Assembly (NCBI GenBank): GCA_030248215.1
Contig: JASANG010000440.1
Span: 248,001 to 312,000 of the forward strand
DNA length: 64,000 bases
Direction of reading: 5' to 3'
From: Enoplolaimus lenunculus
Taxonomy: Eukaryota
Part shown: piece by piece, positions 1-64,000 of the stretch
Layout of the letters: each line of letters opens with the position of its first letter
Numbering within the stretch: the stretch's first letter is position 1
Translations under genes and position numbers: made by a program
The notes under the pieces: generated by a model
What the model was told of the DNA's origin: nothing
What the model saw: only the letters and a program-made list of their open reading frames with translations
Databases searched by the model: none

Positions 1-314
1 TAAACATATTTTTCAAAACTCAAAGCTCCAGGAATGAAAAGCCAAATCTGCCACAACATTCCCCCAAAACTGCAACCATACCGAGCTCAAATAATATTTC
101 TTACCCGAACTATGGCTTAGGAATCATGTCAAGTGTTCTGTGTTTTACAACTACGAAGTCTGTTTAATAGCGTTTTGCCAAACTCGCTTTTCATAAAATT
201 GTTTTTCCACTTTACAAAGAATCGTTTATAATATCGTTTTGTTTTTTACACATATTTTTGAATGCCAACAAAACCAAAAACCCAAACTGTTATTAATATG
301 TCTCTATTTTCTAG

Positions 315-928
315 ACGTAATCAGTGTAACCAAAGAATGTTCGCTTCAATCATACAACCCAGTGGACCCCAATACCCCTGAAACAAACGGAAGTGACGAT
401 GACTCAGGCCGTGAAGGTTGTACTCGACTAAATTTCCTCGGGTTCGAAGCAACCAAATGCATATGCCGTTCTGAATCATTCTGTAACGGAGATCAAGCAT
501 TAATCGCCGCAGGACTCCAGTACCCACCTACCCAAGATGCCTTACATCATCGTGTGCCACCAGCCCGTTTGCCATCTGATTTTGAGCACCATCCTAAATA
601 TAACCAGCCATACCATACGCTAAATCATGCCGGCTCCAATCCAGACAGCGTCCATTTGCTTCACAGTCAGTACCTAGAACACAACAAGCAACGACGAGAT
701 GATTTAAGTATTAGCCATAATGACAACAACAATTTCCAATATACTTTTCAAAGTTTAGATATTTCAAACGACAATGACATAGCTAATACAGACATCAGTA
801 ATTTTGGGCAAAATGACGCAACTTCGTGGTCTGCAAATAACATTTTAATGGCTATATTTATCACTGTATTTATATCGGCTGCGTTTGTACTGTTCATGAT
901 GCATACAGTATGCATTCATTTGAATTAG
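315..928 (+). CDS. Terminal exon of a Ly6/uPAR (three-finger, quiver/sleepless-like) membrane-anchored protein; upstream exons lie outside the window
   Basis: Acceptor ttttctAG at 313-314. Translation contains ..VTKEC..GC..KCIC.SESFCN (LU-domain C-terminal C-x-C...CN motif), a low-complexity linker and a C-terminal hydrophobic segment ILMAIFITVFISAAFVLFMM. AATAAA at 962. Confidence 0.6.
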
Positions 929-1713
929 CTAAAATAATTATTAGTTTAACATAGCAAGCGTAATAAAACGTTTACGGAAAAATTCACGAAGCAAAATGTA
1001 ACACAAAACAATCTTAATGGTTACCATTGACTCTTTAATAGTCATAGCGCTCAACTACAGTTAAGCAGAATCTGTTGCTAACATACTGTATTACATTATT
1101 CATAGATTTATATGCGGCAAAAAGCAGGACAGAATGTAGAAGAAAATCGCGTTCACATACAACTCGAATTGAAATTGTTTTCAATCCAACTCAATTGAGG
1201 CAAATATTGAATTCTCGCTCTACACTCTGATTGATCACCAAATATCAGGCACGTGATTTTCGAAGACGTTTTGGAAACACAGACTGCAAGTACTGCTCAC
1301 GGCGTTGAATCCATTTTGCTTCGTTTACCTAAAACAATATTCAGTTTATGAAAGTCAACAAAAATTCTTGGTTTTATTGGCAAACTGGTAACGTTGTTAA
1401 GTCCACAATATTCCTAAGTATGAAACATATAAAAAGATGCCTGCGCCACCAACCGCAAAACAAGCGTTACAGACACCATCCAAGTAAGCGTTATCTTCAA
1501 ATCTGGAAGCTAAAAGTGATTGATCCGCTAAACCTGGCAAGTATAACCATACGGCGATCAAAAAAGCTTTATATAGCGCTTAAACATATTCGACTTTATA
1601 TACAATCATGGACAGAATGAAATTAGCAGTATACCGCTGTGGCATCCGCCACATTTGCCTTTGCCATTTTATACTCGCGTTTCAATCATTCTATGCTCGC
1701 GGTATAAACCATT

Positions 1714-4700
1714 TTATTGTAATGTATAACGAAAATTTGTAAATAAGTTAAACTCGGTGAACAAACAAACAAACACTATTTTTCTATCTTCAAAGTTTGA
1801 AAACAATCGTATACCACTAACTTTAGCTGTCACAAAACCCAGCGATTTGAGCATACGTTCTTTGGCAACATATAACGCTGACTTATCATTATAACGACGT
1901 TCTTTCATCGAAGAAAATATTGTAATACATATTCTAAAATATATTGAAAGTAGAAAAATTTAAAGCATAACAATAACAAAAATAATAATAAAAATAAAAA
2001 CTTTTCAAAATACTTTGTATGAAATTTACTTTACTAAAATTCTTCATAAATACTACAGTTTATGCAGGATCCACAATAAGATGTGACGCGTTGGTGGAAA
2101 TTAGAATTCAGTTTAAAAATAAGATTGTGAACAATTGTCAATTCCAAGTGGTGGAAAATTAATTTATAAAAATTTTAAAAATTCATTTTGCAAATTAAAA
2201 TGATTTGTTTTATATTTTCGTCAATTTGTTGAAATGGCCGGAAATTTTCCATCACGGTGTCACATTTTATTGTGGACGTTTGTTTCATCAAACCAGTAAC
2301 ATACAACTTAGCATTTGTCGACGCAAAACACAACCTATAAGCGAGAAAGTTCATCTCTGTTATTTGCATTCAGCACTAAGGAATCATGGAATTTTATATT
2401 CGGTTCCAATTATTATGACACAGCTGCACAATCTGCAAAATATTGACATAAAAACGTTAACATAATATCGTGTACTTACAAATCATGTTTTTCCTGCTTC
2501 TTGACATTCAAGTCGTTTCGTAACGACTCCAGATCGTACGAATAATCTTGCGGAACGCCGTGTACCAAATATATCACCATTTCTGAAACGAGTTACAATA
2601 AATATTATTATTCAAACAAATTAATTCTTTTTAACTCTTCCACGTATTGAAAGCGAAAATCATGATCTCTTTAAACAAGAGTGCGCAAATTATTTTTTTT
2701 TCATTTTAAAATCAAGAGTTGTTTTTAGCTCACCCCAGCTCAATTACGGGAGTCAAGAACACACCATAACCAGTCGTAGTGGGACTACATTTATTGAGCG
2801 AAGCTCGAACGCACGTAAGCAATTAAGCTAATATGCAAATTATCTATTAGCTAACTTGTCAATTATCGGTTTTGGAGGTTTGTAAACGGTCTACGCAGAT
2901 TCCTCGCACCCAAAAACCCTTTAGTGCTAAAATTAGATTGCTTATAACTGTAATAATTAGTGAAATATTGTGGAAAGTCCTAATTTAGGCTTAATTAATT
3001 ATGCAAATTAGCCTGTAGCTAATAAACGGCATAAAATTTTAAAACCCCAATGCGAGGTTAACACCCCAGGATAATTGGCTTTCAAACAAAAAAAGTTTAT
3101 CAAAATCGGTTCAGCCGTTCCTGAGATTCTTTTCGGACGGACAGACGGACGGACGGACATCCACCTTTCGACCCCCAAGTACAAAACATAAAACGCTTCG
3201 CGAAACTCCGAGCTTTCGCTCAAAAATGTTTTATTTATTTTAAACTTAAGTGCAGGAATTCCGAGATCGTCTCCGGTCGCGGTTTCATAATCGAGTCTAA
3301 ATCTTTGCTCGCGACCAGTTACGTCACCAGACAATACCGTGGTCGCCTCACAAACAGGGACTCTAACCGCGTTCACGGCAATCGCGGCTGCAGTCACAGT
3401 TATAGTCACAGTAACCGCTAGCAACTCAAATAGCATTTGCAAGCGATTGTAGCCGTGATTTGAAGGGCGATCGCAAATGCGCTTTATTCTGTCCGCAACT
3501 GTACATCAAACATTTTTGAACGATTATCGAATATTGTAAAAGTCAGCATTAAAAATTACCTTGAAATGGAAAAAACTCTGCCGGGCTTTTGGCTGTCATC
3601 TGATAGTCTGTCAATTTGAACAGACGCTGTATGTCTCGTTTAATTTCGCCCACATATTTTACGCGTTGTTTTTGCATTAGCGCCTGAAACAAAATCAATA
3701 AATGCGCAAAACATTTGCCCAACTTTTTGCCACCCCCGTAGAGCCAAGCTTCGGTATCGGTAAAATCAGGGCATCGACATTTTTGGGAGCATACCCAGAC
3801 CGATTCGACTTTTGTGCAAATAGCTCAACTAAAAACTTATCGCAGAAAATGTATTTACCTATTCGTATACTCTGACAACGATGTACTTCCAATGTTTTTT
3901 TAATTTTTGGATGGTTTGGTGTTATTAAATTTTATTGTGTGATTAACTACATGCTTTTGTTTTCGTTGGCTAACTATTTACATTATTGGAAACATCGCAT
4001 TGGCTTAGCAGCAAAACGTACGGTATCATCGAAACGTTTAAGTGTTTGAATTTCAGAGCAATACTGCGGCATCTCAATGATTGCGCACCGTTTCACAAAA
4101 TCAACGCTGACAACCGGCAAATATCCAAACGGGCCTGTATCTTCTGGAAAGTAAACCAAAAAGAATAATCTATCTCAGCGCTAGGATCTACAACATATAA
4201 ACTTAATTTTTACAAACAAAACTATTTTTAGGCAAAGAAAATCTTAGTTTCAACTATTTTCAAACACTTAAAATAACAGAAAAACTAGGATATTTTACAC
4301 GCCAGTCTTTCTTGTAATCGCGATACCTGCATATTAAACAATACTCAAACGTAAAGAGCAATCTAAAATTTGATTTTTCAAATAAAATTGACCAAGAACA
4401 AGTTGCCCCAAAACATAAAGTTTCATAGACAAACGAAATGCGGCCAATCCATTATAGTTCCACCCAGATTTTCATGAACGTATTTAAATTTAGAAAAAAC
4501 TCAACAGTTTACAATCATAAAATTAACGTTTCGCCTTGATCCCATCGCTAAATTTTACAGTTCGGGATACGAGCTTATACAATAAATCCGACAGTCTTGG
4601 TCTCTAAAATATACCTTAACTAACACGTTCTCACCACTAAACTGATACATTCTCACCTTTCATACTCTTCAAATAATGTTTATCACAAATTATTTGTATC

Positions 4701-7700
4701 AAATCTTTCGGATATTCTCCAACAAGCGCCAGTCGCAACAGAACCTGTGGCAGGAATTCAGGATATACCGGATACATTTGTCTAAAGGTGTCGGTCAGTA
4801 GCAATTGAATAAGCTTTGAATTCAGATCACTTTTCGATGATAAATACAGCTTAGCGCCTTCTGCGGTCGATATAATATAGTCAAGCAAACGTGCGACGTC
4901 TTTGACTCGTAAGGCATTGCCAAAATTTGCCGTGTTAGTAAGAGTTGCATTCTGAAACGATAAAATGTATACATAAACATTTACAACCCAATCAAAACAA
5001 GCTTTGGCTGACGAGCTCTATGAACCTTAGCGGTATATTTTGCAATGCAAGAACCATATTATAAAATAACTGATTTCCAAGCACATAAACAAAACATAAT
5101 CTAAATATTTCAGTATCTTAGTTACACTTTTGAGTCCACCTTCTCAAATATCTGTCGAATTTTTATCATTTGGAAATTTCTCCTAAATTTTTGCTAAGTA
5201 GGAATTAAAGCCCACTGAACAAAGAAATTTTGTTTATTTTTCACTATGTTTTGTGTAAATTAAGAAAACATTTTGAGCAAAAACACACTGAATGCCAGAG
5301 TGGCAATAAAAATTTAGATTCCACAAACAATCAGATTCAGTTGTGCAAAATTCCGAAATATAACAATGCTCGGCCATAATATATGCTTACATTTTTAGAC
5401 AATAAAAATTTTAAATAATTTGTTACATAAATCAATTTCTATCGTTAAGCTCACGAAATCTCAGAACTGAGACCAGGCATGAAATATGCTGTTTGCGAAA
5501 AAGTATATTGCTGGAATAATATATGTTATCGGTTTTGCAGCTAACTAACGCGTGAAGAATTGCCAGTATCATCGTTTTAAAAAGTTATGCCGCTGGCATT
5601 GCTTGGGTACTGTGAAACTAATTAATTATAGATATATTAGAAATTTGAAAAATACAAGGTTCGGATTAAAATTCGGCAAATTAGCAATGCATCTGTGCCA
5701 TCCTGCTGAATGTTAACACCAGCCCATGCTTAGTTTAGGTTGCTGGCAACCTAAACGAAGGTGATGCGCCCCACTACTTCGAGCGAGAAGCTGATAGACG
5801 CGCAATATGAGGGAAAGACGCGAAATGCGAGTGTAAAGAAGAAAATTTTTTGTACAACTTGACATACACCTGCAAATTTACATATTAAATTGTTTTTGTG
5901 CTTAAAAAGGGAAAAGTACAAAAAAGTGAAGAATTCTATGGAGGAATATGTTGTAAGACAGTCTCCTAGCGCTACTGGGGAAACCCCGGCGATCATTGGA
6001 TACAGTTCACTGTTCATTGTTTTTCTTCAACAAAAACAGTCTCTTACCACAGAGTCATTAAAAAATTTGAACGCTGATTCAAGCAGTGGCACATCTTCCG
6101 AACGCAAATTAACATTACGAGCAAGTCTTGTGATCAACAGAAATAACTTCGGATTCGATCTGACAGCAATTTGTTTCGAATCCAACGATAAAAATTTTGT
6201 TGCGATGGCTTGAACTGCCGTATAACCCACTGCTGCATAGGAAATCTGCAACGGTACAGCAGGATTGATGTTATACTTATTGACTATTTCAATGCTTTCT
6301 GGCAGCATGCGTGGCGGTATCATAGACAAATTGCGCACCACACATCAAAAATATTTGCAAATGAAAAGTTTTCGAGTTTCAGCGTTGCCGAGCGTCATCG
6401 TAAATGAGAACCGAACTGCCAAATAGCAATAGCAACTGTCGCCAGTTAGCAACAGGTTTTCAAACAGGCAACCTAGCGAATTTACGCCAAAGCTCACACC
6501 GCAGTGTACTAGTGGTTTCATCCGACTAGCAAAAAAACTGTGAAATTTAATTATCTTTGTGTCACAAACGTTCCTGGACGTTTACTTAAGCTTACTGTGA
6601 GAAATTTCAACACGGGACTAAGCTCGGTACTTGAATCGTAGTCAAATTGGCGAATCAAAGTGTCGGCAATTTTCGAACACAGCTCAGCATTTTCTGATGA
6701 TTTCATATTCGAGAAAAATGACCAACAGAACAGCTGGATGTCAGCAAAAGTCAATGATGAAAAATTCTAAAATTATGTAAAAAATATATTAAAAAACATG
6801 TACAGTCTATTAATAAAAACATTAACTATCAACATTTAGCCACAGCTATGCTTGGACGCCGTTAACTCAATGTATGTATGTATGGGAAAGTATATAACGA
6901 AGAAAGTAATGACCTAAACGTACATACACACCTTCTCGGCATACTTTTGCAACACAGATGCGTTTGACTGCGGCAAACATACGCGATTCAACTGATACAC
7001 GTAAAGCAAGAAAATAAATTGACCGTGAGTCAATAAATCGCAAATTCTTTGAGGAAACGGCACTGATAACAACTCCTGAATAAACTTCTTGGGCAAACCT
7101 GCAACGCTGAACAGAAACAATAATCGCATTGCTGATGTGTTGTCTCCCGAAAATAGAGCATCCTAAAATAGTACAACAAAAACACACGCAGTACATAGAA
7201 AATCTGTAAACAGAGACAACAGTTTACTGGTCAATTTAACACTTCTCCGCGACTCATATGGAAATTATGACATACAATACAATATATACAAAGCTAGAAA
7301 AACTCAAGCTACCAAATTCTGTCCGTGGCTGTATTGCAAGAAAAAATGCTAATGCAAAAATTAAATTTAACAACAATAAAAATAATAAAATAAACGAGTT
7401 AATATCAATGCTGAATCTAACCTGGTACAATTTCTTCACGTATTCCGGATCAAAAACTACCGACAAATTGAGCGATGGGTTTAAAATGTCAACAGCTTCA
7501 GTAATAGTCGAATCAGAGAACGCATTACGTGACAGATGTGTCTGTTTCACATCGACATTTCGAGTCCAGAATTCGGCTGTCCGAAAAAATAAAAAAAACT
7601 ACATTACATTAATAAAAATCAATACTATTTTTAATAACATTGATAGAAAAAACACTGAGAAAAATGGCGAAAATAATGTTTCAAAATATTTTGTTTCGAT

Positions 7701-8433
7701 TCTACTAAACAACGAATGATCTTTGAATATTTAATTTGCAACCCTATTGTAAAAATCGTCGTTACAAAACGTTTTCTTCCGGAAAACAGCACAACAATAT
7801 TACTAAATCAAACACTTTGGGATTGGTTTTCAGACAAATAAACTATCTTACTTTTGGCCAACGTAACTTCAAAGAGCGTAACAGCGGGCTGAGAATGTTA
7901 CTAACTCTTAAGTCCAAAGCTAAGCCTAAGTGTGTACAAAACTTCAACTAAAGCCTAAGCCAACTTCATTGCAAACCCGTGAGAAAACGGAATGACGACA
8001 GTAAAAGACAACCCAACTAAACGTCGGATTGCTTCAGTCCAGACCATAGGCTTAGCCAGGATTTCACGTCGAAAAGGAATAATAATACATTTTGTTTTTG
8101 CGATCCAATAAATTATTCTAAATCTCGTAGTAAAACAGCCATTTAACTCACCAGTCGTTTAGACACAGAAACAACCAGCGGGGCGGCAAAAGGTTCGTTT
8201 TGCCATTGCTTCCAAATGGTTTTTCGAACCAAATTCGACGCCGACGGTACAGTTTTACGGCTCACGCGGCGTGAAATCGACTCAGGAAAATGAAGTACTG
8301 GCTTTATCATGTGGTGGTGCATAAATAAACTCCGTAGTCCATAAACGATGGAAGAGCTTCGTTGAACACCACGCAGTTTCCCAGACAACTTTGTTTGAAG
8401 CAACTGAATCCGACAAACTTTACACAAATGCAT
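1714..8433 (-). CDS. Multi-exon FASTK-family/RAP-domain-like protein (probably mitochondrial RNA-binding); 3' end approximate
   Basis: Phase-consistent exons 8433-8152, 7888-7852, 7576-7422, 7162-6932 and from 6766, followed by helical Leu-rich ORF pieces at about 6.3, 4.8 and 2.3 kb. Basic N-terminus resembles a transit peptide. C-terminal piece LYVAKERMLKSLGFVTAKV fits the RAP motif K.R.L...G..V..I. Confidence 0.55.
2769..3226 (-). mobile_element. DINE-1/HINE-like non-autonomous Helentron-type element, short copy
   Basis: Reverse-complement homolog of 28923-29904: sub-terminal inverted repeat tttattgagcgaagct, terminal stem-loop gtagtgggactac, (GGAC/AGAC)n tract at about 3134-3158. Confidence 0.7.
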
Positions 8434-9728
8434 CGCAGAAAGTGCAATATGTAAAAATGCAAAATACTAAATTGAGACAATAAAGTATAAACTGAAGTAC
8501 TGAACTGGGGTTTGAGTTTCACGAATCTCTACGCAGCTATAAAAACGATATTAAATGGTCAACTGTTAGGATAAATAGCAACACATCGTGCTCATAGTAT
8601 GTCAACACCGCCAGAAAATATTACAAAAGCGAGACTACAGATTTCTAATTCTTAGAACAGGCGGATTCAACTAAAATAATACAAAACTCGTCTGGCATAA
8701 ATGCAATAAAACACCCATACGACTTTTATGCTAATATTAGCCCAAGCGTTTGCTTAACAACCTTCAGCATAGTAAAGATATGAGCTGAGCTATAAAGCCA
8801 AGCCCAAACGTAAGACTTGCATAAAGCCCAAGTATCGTCTATTGTAGTCATGCGAATAACAGGACGGCAGTGACACAGCCTGATGAAACATGACATTAAT
8901 TTAATTAGTGTCCTATGCGCACTTTAATATAAAACATACCGCAGTCATGAATAAATTTTACTAACAATGAAAACAAAAGTGAAACATTAACAACCGACCA
9001 GTGTATAGTTCGAGAGATAGATTTTCCAATCCGATTGACTTAAGCTCAGATTTATAAGTTTAAGCTAAGAGCTATAACAAATTGAAACCTCCATCCCAGG
9101 CAACAGCTATACAGTAGCCAAAACTAGTGAAACAGAAAAAATAAATGAAAGAATTTGAAAACAATAATATATACTGCCAATAAAAAGAAGTATAACAGTA
9201 AAATGAGCAGCGTGTTTAAGTTTTGTTATTGCGACAGAAATTTTACCCTGAACTCAATACCTTCTTAATATGGCAATAAAAAATATTGCAAGCAAACAAT
9301 AGGTTTTCAATTAAAAACGTCGAAACGAGTACGTATCAAACTTTATGAATGATCGTTTAAAATGGCGATAGAATATAATACTCAAAAAAACTTCATTCTC
9401 CAAATACTGAAGCCATCGAGTATGCGCTTGACACTCATACTTTTGAAAGTCTTCATAAAGGCCAGAAATATTCACACGGAAACTATTCGTATACCATAAC
9501 GCATGGCGACGGACGAAGACGTACGATGCGGGACGATATTAAAATTTTTAAAAACTATTATTGTACACTTTCGACAATTCAAGTACAAACGGCGACATGT
9601 ATATTTTCCATGTTTCCACTAATTTAAATTTATATATTAGATATTTAATTTTGGTTAGAAAAAAAATAGAAAACGAAAAACTGGCCCGCACAGCAACACG
9701 CCACACACCCTCCTCTATAACAACACAG

Positions 9729-12700
9729 CTATGGTCCATCAACACTATTTTCCGATACTTTATCCTCCAAGCTGCCTAATGAACTAATCAATATTCGCTG
9801 TGCTTTTTCTTTGAAATTCAGCAAAACGCCATGTTTTTCCATCAAATGTATTCTCAGAGCTTGCCTGCCAGTATATGCCTTACAGCACCCAGCCTGATCA
9901 CACTTGAAAGGCCTCAAACCACTATGCATATTGCGATGGCTAGCCAACTTATACTGCTTCGTAAACGTTCTATTACAATCAGGCCAGTTACAAGCATACT
10001 TGCCACCTGAATTGGCACTGGACAAGTTAGGTTTAGACTCCACGCCCTCTTGATTACTATCACCACGAAACGAACCACTAGACGGCTGCCCTGATTTTTG
10101 ATAGTCACTCACGAGCTGCTTGTAGCATCGTCCAGACGTAAGCGCGCATAACGAATCTGGATCGATTTCAAATTCGTCTGGAATATCTTCCGGGTCTCGC
10201 TTGTGTACACAAACTAAATGACGTAGGAGATGAAACATTCTTGAATATGATTTACCGCACACCGAACATTCAAACAACGTGTGCCTTGAATTTGGCGATA
10301 TAGAATTTAGGTCTTGATCGGCACACTCGCTGGATGAATGTTCCTCATATACCCCTGAATTACTATTCCCAGTCGTCATTTCACCGTCCGCACTTTGATT
10401 TTGCATTCCAGAACCTAAAGCCGAATTTCTTTTCTCAACAGGCGAACTGCGACCACTGACACTACTTGTGTTTGAATGAACCGCTGCAATATGAGATCGT
10501 AACTTCCCATGTGTCGCAAAATTTTCGTTACAATCTAGAATTGGGCAAAACAGCCAGTTTTCAGGCACAATAGATCTTCTTGCTGGTTTTTTGGATGCAT
10601 GAATACGGGCCGTGTGTTTCGCAAGTTGATAGTTGTAAACAAATTTGTAGCTGCAATGCTCACATTGTTTTTGACGGCGGTGAACCTGTAGATAACAAAA
10701 CACAAGGATAAGTGTATAAAATTATTTTAGTTTCTTAAGCACGTATCTAACAATGGACATGAACATTGAAATACTAGATACATTATTAGTTTTTGTTTCC
10801 CAGCGTGTGATGCTGATCATGCATCATAAACGAGGGCGCTGCCTTAGTTGAAGGGCTCGATAGCATCGCGTCCGATCGAAACCATTGACTAACACTGGCT
10901 AAAACTTTCGGTTGCATTTTATCAACACAAACTCTCACACTTTTTCGAAATTCAGCTTGATTTGTAAAATCCAAAGCTACAGTAAACGTGATTTTAAGAA
11001 TTGGACTTAAATGATACAGCTTAAACTGACATTTTAAGAGCTGAACAAACCAGCACTAACAAAACTGAACTCGTTTTAATACATTTTTTATCTATTTGAC
11101 TATAATTCTCAAAAACAATACATGTTATACTCCATAATAACATCACCTACAGAACTAGTATGCTTTCGCAAGTCTGACCAACGTGCAAATATTTCTTGGC
11201 AGTCATCAAGGTTACACTTATATCCATCGTGGATTTTCATGTGAGCCTTCAACTTTGACGGTATTACAAATGATTTTTCACAACGATCACATTTGAAGGC
11301 TTTTACACCAGTATGGATGTATTCGTGAACCTGAAACTCAAAAAACAAAATAATAAAACACAAATACATCTTCCAACCACACTATAAAGATCTTTGAGCG
11401 CGTCCTTGACAAACGGATTCGTGACATTGTCAAGATCACCATTACCCAAGTTGAATTCGTCAAAAGATGTGGCACTACCGACGCCATTCATGCCGCCGGA
11501 CTCCTGCTAAAGAGAAGTATATAACGCAAAAAGCACAACCACTTCACGTCGCGCGTTCCTTGACCTAGAGAGGACCTTCGATCGCGTGCCACATGAGCTA
11601 ATTTGGTACACGCTCCGTCAGCACAAAGAGCCTGAGGAGCCAGTCAGATGTGTCCAGCTACTCTATCACGAACCCAGGAGTCGAGTCCAAAGTGCAGCTG
11701 GAACGTCAAAGCCACACAGTGTTTCCGTTGGCCTCAACCAAGGAAACGCTGTTTCACCGCTTCTGTACGTTCTCGTCATAGATACCATCACTCGCAACAT
11801 TCAGCGCCCTACACACTACTCTATGCGGACGACGTCTTCCTGGCCCCCACGAACAAGACCGACCGCGAGCAACTCGTCCAGCTCTAGAATGACCGCGTCG
11901 TGCAACACGGCCTGCGACTAAACCTAAAAAAGATTGAGTACATTACGACGAACCCGAAGGAAAACGGCACGTTCAGCATCGATGGCACCGACTTACCACG
12001 TACCGAAAACTTCAGGGTACTTGGATCAATGCTCTCTGCGGATGACGACCTGCGATAAAAGGTTATTGGGCCAATCAATGCTGCATGGACGAAATGGCGA
12101 TCGACGAGCGGCGTTCTCTGCAGCAGGCAGATGAAGAACCGCCCGACATCGAAGACCTAAACAGTCGTCCTACGGCCCGTGGCCCTATAAGGAGCAGAAT
12201 GCTGGCCGATCACGACTTTGGAACGCCGCCTTGCTTTCATGGACCCGAAAATGCTGCGATGGATCAGCAGAATCACCCACTTCGACCATGTTCGCAACCA
12301 CGACATCCGACGCCGGTGTGGCGTAACACCAATCACAGACAAAACGCAAGAAGCCCGCCATCGGTGCATCGGTGGTACGGCCACGCGCCGCGCGCAAATG
12401 ACGACTCCCTCGCAAAAATCGACCTCAACATTGACACTGACGGAAAGCGTCCAAAAGCCCGACCAAAGCAGCGATGGCTAGACACGCGGCACGCCGATTT
12501 CCATGCCGCACGACTTCACCCTAGAACAGCCGACCCCGCTGCCAAACGGACTAAGGCCAAAGAATAAGAAGAAGAAGAAGAAACAAATACGAGAAACTTA
12601 AGCGTTTTGGTGAAATATATTATATACTTGATTCTGTTCGACTATACGTAAGATTAACATACATAAGCATGCAGCGGCTCAAGTGTGTACGTATATATGC

Positions 12701-13007
12701 CGTTATTTAATATCTGCCTAATATAACCATCCCATTTAAGCGTACTCACCTTAAGCTCACGATTTTTACGGAATGCCTTATCACAATGACCGCACTTATA
12801 AACGTATTTGTCGTGACTTTTAACATGTCTCTTCATATTATCAACGTTTGTAAACACGCTTTTGCAGCCAACAATTGTACATGCAATGGAACCAGTGCCT
12901 TTTCTGACTTTTGTCTTGAAAACCGTGGCCTCAACCTGGCTAAACTCCTGCTCATCCAACGATTCTTGGCTGGTGGTAGATGTATTAATCTTAGCACTAT
13001 TAGGCAT
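9729..13007 (-). CDS. TFIIIA-like protein with nine C2H2 zinc fingers, 464 aa predicted
   Basis: Exons 13007-12750, 11330-11151 and 10685-9729, all phase 0 with GT-AG boundaries. Fingers such as [40 protein letters not shown] and LRSHIAAVH resemble TFIIIA fingers 4-8. Confidence 0.75.
11368..12582 (+). mobile_element. 5'-truncated, decayed RTE-clade non-LTR retrotransposon in intron 1 of the zinc-finger gene
   Basis: Frameshifted RT motifs ([58 protein letters not shown]), a (AAG)n 3' tail, and an 8-bp target-site duplication acaaatac at 11360-11367 and 12583-12590. Confidence 0.9.
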
Positions 13008-13073
13008 TTTGAACTATATACGTTATGTGTAATTTTACATGGTGCGAAATTGCACACTGAAACAAAAATCCCG

Positions 13074-13330
13074 TGTAAGCATGAGATATACTTGTCCTAG
13101 TGTTTATGCAATAAATGCAATGCATCGCTGTGTTGTATCCATGCTGGCAGCAAACGGCCGACATACGTATCCAAAGAAAATGCAACTGGAGAAGCAGGCT
13201 GCGTGGCGCATTGGTATACTATTCGCTTAAGAATCCATATGCTGAGAGTTTGATCCCTGCTCCGGAGGCCCGCATTTCTGGCTGCTTGTTAAAAAGGTCT
13301 GAAGTCCCGGTTCCTAAATAGACTGACAGT
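13074..13330 (+). mobile_element. Dispersed repeat family T1 with an internal tRNA-like (A/B box) segment
   Basis: Homologous to 61448-61712 and 61820-62056; A-box-like tggcgcattgg and B-box-like gtttgatccc. Confidence 0.65.
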
Positions 13331-13439
13331 ATGTACGTATACAGTGTGTTTTTTCAGTTTTACAGAAAATATGCAGTTCCATTGGCAATTCCAGAAATTT
13401 TTTTGTGGAAGGTCTTTCGGTGCGACAAAGTTTAATTAT

Positions 13440-13770
13440 TGTGATAAGTTTGGTAGGCTAGGTACGACAGTTTTTCAGTTTTTAGTTCTCAGCAGCTGAA
13501 AATGAGGGACGCTCCCAATTGGTTTCGAACTCGGTCGACAGATTTTGCAGTCCAGCGCGCTATCCACTGAGCCACCCCGCCTCACAATCAACTGCTGAGT
13601 TTTTCTGTTTTTATGCCTTATAAGAACCTCAACATTATACACATGTATCTTGGTTCTTCAATGTATTACTGCTGCATATGAAGGCACTACACATGCAGCA
13701 GTGTTTTTACCGATGTACAGCATCAGCATGAGGTAATTATTTGCCTCCATACATCCGCATGTCACAATTA
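13440..13770 (-). mobile_element. Dispersed repeat family T2 with an internal tRNA-like segment (pseudo-tRNA, GCA anticodon-like loop)
   Basis: Minus strand reads GTGGCTCAGTGGATAGCGCGCTGGACTGCAAAAT...GTTCGAAACC; homologous in inverted orientation to about 60590-61170. Confidence 0.65.
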
Positions 13771-15524
13771 TTAAAGCATGTTTTGCGAGTATTACGATAC
13801 TTCAGGTTTTTAGAATTACACCGAAACGCAAGATTTTAATTTATGTAGTATCAAAGCTATAGTTTTCAACATTTATCTAGCTGTAGCACATTTTGCGCTT
13901 CGGAAGAAACATAATAAAAAACGCTGCAGAATACTTGACTTACCACTAGCTAAGTATATTTTCGCAGTCAACACGCAAACATTACACTGCGTAACAGCAC
14001 TAGCAGCTATAAACAGCACTAGCAGCTATAGGAAGTATTTGAAAAGCGTGATCAGAAAATTTACTACATTCTGACAAACATTGACAGATAAAAGCCTAAC
14101 TCATTGAAAAGAAGTCATTTTATAAATGTACTAAGAATTTTACTGCAGAAATTTTTGAAACCTAAGAAAAAACCAGTGCTGGAAGCAGAGCCGCAGCTAG
14201 AGGTGTAAAACTTTTCAGTTGTATCGTTTTCTCATTCGTCTGATACAGAACTGTCCAATTATATCATCTTCCTCGCGAAAACACCGAGCCGGCATGCGTT
14301 CACATTTGAAAAAACTTTGCTGTTCGATATTCTCTCAGTTGTCAAAATGCAGGGCAATCTCGTTTTCAAGCTTGCCCGAAACAGGTTGCTCAATTTTGCA
14401 GCTTTCCCAGTCAAAATACAAGGGTAACGTCCAAATATCAGTTTTTGTTTATGATACTTTTGGAACAATTTTGAGTAGTTATAGAATTTAGTCAATTAAA
14501 ACATAATTTCAGCTTAACTTTTCGCTTCAATTCCGGCCGCTAACGGCATATTTTACAGACCTTCTGCTCCGAAAAGTATATTTCAGCTCTGGTTGCACAA
14601 TGTTTGATTGCATACCTGCATCTTGTTCGCGTGATAATGGAAAGCAATTTAGCTTTTTGTCATTTATTGCAATGAAGTAAACACATAGCGTCCTGTTGTT
14701 GGTTGGTATTTCATGCAATTTGTTGCTGGAAGAGGTCAAGAGGAAAGGTTTTCTGAGCAATAGAACAGGAGACAATTTCTATAAGTGTCCGCATTTTTGT
14801 GCCCTCATAGTTTTGCCGCAAGAGGTCTGCATTGCAGCTCCGACTTTGGCTAAACATAAACTTCCGACTCCGATAAAATTTGTCTGAGAATCCGGCAAGT
14901 TCGGTAGTCAAAATTTTTTATTCTTTATAGCGGCTAAAAGCCATTCGAAGGTTGTTATAGTATACCTCAAACATTTTTCAAAACTTTACAGTTAATTTAA
15001 ATAAAACGATGAATGAACTTAAACGCATTTTGATTTATTTCCTATGTTAAACCCAAGTTGCGGTCGGACGTTTTTCACAACCGATTTTACGGTGCTGCTA
15101 TGCTATTGATGAAGTCTGTTGCGATCCGTCGCCGTCCGGCGTCCAAATTACTCACGTATGATACCATATAAACGACGATGACGAAATAATTTTGGAATCC
15201 TTTGATGACGTAGGTATGCGTTGCTTGAAAGCCTTGTTTATGCGAGAAATTTGCATTAATTAATTTCAGCTGAACCATTATATTATCTAAGAAACATTGC
15301 TGGGTCTTTTCGCGTGTAAAATTGATGTAAACTGGCATTCGTGTCATTTTAAACTTTTCCATACATTTTTATCGTAGACAAGAACGTTTAAGCCTTTAAT
15401 TCTTTTTTCCACCCATATTACTTTGAGGGAGGTATTTTGCATCACTCCAGTGTAATGTTAAGCTTGAGTTTCAGAATAATTTTTAGCTTATGCGTAGGCT
15501 TATTCCTCGCTATATGCTTAGCTA

Positions 15525-15964
15525 CTGTATTGACCCGAATAAGAGGGGGTAATAAGAGGGGGTTCCCATTTTGAGTCCGAATCAATAGGAGTCAGTATCC
15601 CTAATAGTCCGTAAGCGGATAGAGTCCCTAAACCCTAGTTAGAATCCATAAATATCAATTAACCCTAATTGTAGCGCAGAAATGACTCCAAGACCAAATA
15701 ACTTGACTTCCAAACTTTAAAGCGTACTTAAAATTTGAAAGTACATTCCTAAGTATAACCTTGTATTATCGCTCAATCTATTGACACAAGACAAATAAAC
15801 GTTTAATTCAACGGATAATTGCAGTACCCGATATATATCAGTAACGAAGGGCGGCGGAGCGTGGGTTAATAATAAATAACTGTCACTAACCGAATAACAA
15901 GGGGAGCAACCCTCTGGAGAGGCCAAACAAATATCAGTCCCCGCTCTTATTCGGGTTACTACAG
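15525..15964. mobile_element. TA-flanked MITE (Tc1/mariner/pogo-like)
   Basis: TIRs ctgtattgacccgaataagag ... ctcttattcgggttactacag, with TA on both sides; further copies at about 51327-51728 and a partial one at about 50145-50278. Confidence 0.7.
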
Positions 15965-16325
15965 TACAGACATAAGCTACACTGAACCTTATGCTTTGGC
16001 TTATAGGTTTAGTCATTGACTCATACACTTTAATCGGCACAACCAAATGATATATATTTTCTGAAACGCCATTTACGGCCTACAATCTGATACTAAATTT
16101 GGACCGTTCGTTTAGGTTTAGGCATAAGATTATGCTAATACTACTCGGTACTGTGCTGTCTGTTTATCTGTTTTACATACGAAAACCGCACACCGGTGCA
16201 TTTAGCTGCAATGATGCTCAAATTACGTATCGTCGGCGTTTCAGTTTCATTTAAATTACAAATATTAATAAAAAGCTTTCTGAGTAATTTTTACTGAAGT
16301 TCGATTTTATTGGCACCATTTTTGT

Positions 16326-19300
16326 TTACACATCCATCCATATTTCATGTCTGTTTTCTGCATTTGCTTGATCAATTTCTTTATTTAAGGCCAATGCTCG
16401 TTGGAAAGCACAATATAAATACAGCGCAGCGTCGTGATTTGCTTCTCGCATTGATCCGGTGGATCCTCGCCAAACGTTCCAAGCAGCTTCGTTCGTCAAG
16501 TGAGGAAACGCGGCAGCTTTGCCTTCGATCATTTCGTTCAAACTCAACTCATTCGGTGCAGCATCGCTGAAATATTTTGAAACATTAACGTTTTTCTTTC
16601 TGGAGTATCTTTGATTGCAGAAAAGTATTTTGAAAGATGCATTTTGATGCGCAAAACGAGCGTTAAAATAGCGTTTTATTTTTGCCACAATTTCCAAACG
16701 ATTTAATCACAATTTTGATTGGTTAATTTTTTCATTTATTTTCAGTTTTGACAAAGTTTGTCGACTTTTGTTTTTTTGTATCTTTCAACTTCGGTTGCAT
16801 CCTGGTTCGCGTAGTATTTGCAATGTTCTAAGTTGATGCTTCACCAAACATATATCATTTTCAAGTGCACAATAATGATATTTCGTAAGTTTTTTGAGAG
16901 ATAAAATACGTACTTTTATGAGACGTTTCAAAATTTAACTTGAGATTTTATACTAAAATTGAAAATTATACAAAAGATCAAAAATATGCTTTATTACTTT
17001 AAAATGGTAAATATTTTAGTGATGTGCGTTATATACTTGTTTTCGTCTGTAGACTTACTGACAGGGTGTAATCGGCTATCCGATACCGTTTCCGTTACTT
17101 TGATTATCTGGTTTACACCGTGGTTACTAAAACTACACTGCAAAAAATGGTTAGTCAAATTGACTCTCTCCGAAATAGGCTTTTTCTGACCACACAAACT
17201 GAGTCAAAATTTGACTCCGGTTGAGTCAAATTCAACTCAGTTTGGCTCTGGCGGAGTCGAATATTGACTCAGTTTGTGTAGTCAGGAAAAGCCTATTTCG
17301 GAGAGAGTCAACTTGACTCACTATTTTTTGCAGTGTACGCGTGGGAAAACTTGCTTGTATTTCAACTTTGTTTTTCGTTGTGTGTTTCTTTCCTGTGGTT
17401 CGTTCTCGAGCTTGTCTTTAAGGTTTCTAAAAACATAAGTCAGAATCATGCAGGGCTACGAAGCATACAACACCAAACATCTTAATGTTATTTATAGCCT
17501 AAGCCTAAGCTTAAGTAGCGTAAGCCTAAGAGAAAGTCTAACCTAACCTAAGCCTAAGCCTAACAGGCGGATCTAAAAATTTCCGACAGGGAGGGCAGGC
17601 TGGCAAATGTTATGAGACGCAAAACTTGTAAGGTAGGGTGAAAAATTGTAAGGAAGGACCTTACCATTTTATCGCACAAAAATTTTGCGGAAAAAATGTT
17701 TAGGCGTCATACACAATTGTATAGAACCATCAACAAAAAATTCAAGTTTAATGATTATTAATCTTTATCTCAGCGATGATCTTTCAACTTTTAAAGTATT
17801 TCAAGGTTTAACCTTTAGTGGTTTAAACTGCTCAAACTATAAACGTATAAGGCTTACTTATAATCAAGGTTAAAGTTGTAACCATTTGTAGGCATTGCAG
17901 CTTCATTTTCTAGCTTGTCCTTCAAGTTTCTAAATCAAGATATTTTGGGTTAGTTTAAAATAGCTGAAATCGTCTAACAAGGTTGCTAATAATTGTTGAA
18001 AAAATGAAAGTTTATTTTACCCTTTAAACAAAACCCAGAGATATAAACTGCCGTTATCCAGAGTTGAACAAACGTTCAGCATGAAATTTAAATTATATGT
18101 GTGACAACCTGTATGTCCGCAATAATCGTCCTACATTAAACCGTGAAAACTTTTATACTGTAGTTGCTCAAGCAGCTCAAACTATAACAAACAATACTTA
18201 CTTATAATCAAGATTAAAATTATAGCCATTTGTGGGGTTTGCGGCTTCCTTTTCCAGCTTGCTCTTCAAGTTTCTAAACTTAGAAAGGTTTGAATTAGCT
18301 CTACATGATTATAATTTTCTAGTCTATATTTCGAATAATTGTTGAAATAAAATGCACTTAATAATATTTTAAACAGAGTCGCACGTGTTCAATAGACTGT
18401 TATTGAAATCTGCAAAGAGCTATGTAATAGAAGTTCAAATTTAATGTGGGATGTGCATGTCCACACTAACCATTCTGCTTTTACAACGTGTGTGCTTTTA
18501 AGTTATAATGATGCATACTGTTCAAACTACAATAAATAACACTAACTTATAGTCAACGTTAAAGTTGTAACCATTTGTAGGCTGTGCAGCTTCATTTTTC
18601 AGTTTATCTTTCAAGTTTCTAAATCAAGATATTTTGAATCAGATGTACACCTGTCTACAATTTTATAACATTGATAACTTTTGCTAAATTGCTAAAGTAT
18701 AATGCAACATCAAAAATTTCACCAGAGATTGCTATAATGGTTGAAATGAAATTCAACTATCATTTATTTTAAACAAAACCCGGATGGACCAATAGGCGTC
18801 ATACAGAATGTACAGAACCATCAACAAAAAATTCAAGTTTAATGATTATAAATCTTTATGTCCGCGATGACCTTTCAACTTTTAAAGTATTTGAAGGTTT
18901 AACCTTTAGTGGTTTAAACTGCACAAACTATAAACCTATAATGCTTACTTATAATCAAGGTTAAAGTTGTAACCATTTGTAGGCATTGCAGCTTCATTTT
19001 CTAGCTTGTCCTTCAAGTTTCTAAATCAAGACAGTTTGGGTTAGTTTAAAATAGCTGAAATTTTCTAACAAGGTTGCTAATAATTGTTGAAAAAATGAGG
19101 GTTTATTTTACCATTTAAACAAGACTCAGAGATATAAACAGCCGTTATCCAGAGTTGAACAAACGTTCAGCAAGAAATTTAAATTTAATGTGTGATAACC
19201 TGTATGTCCGCAATAATCGTCCTACATTAAACCGTGGAAACTTTTATACTGTAGTTGCTCAAACAGCTCAAACTATAACAAACAATACTTACTTATAATC

Positions 19301-22300
19301 AAGATTAAAATTATAGCCATTTGTGGGGTTTGCGGCTTCCTTTTCCAGTTTGCTCTTCAAGTTCCTAAACTAAGAAACTTTGAATTAGCTTTACATGATT
19401 GTAATTTTCTAGTCTATATTTCAAATAATTGTTGAAATATAATGCACTTAATAATATTTTAAACAGAGCCACAAGAGTTCAATAATATTGTTGAAATCTG
19501 CAAAGAGCCATGTAATAGAAGTTCAAATTTAATGTGTAATGTGAATGTCCGCACTAACCATTCTACTTTTACAAGTCTGGGCTTTTAAGTTATAATGATG
19601 CATACTGTTCAAACTACAATAAATAACACTAACTTATAGTCAACGTTAAAGTTGTAACCATTTGTAGGCTTTGCAGCTTCATTTTTCAGTTTGTCTTTCA
19701 AGTTTCTAAACCAAAATATTTTGAATCAGTTTTTACACATGTCTACCATTTTCTAACATTGATAACTTTTGCTACATTGTTAAAGTATAATGCAATATCA
19801 AAAATTTCAACCAGACGTTGCTATAACGGTCGAAATGAAATGCAACTATCATTTATTTTAAACAAAACCTGGAGGGACCAATAGGCGTCATACAGAATTG
19901 CACAGAACTATGAACAAAAAATTCAAGTTTAATGATTATTAACCTCAATGTCCAAGATAATCTTTCAACTTTTAAAGTATTTGAACGTTTAACCTTTAGT
20001 GGTTTAAACTGATCAAACTATAAACCTATAAGGCTTACTTATAATCAAGGTTAAAGTTGTAACCATTTGTAGGCATTGCAGCTTCATTTTCTAGCTTGTC
20101 CTTCAAGTTTCTAAATCAAGACAGTTTGGGTTAGTTTAAAATAGCTGAAATCTTCTGACAAGGTTGCTAACAATTGTTGAAAAAATGAGGGTTTATTTCA
20201 CCCTTTAAACAAGACTCAGAGATATAAACAGCCGTTATCTATAGTTGAACAAACGTTCAGCTTGAAATTTAAATTTAATGTGTGATAACCTGCATGTCCG
20301 CAATGATCAACCTACATTAAACCGCGGAAACTTCTATACTGTAGTTGCTCAAGCAGCTCAAACTATAACCAACAATACTTACTTATAATCAAGATTAAAA
20401 TTATAGCCATTTGTGGGGTTTGCGGCTTCCTTTTCCAGTTTGCTCTTCAAGTTCCTAAACTAAGAAAGTTTGAATTAGCTTTACATGATTGTAATTTTCT
20501 AGTCTATATTTCAAATAATTGTTGAAATATAATGCACTTAATAATATTTTAAACAGAGCCACAAGAGTTCAATAATATTGTTGAAATCTGCAAAGAGCCA
20601 TGTAATAGAAGTTCAAATTTAATGTGTAATGTGAATGTCCGCACTAACCATTCTACTTTTACAAGTCTGGGCTTTTAAGTTATAATGATGCATACTGTTC
20701 AAACTACAATAAATAACACTAACTTATAGTCAACGTTAAAGTTGTAACCATTTGTAGGCTGTGCAGCTTCATTTTTCAGTTTATCTTTCAAGTTTCTAAA
20801 TCAAGATATTTTGAATCAGATGTACACATGTCTACAATTTTATAACATTGATAACTTTTGCTAAATTGCTAAAGTATAATGCAACATCAAAAATTTTACC
20901 AGAGATTGCTATAATGGTTGATATGAAATTCAACTATCATTTATTTTAAACAAAACCCGGATGGACCAATAGGCGTCATACAGAATGTACAGAACCATCA
21001 ACAAAAAATTCAAGTTTAATGATTATAAATCTTTATGTCCACGATGACCTTTCAACTTTTAAAGTATTTGAAGGTTTAACCTTTAGTGGTTTAAACTGCT
21101 CAAACTATAAACCAATAATGCTTACTTATAATCAAGGTTAAAGTTGTAACCATTTGTAGGCATTGCAGCTTCATTTTTCAGTTTGTCTTTCAAGTTTCTA
21201 AACCAGATATTATGAATCAGTTTTTACACATGTCTACAATTTTCTAACATTGATAACCTTTGCTTAATTGTTAAAGTATAATGCAACATCAAAAATTTCA
21301 ACCAGACGTTGCTATAACGGTTGAAATGAAATGCAACTATCATTTATTTTAAACAAAACCTGGAGTGACCAATAGGCGTCGTACAGAATTGTACAAAACC
21401 ATCAACAAAAATTCAAGTTTAATGATTATTAATCTTTATGTCCGCGATGATCTTTCAACTTTTAAAGTATTTGAAGGTTTAACCTTTAGTGGTTTAAACT
21501 GCTCAAACTATAAACCTCTAAGGCTTGCTTATAATCAAGGTTAAAGTTGTAACCATTTGTAGGCATTGCAGCTTCATTTTCTAGCTTGTCCTTCAAGCTT
21601 CTAAATCAAGACATTTGGGTTAGTTTAAAATAGCTGAAATTTTCTAACAAGGTTGCTAATAATTGTTGAAAAAATGCAAGTTTATTTTATCCTTTAAACA
21701 AAACCCAGAGATATAAACAGCTGTTATCCAGAGTTGAACAAACGTTCAACATGAAATTTAAATTTAATGTGTGGTAACCTGTATGTCCGCAATAATCGTC
21801 CTACATTAAACCGTGGAAACTTTTATACTGTAGTTGCTCAAGCAGCTCAAACTATAACAAACAATACTTACTTATAATCTAGATTAAAATTATAGCCATT
21901 TGTGGGGTTTGCGGCTTCCTTTTCCAGTTTGCTCTTCAAGTTTCTAAACTAAGAAAGTTTGAATTAGCTTTACATGATTGTAATTTTCTAGTGTATATTT
22001 AAAATAATTGTTGAAATAAAATGCACTTAATAATATTTTAAACACAGCCACATGAGTTCAATAGAGTGTTATGGAAATCTGCAAAGAGCCATGTAATAAA
22101 AGTTCAAATTTAATGTGGAATGTGAATGTCCGCACTAACCATTCTACTTTTACAACGTCTGTGCTTTTAAGTTATAATGAAGCATACTGTTCAAACTACA
22201 ATAAATAACACTAACTTATAGTCAACGTTAAAGTTGTAACCATTTGTAGGCTGTGCAGCTTCATTTTTCAGTTTATCTTTCAAGTTTCTAAATCAACATA

Positions 22301-25300
22301 TTTTGAATCAGATGTACACATGTCTACAATTTTATAACATTGATAACTTTTGCTAAATTGCTAAAGTATAATGCAACATCAAAAATTTCACGAGAGATTG
22401 CTATAATGGTTGAAATGAAATTCAACTATCATTTATTTTAAACAAAACCCGGATGGACCAATAGGCGTCATACAGAATGTACAGAACCATCAACAAAAAA
22501 TTCAAGTTTAATGATTATAAATCTTTATGTCCGCGATGACCTTTCAACTTTTAAAGTATTTGAAGGTTTAACCTTTAGTGGTTTAAACTGCTCAAACTAT
22601 AAACCTATAATGCTTACTTATAATCAAGGTTAAAGTTGTAACCATTTGTAGGCATTGCAGCTTCATTTTTCAGTTTGTCTTTCAAGTTTCTAAACCAAGA
22701 TATTATGAATCAGTTTTTACACATGTCTACAATTTTCTAACATTGATAACTTTTGCTTAATTGTTAAAGTATAATGCAACATCAAAAATTTCAACCAGAC
22801 GTTGCTATAACGGTTGAAATGAAATGCAACTATCATTTATTTTAAACAAAACCTGGAGTGACCAATAGGCGTCGTACAGAATTGTACAAAACCATCAACA
22901 AAAATTCAAGTTTAATGATTATTAATCTTTATATCCGCGATGATCTTTCAACTTTTAAAGGATTTGAAGGTTTAACCTTTAGTGGTTTAAACTGCTCAAA
23001 CTATAAACCTCTAAGGCTTGCTTATAATCAAGGTTAAAGTTGTAACCATTTGTAGGCATTGCAGCTTCATTTTCTAGCTTGTCCTTCAAGTTTCTAAATC
23101 AAGACATTTGGGTTAGTTTAAAATAGCTGAAATTTTCTAACAAGGTTGCTAATAATTGTTGAAAAAATGCAAGTTTATTTTATCCTTTAAACAAAACCCA
23201 GAGATATAAACAGCTGTTATCCAGAGTTGAACAAACGTTCAACATGAAATTTAAATTTAATGTGTGATAACCTGTATGTCCGCAATAATCGTCCTACATT
23301 AAACCGTGGAAACTTTTATACTGTAGTTGCTCAAGCAGCTCAAACTATAACAAACAATACTTACTTATAATCAAGATTAAAATTATAGCCATTTGTGGGG
23401 TTTGCGGCTTCCTTTTCCAGTTTGCTCTTCAAGTTTCTAAACTAAGAAAGTTTGAATTAGCTTTACATGATTGTAATTTTCTAGTCTATATTTCAAATAA
23501 TTGTTGAAATATAATGCACTTAAAAATATTTTAAACAGAGCCACAAGAGTTCAATAGTATTGTTGAAATCTGCAAAGAGCCATGTAATAGAAGTTCAAAT
23601 TTAATGTGTAATGTGAATGTCCGCACTAACCATTCTACTTTTACAACGTCTGTGCTTCTAAGTTATAATGAAGCATACTGTTCAAACTACAATAAATAAC
23701 ACTAACTTATAGTCAACGTTAAAGTTGTAACCATTTGTAGGCTTTGCAGCTTCATTTTTCAGTTTGTCTTTCAAGTTTCTAAACCAAAATATTTTGAATC
23801 AGTTTTTACACATGTCTACAATTTTCTAACATTGATAACTTTTGCTACATTGTTAAAGTATAATGCAATATCAAAAATTTCAACCAGACGTTGCTATAAC
23901 GGTCGAAATGAAATGCAACTATCATTTATTTTAAACAAAACCTGGAGGGACCAATAGGCGTCATACAGAATTGCACAGAACTATCAACAAAAAATTCAAG
24001 TTTAATGATTATTAACCTCAATGTCCAAGATAATCTTTCAACTTTTAAAGTGTTTGAAGGTTTAACCTTTAGTGGTTTAAACTGCTCAAACTATAAACGT
24101 ATAAGGCTTACTTATAATCAAGGTTAAAGTTGTACCCATTTGTAGGCATTGCAGCTTCATTTTCTAGCTTGTCCTTCAAGTTTCTAAATCAAGACAGTTT
24201 GGGTTAGTTTAAAATAGCTGAAATCTTCTAACAAGGTTGCTAACAATTGTTGAAAAAATGAGGGTTTATTTTACCCTTTAAACAAGACTCAGAGATATAA
24301 ACAGCCGTTATCTATAGTTGAACAAACGTTCAGCTTGAAATTTAAATTTAATGTGTGATAACCTGCATGTCCGCAATGATCGTCCTACATTAAACCGCGG
24401 AAACTTCTATACTGTAGTTGCTCAAGCAGCTCAAACTATAACCAACAATACTTACTTATAATCAAGATTAAAATTATAGCCATTTGTGGGGTTTGCGGCT
24501 TCCTTTTCCAGTTTGCTCTTCAAGTTTCTAAACTAAGAAAGTTTGAATTAGCTTTACATGATTGTAATTTTCTAGTCTATATTTCAAATAATTGTTGAAA
24601 TATAATGCACTTAAAAATATTTTAAACAGAGCCACAAGAGTTCAATAGTATTGTTGAAATCTGCAAAGAGCCATGTAATAGAAGTTCAAATTTAATGTGT
24701 AATGTGAATGTCCTCACTAACCATTCTACTTTTACAACGTCTGGGCTTTTAAGTTATAATGATGCATACTGTTCAAAAGACAATAAATAACACTAACTTA
24801 TAGTCAACGTTAAAGTTGTAACCATTTGTAGGCTTTGCAGCTTCATTTTTCAGTTTGTCTTTCAAGTTTCTAAACCAAAATATTATGAATCAGTTTTTAC
24901 ACATGTCTACAATTTTCTAACATTGATAACTTTTGCTTAATTGTTAAAGTATAATGCAACATCAAAAATTTCAACCAGACGTTGCTATAACGGTTGAAAT
25001 GAAATGCAACTATCATTTATTTTAAACAAAACCTGGAGTGACCAATAGGCGTCGTACAGAATTGTACAAAACCATCAACAAAAATTCAAGTTTAATGATT
25101 ATTAATCTTTATCTCCGCGATGATCTTTCAACTTTTAAAGTATTTGAAGGTTTAACCTTTAGTGGTTTAAACTGCTCAAACTATAAACCTCTAAGGCTTA
25201 CTTATAATCAAGGTTAAAGTTGTAACCATTTGTAGGCATTGCAGCTTCATTTTCTAGCTTGTCCTTCAAGTTTCTAAATCAAGACAGTTTGGGTTAGTTT

Positions 25301-26520
25301 AAAATATCTGAAATTTTCTAACAAGGTTGCTAATAATTGTTGAAATAGTGCAAGTTTGTTTTACACTTTAAACAAGTCCCAGAGATATAAACAGCCGTTA
25401 TCCAGAGTTGAACAAACGTTCAGCTTGAAATTTAGATTTAATATGTGATAACCTGTATGTCGGTGGTGGTCGTAGTACATTAAACCGTGAAAACTACTAT
25501 AGTGTAGTTGCTCAAGCTGACAAACTATAACAAACAATACTTACTTATAATCAAGATTAAAATTATAGCCGTTTGTGGGGTTTGCAGCTTCCTTTTCCAG
25601 CTCGTCTTTCAAGTTTCTGAAATAAGACAGATTATATGCCTGTAATTTTGTAGCATAGGTTTTAATACATGTTGAAAAAGAATGCAAGTTATAATGAATT
25701 TTAATGATCCAGAGGAGACCAATGGGCGCTATACATAGTTGTACAAAACCATTCGAAATTGAAGCAAGATGAATTAAGACTTCAAGTTTAACGCTTAAAA
25801 GTTTAGATTTAAAGTATTTTATGAATCAATTACACCTACTTTATATCCGGGTTAATGCTCAGTTGAAAAACTGGCATCTAAAACGAAAATTGGCAAAATT
25901 CAAACTAACTCAGTTTCAACTGATCCATAAACCAACGCCGGTTCTCGTATCGCCAGCGCTAAATATCGCAACATTTGCATCAAACCGTTTTGTTCTTCAT
26001 CCAACGCGCATGCGCAAACGTCAGGCGACGGTGGGTTCAGCTTAATTTGTTCGTTGTACAATTTTAGCGTTTGAGACCACATTTCACGCATATGCAAGCT
26101 GTGAACGAGGCGTTCAAGTGGCGAATAATTTTTCGCATCGTACATTCGATTATCCATATGGCTCAAGACCCAGTCGACGGCGTTCATCGCATCAGTTTTA
26201 AACGCTGGATTGGGATTGCCGAAAGGTGCATGCCGTAAAATAGGTGAGTTTGAAGTTAAATCAAAATCAATGGTAGGAATGTAGTTTTTGGGTCCGATCG
26301 CCGGTTCAAATCGACGCAAATCTTGAACTGTCATTGAATGAATGCAATGGCCAACGTTGGCAGAAAAGAAAAATGACGCATTTGCGGATTGCAACAAATT
26401 CTTGCATCGTTGTGTCTCTAAGCGAGATACTGCAGTCGGGTTGCAATATGCGAAATACAATACAACAAGCAATAATGTCTGCATGAACAGCGACGAAGTA
26501 ACAAAGTTGTAACGCATCAT
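16326..26520 (-). CDS. Secreted uncharacterised Cys/His-containing protein with a tandem array of 23 symmetric 72-nt exons; 835 aa if all are included
   Basis: Exon 1 is 26520-25910 (ATG, signal peptide, donor GA|GTTAGT, phase 2). The 72-nt phase-2 exons have + strand starts at 25545, 25202, 24798, 24456, 24112, 23707, 23365, 23022, 22618, 22216, 21872, 21529, 21126, 20724, 20383, 20039, 19634, 19293, 18949, 18547, 18202, 17858 and 17355. The last exon is 16566-16326 (TTTCAG acceptor, phase 2). Total 2508 nt with no internal stop. Confidence 0.85.
17136..17335. mobile_element. Palindromic MITE with CACTG ends (CMC/EnSpm-like), TA-flanked, in the last intron
   Basis: TIRs cactgcaaaaaat... and ...attttttgcagtg extend over about 80 bp; a partial copy lies at about 31586-31685. 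Confidence 0.75.
17690..25760. repeat. Higher-order tandem repeat: about 1.09-kb trimers of 340-405 bp monomers, each monomer being one exon plus one intron
   Basis: Exon spacings cycle through about 343/404/342 bp; a 1492-1493 bp tetramer is duplicated at about 20.7-23.4 kb. Confidence 0.95.
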
Positions 26521-28374
26521 CAACAGAGTTGTATTGAATGGTTTGTGATTATTCTTCAAGTTTTAATGCGGTACACAATAGCTTAAGTGTTTTTACTGAT
26601 CTGAGATTTCAAACTTTAGAGAACTCCAGTTGGATTAGGAATAACGGCCATTGTAAAGAACAGGAGCGGAACAGTATTACAAGCATATTCCTAAGCTGAA
26701 ACCTAAGCCTAAACCAAGCAAAAAATAGTCTAAATGTTTAACCTTTACTCTATTACAGTCAAACAGGAAAATGTTCCGCCACTGATCTTGGGCCGGAATA
26801 AGAGGAAACTTTGTCTGTTTGTTTACAGTTTTAACCGTTTCTCACATTTAATATTTTCCATTTCATATCAAATGTCATTTCAGTGTGAGATCCGATCCCC
26901 AGCCTCACGTGTGGGGACGTTTACGATGACCACTGAGCTATAGGAGCTTGACGCTCGAGTCCGAGGGGCTCTCACGTCTTGTGACGGTTTGGCGCGCATA
27001 TGCGTTAGGGTTGTTAAACACTGCTCACAGTATCTGTATTGCTCGTATATTGTTTCTATATGGTTGCTCTTGGTATACTCTATGAGTAAAAGGGTTAATG
27101 ACCAAAATGAATGAATCATACATTTGTTTCGTGTCATATATTGTAAAAAATTGTACCTTAAATTAATAGTAAATTTTTTGTAAACTTGGTCTAATTTTAA
27201 TAAATTTTGTTCACAGTAGGCGCTAAATTTGACAGTAGCAAGCTCTAATTGGTCTAATATTAAATGTTAAGGTGATCGCTATGAAGTGCTAAAAATTAAG
27301 GAGGACTTGTGGCAGTTTAATTGGCTATCACAGTTAAGAACTTAAAGACAATGCAAGTGTTGAGGCATATTTTGACCACTTCTCTTCGTAACCAGAATGT
27401 GATTTGTAAGCCATTAATTTAAAAAGTAAAAAACTACAAAACTTTAGTAAAACCTTTACGCTTCAGTCAGACTTAGGTCATGTCTCTACAACGCAGTCAA
27501 TAATATTTACAAAACTAATACCAATCTAATGCTAACTATGCTTTGTTTAGCCAAAAACAGCCTATTTTGTACCAAAATTTTGTACAAACGCACCTTAAAA
27601 TTAATTACAGATAAAACAATGACGTAATTATGGGCAAAAATATTAAAGTAATGCTTTAGTGTTTATTTGATGCCAAGTTTATAAACCAAGTTGTCTCAAC
27701 GCCAAACCCACCAAGCTAAAGTATATGACGAACGGAGTCACAAATTCTTTACTGAAGGGTATAACTTTGTTTTAAAGGCTTGTTGCGAACCTTTGCGAAT
27801 GTAAAGATCAGGGGCGGAACAGTATTATAAGCATACCCCTAAGCCTAATCGTAAGTCTAAACGTAAGAATGAGTATATTCCTAAGCCAAAGCAAGTTTGC
27901 AAACTGATTAATTTTTTTCTTTAGTTTGCAAACTGTTATTACGTTACTGCAATGCATTCCTGGCTACGCAAACAAATACGATTCAATTACCCAAAATTGA
28001 ATATTGTTTAAAATTTTATTTTCAAACTGAATTCCGCTTTCCACCACTCTGTCACTCCTTATTGTGGACCCTGCATAAACCGAGTAAAAAATTTGTCTAA
28101 AGCTTAAGCTTACTCTATTGCAGTTTTGTGACCTATGGAAATCAGCCGTGTCCGATCTAATCTGTAGTATATGCGCCAAAGATAAACAGATTAATAGTTT
28201 TAAGTAAGTTTTACTGTAATTGTTTGAAACAGTTTCACTGATACAGTTTGTTTAATTTAAGCTAAATCCTTTTTGAAAAGTTTTCTCGATCATCTAAACA
28301 GCTAGAAAATTAGTTTGATAAACAGGACGGTTTATACAAATAGACAGCGATCAGCTGACATCCCCAAAACTTCG

Positions 28375-28549
28375 GCCCATGTTACTTTAAGGGGCGTCTC
28401 GATTTCTGGTGTTTCCATAAAAGAGTAGGTTTAGATCCTAGATTACTTTTTGCTATGGCTTACGCTTAGGCTTAGGAACACATTTTTGCAACGCTTAGGT
28501 TTAGGAATACGCTTAATCTACTGTTACGCCCCTTAAAGTAACATTGGCC
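28375..28549. mobile_element. MITE family K1 (TIR ggcccatgttactttaaggggcgt) carrying TTAGGC-like repeats
   Basis: Ends ggcccatgttactttaaggggcgt ... acgccccttaaagtaacattggcc; related copies at 54581-54722 and ending at about 47663. Confidence 0.7.
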
Positions 28550-28922
28550 GAAACTTCTATATGTTGCCACTTGTAAGTTGTTTATTTTTTGGCGTCTGGA
28601 TGGTTTGCGTAAATCAATTTCTGTATTAAGCTTGTATATTGGTAGTATACCCCGTATTATCAGATAGCACCTATTATCAGTTTGCGACAAGTTTTCAAAC
28701 TGAGAACCTGGTACAATTGCGGATCTGAAAATCAACACAGAGGGAAACAACGCGAGTGTCGAAAATGCGCAGATTTTCAAGCGTCACCAATGCTGGCACG
28801 TAAAACTACTGATCTACTGTTTACCATCTGAAGATTGGTGCTATATGCATTTGAGAATATGAGCCCAGATTTCCGAAATATCGAACACTTAAAGATCTCC
28901 TCTAGCAAAATGTGCCATAAAT

Positions 28923-29904
28923 ATTTATTGAGCGAAGCTCGTAGTTTTGCAAAGCGTTTTATGTTTTGTACTTGGGGATCGAAAGGTGGATGTCCGTCCG
29001 TCCGTCTGTCCGTCTGTCCGTCTGTCCGTCTGTCTGTCTGTCCGTCCGAAAAGAATCTCAGGAATGGCTGAACCGAGATTGATAAACTTTTATTGTTGAA
29101 ATGCCAATTATCCTGGGGTGTTAACCTCGCATTGGGGTTTTAAAATTTTTAGCCGTTTATTAGCACAGGCTAATTTGCATAATTAATTAAGCCTAAATTA
29201 GGACTTTCCACAATATTTCGCTAATTATTACAGTTAGAAGCAATCTAATTTTCATTAAAGGGTTTTTGGGTGCAAGAAATCTGCCTAGACTGTTTACAAA
29301 CCTCCAAACCGATACTTGAGCAGTTAGCTAATAGATAATTTGCATATTAGCATAGTTTATAAGCCTAAATTAGGACTTTTTACAATATTTCACTAATTAT
29401 TAAGGTTGAAAGCAATTGCGAGAAATTTGAATAAATTGTTTCCAAACATCCAAAACCGATAATTGAATAGTTAGCTAATAGTTAGTTTGCATATTATCTT
29501 AATTGACAAGAGGAAATTAGGACTTTTTAAATTATTTCAATAATTATTACGGTTTACTCAAGGTTTTGTGGTGCGAGGAATATGAATATATTGTTTACAA
29601 ACGTCTAAAATCGATAATTAAGTAGTTAGCTAATAGATAATTTGCATATAAGAATAAATGATAAGCCTAAATTAGGTGTTTTTACAACGCTTCACTAATT
29701 ATTAGGGTTACAAGCAAATAATGGGTTTTCGGGTGCGAGGAATCTAAATAAATGCTCTACAAACTTTTAAATCCGAATATCGAATAGTTAGCTAAGAGCT
29801 AATTTGCATATTTGCTTAATTGACAAGACAAAATTTGCATATTATCTTATTTGCTTACGTGTGTTCAAGCTTCGCTCAATAAATGTAGTCCCACTACGTC
29901 TGGT
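28923..29904 (+). mobile_element. DINE-1/HINE-like non-autonomous Helentron-type element, long copy
   Basis: Sub-terminal IRs tttattgagcgaagct / agcttcgctcaataaa, (GTCC/GTCT)n microsatellite at about 28992-29047, internal degenerate tandem units of 140-180 bp, and a 3' stem-loop gtagtcccactac. Confidence 0.75.
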
Positions 29905-31782
29905 AGATAAAGTATTAGAAAAATTTCTCACAAACTATGCACTGAGCACTGTTTACCGCACCTACAAAATGTATAGGCAATGTTATACTTTGCGGAGTCG
30001 GAAAAGCAGCATAAGCATATTCCTAAGTCTAAGCCTATTAAAATCCTAATAAGTGGTAACATGTCGTCCAACTTTGTGCAATGCACAAAAGTGTTAGCAA
30101 ATGCATTTTTAAAATCTGCATGCAAATTTTCTAATTGAACAATCCCAACCATGTGCTATGAAACTACTGTAAACAAAGTACGCTGGGAACTGGTCCAAAA
30201 CACGTATGTGTGGTATTCCAGCTGTAATTATATAGATTTTAAAACCGCAAAAGGGTTGCAGAATAGTGACGTTGACGTTACACATTCTACATCGAACTTC
30301 TCATAGCTTGTTCACACAAATTGTAGGCATTTCTATGCTAAATGGAATCAAATCTTCGTAATTAGACTGTGCACACAAAATAAATTGTTTTTATTCAAGA
30401 AATATTGTCTGAAATTAAAGACAATTACGTATTGATACAGACTCCAGACATATATATGTCTTGAATTCAAAACTTTTATTTCTTAACTTTTAACTTTTTC
30501 AGAAATAATGGTCTAAAAGTTTTCACGCTTAAACGTCTTAAATTTAATACTTTGTTTTATGAACAATTAAGAAGAAATTTTCTGAAATATAAGACAATTA
30601 TTTTTGAAATATAAGACAAACATGTCTTAAAACACAGAGATTTGCCATGGAAACCGACTCTAAAATGGGGGCTAATGTTCAACCCAATACTCTAATTTTA
30701 CACACCAGTTGCGGCGAGCCTGTGCTCATCCCGTATTATGTGTTAACCATTTTAAAGACGAATTTCTTTCGTTGCTTAAGGTTATTAATCTCTGAAATAC
30801 AAGACATTTATGTTTTGAAAATTTAAAGAAAGTAGGAGTCTTGAAATTTAGAGACAATTTATTTTGTGTGTCTCCGTAAAAAACAAGTTCCCCAACGACA
30901 AAATCGAAGCAACGAAACTAACAGTAGAATAATTTTGCTTGAAATAAAAACATTTTCGTTGCTTTCAAACGATTTTCGAACACAAAAACCTTCATCGATT
31001 TTGTTCAGGTCTTTTCCGTTAATTTGTTCTCACAATTGGTATTTTGTTCCACAAAAGGCCGGATTTCGAAATTTTGTTGTTGCTTACTCGCTTGCCGTCA
31101 TCATTCGACGCACAAATTTGAATTTTTGAAATATTCGATTTTTACGGTCTTCGCTTCGTTTTTGGCACCGAAATATTTTATTGACAAAAAGTCAAACAAT
31201 TTCTGTTTATTGTTCGTTGACACTGCTTGCGAAGCTGAGTTGAATGGTGTTAAATTTTACACAATTAACCCAACGATTACGCGTTTGCTTGGTATGATTT
31301 GAGCAAAATTGGGATCCATAAAAATGACAACGCTCATTGCGTCCTGGTAATGAAATCATCTGTTTTTATTTATCAAAACAACAAATGCGAGAAACTTTAC
31401 TTTTATTTTTTTGTTCTTTAAATGTTTTTATTCAATTGCTGGCTTTTTAATTTCAGTATAAATAAATTACATAACTGTTTATGTCAGCACAGGTACACTT
31501 GAGACAGATTTTGACAATTTTTGCATGCGGGGTTTGTGTTTCGAATGACGTAAACGGAAAACCATATGTATATATTCCATCGTGAATCGAATTTAACTCC
31601 GGCTGAGTCAAATTTGACTCAGTTTGTGTAGTCAGGAAAAGCCTATTTCGGAGATAGTCAATTTGATTCACCGTTTTTTGCAGTGTAGTAAAGGAATCGA
31701 GTAGAAAATTAAAACACAATTTTAAACATTTTTTGCTCTTCAGACAATTTAATATACATAAGGTTTCTGTAAATCATACGTT

Positions 31783-32470
31783 AGCGATGAGCATCGGATA
31801 TTTTCCACAATATCCTGATATCCGACAATTTTTGCAGGATATTTATCCAGATACCCGTAAATAAATTTTCTATTTCCGATATCCGATACTTGATTTTGTA
31901 CTTTTTTAAATTCCTAACCTCAATTTTCAACATGCAACTGCTTCAATTGTTCTGATTATTCGGTTAGGATAATTGCTTATGGTGACCTGTCGTGTGGCAG
32001 TGTCCGATACCGTACAGCACAGTAAGTTAATAAAGTTTGTTTGTGTTTCTTGTAAAGGTAATTAATTTTACCACTTGGTGTTGCGTATTTGACGCAAATT
32101 TTTCACTAAGCTAACTTTGAGATATAATTTAGAAATACGAAGTCATTTTACAGATAAATATCAAGCAAAACTGAAGTTTTTGAATTTTGGCAATGTTTTT
32201 AGAAATCAAGATTTTAAATCATCACGGAATAATCGTGCAGGAATTTCGTTCAATAACTTGACTCGGTTTTGAATACAGAATTTCGTTTCGACAGCTCCAG
32301 CTATAATTTAGTAGTGAAGCAATGCAAATTGTTTCAAAAAAAATAAATACACAATAACATTTCGGATACCCAGCGGCTATCCGGATATTCGGATACACGT
32401 TTTTTCCGGATACATATCCGTATGTTTTGCAAATCCGGATATTTTCCATATCAGGACACCCGGTGCCTAA
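31783..32470. mobile_element. Degenerate hAT-like MITE with atatccgg sub-repeats
   Basis: Starts tagcgatgagcatcggatat, with atccggatat clusters at both ends; same architecture as 44743-45605. Confidence 0.5.
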
Positions 32471-32878
32471 ACCAAATATAGACGGTACTCTAAAATGAAT
32501 CGATTGTGCAATAAAGTATTATAAAGCGCTTGTTGTTTGTAAAACGCCAGTTTTAGCATTAATCTAAATTAATTCTCAAAATCCGACAAATGTTTTGTAT
32601 TTTGGACGCGTTTTTAAGCCTTAAAACTAATAAATTAAGCAATAGTTTCACACTGAATTTAAACTGAAGAAAGGTTTACAAGCTGGTTTGTTGAGATTCG
32701 ACTGAATGAACAAAATAGCTAAATTTCAATTTGGTGTTCTGAAATGTTACGGTTAGTTTTCATACATGGCTTCATACAAATGTTTCCTTTTTCCAGGTTC
32801 AAGTAATTTAGCGTCAAGATTTCCAGTAAAGTTACATCTCTCGTTCCAAGACAGACGCATTTCAAATTTAAATCATAT

Positions 32879-33190
32879 TTAATGTTCAACTATTCGTATT
32901 CGATTTGTTCCCTGATAATTTTCAATTTCATTGGCCAAATCCGAATTCAAATACAATTCCACTAAACCGTCGTTGAATTTCCGCCGAATGAATTTACCAA
33001 TGTGTGCTGTAGGAGCGCTTTGATGCCAATTTTTGCTAATTCGTTTTGATTCGTGCGATCTTAAGCCGTTTCTAGGACGAGATGCTAATCGCGGTCCGTC
33101 ATTGGTTGAAACGATTGCAAATGCGATTGTTGGCGTCCAAATAGCGTAGCTCAAAAGCAGACTCACTATCAGCGTTTGATACCATTGCAT
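32879..33190 (-). CDS. Possible small secreted protein, or the first exon of one
   Basis: ATG followed by a clear signal-peptide-like segment (MQWYQTLIVSLLLSYAIWTPTIAFA); possible donor G|GTAAAT at about 32997; no downstream exon established. Confidence 0.4.
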   Translation of the reverse strand: MQWYQTLIVSLLLSYAIWTPTIAFAIVSTNDGPRLASRPRNGLRSHESKRISKNWHQSAPTAHIGKFIRRKFNDGLVELYLNSDLANEIENYQGTNRIRIVEH

Positions 33191-36032
33191 TATTTTAGTA
33201 TATCCTATTTACGATATATTTCCTAATATTACAGTATTAGCAAGAGTGGATGATTACAAGAGTGTGCAACTTGACATGGTTGCGTCTGGTCGAAAAATTC
33301 GGTGCGTTTTGAAATACTCGTCTAATTTAGGGGGTCGTTTTTACAGTTACACGTTGAAGTTTACTAAAAATATGAGCAGACCACTTTCCAGCGAATACAA
33401 CACCATATGAATTTCAATCTCGAGAAATTTGCCAACCCCCATTCTTAAATAAAGATGGGTATTAAAGCTAAAAATGTTACGCGCGCTGGGTACATACATT
33501 TCTACACATAATGTGCTTAGTTGCACTACCTTGTCATATCGTAAACACCCACTCTTGATATTAATAGTTTTACGTGCCGTTTAGTGTTAACAGTAATTAT
33601 TGTTTATATTGTCGACTTTAAACCTGGGGAATCAATTGTAATAGACGTATCCGGGTGATTTCAGAGCCAGACCCTCGTATTGTATTCGAAGTGCAGACCT
33701 CGAGACAAGTTCAACAACAGCATTAGCAGCAGTCGTCCGTTATGAATATTTTTTGTTTTGTCCGACACCTGTTTTCGAAGTTATACGAAAACGGGTTTCA
33801 CGAGTGAGCATCGGCGTCAATCTATTTCAAAAGTAAGGGTTGTATTCTGTAAAATTTAGACATGATTACACTTTCAACGACAAGTCTGTCGCCACTCTTA
33901 TCGTTTACCAAAATTTTTTCTATCGCTTACAAAATTTATATACGTATGTGCTAACTGTTGATATGTATATGTTAGCATGTAGCGTTCCGTTTTCACAATA
34001 AACAGCTTCAATTAGTTACTAGAAAACAGCTTTAATGGTCTTGATTTTCATTTTTAATAAAAAAATTAACACTAAATTAGCTGCGCTAAATTAGCCATGT
34101 AACGCAAAAAATGACACATTTTAAATCAGTGCAAAACATATTCCTCAGTTTAAGCCTCCTCAGCGTAACCAACACGAGTCTAAAACAAAGCTTAAGCCTT
34201 AGCCCAAACAAAAATAGTCTAAAATTTAAGCCTACTCTATTGCGGTATAGTGTCGAGAAAGCAGGGTTCCACTAAAAATATCATGGTTTTGGTGTTTCTA
34301 CAATTAACCGTACTATATCTCAATGTGGTTTTTCCTTTTTCGAACGTAAAATGACTCATGTATACACAGTTTGAGGAAAGGGCTACATTCGATAGAATTT
34401 CAGCTGCAATCAGTCAAACCTGATCAAAGTAAACCAAATCAACTCAATTTCAGGTGACCAAGGCATTACAGCCAAAAATATGCACCAATTGCATTTTCAA
34501 GCTGTAATTTAATCGCAGAGAACGCGTAATTGCGAAGCAAAAATAATTTCTGTTTTACGTGTTTAAAAGTTACAAAATAACATTACAGATAGGAATTAAG
34601 TTCGTACAATGATGATTGTAACGAAAATTGAAATATTGCGTCGCTTTTCAGAATTTAATAATTTTGAGCAAAAATTTAATGTCTTAAATAATTGAATATT
34701 TGAATATTTTATAACAATTACGATGAGATATCAATTGCGAGGCAAAAACTTATCTTTTCATCTGTCAACTGCAAGCTGGAATTACTTTTCGCTTAATAAA
34801 CTCATATTCGTTGTTGCTGTTTTTGACAGTTTTATCTGTATATTTTTTGTTCAATAGTTTCTATTACCCTCCAGATGGGCAACGAATCAATTCGTACAAT
34901 TGTGGGTTCATTTCAAACGAACATTGTTCGATATGCAACGGAAGTTTTCAGCCAGAAGTAGCGCCTATATTCTCAAATGTGTATAGCACGTATCATCTGT
35001 TACTAATAGGTTTTCAAACAAATGAACTGCCACTAGAAGTCAAACTCGGCTCACTGGTAGCATCAATCAAAGCCAACATATTTGCCAAATTTGAAATCAT
35101 GGATTGGTTGAATCGAAATTAACACCCACCAACTTGTTTGTAGTAAAATCTATCAGAACCGGATCAAATGGTAACGCTAATGCTCAGGGGTAAAGTTGAA
35201 TTTTTGAAATGATTAATTTTCACTGCCATCTTGGAAATTGTCTTCTTTTTAGGTGCTGTTCAGACAAATTTTAGGAACTTAAATTTTTGTTTCAAAATTA
35301 CAAATTAAATATTTCAACATGAGAACATTTAGAAAATTACACATTTGTCTAAACACAATTACAGAGTTTAACTCAGGACCGTAAAACGGAAGTGTAAGCG
35401 TATTCCTAAGCTAATAAAGCTAAGATTATGCCTGGGCATAAGTAGAACATAGTCTAAAGCCTAAGCTTAATGCTCAATATCCGGGTCAAAAATGGTATTG
35501 AAAATTTGGGGCCATGGCACAAGTAACTAGGAACATTTAGCAAAAACGGTTCTTGCATATACAATTCAACCACAGGCTCTGACTCTGGCTTAGTAAAAAA
35601 ATGTATCTAAGCCTAAGCCCAAATATTTCCCTAAGACTGAATTTAAGCCTAACATAAAAATGTGGAAAAAATTGTACGAAAGCCCAAAAAATATCGAGTC
35701 AAGGTTTAGGCGTAGGCTGTCGCAGACACTTATCATATGAACACGATAGTGTTCATATATATGATTCGCGCTTCTCAAGCGCGTATTTTCAGTTTAGTTC
35801 GCATGTTGGTGCTCAAGTAATATCAGACCTGTATCGTTTAAATTTTGTACACTGGTATCCTGGTAAGTAGGGAATATTTGTGCCAAAGGATTTTGCAAAC
35901 CAGTGTGGTCTTCAATAGTTACGGTCAAAAACTCCTTACAGAAAGTGCACGAAATTTTTCATTTTGGTTCAACACTTTTTACACGTTAGCTATGTAATTT
36001 TACGATTATAACTTTCACCACTTTATAGAGCT

Positions 36033-39000
36033 TACGGTTGGTTTCACCCAAACGTTTGGTTTCACCCCAACAGTTGGTTTCACCCCAACGGTTGGTTTAA
36101 CCCCAACGGTTGGTTTCACCCCAACGGTTGGTTTTACCCCAACGGTTGGTTTCACCCCAACGGTTGGTTTTGCCCCAAAGGTTGGTTTTGCCCCAATGGT
36201 TGGTTTTGCCCCAACGGTTGGTTTTGCCCCAACGGTTGGTTTCACCCCAACGGTTGGTTTCACCCCAACAGTCGGTTTCACCCCAACGGTTGGTTTTGCC
36301 CCAACGGTTGGTTTTGCCCCAACGGTTGGTTTCACCCCAACGGTTGGTTTCACCCCAACAGTCGGTTTCTCCACAACGGCTGGTTTCACCCCAACGGTTG
36401 GTTTCACCCCAACGGTTGGTTTCACCCCAACGGTTGGTTTTGCCCGAACGGTTGGTTTTGCCCCAACGGTTGGTTTCACCCCAACGGTTGGTTTCACCCC
36501 AACGGTTGGTTTTGCCTCAACGGTTGGTTTTGCCCCAACGGTTGGTTTTGCCCCAACGGTTGGTTTCACCCCAACGGTTGGTTTCACCCCAACAGTCGGT
36601 TTCACCCCAACGGTTGGTTTTGCCCCAACGGTTGGTTTTGCCCCAACGGTTGGTTTCACCCCAACGGTTGGTTTCACCCCAACAGTCGGTTTCTCCACAA
36701 CGGCTGGTTTCACCCCAACGGTTGGTTTCACCCCAACGGTTGGTTTTGCCTGAACGGTTGGTTTTGCCCCAACGGTTGGTTTCACCCCAACGGTTGGTTT
36801 CACCCCAACGGTTGGTTTTGCCTCAACGGTTGGTTTTGCCCCAACGGTTGGTTTTGCCCCAACGGTTGGTTTTGCCCCAACGTTTGGTTTCATCCCAACA
36901 GTCGGTTTCACCCCAACGGTTGGTTTTACCCCAACGGTTGGTTTCAGCTCAACGGTTGGTTTCACCCCAACGGTTAGCTTCACCCCAACGGATGGTTTCA
37001 CCCCAACGGATGGTTTCACCCCAACAGTCGGTTCCACCCCAACGGTTGGTTTTACCCCAACGGTTGGTTTCACCCCAACGGTTGGTTTCACCCCAACGGT
37101 TGGTTTTGCCCCAAAGGTTGGTTTTGCCCCAATGGTTGGTTTTGCCCCAACGGTTGGTTTTGCCCCAACGGTTGGTTTCACCCCAACGGTTGGTTTCACC
37201 CCAACAGTCGGTTTCACCCCAACGGTTGGTTTTGCCCCAACGGTTGGTTTTGCCCCAACGGTTGGTTTCACCCCAACGGTTGGTTTCACCCCAACAGTCG
37301 GTTTCTCCACAACGGCTGGTTTCACCCCAACGGTTGGTTTCACCCCAACGGTTGGTTTCACCCCAACGGTTGGTTTTGCCTGAACGGTTGGTTTTGCCCC
37401 AACGGTTGGTTTCACCCCAACGGTTGGTTTCACCCCAACGGTTGGTTTTGCCTCAACGGTTGGTTTTGCCCCAACGGTTGGTTTTGCCCCAACGGTTGGT
37501 TTCACCCCAACGGTTGGTTTCACCCCAACAGTCGGTTTCACCCCAACGGTTGGTTTTGCCCCAACGGTTGGTTTTGCCCCAACGGTTGGTTTCACCCCAA
37601 CGGTTGGTTTCACCCCAACAGTCGGTTTCTCCACAACGGCTGGTTTCACCCCAACGGTTGGTTTCACCCCAACGGTTGGTTTTGCCTGAACGGTTGGTTT
37701 TGCCCCAACGGTTGGTTTCACCCCAACGGTTGGTTTTGCCTCAACGGTTGGTTTTGCCCCAACGGTTGGTTTTGCCCCAACGGTTGGTTTTGCCCCAACG
37801 TTTGGTTTCATCCCAACAGTCGGTTTCACCCCAACGGTTGGTTTTACCCCAGCCTCAACGGTTGGTTTCCCCCCACCGGTTTGCTTCACCCCAACGGTTG
37901 GTTTCAGCTCAACGGATGGTTTCACCCCAACAGTCGGTTCCACCCCAACGGTTGGTTTTACCCCAACGGTTGGTTTCACCCCAACGGTTGGTTTCACCCC
38001 AACGGTTGGTTTTGCCTGAACGGTTGGTTTTGCCCCAACGGTTGGTTTCGCCCCAACGGTTGGTTTCACCCCAACGGTTGGTTTTGCCTCAACGGTTGGT
38101 TTTGCCCCAACGGTTGGTTTTGCCCCAACGGTTGGTTTTGCCCCAACGGTTGGTTTTGCCCCAACGTTTGGTTTCACCCCAACAGTCGGTTTCACCCCAA
38201 CGGTTGGTTTTACCCCAACGGTTGGTTTCACCCCAACGGTCGGTTTTGCCCCAACGGTTGGTTTTGCCCCAACGGTTGGTTTTGCCCCAACGGTTGGTTT
38301 TGCCCCAACGGTTGGTTTCACCCCAACGGTTGGTTTCACCCCAACGGTTGGTTTTGCCTCAACGGCTGGTTTTGCCCCAACGGTTGGTTTTGCCCCAACG
38401 GTTGGTTTTGCCCCAACGGTTGGTTTCACCCCAACGGTTGGTTTTGCCCCAACGGTTGGTTTCAGCTCAACGGTTGGTTTCACCCCAACGGTTGGCTTCA
38501 CCCCAACGGATGGTTTCACCCCAACGGATGGTTTCACCCCAACAGTCGGTTCCACCCCAACGGTTGGTTTTACCCCAACGGTTGGATTCACCCCAACGGT
38601 TGGTTTCACCCCAACGGTTGGTCTCACCCCAACAGTCGGTTTCACCCCAACGGTTGGTTTCACCCCAACGGTTGGTTTTGCCCCAACGGTTGGTTTTACC
38701 CCAACGGTTGGTTTCACCTCAACGGTTGGCTTCACCCCAACGGTTGGTTTCACCCCAACGGTTGGTTTTACCCCAACGGTTGGTTTCACCCCAATGATCG
38801 GTTTTACCACAACGGTTTGTTTCACCTCAACAGTTGGTTTCACCTCAGCGGTTGGCTTTACCCCAACGGTTGGATTCACCTCAACGATTGGTTTCACGCC
38901 AACGGTTGGTTTTACCCTAACGTTTGGTTTCACCCCAACAGTCGGTTTCACCCCAACGGTTGGTTTTACCCCAACGGTTGGTTTCACCCCAACGGTCGGT

Positions 39001-42000
39001 TTTGCCCCAACGGTTGGTTTTGCCCCAACGATTGGTTTTGCTTCAACGGTTGGTTTTGCCCCAACGGTTGGTTTCACCCCAACGGTTGGTTTCACCCCAA
39101 CGGTTGGTTTTGCCTCAACGGCTGGTTTTGCCCCAACGGTTGGTTTTGCCCCAACGGTTGGTTTTGCCCCAACGGTTGGTTTCACCCCAACGGTTGGTTT
39201 TGCCCCAACGGTTGGTTTCAGCTCAACGGTTGGTTTCACCCCAACGGTTGGCTTCACCCCAACGGATGGTTTCACCCCAACGGATGGTTTCACCCCAACA
39301 GTCGGTTCCACCCCAACGGTTGGTTTTACCCCAACGGTTGGTTTCACCCCAACGGTTGGTTTTGCCTGAACGGTTGGTTTCACCCCAACGGTTGGTTTCA
39401 CCCCAACGGTTGGTTTTGCCTGAACGGTTGGTTTTGCCCCAACGGTTGGTTTTGCCCCAACGGTTGGTTTCACCCCAACGGTTGGTTTCACCCCAACGGT
39501 TGGTTTTGCCTGAACGGTTGGTTTTGCCCCAACGGTTAGATTTACCCCAACGGTTGGTTTCACCCCAACAATCGGTTTTGCCCCAACGGTTGGTTTTGCC
39601 CCAACGGTTGGTTTTGCCCCAACGGTTGGTTTTGCCCCAACGGTTGGTTTCACCCCAACGGTTGGTTTCACCCAACGGTTGGTTTTGCCTCAACGGCTGG
39701 TTTTGCCCCAACGGTTGGTTTTGCCCCAACGGTTGGTTTTGCCCCAACGGTTGGTTTTGCCCCAACGGTTGGTTTCAGCTCAACGGTTGGTTTCACCCCA
39801 ACGGTTGGCTTCACCCCAACGGATGGTTTCACCCCAACGGATGGTTTCACCCCAACAGTCGGTTCCACCCCAACGGTTGGTTTTACCCCAACGGTTGGTT
39901 TCACCCCAACGGTTGGTTTCACCCCAACGGTTGGTTTAACCCCAACGGTTGGTTTTGCCCCAACGGGTGGTTTTACCCCACGGTTGGCTTCACCCCAACG
40001 GTTGGTTTTACTCCAACGGTTGGTTTCACCCCAATGATCGGTTTTACCACAACGGTTGGTTTCACCTCAACAGTTAGCTTCACCCCAACGGTTGGATTCA
40101 CCTCAACGATTGGTTTCACACCAACGGTTGGTTTTACCCCAACGGTCGGTTTCACCCCAACGGTTCGTTTTACCCCAACAGTCGGTTTCACCCCAACGGT
40201 TGGTTTCACCCCAACGGTTGGTTTTGCCTCAACGGTTGGTTTCACCCCAACGGTTGGTTTTGCCCCAACGGTTGGCTTCACCCCAACGGATGGTTTCACC
40301 CCAACAGTCGGTTCCACCCCAACGGTTGGTTTTACCCCAACGGTTGGTTTCACCCCAACGGTTGGTTTCACCCCAACGGTTGGTCTCACCCCAACAGTCG
40401 GTTTCACCCCAACGGTTGGTTTCACCCCAACGGTTGGTTTTGCCCCAACGGTTGGTTTTACCCCAACGGTTGGTTTCACCTCAACAGTTGGTTTCACCTC
40501 AGCGGTTGGTTTCACCTCAACGGTTGGCTTCACCCCAACGGTTGGTTTCACCCCAACGGTTGGTTTTACCCCAACGGTTGGTTTCACCCCAATGATCGGT
40601 TTTACCACAACGGTTTGTTTCACCTCAACAGTTGGTTTCACCTCAGCGGTTGGTTTCACCTCAACGGTTGGCTTCACCCCAACGGTTGGTTTCACCCCAA
40701 CGGTTGGTTTTACCCCAACGGTTGGTTTCACCCCAATGATCGGTTTTACCACAACGGTTTGTTTCACCTCAACAGTTGGTTTCACCTCAGCGGTTGGCTT
40801 TACCCCAACGGTTAGCTTCACCCCAACGGATGGTTTCACCACAACGGTTGGTTTCACCCCAATGGTTGGTTTCACCTTAACAGTCGGTTTCACCCCAACG
40901 TTTGGTTTCACCCCAACGGTTCGTTTTACCCCAACGGTTGGTTTCACCCCAATGGTTGGTTTCACCCAAACGGTTGGTTTCACCCCAATGGTTGGTTTCA
41001 CCTTAACAGTCGGTTTCACCCCAACGTTTGGTTTCACCCCAACGGTTCGTTTTACCCCAACGGTTGGTTTCACCCCAGCGATCGGTTTAGCCCCAACGGT
41101 TGGTTTCACCCCAACGGTTGGTTTCACCCCAACGGTTGGTTTCACCCTAACAGTCGGTTTCACCCCAACGGTTGGCTTCACCGAACTGTTGGTTTTACCC
41201 CGATGGTTGGTTTCACCCCAATGGTTGGTTTCACCTTAACAGTCGGTTTCACCCCAACGTTTGGTTTCACCCCAACGGTTCGTTTTACCCCAACGGTTGG
41301 TTTCACCCCAATGGTTGGTTTCACCCAAACGGTTGGTTTCACCCCAATGGTTGGTTTCACCTTAACAGTCGGTTTCACCCCAACGTTTGGTTTCACCCCA
41401 ACGGTTCGTTTTACCCCAACGGTTGGTTTCACCCCAGCGATCGGTTTTACCCCAACGGTTGGTTTCACCCCAACGGTTGGTTTCACCCCAACGGCTGGTT
41501 TCACCCTAACAGTCGGTTTCACCCCAACGGTTGGCTTCACCGAACTGTTGGTTTTACCCCGATGGTTGGTTTCACCCCAATGGTTGGTTTCACCTTAACA
41601 GTCGGTTTCACCCCAACGTTTGGTTTCACCCCAACGGTTCGTTTTACCCCAACGGTTGGTTTCACCCCAAGGGTTGGCTTCACCCAACTGTTGGTTTCAC
41701 CCCAACGGTTGATTTCACCCCAACGATTGGTTTCACCCCAACGGTTGGTTTTACCTCAACGGTTGGTTTCACCCCAACTGTCGGTTTCACCCCAACGGTT
41801 GGTTTCACCCAAAGATCGGTTTTACCACAACGGTTGGTTTCACCTCAACAGTTGGTTTCACCTCAGCGGTTGGCTTTACCCCAATGTTTGGTTTCACCCT
41901 AATGGTTGGTTTCACCCAAACGGTTGGTTTCACCCCAACGGTTGGATTCACCTCAACGGTTGGTTTCACCTCAACGGTTGGTTTCACCCCAATGTTTGGT

Positions 42001-42318
42001 TTCACCCTAATGGTTGGTTTCACCCAAACGGTTGGTTTCACCCTAACAGTCGGTTTCACCCGAACGGTTGGCTTCACCCAACTGTTGGTTTCACCCCAAC
42101 GGTTGATTTCACCCCAACGGTTGGTTTTGCCCCAACGGTTAGTTTCACCCCAGGGGCTCGTTTCACCCCAGCGGTTAATTTCACCCCAGCGGTTAATTTT
42201 GCCCCAGACTTTGGTTTCACCCTAACGGCTGGTTTCACCTCAACGGTCGGTTTCAGCCCAAGGGCTGGTTTCACACAAACGGTTAGCTTCACCGCAACGG
42301 ACGATGTCACCCCAATGG
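36033..42318. repeat. 18-bp minisatellite (acggttggtttcacccca)n, about 350 units; the minus strand reads ([12 protein letters not shown])n
   Basis: Direct inspection; minus-strand ORFs 36015-39671 and 39973-41181; single-base register shifts near 39671, 39980, 41181, 41540, 41683, 41810 and 42077. Confidence 0.95.
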
Positions 42319-42349
42319 ATTAATGCAGCAGCTTGGTAAAGCGGTTGAA

Positions 42350-43183
42350 ACTAGAAAAAATGCTCAGCACTTGAGCAAAAAGGGATATGTTTCATATTCC
42401 TATTAAAAGTATGGTAAACTAGATCAGCACATTCGCTTGATGTAACCTGGAAAAGTATTAAGAAACAATGGCGTCCAAAATCATGTTAACTATTAATTTT
42501 TCTGAAACATATTGCGGACAGCAAAGTTTCTGTAATTTTCTTTTTGTAAGAAACAGATGCTTTTCTAGAATGCAATGCAAAATTTCTGAAATGTAGACAG
42601 ATTTAGGTTGGAATCCATGAATCTATTGAAGAGCATTGTGTGGCGACATAATGGCTGTGTTAGTGTTCTTATGACCAATGTTGTTAGATGCTTTCTTAAA
42701 CAGACGTCACAAAACAAATCGCAATTGATGCTTTAAAAACGGCTCAACTCATATATAAGTGAATTTTTAGTTTACTCTATTTTTGACCTTAGTGACAAAT
42801 TCTATAACTGCGCATTTCCCACTCGACTTATCTGTTTCACTGCACAGTCGCGACTATAGAACCTCGCAAATCGCACCGTATTCTGGCAACATCAATTAAT
42901 CTGGCAAAAGCAAAGAGCGCTATACGTCAGCCATGTCTTTGCGAGCCTAAGAATTTCCTGAAAATTTCTAACAAATCCTGCCAAAAACTTAAATGTTAAA
43001 AATAGATTTGATGTCCGCAATATGTTTCAGAAAAATTAATAGTTAACATGATTTTGGACGCCATTGTTTCTTAATACTTTTCCAGGTTACATCAAGCGAA
43101 TGTGCTGATCTAGTTTACCATACTTTTAATAGGAATATGAAACATATCCCTTTTTGTTCAAGTGCTGAGCATTTTTTTCTAGT
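42350..43183. repeat. Near-perfect 170-bp inverted repeat with a spacer of about 490 bp
   Basis: 42350-42520 is the reverse complement of 43012-43183, with one substitution and one homopolymer length difference. Confidence 0.95.
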
Positions 43184-43613
43184 AATTAATTTGGGTCGGT
43201 TAACTTATGCTTTAAACTTCGGCAAATTCAACTCAGCCAAAACAGCATATTAATTGTTAGCTGGCAGCAACGAATCTTGCGGACTCCACCTGACATTTAC
43301 GGTTAACTGCGTGCATAAACTCTTTGCGCAAAGAATTTATGCCAAAGATTACGCTTTTAAGCATATCTAAGAATACTCATTAACCTAAACCTAAGCCTAA
43401 GCGTAAATATGAGTAAAAGTCTACACAATTCATCGAAATTGTAACAAAATAATTTCTATAAAACAATGAACGAAAGTTAAAGTTCTGCGTAGTGAAATTT
43501 GTTTGAAAATTTTTATCTGAAATAGCAACACACACTTAATTTCCCAAAAGTATAAAATTAACTTTTAGAGATATTATAATGTTAACCAGATATTTACTTT
43601 TCAAACAAATATT

Positions 43614-43817
43614 GGCCAATATAAAGAACAGGGGCGGAACAGTATTATAAGCATGTTCGCAAGCCAAAGCCTAAGCATAAGCCTAAGCGTAATAATGAGC
43701 ATACTCCTAAGCCTAAGCCTAAGCCTAAGCCAAGCGAAAAAAAATTAGTCTAAAGCTTCAGCTTACTCTATTGCAGTATCACAGAAAAACGTTCCGCTCA
43801 TGATCTTTACATGTGCC
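43614..43817. mobile_element. MITE family K2 (TIR ggcc.atgtaaaga.caggggcggaac) with internal (TAAGCC)n
   Basis: Ends ggccaatataaagaacaggggcggaac ... gttccgctcatgatctttacatgtgcc; related copies at about 26646-26795, 27800-27900, 45707-45836, 46581-46756 and 50490-50665. Confidence 0.7.
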
Positions 43818-44584
43818 GAAAACAAAACAACCAATTTGTCAAAGAATCCCCAGTGTATAAAGTATAAATCATTAACTGCGAACACAACTTGTAAGGCATT
43901 CATATCATAGTTATTGATGTTACGTTTTTGAAGAATTAATAAACTTTAAACATAATGCAATAATTTTAGCTTAAAGGATTCAAACCAAATACAAACGCCG
44001 TCCAAATTTGGAAGTTCATAAAACTCAGAACAGAAGGTGCCCGGGACCTAAAATCATTGAACCCTGCAACGCTTATAAAAATGGTCACAGTCTCGTCCTG
44101 AAAAATGATTGCCTAAGGTTCAAAAAATTCTACCGGCGCCACATCCCAAACATTCCACCCAATGCTATCTTAGTTTGCGTCCATAGCTATAAATGCCGTC
44201 GTGAGCTTAAGCTTAAACCTAAATTCAAAAACCTTAGCCGAAACCTAAACCGGAACATACACCCAAATCCTAACTCAAAGCCTAAAGCTTAAACTTTCAA
44301 GTTTGTTGTAATGTACCCCATAGGCCTCTATAATTAACATGGTTTATCATTTGCATAAGTCTTTTGTTAGCTGGAAATTTTCAAAAATTACGCTTCGCGT
44401 AGGTGTGTAACCAGATAAAAATGTTTCAAAATTCTTAGCCTAAAAGCAAATGCGTCCGCAAAACCATTAACTTGATTACAGTATGGTTGTGCGAGTAAAC
44501 GTGACCAACATCTGTATAATTCATACGAAGCAGTAGCGGAAAATCGTTAATACGTCTTTAGTATATTTTAGTCAAAACTTATCA

Positions 44585-44586
<2 letters not shown>

Positions 44587-44626
<40 letters not shown>

Positions 44627-44627
44627 C
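44587..44627. repeat. (CAA)n microsatellite
   Basis: About 13 consecutive caa units. Confidence 0.95.
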
Positions 44628-44742
44628 TATTTCTCAGTTCAGTAGTCGATAAAATTGTGGAATAAACTACACCTGACCACGTCGAAGTGAAAGCTGTCCA
44701 AGTCAGAAGTCTAGTACAATTCGATAGCTATTATGATGTTAA

Positions 44743-45605
44743 GTAGGGATGGGCATCGGATATGCTTTAATATCCGGATATCCGGCAGTTCTTGCCGGAT
44801 ATGTATCCGATATTCAGATATCCGGGGCTCGTCATAAACTCCGCTGACGATTTCAATTAAATTTCAATTTTTTAACACTTGAATTGAATATATACTTTCA
44901 CTTTTCGTGATGTTATACGGACTTACTGCGGAACCAAAAATGTATTTTCAATAGTTCAGAAATCTATAATTTTTCATTTGTACATTATATATTGCTGTGT
45001 AAAAGCGAAACGCTGAGTAGAATTGCGTTATTTTTTTGCGTTGATTTACTGGTTTAGCGCAGCTAATTTGCTGTTAAATTTTGAATTACTTTTGATTAAA
45101 AACATAAACTAAGACTGTTAATAAGTTATTTTTCTATCAAACGAACGAAACTGCTTAATATACCGAGCTTATGACAGTATCCAGCATGATATAAGTAAAG
45201 AAATGTACTATATCATACTATAAAAACTGTTGTGTCCAACTATGATTGGAATAAATACCGAAACTAAACAGTTCTAAACTTTACAAGAAATATACGCCGA
45301 AAAAGCCAAATCTACTCTCAAAAATTGCCAACAATTTTAGTTCAATATTGTGACTCAATAAAACACAATTTCTTTTAGTCAGGTCCGCTATTTCAATTGT
45401 GAAACAACGCAAATTATTCAAAAAAAAACTTTTTTACACAATAGCAATTGGCATATCCGGCAGATATTTGGATATCCGGATATCCGGACATCCGGATATA
45501 TTTCTTTTCGGACACATATCTAGATATCCGGATATATATTTCTTTTCTGACACATATCTAGATATTTTTCATATCCGGATATCCAGATGTCTGGTGCCAA
45601 TCTGT
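44743..45605. mobile_element. hAT-like MITE (TAGGGATG start)
   Basis: tagggatgggcatcggatat at the left end and a degenerate inverted copy (..gatgtctggtgccaatctgta) at the right end; many atatccggat sub-repeats. Confidence 0.55.
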
Positions 45606-48530
45606 AATATTATTTTGCTAAGATATAACAGTAATCTTTCAAGTGCTGCCGCAAACCTTTTTCTGTTGATTATTGTACAATGCTGGCATTTGAAACTCCA
45701 AAAACTGGACCCATATAAAGATCATGAGCGGAACGTTTTTCTACAGCACTGCAATACTTTAGACTATTTTTTTGCTTAGGATTAGGCTTATGAGTATGCT
45801 TTTACTACTGTTACCGCCCTGCTTTATACATTGGCCAAAAATTACTACGCATGCGTATTGTTAGAAACGCAGAAACAGTTACTAAAATAGCAACTTTAAA
45901 AACATTACAATTCGTATTATACCGTTAGCCCAGGCAGTCTCGCTTGTAAAGATGCAAAAACAATTCAAAGCCTGTGCGAAAAAGGCTCGAGGCCGTTCTT
46001 GCCAGGTGCATTTATAAGAATTGAAAATTTGACCGTTTAGCAGGGTTCCAAAAATATGGATCCAAACAGATTTTGCCCCAAGATTTTTACTTTCACGGGT
46101 CAAGAAAAATACTTGATTTGACTGAATTTACTAAACGTAAACAACTTTTTAGCACCTTATATTTTCCTCCCAAAGTCGAAAGCCTTCTTGTCTGTTTCTT
46201 CTACAAGGAATATAGTCAAAAAAGCCCTTTGAGCTATTTTTTAATCTAAAATTTTCAATTATTACAACCATGCTTGTAGATATTTTTTGTTTACAAGAAA
46301 TTTTCTATTAATTCCTACGCTTTCGCTTCAACGGATGGCATATGCGATGAATCTTTCTTTTAAAAAACCAGGAACTTTATGTGAAAACATAAAGTTGTCT
46401 CTGGAGTATTCTTTGTCTTCTCCAAGTTTTATGTCAAAATCGAAACTGAGTCTATGGCATGTATTCTTTAAATGTGTGTAGCATCTATTACCAGTTGGTA
46501 AAACTTTCGAACCAGTGAATGCTGAGGCTCAAACTTTAGCACATTTTTCGTATTTGATTTGCTCAACTCATGTACCAATTTGGCCCATGTAAAAGTTCAG
46601 GGCTGGAACGTTTTTCTGTGGGACTAGAATAGAGTAAGCTTCAAGATTTGGACTAATTTTTTCGCTTGGCTTAGGCTTAGGCTTAGGCTTAGGCTTAGGC
46701 TTAGGTTTAGGAATATGCTTATAATAGTGTTCCGTCTCTGTTCTTTACATTGACCATCAATTTGAGTTCAACACCGCCAATTGTTAGTGAGTTTGAAAGC
46801 GTTAACTGATGATAGCTGCTGTATACATTTGCTAATATGGGCCTATGCCTAAAGTCAAGATGTAAGCCAAAGCCTGCGTCTAAGCCTCTGTTGCCAAATA
46901 GTTTTTGGGAAAGGGTACAAGAGCGAAAACGGTTTTGTAAAGGCAAATCAGCTTTATTTTCACATGAAAATTTAAACTTGTGTCCTTTCTAGGGCCTATC
47001 GCTCCATCTGTTAAGGTCGACAACATTGACTAAATTCTTTTCACAGAATTTGAGAACCTCAAAATATTCGTATATGAAAAAATTACGATTGAAATTCCAC
47101 GTATAGAATGTATTTAACGTTAACCAAAGTTGTGTTACTTAAAATAGTAATTTGGGGCAGAATTTCCACCACAAAATTCTACGAAAGAACGCCGTCACCA
47201 ATGCTTTATAAGTTCGCAGATCTGTTCTTTAAGTAATTTATTCTTAATATTCTGATAGTTCACTGTTCAAGTTGCGTTGTTTACTTTGATTTCTGCTATT
47301 TTTTTGGTAAGTCGACAAATGCTTGTTTGTGAAGGTGTGATTAAGCATAAATTGGTCATATTCCTAAGCCTAAGCCTGCGCATATTAAGCGTTGCAAATA
47401 TGTGTTCCCTAAGCCTAAGCCTAAGGTTTGCAAATATGTTTCCTAAGCCTAAGCCTAAGCCTAAGGTTTGCAAATATGTGTTTCTAAACCTAAGCCTAAG
47501 GTTTGCAAATGGGTTCCTAAGCCTAAGCCTAAGCCTAAGGTTTGCAAATATGTGTTCCCTAAGCCTAAATCCTAAACCTAAGCAAAACAATGTAATCTCG
47601 AATTAAAACGTACTCTTTTATAGACCCACCAGAAACCTGGACGCCCTTTAAAGTAACGTGGGTCAAACACCGGATGAGGTACAGATTGTAAAATTAAGGT
47701 TTAATCGTGCTTTGGATCCTAATCTGAGAAAAGCTCTGCTTCTAGGCTTATGTTAGAAGTTTGTACAGCTTTCAGAGACACATGACCCATAACAGCGAAT
47801 TATTTCAACACAAATTTGTGGTTTTTAATTTTGATACGGTTTAGAGTTAAAAATCATGCGTTACAAGTTTCACTTCTTCAAAGATTGGTTATGAGCATTG
47901 ACGTAAACCCACATTCTCAAATGCGTCAAGCACCTATCATCAGTCAGCGACAGGTTTTGAAACTGACTAACTTCTGCAATTGTGAGCATTGAAAATCTTT
48001 GCTCATGTTGGACAAACCAAATGCGAAAACTTTGCCAGATTTTGGAACTCGTTATTGATGTCAGCCTAGGTGTAGAAACCGCGACTCCAGTCCCTTCTAA
48101 GCTGGAAAAGCGGTTGTGGGTGGTTTCGAACTGACGGACTTCTACGTGTTTGACAGACACTGTTAACCTTTCAGCACGTAGCCCGCCTGTCCAACTACTT
48201 TTATCGTCGACTATGTGCAGACCGTATGCCGCTGACAAGCATACTATACAATGTGCATTGCAAATATATTGCATATACACACCAGGACACGCAAGTCTCA
48301 CATGCTTCCAATTGCAGATTGTTTATGCCCATATAGCGGCTACACATATTTGAGAATACGGCTGTTAGCGTTAAATTTTCGTTTTACGCTTAGCAACCAT
48401 ATTTAGTCAAATTAAAATTTTCAGTTGTTTTCTTTACAGTCTGTAGAATCTATTTTAAATAACTTAAAAAGCAGACAGCAAACTTTTTCGTAAATGTATT
48501 TTGTATATTTAGCTGTTCAAAGCTACAACT

Positions 48531-48749
48531 ATGGCGCGGTTCAATTTGATTGCGTTGACCCTGTGCGTTGCCTTGGTGTTGATTTCAGTGCCCCAACAGT
48601 CTGACGGTCTCGATATTGGTCTGACCTGTCCGGTTCCGGTTCACGATAGCTTGAGCGCCTGCCAGGCTCATGCTGCGAGTAACTGCGACGGCGGTGGCCA
48701 ATGCGCTCCACATAGCAGAATGCCGGGCAAATACAAGTGTACCTGTTAA
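48531..48749 (+). CDS. Secreted 6-Cys peptide, paralog 1 (72 aa)
   Basis: ATG, signal peptide, mature LDIGLTC... with spacing C-x10-C-x7-C-x5-C-x11-C-x-C; acceptor AG at 48511-48512 just upstream of the ATG; close paralog 5.2 kb downstream. Confidence 0.9.
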   Translation: MARFNLIALTLCVALVLISVPQQSDGLDIGLTCPVPVHDSLSACQAHAASNCDGGGQCAPHSRMPGKYKCTC

Positions 48750-48839
48750 GAAGTCTGGGTGTGAAGGTAAATGTTTTGTTATCTCGCCCAAGTCCACTAT
48801 AGAACTATGCAAATTTGTATTTTTATACCCCACGAGGAC

Positions 48840-49082
48840 AGTCAAAATAATATTTCTGATATTTAAGAAAAAATTTCTTACATTTAAGAAATATAATAGC
48901 AAGGTGCACTTGAAAAGTATTTGTGTTATAACACAGAAACGTTTTCAAAAAAGTTTTGAAATAACGACTGAAACGTTTTCCAGTTATTTTCAGAAAAATT
49001 GTCTTAAATATCACAAAAACTATTCAGATTTGAAACTGAAAATACTTTTCTGAATAAATTCAGAAATACTTTTTTGTGTGTA
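48840..49082. mobile_element. Dispersed AT-rich repeat with an inverted copy at about 52325-52575
   Basis: caaaataatatttctgatatttaag...gcaaggtgcacttgaaaagtattt matches the reverse complement of about 52490-52570. Confidence 0.65.
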
Positions 49083-52000
49083 GCTGTGTATCGCTTACAA
49101 CTTTGGGGTCTGGGACAATGTGCCGAGGTCTTACAAACCCTGCTAATTTCTGATACGAATTAAATATCTTGCCGGCAGACGTGAAGAACGGTAGTTTATT
49201 CTGTTGCCGTCTTCTTGATTTTTAGTTAAGTAAAAAGTAGAATACTGGTTTTTAAATGTGCTCAAATTTCATTGGTTTAGATTTTTTGGAGACCTTGGAT
49301 CATTTTAAAATGCGAAAATTTTCAAATCTGTAGTTAAAGCCAGCAAAGGTGCGACTTCGCAAATTGTATTTCCGCCGGGTGCATTCCGGGTCTATCAAAC
49401 TACCGTAACTGATTTGTGATTTGCTAATTTGAATCTCAATTTTAATCTCAAAATCATTCTCAATGGACGCTTGGTGTCTACTCATTTCGCCCAAATCGAT
49501 GTAAATTGTAATTTCGCCGTGGTTGATAGGCAGTTATTTGTTTTGCGAATTATCGCATCTTACCTGTTTCCAGAGTATAATTAAAAGTAATATTTCCCGT
49601 TAATTTCAGTATCGCAAATCGGTGTCGGCATTTTTCGAAAGGATTATGAAGCGAAAGAAAGAATGTTTTTTTGTTTTTGATTGTTGGTTTTACTGTTATA
49701 TTTAAAAAATTAAAAATATAAACTTTTCAATTGTGACTTTCTGGAAAAAAAAGAGGAAAATGCTTCCAAAAAATTTCCTTTTAAACAAACATAAGGCCTA
49801 AGATTAAGCTCAAAACAAACATAAGGCCTAAGATTAAGCTCAAATAACATGAGTCTATGCCTAAATGTTGGCCTACGCTTTCCAGAGTACAAAGTCTCTC
49901 AGTCCCCTCTGTCTGGTGGCAGGCTGCAGGCCATTGTTGTAATAGTTGGTTTAGCGACGGACAAGTTCCGCTTGATGTAAACTTAAATTAAAAAAGTTAA
50001 AACTTAAACTTAAAAAAACTTAACTTAAAAACTGAAAAACATTTGAAATTAAAAACATTTGAAAACAAATGCAGTCGTTGTTGCAATAATAGCTGGACTG
50101 CGCCAAAATGCTTCTCGCAGAAACCAGCTTGCTGCACCTTGTTGTTTCAACGGATAGTTGCAATACCGAATATATATTGGCAATGAAGGGTGGCGGATAG
50201 TGGGTTAAAAATAAGTCCATAACCGAATAACAAGGGGGGTACCCTCTCAGTCCCCCCTCTTATTCCAGTCACTACAGTATGCTTGTTGTAAATTTGGTTT
50301 TAAAAAAACTACAAAACACTTAGAATACGAATTATTAATAAGCAACTTAGTATAAAGCGTAAACTTTTTAAATTATATAAATTTAAATTATATTCAAATT
50401 TGCAAATCTTTAAAAAATCCGCAAAATCCCATCGGAAGTTTTCAAAATGTCAAATCAAACATTTAAAAAAATTGATTGAAAAGTTGGGCAAATGTATAGA
50501 TCAGGGCCATAAAAGTAAAGAATATTTTTAAGCCTAAGCCTAAGCCTATAAAGCTTACACGAAAGCTTACGGGTAAGGGTAAAGCAACAAATTAGTCTAT
50601 AATTTAAGCTTACATATTATAGCAGTCAGCGAAAAACGACAGCCTGCCCCTAATCTATGCACGAGCCGACATAACAACATTAATACGCAACGACACAACT
50701 TTTATAAAATGCGAAAAATATCGGCAAAATTGCTGAATTTCCGGCGAAAATTGTGCCGGAAACTGAGATGAATTTTTTGCCCGAATCGAAGGCAGACCTC
50801 TGATCGCACCCTGATAACTGGACGCCAAACCAACTATTATTGTAGAAGTGAAAACAATGTATACCTAATCGAGTATACCATTGTTAAAATTATTTTACGG
50901 AGTTTTCGTGCCCTGTAGAAATTGCCTTGCAATTTTTAATGCAATTTCCACAATATCATGCGTACACCAGGTGGCCTTAGAGTCGGTATTGTACTGCGCA
51001 CTGAAGCTTTTTTTGGCTCAGTGTGCGAAGGACAAATGATTTGTTTGATTAAACAAAATTTATGTCACAAAGACATTGAAAACAAGTCAACGGGTTACCA
51101 CCAATTTTCATCCATTGTGAATATTTAGCCAGGTGTTTAGTTCAAAAATGAATACTTGAAGCAACTTTATTTTCTGCAAAAACATAATTAAAGCTTACGA
51201 CTGAAAAGATACAATGGAAGGGAAGAGCTTCGGTGTCTGTGAATCTATGAAGGCTGGGATATTGTCCGCAGGTGCCCTACATATTATCCGACCCCTGCTT
51301 CAGTTTTTTCTAAGCTTTAAGCATATATAGTAACCCGAATAAGACGGGAGACTGATATTTATTTGACCTCTCCAGAGGGTACCCCCTGTTATTCGGTTAC
51401 GGACTGTTATTTATTTTTAACTCGCCCGCCGTCGGTCGATACTGATATCTAAGCAGTATTTCAACTATCCGTTGAATTAAACGTTCACTTGTCCTGTTAA
51501 AAGAGCTTAAGCGATAATGCAAAGTTATACTAATGATTGTACAACTTTCAAAACTTAAGTATGCTTTAAAGTTTCGAACAAAACTTTATTTGAGCCTGAA
51601 GTTTATTTATGCACTACAATTAGGGACGATTGTACATTTGCGGCCTCTAATTAGGGTTAGGGACTCTATACGGACTCCTATTGATTGGGGCTCAAAATGG
51701 GGACCCCTTCTTAATCGGATTACTGCACCACTTAGTTTTAGAGCAACCCAAACGAGACTTTAAACGAAAATACCATTTAATATTTAATTTAGATATCTAT
51801 TAAAATTTGAATCTTTCACAATTTGAGAAATATTTTGATCTTCGCAAGGGGCCGCCACCCTGGAATTTTAGCGGACCCCACCTTAGTCTGCTGCGACACT
51901 GTTGTCATAAACAAATAAATTTAAGGTGTTCTAAGTCTGCTCCCCGTTCCTCAAAACAATACGGCTGTGATTTACCATTACATACTAAGACGCCGTTGAG

Positions 52001-52166
52001 TTGTACCAAACGAGTACAATTTGTTAGCATCAGTTCGAGAAACAGAAATTTTGGTTCTTAAAACAATTTAAGTTAATTGAAAATGAAAATTTTATTTTGA
52101 AAAAATTATTTTCTCTTTTTAGAAAAAATATTAATTTTCGGTTAAGAGAATGAGCAATGAAACAGA

Positions 52167-52254
52167 TATAAATGCGAGTGATTGTTTATTCATCTGTGTT
52201 CAGTCTGTGATACTGTCGAATTTATCATAAGATTTTTTCATCTTATCGGTAAGT
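52167..52254 (+). promoter_or_regulatory. Candidate TATA box, initiator and non-coding first exon of peptide paralog 2
   Basis: tataaat at 52167, TCAGT at 52200, donor G|GTAAGT at 52249, acceptor ttttcAG at 53677-53678. Paralog 1 has an analogous donor at 47307. Confidence 0.45.
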
Positions 52255-53698
52255 CAGTGTTTATTGTATGAAATTGTGAGGGTAAACCAGAGCCACTACG
52301 CCTAATATTTCAAGTTTCGACTCCTACAGACAAAGAAGTATTTCTGAATTTATTCAGAAAAGTGTTTTCTGTGGCAAATCTGAAAAGTTTTGCTGATATT
52401 TAAGACAATTTTTCCAAAAATAACTGGAAAAAGTTTATTTTCAGACTTTATTTCAAATCGTTTTTTGAAAACATTTCTGTTATAACAGAAATACTTTTCA
52501 AGTGCACCTTGCTAATCATATTTCTCAAATGTAAAAAATTTTTCCTTAAATATCAGAAATATTATTTTGAGTGTAAATGTGAAAGCTCATTGAGAATTAG
52601 TGAGAGCTAAGCAGACGTGTGTAGGATAGTCACGAAGCAAAAACACAATTCAAGGGTATTTTGATGCAGGATTCCTCATCGGCTTCTCCTTGGCTATGGG
52701 CTTGGTTGTAACTTGCGCTCTTTATGAAATGGATCATTTAGGAGTTTGGGGAAAACCTTAGCTCTCCTTAGGCAGAAGATAATAAAAATCCAGAAATACA
52801 CTTTTGGGACAGGGACACTCGTTCGTTATAGGGTCAAAAATTAATAAAAATCAAAGAATGGTTTTTTAAAAGTTTGGTATTTTCAGGTTCAAATTAATTT
52901 GGCGGACGGAAAATATTAATTTCGAAATTTTTCCGAAAGTTTTTCTATCTTTTCATTTAACAAGGGTCTCGCTTTATAACCAACAATCTTTGAACAAAAA
53001 CAAGACATATATAGTTTGACGTTGTTTAACGAGTCACACACTGGTGTATTTTTTCATTATCACACCACCCGACAAAAATAGCATCACAACAACTCCAAAT
53101 TCGTCATCGATATCTCGTATCCTGGTACAAGCGGATGTCTGCCTCCCGCTCCGGCAGTAAGTCGTCCTCCGTCTCAGGCAGAATTTTTGCCGGAAGTTCC
53201 AATAATTTCGGTAATGAAATTTTGCAGTTTTACAAAATTTATCTTTTTAGTGCCTTTCGTTTTACATTTGAACCAAATTTGAGAAAAGAATTGCGAGGTT
53301 CGTTAAAAATAAGCACTAAACCAAACGATTTAGCGACACATTACAGATATTGGCTCAAGCTTAAAATTAATAAACATTTTAACCCTAATTTTGTTTCACC
53401 TCCGGCTCCGACAAGTTTTTGTTGACCTCCGGATCCGGTCCGGTACATCTCCGGTTGCAAACAGTGTCTTGTAACTCAAAGAGTATGCTTTTCATAGTTT
53501 TACTGTGACAGATTAATATTAATTTACAGTTTGTAACCAAATTCAAGCAGTTGCCAACTTTCAAAAATTGCGTAGCACTAAAATAATCAAGACTGAAATT
53601 CACGAAAAAAGCGTTTGAAACTTTAATTTTTTCTGAAAACCTAATTTTTTGTTGCAAAAATTACTTTCTAATTTTCAGCGTTTAAAGCTATTCAAACA

Positions 53699-53920
53699 AT
53701 GGCTCGATTCAGTTTTCTCGCGTTGACCGCCTGTGTCGCACTTGTACTACTGATTTCAATACCGCAAAACTCTGAGTGTCTGGACATTGGTCTGTCGTGT
53801 CCAGTTGCGATTCATGATAGCTTGAGTGCTTGTCGGGATCATGCTGCGTCTAATTGTCAAGGTGCTGGTACCTGCTCTCCTCATAGCTCCATGCCAGGAA
53901 AATACACGTGTAGATGCTAG
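53699..53920 (+). CDS. Secreted 6-Cys peptide, paralog 2 (73 aa)
   Basis: Same signal peptide architecture and Cys spacing as 48531-48749; shared motifs LDIGL.CPV..HDSLSAC..HAASNC and MPGKY.C.C, with many synonymous differences. Confidence 0.9.
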   Translation: MARFSFLALTACVALVLLISIPQNSECLDIGLSCPVAIHDSLSACRDHAASNCQGAGTCSPHSSMPGKYTCRC

Positions 53921-55055
53921 CAATTAAAGGTAAATATTCTATGATTGCTTTCGATCCCCACAATCAGCAACTCAGCTTCGAAAATTTTTTAGGAGGAATC
54001 AGATTTCATAGGATTCACAAGCTGGGTTTGATATATTCTATAGGAGGGGGAAAATTTAGCGACAAGAGACTGTGCGTGTCTTTTAATAAAAATACTGGCT
54101 GCAAAGAACTAGTTTCAATATCAAAACTGCAAAAAGTTATAAATTCTTCACAAGATTCCGTCTACTGGACATGGATCTCACGTTTATGCCATGATAAATA
54201 AAGCTGAAAGTAACCCATGCGAGTTATAGCTGAGAGACTTCGCGCTACAAAACTATCTACTGCGGACTTTAACTGTGCTTTTGTTTCAGGGCTAATTTCA
54301 AAGCGCCATGAAGCGTTTCGCTCGAGTTAGAAAACGTTGATTCGTGTAACTGCAGTTGTAGATGCTATAGTATTAGAACTGTGAATAAAATATTGAATGT
54401 GTTATCGTAGCTTTCATTTGCTATTACAGGTACAGTTGTATTTTTAATGTATTAAGCTAAGAAGACAGCATTCGCCAACACCATGCGCAATGCGAAATCT
54501 TTATTGAAACTTACCAACAAAACAAAGAAAAATTTGGGCCAAATAAGAACTGAGTAGTTCTTATTTCGCATCGGATCAACGGCCCATGTTACTTTAAGTT
54601 GTGTCCAGGTTTCTGGCGCGTCTATAAAAGAGTAGGTTTTGGTTCCAGATTACTTTTTTGTTGCTTAGGCTTAGCAACACATTTTTTGCAACGCTTAGGC
54701 GGCCCTAAAAGTAACATTGACCGGATCAACAGTCAATTAAATATGGCCCATGTAAAAATCAGGGGCGGAGAGTTTTTCTCGTTTGTATCTTAAAGCAACC
54801 TGCTTATATCGGGCACATCAACCTGCTTAGATCGGGCTAAACTTCTCACGCTGACTGAAGTGAGAAACTTACAAAAAGTAAGAAATTTCGTTAATTATGA
54901 GTAATTCCGTCTATTATGACTTTACATCAACCACTACTTTAGCTCGACCACGGCGAACGCCGTTTTAAGCAACAAAATGTAACATTAACAATACAATCAA
55001 TAATAATATGAATTTACAAATTCAAAACAACGGTTGCCATCACAATTTGTAAAAA

Positions 55056-58000
55056 TCATCGTCGAAACGAATTATTGGAATATGATCCGGAGCCATAATT
55101 GTTATAACCTCCGCCAACGCCACCATCACTAGAGTTCAGAGCAAGATCCAAATATCGTGTGCCTGCAAATAAAAACACGTACACAAAATAAAATCACTTC
55201 AAGTAATTTTTCACTTTTGAATATGAATTTAAATTTCACTTCATGGTATCAAGAGTGCATGATACAAGAGCGTGCAACTCTTGGGATTCCGCATGATGCA
55301 AAATGTACCACCGGGTGCTGCGTTTTTGACCGACCCCCCTTGTTTAGAGGAAGGTCGCTATCACATGAATACCTGTAAATTAAACTATAACTGGAACATG
55401 TTTGACGCCGCATACATAAAGTGCCATGGTTCGCACCGGTTGTACCGCCCTCTAAATAAAGTGGTGGCAGTGCAAAAACGCAACGCTCGCCGGATACATT
55501 CTTTTCTACATGGAATGCACCCAGTTGCACATTTTTGTAGTATAGCGATTATCTTGATGGTTTCAAATAGTTGTTTTTTCATTGCTGAACCTATATAATA
55601 CCAGGTATCGGTTTAAAAGTAATATGGACCGGTATCGTTATTTTATCCCATGTTAATTATAGGGCGTACGCGTACTTACTGAGACTCAGGGAGAACTTAA
55701 AGTCTGGGAAGCAACTGTTACATCTAGGCTTAGCGAGAAAGCTTCTACAGCTAACATGACTCGATATTTTTATAAGCACCCCGATATATTTAGTGTTGTC
55801 ATATTTCTCTGTTAGAAGATTGTGTTAAAATTTGAACAGCGTTCAGAAATGTGCACTCATTTCATGAGGCAGTGTCGAAAATCTATCGACGTGTAAAGCC
55901 AACCATCCAAGAAAAACGAACAAACAATCACTTACCCATATAAAGACCATCCTTTCGCATAGCTTGCACAGCGTCGTCGTGTGAATAGAATTCAACATTC
56001 GCTTCACCGTTCGGCTGAGACCGAGTATCAAATCCCATTGCTACATTTTTCACGATTACTGGCATGAAAAACTGAAATTAAACATCAACCCAAGATTTAT
56101 ACACCATTCCAGGGATGGGAGTCTGGGTCTCGGTCTCGGTTGTCTGAGTCTCGGTGGTTAGGAATCGAGACCAGAGATCGAGAATTCAGCAAACGTATCA
56201 CTGTGCTGTTAAAGTAGGTAAAACCTGATGAATAAAATTTCGCTGTGAATCTATGAATTTTCAAGGCTCACAAAAAGTATGAACAGATATTTTGAAAAAA
56301 CACAAAAAACTACAAAAAAACCTATTAGAAATAAGTATTTTATTTTGAAAATTTAAACCTTTTTCGGTGATGATCAAAAATTGACTCAGACCGTTTCTTT
56401 ACTTTCATTTTCAACACAATGCCAAAAATCTACTCGAAATTATAAATCACCAATCTCACCTCTTTGACATCTTTTTCCGTTGCGCTGAACGGCATACCTC
56501 GAACAAATACATAGTGACCAGCTCCTCCGCTGCCAGTACCGCCGCTACCACCGCCACCAACATTTCTGGTCATTCCACCATAGCCGCCTGAAACTCATCG
56601 AGACTATCACAAACTAATGATACAAACCGGCTAAATTATCAAGTATTTACTAATTTTCATCTTAAGGTATAAGTATACGCCAGAAAGCTTTCACAGGAAC
56701 GCTAGATGACACCCCTTCACTGGCGGACCCAAGTCGAGCGCCAATCCGTCCTAGACACACAACAGGAGGCAAAATCAAAGATTTTGTAAAAGACGTTTGG
56801 ATTTTAACTGGGTGGTACGCTTACGATTCCTTTTCCACTATTATATCCCGTGCTGTCCCGCCTTTGTTTACAAATTTCTGGACGCAACACATCCTATATT
56901 TAACCCGTTTAACTATCAACCGATTGAATATTTTCCATTAACCAGATGTTTCAATTGAGCAACGACCGAGTTTAAACAGCCATCGTACCCACATTTCTAA
57001 ACGCCAAACGTCTCAATCGAGCCAAACGTTGCTCAGACCTTAGCGTCCCGCAGACCTGAATCGAGATTTGTAAATAACATCTTTAGTCATTAGAAATAGT
57101 TTAGCAAACAGCCAAACCGCGACAGTTATAAATATTAAAATTCACATAGTAATACTGTTGTAACATGAAGCGTAAGATGTGCTAAATTTTTACCTTGACA
57201 ACCACTTCTTAGTTTAAATGTTACACGACCAATGATCAACACTGTGATCGAGCTACTAATCTCAGTTACCAATCCTCCAAACAACACCACTCTACTTACC
57301 ACCACCGCCGCCTCGTCGATAACCTCCTGCATACGACGACGTATAGCCACGGCCTCCTCCTCCTCCGCCTCGTCTTGGTCCCGAATAATTATTCGATCCA
57401 GACCCTCCGCCAAACCCATACGACGAATTCGACATCGCGCCACCTCCTCCGTACGACCCACCCGGGCCTCCTGACCGCAGGGGACCAGTGATCGGCGCGT
57501 ATGACCCAGGTCCACTCCCACCACCTGCATTCATAAACGGAGACGACGCTCGATACGAGCGATATTCAAAATCACGTGATGCCGCAGCGGCACCGCCAGG
57601 GCCACTAAACGATCCAACACCACTGTTTCCGCTTCCGTATACGGGCGGAGGGCCGCCAGAGCCGCCGCCGGATCCGGTATCGACGCGATGCCGTGACAAT
57701 TTTTGCATCATTTCACGTCGATCGGTTTTGAATAATTCAATATACCTAAAACATAAAAATTACTATACACTTACCTGAACACAATATTCAAACAAGAAAG
57801 CTAAAAATAAATTAATAAGTTTTATTTGAATCAGATGTTCATTGTAAGAAAAACTAAACGTCAAACGACTCGATTAGACAAAATATGTATAAAACACAAT
57901 TAAGTCAAAGTCAAATGTATACCCGGGTCCACTGCTAATAAATTGCACAAATATAATATTCGAAATATAATTCTCTGTTTGAATTTAACTCCATGTCTAA

Positions 58001-61000
58001 CATTTTAAGCTATGTTACTAGCAGGGACGGGCTGTCTCACCCGGTCACGCGAAGTCTCGGGATTTCGCTGGTCCCGGCCTCGATCTCGTTTTTTCTGAGT
58101 CTCCGTGGTTTGCAATTCGAAACCAAAAAGTGAAAAAGCGATAAGCAGTTACTATCAGCAGAGCTAGTTTGAGTTAACGAATGGGCGTAACAATGTTTTG
58201 CTTATATTTTGAACTAAATGTATATACGCGAACCACTTAAAATTGGGTACCTGTTCACTTCCATCCAAGCTCACTGTTTTAATAGAAGACAAAGGTTCCC
58301 CCAAAGTGATTATTTTACTACATTATGACATGGATGGCTTATGCTTAGGTTCACGTGTCAGCTTAGGCCGGCATGGGCGTGAGGAAGTAAACAAGTGAAT
58401 AAAAGTGCAGGGCACAAGCAAAATGAATGAGCTTTTTGCAGTTGATCACCAAGTGGTACAAAATGTACCTTTGGGCGTTGCGTTTTTGGCCGATACTCCC
58501 CTTTTATTAGAGGGGAGGTTGCTGTCACATGCGATAACCCTAAATTAAATTTTAAGCTTAGCAATTTGTTGCCGGATACATAAAGTGGCATGATTCGCAT
58601 AGGTTGTACACCCTTCTGAATAGAGGAGTAGGCCAAAACGCAACGCGTGCCGGGTACATTCTTTTCTACACAGAATGTACCCAGTTGCATACTGTTGTTG
58701 AAGTATGCATCATCCGCTCTTGGTGCTACACATACTTGCCACTATTCAGCCACATATCATAAACTATTAAGCATATCAAACTACAAACACGGGGCACGTA
58801 CTTTGAGAGCAATCTTGGATGCCCCCCTCCTAGAACCCCCTCCACCACAATGCAGCCTTTGTGTGAAACTTGCCCAAAACAGCCAATTTACAACCTGACG
58901 CATTGTTTCCGTTCAAAGATTACGAACTCTTTTTGCAATAAACAGCACCGCCCATGGCGACTGACTCACGAATAAATCAGTGATCGAATCCGTCAAACCT
59001 ACCGATATCAATGTCATAACTTACAATTCTGCTGATAAAACCAGTCTTGAAAATTCGCCCACCAGATTTTTCATATACAAACTCACCCCACCACCAGTAA
59101 GCGTTCCAGGTTTCAAGCAGCATCTGTGTATTTTAGCGCGAAAACAAAACTACTGATGCTGATATTTTCCTTATCGCAAAACGTTTTTTGAAACCACACC
59201 TACCCAGCATGGCTTAGCCTTAGAGACGCCGGTTTCAAACCAGAAACATCTACAACGGTAACACACTTCTAAACAACCCGTCAAAAAAGCCATAATTCTA
59301 TATTACCACCCTGCCCTTACGAACAACAGCCCCACCCAACTTTCACTCCTCTGAACACATGGTATCCTGCTTTCATCTGACCCCCAACCCAACCGTCGCC
59401 GGTACAGCCAGCCCAAGGCATTCCTGGGAAGGATCGTAGTACCAAACGGTGTGACAGAACTCAACCAAGTAACCGTTGCGAACCCAACCTGCGTCCAATA
59501 CGTTCCCGGTCACGTCCTAACGCACGATCACGTGTCTGCTCGTCCTCAAATTCAACAAACGCATCGCCACTTTGACGCCCATTTTGGTCCAGAAGTATCA
59601 TTATTCCATCGGGGACGATAGTGCAGCCTACAAATAAAAAATTTTACAAAAACAGAGGATTGTTTTTTGTTTTGCGGCATTCGCAATAATCATTAATTAC
59701 ACCGAGATTGAATGATGTCTATCCAGACTGCGCAACACAATAAAATCGGTATACAAAAGAATGCACCCGTGCTGCGTTGCGATTTTGTGCTACCCTCTCA
59801 CATCTTTCGGGTTAAGTTTGCTTTAGTAGAAATTCTGGCTGTAACAGAAATAGGTATCGATAATTTATGAGATTTGAGACCTGGAACGAAAAATATTGAT
59901 TTATACAAGTTATTTAAAATTGCAAGCAAATATTGCTCAGCATTGTTCGATTGGGCTTGTTTACAATTGAATTCATAGACGCAGAACATTTGTTGCCACT
60001 CTGTTCCAAAGCGCAACCGGATCGAAACTTAATGCAAATAACAGTGGGTTGGAATTAGGCATGTGCCGATACCAAAATTTTGTTGATGCCAATGCCGATT
60101 CTTATTTTGAATACGCATCGGTATCGGCATCTTTTCAAAATAAAAATCAGCATCGGTACTTTCCTAGCAAGTATATAGTACTTAATTTGCGTAACTATGT
60201 TTAACTTTTTGATGAAATGTGCATCTAAAAATCTGGCTCCGACAACTACCGGAGCTGGATATTGAAGTATCCGACTCAGGTTCTGATATTTTTAAGTATA
60301 TATTCGGTTGAACTCTGCTTATTTCACATCAAGTGTTGGCGTCGGTCTGTTAGTCATACCTCGGAAAAATTCTACAATTTCGTCTTTGATAACACCAAAT
60401 GGCAATCCGCGAAGTTTCAAAATAGTCGCTGCTTCATCTGTACGTCGATTGAGTACACGATCACGTTCACGAACTGACGAGGCTATCACTAAAAACAAAA
60501 AATGACAAGTTATCGGTGCCGAATTGTAAATCTATGTCCCAATTTTCAATTCTGTGTAAAGAGAACCTCAACACTATATACGGTTCCTCCATGTTTTTAC
60601 TGCAGCTGCATATGAAGGCATTACATATGCATCAGCGTTTTAACCGATTTGACATGCGGATGCATGGAGGCAAAATGAAATCTCATGCAAATGGTGCATA
60701 TCGGTAAAACGTTAATGCATGTGTAGTGCCTTCATATGCAAAAAGCGTTAAAAACATGGAAGAACCAAGATACATGTGTATGTTGAGGTTCTTGTAAGGC
60801 ATAAAAACAGAAAAACTCAGTAGTTGATTGTGACACGGCGTGGCTCAGTGTCTAGCGCGCTGGACTGATACTCTGCCGACAGAGTTCGAAACCTCCTGGG
60901 AACGTCCCTCATTTTCAGCTGCTGAGAACTCAGGGCTAAAAACCGTCGTACTCAAGTCTACCTAACTTATCACAACCGATGCGCAGTATCAGCATGAGGT

Positions 61001-62407
61001 TGATTTCGCCTTCATGCATCCGCATATCAGACTAAGTATATCTCACAGCTGCTGAGAACTCAGGGCTAAAAACCGTCGTACCCAAGCCTACATAATTTAT
61101 CACAACCGATGCGCAGTATCAGCATGAGGTTTATTTTGCCTTCATGCATCCGATGTCAGACTAAGTATATCTCAAACTAGACATTGCTGAAAATGAACAA
61201 ATAAACACGTGAGCAGAGTTACTGAGTTATATACCTTCAATATAGCGTTTTCCCATGTATTCGCGATTTTTTCGAAGGGCTGAACGAAACATGGTGTAAT
61301 TATCAAATTCAAGCCAACATTCACCATCTGGTTTATCGTCTTTAGAGGTAAATTGCATCGAAACAACACCGTCAGCAGCATCTATTAAAACACAATCAAA
61401 CAAAAATCACACAAAACCTAAACTTAAGAGATCACCAATAACCGCACTGTAAGCATGTGCATGTGACACATGCTTGTCCTAGGGCATATATATGCAATAA
61501 ATGCAATGCATATTGTGTTGTATGCTTGCTGGCGGAATACGGTCGACTCATATAGTCGACGAACAATGCAGTTGGATAGGCGGGCAGCGTGGCGCAGTGG
61601 TAGAGTATTCGCTTAAGAATCCGTTCGCTGAGCGTTCGATTCCCGCTCCAGAGGCCCGCTTTCCAGCTGCTTAGTGAAAAGGTCGATGTCCCGGTTCCTA
61701 CCTAGATTGACATGGGGGCAACGCCGTGAGCGCAATGGTAAATTGCCGAGCTATGAACACGGTATCCAGTCGAAAATAGGGTGAACGATCAAGGGACGAC
61801 CTTGTTGAAAATTAAGGCTTGTAAGCATGACACATGCTTGTTTTGGTGCATATGCAATAAATGCAATGCATATTGTTATATGCTTGCTGGCAGCAGACGG
61901 TAGACACATTTAGTCGACGAAAATTGCAGTTGGACGCAGTGATTGCGTCTTTGCTTAAGAATCCGTAGGTTGAAAGTTAAATCCTCGTTCCAGAGGCCCA
62001 CTTTTCCAGCTGCTTACTTAAAATGTCTGAAGTCCCGGTTCCTACCTAGATCGACACGCACTATAACCACTGTAAAATTTGAACAATAATGAATATTTCT
62101 GCACAACTAGCCGCTGCATCGTCAAACTACATCTGACATAAACTGAAACTGTCAATATGTACCTACCTGCAAGGAACCGTTTCACATCCTTTTCGGTAGC
62201 GCTATATGGCATGCCTTTTAAATGCACAATATACGAACGCAAATCAACACGATGTGGACTTCTTGAATAATGACGAACATTACCAGCAGGCGTTACGGGT
62301 CCAGCCACGGCTCGATTTGGAGAATACGAGCGAGACCGGGAGCGAGAACGCGATTGGCTAACGGATCTTGAAGGCGAACGAGACAACATGTCACCACTAC
62401 GTGTCAT
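55056..62407 (-). CDS. hnRNP F/H (glorund/GRSF1)-family RNA-binding protein: N-terminal RS tract, two qRRMs and Gly-rich regions, 398 aa predicted
   Basis: Phase-consistent exons 62407-62167, 59627-59489, 57745-57300, 56587-56460, 56071-55936 and 55162-55056. qRRM motifs VHLKGMPYSATEKDV, GRQSGDAFVEF, IGRRYIELF, VRGMPFSATEKDV, GEANVEF, MGTRYLDL. Confidence 0.9.
55272..55530. mobile_element. Intronic MITE-like repeat; second copy at about 58436-58690
   Basis: Shared blocks aaaatgtacc..gcgtttttg.ccga, catacataaagtg.catg and acattc.tttctaca..gaatg.acccagttgca; tgcaact/agttgca ends. Confidence 0.6.
60590..61170 (+). mobile_element. Repeat family T2 copy, with a 3' duplication of about 130 bp
   Basis: gtggctcagtgtctagcgcgctggact...gttcgaaacc at about 60840-60893; cagctgctgagaactcagggct occurs at about 60916 and again at about 61046. 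Confidence 0.65.
61448..62056 (+). mobile_element. Two tandem copies of repeat family T1 with a tRNA-like core
   Basis: A box tggcgcagtgg at about 61590 and B box gttcgattcc at about 61634; a second degenerate copy starts at about 61820; a related minus-strand tRNA-like relic lies at about 63865-63933. Confidence 0.7.
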
Positions 62408-64000
62408 TACATGAACAATACTGTGTATATTAGTTCAATTTTGGTATATAATGACCTATAAGTTATGGTTTACATTCGTAAAAATCTTGTCAAATGTCAG
62501 ACATCAGATTTTTCATTAAAAGCAAACGTATATACTGCAAATAATTTACCTAAATACAGCTAATGTTCCAAGCAAGCCAACTTCGCAATCAGAACTAAAC
62601 CCACTAACATCGATGCATCATTAACTCACAAAGCAAATACAAAGGGCTGACATAAACAATATTTGTGAAATAAATCCATTTTGTTCATTTGTTTCGTTAT
62701 TAAAATATGGTGAAACACATCTAGCTATGTTATTGCTGAGAGTGCTAACAAAACAAAGTTGGTTTTTTGATGATACATTTAAAAGGTATTCGTGATAGTT
62801 AAGCGTTTTTCAGGTAAACCACAAAGTGGCTAAGTAGGCAATCTGAAGGATAGGTTTTTGGAAAACGAGAAGCGGGGAAAATTTAAATGCCTAGATTCTC
62901 CTTCGGCCTGCAGGGATTTCGACACGAATAGGTTTTTCTAAAACCGCCCCACTACACCACATTCTCAGCATATATGGAGGTCATGGGACTGCAACCACAC
63001 CTTGACCTTGGGTGTGCAGATGTAAACAGGAGTGCATATGATTGCACTAACGGTATATTTCTGTCTTGGGATCATAGGACGGCTTTTATCGTATTAAACA
63101 TCGGCCGGCGTTTTGAATTCCGGCAATTTTGTAGTTTTCCCTTTTTCCCTACACAAGTATGGAAGTAACTTTTTTTACTTGCAACATAAAATGTTTTGTT
63201 TTCCTGTTTTAAAACTAGCGTCTAGGGAAAATGTTTGGCAACTTTGCGTTGTGTTCCGTTTTAGAACCGCTTAGTGGGAGGGGCTTGGTGCGGGCGTCAT
63301 CCCCAATCCTGCCTAGTATATCTACAAATTGGCCCAGTTTCACTTAATATAAATGAAAGATAGTAGCGGGGTGAACATTTTCCAATGTTTGTAAAAAACT
63401 AGAATAGTCCCTGCATTCTATCCGTTTTAAATTTTCCAGTTTTCCTGTTTTCCATACAGGGAATATCATACGCTTAAATTTCCACGTTTCCCGTTTTTCA
63501 AACAAACTAGGCACTACAGAGTTTCTCTACCGAACCAGGGAATACCAATTATCCAGGCTCAGATTATCACGAGCTTATCTACAGGGGAAGCTGGGGGTCT
63601 ACATTATAACTAGGGGTTACGCCAAACCTCATTTGAAATCAGAAATATTTTTGTTTAATAAAATAATGAATTCTAAAAACTACGTAGTTTCTGTTAGCAG
63701 CACTGATAAACCAAACATAAGTTTAGCTTAATCTCGCCATAAACTAAAAATATGTCAGTTTCAATTAAACTTAAAATTCTACTTTTCAGACGGTCCAATT
63801 CTAGATTTTAGTAAGCTATAATTTAAGTGTAACTTTTTAGAAGATAGCTGGAGAAGCGGATTACAGGTGGAGTCGAACAAAGCGGCTTATGGATCCTTGG
63901 GCAAACGCTCTACCACTGTGTCACGCTCACGCAGCAGGGCCATAGCCATTTGGGGGAAGAACGATGGCTCAGCCACGCTGGAAACAGTTTGAGCCTCCGC

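Follow-up and report, generated by a model that had tools for sequence, protein, structure and literature searches.

Genes in which each unit of a tandem genomic repeat carries one small exon have already been described. In the secreted polymorphic mucins of Schistosoma mansoni (SmPoMuc), a 27 bp exon sits in every genomic repeat of ~1 kb, with up to ~20 repeats, concerted evolution and purifying selection on the exons (PMC2576457). Brown-algal ROCO genes contain tandem 72-bp phase-2 exons that encode one LRR each; these build a folded LRR arc, are diversifying and are alternatively spliced (PMC11378527). At the protein level, the closest described systems are the plant fused burpitide precursors, for instance LbaLycA, AhyBURP and SkrBURP (PMC11253845), and the fungal DUF3328/UstYa copper enzymes (PMC12435403).

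Here we analyze a gene on the minus strand of the window, the whole 64,000-nt stretch of Enoplolaimus lenunculus DNA under study. It resembles SmPoMuc in having one small exon per genomic repeat, purifying selection and a product that is likely secreted, and brown-algal ROCO genes in its tandem phase-2 cassettes of 72 bp, each of which encodes one repeat. Unlike the window array, SmPoMuc repeats are reported to form a glycosylated N-terminal VNTR within a multigene family, whereas those of the window encode 24-aa units with a three-unit period in the loop of a folded His domain, and no sequence relation is expected. Compared with ROCO, the cassettes of the window are near-identical, under purifying selection and not LRR-like, their flanks being without Pfam match and no LxxLxL being seen. 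The gene architecture is already known from SmPoMuc and brown-algal ROCO, and the novel part is the HxxH...HxxHM protein family to which the flanking exons belong.

Gene Architecture and Splice Signals

Exon 1 (25910..26520) contains the ATG, a signal-peptide-like hydrophobic stretch at about residues 10-27 and the N-terminal part of a domain, including the conserved residues H58, H61, H140, H143, M144, C39, C169 and C171, and ends in phase 2. It is followed by intron 0 (25617..25909), a GT-AG intron of 293 nt that shares homology with the repeated introns (E 3e-9 against intron 2). The last exon (16326..16566) encodes the C-terminal part of the domain (W..W, ALYLYC) and the stop; the AATAAA at 16306..16311, 15 nt past the stop, is weak evidence, as 17 further hexamers occur in introns.

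Between both exons extends an array of ~10 kb that resembles a satellite and yet holds, on the minus strand, 23 cassettes of the form AG-72 nt-G[TC] (from 25616-25545 to 17426-17355), separated by introns of 269-431 nt. The higher-order period comprises three units of 24 aa each, types A, B and C. Type A is found in cassettes 1 (25545..25616, a variant), 4 (24456..24527), 7 (23365..23436), 11 (21872..21943), 15 (20383..20454), 18 (19293..19364) and 21 (18202..18273); type B in cassettes 2 (25202..25273), 5 (24112..24183), 8 (23022..23093), 12 (21529..21600), 16 (20039..20110), 19 (18949..19020) and 22 (17858..17929); and type C in cassettes 3 (24798..24869), 6 (23707..23778) and 17 (19634..19705), as well as, in a Gln variant, in cassettes 10 (22216..22287), 14 (20724..20795) and 20 (18547..18618). 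Cassette 9 (22618..22689) is a hybrid with a type C 5' half and a type B 3' half, and cassette 13 (21126..21197) is a C/B hybrid identical to it in sequence, while cassette 23 (17355..17426) is divergent.

The sequence-only reading of this DNA had proposed such minus-strand cassettes, and neither stop nor indel occurs in any of the 23; nonetheless, the GT donors that it assumed are found in 20 of them, cassettes 8, 12 and 23 having GC (GCAAG) instead. Outside its peptide consensus fall cassette 1, which has D-E, and cassette 12, where Ser replaces Asn as residue one. The length of exactly 72 nt that it gave for cassette 23 is reached only through the GC donor, as the in-frame GT donors would yield 60 or 105 nt, and its 219-aa and 123-aa open reading frames have to be corrected to stop-to-stop frames of 220 and 126 aa (206 aa from the ATG for the first). 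The predicted phase holds: all cassettes are symmetric (2/2), so that any skip would keep the frame, and joining the donor after 25910, the 23 cassettes and the acceptor before 16566 by coordinates produces an open frame of 835 aa, or 283 aa when the cassettes are left out. Together the cassettes account for 552 aa with ~22 copies of GYNFN[L/V]DY. The locus thus consists of tandem genomic units, each with one symmetric exon and its splice sites, and that the 23 cassettes are candidate exons of a single gene rather than a satellite is strongly supported by the sequence.

The 105-nt alternative donor of cassette 23 is carried by a 200-bp MITE-like inverted-repeat element in the last intron (17136..17335, with a TA duplication), a further copy of which lies at 31583-31689. 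Codons 1-9 of this cassette keep the peptide, with 5 synonymous and 1 non-synonymous base differences relative to type B, and beyond codon 9 the aromatic motif is absent.

The Flanking Exons and Their Protein Family

The two flanking exons are the halves of one domain from an unnamed eukaryotic family, for which a full HMMER scan retrieved 384 relatives. By BLASTP the last exon is also matched by 57 of 150 relatives, and both parts are present in 104/150. The family includes A0A914D3F1, A0A914E9Y0 and A0A914CLG9 (Acrobeloides nanus), A0AAF3F465 (Mesorhabditis belari) and A0A914WJG2 (Plectus sambesii), uncharacterized UniRef entries with 40-50% identity to the window protein over exon 1. The window gene carries the complete family signature, namely HxxHS, HxxHM, C...CxC...C and WxxW, interrupted by a variable loop. 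HxxHS and HxxHM lie ~80 residues apart, their four His are invariant (87/87, 87/87, 94/94 and 94/94), the Met is kept in 93/94 and the four Cys are conserved. The protein is likely secreted and, with less certainty, the HxxH/HxxHM site likely binds metal.

The predicted fold is mainly helical. For relative P0008 the AlphaFold model is confident (pLDDT 84) except for the loop (pLDDT 50-63), while a single-sequence fold of exon 1 was uninformative (pLDDT 39). With the P0008 model, Foldseek matched nothing in the PDB or viral libraries at E<=0.001, and the best Z of the model against 48,161 chains was 2.5, no structural match, which does not by itself prove a new fold. Pfam gave no match for the two flanking exons and none that was meaningful for 95 members, NCBIfam none for 10 members, and a sequence search of the PDB none either; word-index searches with exon 1 contained no relative among 84 and 378 candidates. 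Every ESM Atlas match scored below 0.9, and the ankyrin matches among them were rejected; an unnamed cluster of 840 aa, scoring 0.83-0.86, is a lead only. No prokaryotic relatives appeared in plasmids, and the 18 pattern matches in GTDB genomes yielded 0 confirmed. Two metagenome scans found the family in 0/58 and 18/61, respectively, and no cassette array was seen in those metagenome loci, four of which were read in translation. Our literature searches listed no paper on the HxxH...HxxHM family or on a fused system in animals, although a family without a name cannot be retrieved by word searches.

As candidates for a similar mode of action, fused burpitide precursors share with this family a secretory nature, four conserved His, repeated or internal Tyr/Trp core peptides in the chain of the metal domain and the existence of stand-alone (loopless) forms (PMC11253845). 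Unlike the BURP domain as described there, members lack Cys-His motifs and a BURP Pfam match and are predicted to be helical rather than a beta-barrel/sheet; instead of the four Cys-His pairs and profile match that define BURP proteins, no Cys precedes the invariant His, and the BURP fold is absent among the matches listed in structure searches with the P0008 model. Like DUF3328/UstYa enzymes, they carry two HxxH motifs on helices, along with Cys that form disulfides (PMC12435403). Unlike the enzymes in that account, their motifs are HxxHS and HxxHM, they show no membrane anchor past the signal-like stretch, and they are without Pfam match (95 members); HxxHC, and with it the defining HxxHC(x)nHxxHC, occurs in 0/150 members.

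The Variable Loop and Its Possible Function

The array falls in the variable loop of the family, inside a single domain. Loops contain 6.3% Tyr versus 2.7% in the core, and an aromatic triad appears in 29/104 of them versus 6.1 after shuffling. On the loop profile of the family, the cassette matches best at GYNF (p 0.016-0.049), with modest scores of 5.5-6.5, close to the lower quartile of the rows used for training; the P0074 repeat does not match this profile. Exact repeats were detected in the loop of 13/142 representatives, and the 16 rows that carry repeats are dispersed across the tree, with 15 changes, of which at least 9 are forced. A Tyr unit of 12 aa is present ~22 times in the same loop of P0208 (Acrobeloides nanus), and several UniRef relatives also have repeats there, the longest loop being 287-318 aa versus ~570 here.

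The metal-type domain could oxidize or cross-link Tyr motifs of its own loop, whose repeats would multiply the substrate, much as BURP-domain burpitide cyclases cross-link, in a copper-dependent way, the core peptides they carry. Although it is our preferred reading of the domain, this self-modification step is the least certain one and, taken alone, tentative, with a probability well below even. The wider proposal, still more doubtful, would be an animal counterpart of the plant fused peptide cyclases, spread over nematodes, crustaceans and further eukaryotes and possessing a new fold, a four-His/Met metal site and modification of own-loop Tyr, in which copy number has been repeatedly raised by tandem duplication, here with one exon per core peptide.

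Alternatively, with a probability that we place a little short of even, the repeats form a Tyr/Lys/Asn-rich segment with a multivalent structural or adhesive role (in matrix, cuticle or glue), or else a pro-peptide region that is released, the His site being unrelated, e.g., for metal storage or another substrate. Loops of 11 aa or fewer in 11/104 members (family median 42 aa) indicate that the motif is dispensable for the domain, and the free variation of loop length and sequence also favors this alternative. It is further favored by the enrichment of furin-type RxK/RR sites (13/104 loops versus 3.7 shuffled), which border each repeat in P0040, P0124, P0166 and P0141; plain KR/RR is not enriched (36/104 versus 33). 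What is usually kept and multiplied is, however, an aromatic motif and not a generic spacer, and dibasic sites are absent from the window repeats, with no KR/RR processing site in the cassettes and one RK, in cassette 23, over 552 aa. Hence the dibasic sites that flank every repeat in neuropeptide-type precursors are missing here, and YNFNL as an allatostatin-like peptide was rejected for want of Gly-Lys-Arg.

Selection, Turnover, and Probable Inclusion of the Cassettes

In the proposed frame, dN/dS between cassette types is 0.07-0.14 and third positions make up 16/24 variable sites, in line with the earlier expectation of largely synonymous differences, while the other two same-strand frames contain stops (pN/pS 0.96 and 2.14). 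Within types, in a comparison that took in 19/22 exons and 20/24 introns, 2/168 non-synonymous (p 1e-7) and 5/41 synonymous sites vary, compared with 117/868 intron columns, and 9 indels in introns contrast with 0 in exons. Even in recent copies, therefore, non-synonymous sites are ~tenfold depleted and synonymous ones are not. Equal divergence of exons and introns, set beforehand as counting against coding cassettes, is not observed: identity between types is 76-90% for exons and ~60-73% for introns (57-59% for shuffled introns). The claim that introns are the more diverged has nonetheless to be qualified, synonymous sites being about as diverged as introns and amino-acid-changing sites alone being held back. 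This protein-level selection on exons relative to introns, as in other exon-per-repeat arrays, means in sequence terms that purifying selection is acting on every cassette copy, recent ones included. Together with the relatives that place first and last exon in one domain, it bears out the single gene with coding cassettes.

Adjacent units differ at 2-36 positions, which indicates that copies are individually resolved in the assembly. Hybrid exons 9 and 13, together with the 4-unit block duplication that relates units 7-10 to 11-14, reflect turnover at the DNA level. The intron plus exon unit would have been triplicated long ago and the A-B-C triplet amplified afterwards, and unequal crossover may still alter copy number with the frame unbroken. 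An origin of the repeat from exon 1 or the last exon was rejected, no significant similarity being found (p 0.93 and 0.44, respectively). We consider it most likely that the array is a coding VNTR in which every repeat has its own exon, that unequal crossover changes its size and that its cassettes are mostly co-included.

Since (i) 22 cassettes encode just 7 different peptides, with selection on every copy, (ii) relatives carry their repeats in one polypeptide, and (iii) DNA crossover explains length changes, the co-included repeat is favored. Of the 552-aa rod or linker suggested earlier, this joint inclusion stands, while a rod between two domains is rejected because the insertion lies in a single-domain loop and multiplies a motif like that of the family loops. 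A gene model with mostly joint inclusion, giving a protein that may reach 835 aa and is likely secreted, is thus what we consider probable. Cassettes would mostly be spliced in whole, bringing ~22 motif copies into the loop of a four-histidine domain, and copies with weak GC donors may be skipped without harm.

A variable-length system, in which frequent exon skipping would give an isoform ladder in 24-aa steps tuning motif number, appears unlikely. Skips would indeed stay in frame, but such symmetry is the automatic outcome whenever a one-phase unit is duplicated in tandem. Skipping is possible at the three GC donors, two of them in weak context; those of cassettes 8 and 12 arose and are tolerated with no usable in-frame GT close by, the within-type amino-acid changes number only two, one of them likewise in cassette 12, and an enrichment of GC donors among alternatively spliced genes, also in nematodes, has been reported (PMC2490688). 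P0201 and P0202, like P0141 and P0193, are close relatives one repeat apart, which may represent isoforms or alleles. Against this, crossover products account for length change at the DNA level and selection is strong on all copies, although the latter would also agree with inclusion that is frequent yet partial.

Mutually exclusive, Dscam-like choice of one cassette would leave a family-typical loop of ~50 aa, near the median, but is very improbable: in place of diverged alternative exons there is little diversity to pick from (76-100% DNA identity), redundant copies would be expected to decay and are intact, the introns impose no steric limit, no docking-site pattern from intron 0 emerged in the 25 longest of 335 inverted pairs, and relatives carry repeats jointly. 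Hardly credible, finally, is a satellite that arose from an exon, is non-coding and is now spliced out whole, despite the 283-aa skip product being a complete family member by length, or an assembly artefact, given the depletion restricted to non-synonymous sites, the indels confined to introns and the individually resolved copies.

Conclusions

The locus represents a clean, well-resolved case of a known architecture, in which annotation would mask the array as satellite. The array also marks which part of an unstudied family evolution keeps multiplying, a family with hundreds of eukaryotic members and an invariant metal-type site, for which there is no Pfam or NCBIfam model and no structural neighbor in the searches run. 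If self-modification of the Tyr motifs were true, animals would own a self-contained route to plant-type cross-linked peptides.

Layout, Origin and Turnover of the Cassette Array

The 23 cassettes, putative minus-strand exons running from 25616 down to 17355 between exon 1 (25910..26520) and the last exon (16326..16566), are each exactly 72 nt long and flanked by AG and by GT or GC. Every cassette opens with the third base of one codon and closes with the first two of another (phase 2/2), in phase with the donor that follows 25910 and the acceptor that precedes 16566. The coordinate-joined product has 835 codons and a single terminal stop with all cassettes, and 283 codons without them. The number, length and phase proposed in the sequence-only reading, its 283-835 aa range and its division into 22 similar cassettes plus a divergent last one are thus confirmed, while the GT donors it described throughout hold for 20/23, cassettes 8, 12 and 23 bearing GC (3/23). 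Types A, B and C, the recurrent sequence classes, follow the order A' B C A B C A B h C A B h C A B C A B C A B T (h, hybrid; T, divergent final copy), the 22 similar cassettes comprising 11 distinct DNA sequences and 7 distinct peptides. Introns measure 269-333 nt inside the array, with two longer ones of 431 and 788 nt closing it on the 3' side. In cassette 12 (21598-21600), an A-to-G change makes a tandem AG three bases into the exon, an alternative acceptor that would keep the frame; in type A cassettes, another AG precedes the acceptor by five bases, and its use would break the frame.

Intron 0, between exon 1 and cassette 1, shares homology with the repeated introns, unlike the last intron, so that the duplicated unit appears to be intron plus exon. 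Introns of different types are 63-68% identical (57-59% when shuffled), and sequence comparison indicates that the three types diverged first and the triplet was amplified afterwards. Units 7-10 and 11-14, differing at 2, 2, 6 and 16 positions, are read as a recent four-unit duplication, and cassettes 9 and 13, which agree with type C at four sites in the 5' part and with type B at three in the 3' part, as a within-exon crossover that kept the frame. Cassette 23 retains residues 1-9, where most changes are synonymous, and has lost the aromatic motif; its in-frame donors lie at 60, 72 (GC) and 105 nt, the latter within a MITE-like element (17136-17335).

Selection and Probable Splicing Mode

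Between types, the dN/dS comparison suggested by the earlier reading gave 0.07-0.14 (pS 0.31-0.62, pN 0.05-0.11). The two other same-strand frames contain stops and lack a comparable pN/pS skew; one antisense frame does reproduce it, as a shadow frame would. Within types, considering 19/22 exons (minus 1, 9 and 13) and 20/24 introns (minus 0, 1, 22 and 23), 117/868 intron columns segregate, with 9 indels, and 7/216 exon columns, with none. The exon changes are five synonymous (~41 sites, close to the intron rate) and two non-synonymous (~168 sites), the latter differing from intron variation with a Fisher p of 1e-7, approximate because sites are not wholly independent. Hence, the claim that exon differences are largely synonymous and introns far more diverged stands in that non-synonymous sites are held back, and fails for synonymous sites, which within type vary as introns do. 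Gene conversion, as a cause of the low non-synonymous variation, would have reduced both site classes equally; therefore, selection acts on the protein, after triplet amplification.

From the DNA sequence, we infer that the cassettes are spliced in. Their joint inclusion is favoured because selection holds all the redundant copies, because these offer little diversity, and because relatives bear such repeats in one chain. Some copies, chiefly the GC-donor ones, may be skipped with the frame unharmed; GC donors are reported as enriched in alternatively spliced genes (PMC2490688).

The Host Family and Its Variable Loop

A search with exon 1 identified 384 relatives at E<=0.001. Among the 150 matches listed, 150/150 match exon 1 and 57/150 the last exon by BLASTP, and profile search finds both domain parts in 104/150; the last-exon E of 6e-14 is not independent, as the C-part profile may contain the window's own last exon. 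Since relatives carry both parts, the two exons are halves of one domain, and the array falls within the variable loop of that domain (1-287 aa among relatives, with a median of 42; 11/104 loops of <=11 aa). In a 95-row alignment, H58, H61, H140 and H143 (window numbering) are invariant, with M144 conserved in 93/94, C39 in 78/79, C169 and C171 in 94/94, the last-exon Cys in 83/86 and a loop Tyr in 67/75. Hydrophobic residues 10-27 suggest a putative signal peptide.

No sequence matches to the flanking exons or family members were found in Pfam, NCBIfam or PDB. The AlphaFold2 model of one relative, P0008, is mainly helical (pLDDT 84, pTM 0.82; loop pLDDT 50-63), and fold searches with it gave no match (best Z 2.5). 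Among 30 clusters checked, those assigned to an organism hold uncharacterised proteins from Acrobeloides nanus, Mesorhabditis belari and Plectus sambesii, together with a model labelled Tk12489, presumably from a copepod; no prokaryotic relatives were confirmed among plasmids and GTDB genomes. In a 39-row tree the window protein branches immediately outside the clade with five named nematode rows. TTAGGC, the nematode telomere motif, is enriched in the window (65 versus 24 shuffled), and with the tree position this makes a nematode source likely.

In relatives P0021, P0003 and P0005, the sequence turns unrelated exactly at the loop start, like the first ORF of the window gene, which suggests an intron at that point in other members too. 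The distant relatives L016, L017 and L018 have introns within the N-terminal part, in contrast to the intronless exon 1 here, and locus L003 has none at all.

Tyr makes up 6.3% of loops versus 2.7% of the core; the pattern [YFW]x[YF]x[YFW] is present in 29/104 loops (6.1 shuffled) and RxK/RR in 13/104 (3.7 shuffled). Exact loop repeats are present in 13/142 representatives, with unrelated units of 12-41 aa, relative P0208 having ~22 copies of a 12-aa unit (19 exact). On a quick tree of 130/153 rows, the 16 repeat-bearing rows require 15 changes, at least nine forced by well-supported branches. Trained on 75 rows, a loop-Tyr profile selects GYNF in cassettes of types A, B and C, with modest scores (p 0.016-0.049). 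Applied with no null to 13 repeat-bearing non-training relatives, it matches the repeat well in 6/13 (P0007, P0011, P0022, P0024, P0040 and P0053), weakly in 6/13, and not at all in P0074. Taken from sequence, the loop is the place where the family multiplies a motif.

Possible Function and Precedents

Metal sites are typically marked by features such as paired HxxH motifs next to a Met, and the family HxxH/HxxHM is a candidate site of this type. Regarding the repeats, a structural, released-peptide or unrelated role has close to an even chance. The repeats of the window gene, cassette 23 apart, are devoid of dibasic sites, so a cross-linked polymer would fit better than released peptides. A more tentative proposal, resting on analogy, is self-modification, in which the predicted metal domain would modify the Tyr motif in its own loop. 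Plant fused burpitide cyclases share the layout (secretory, four His, repeated or internal Tyr peptides; PMC11253845), but the family lacks their Cys-His pairs and is not a member. Likewise, DUF3328 proteins bind copper through paired HxxH motifs carried on helices (PMC12435403), but the family lacks HxxHC and does not belong there either.

Other Features of the Window

An 18-bp minisatellite of ~349 copies spans 36034-42315. Its minus frame, which reads KPTVG[V/A], stays open over 1224 codons (36018-39689), and further up seven single-base losses shift the frame; given these losses and mostly invariant third positions, its coding is doubtful. A multi-C2H2 zinc-finger gene (9732-13013, minus), with TFIIIA-like best matches among solved structures, spans a reverse-transcriptase fragment (Pfam RVT_1; 11511-11918, plus), probably intronic. 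Short interspersed TTAGGC runs lie at 17496-17563, 43661-43735, 46664-46721 and 47361-47568, some inside a dispersed repeat also present upstream of the cassette gene. Gly/Arg/Ser-rich exons (57295-57759 and 62045-62434, minus) resemble an RNA-binding protein gene and, searched singly, gave no convincing Pfam match; a 103-aa ORF with a signal-peptide-like start (32879-33190, minus) gave none.

Significance

One-exon-per-repeat architecture is already known: up to ~20 genomic repeats are described in SmPoMuc, each with one 27-bp exon (PMC2576457), and 72-bp phase-2 LRR exons in brown-algal ROCO genes (PMC11378527). Literature word searches, within their limits, found no paper on the family. What makes the case worth following is an unstudied family, with no structural neighbours found, that combines a candidate metal-type site with a Tyr motif multiplied recurrently.
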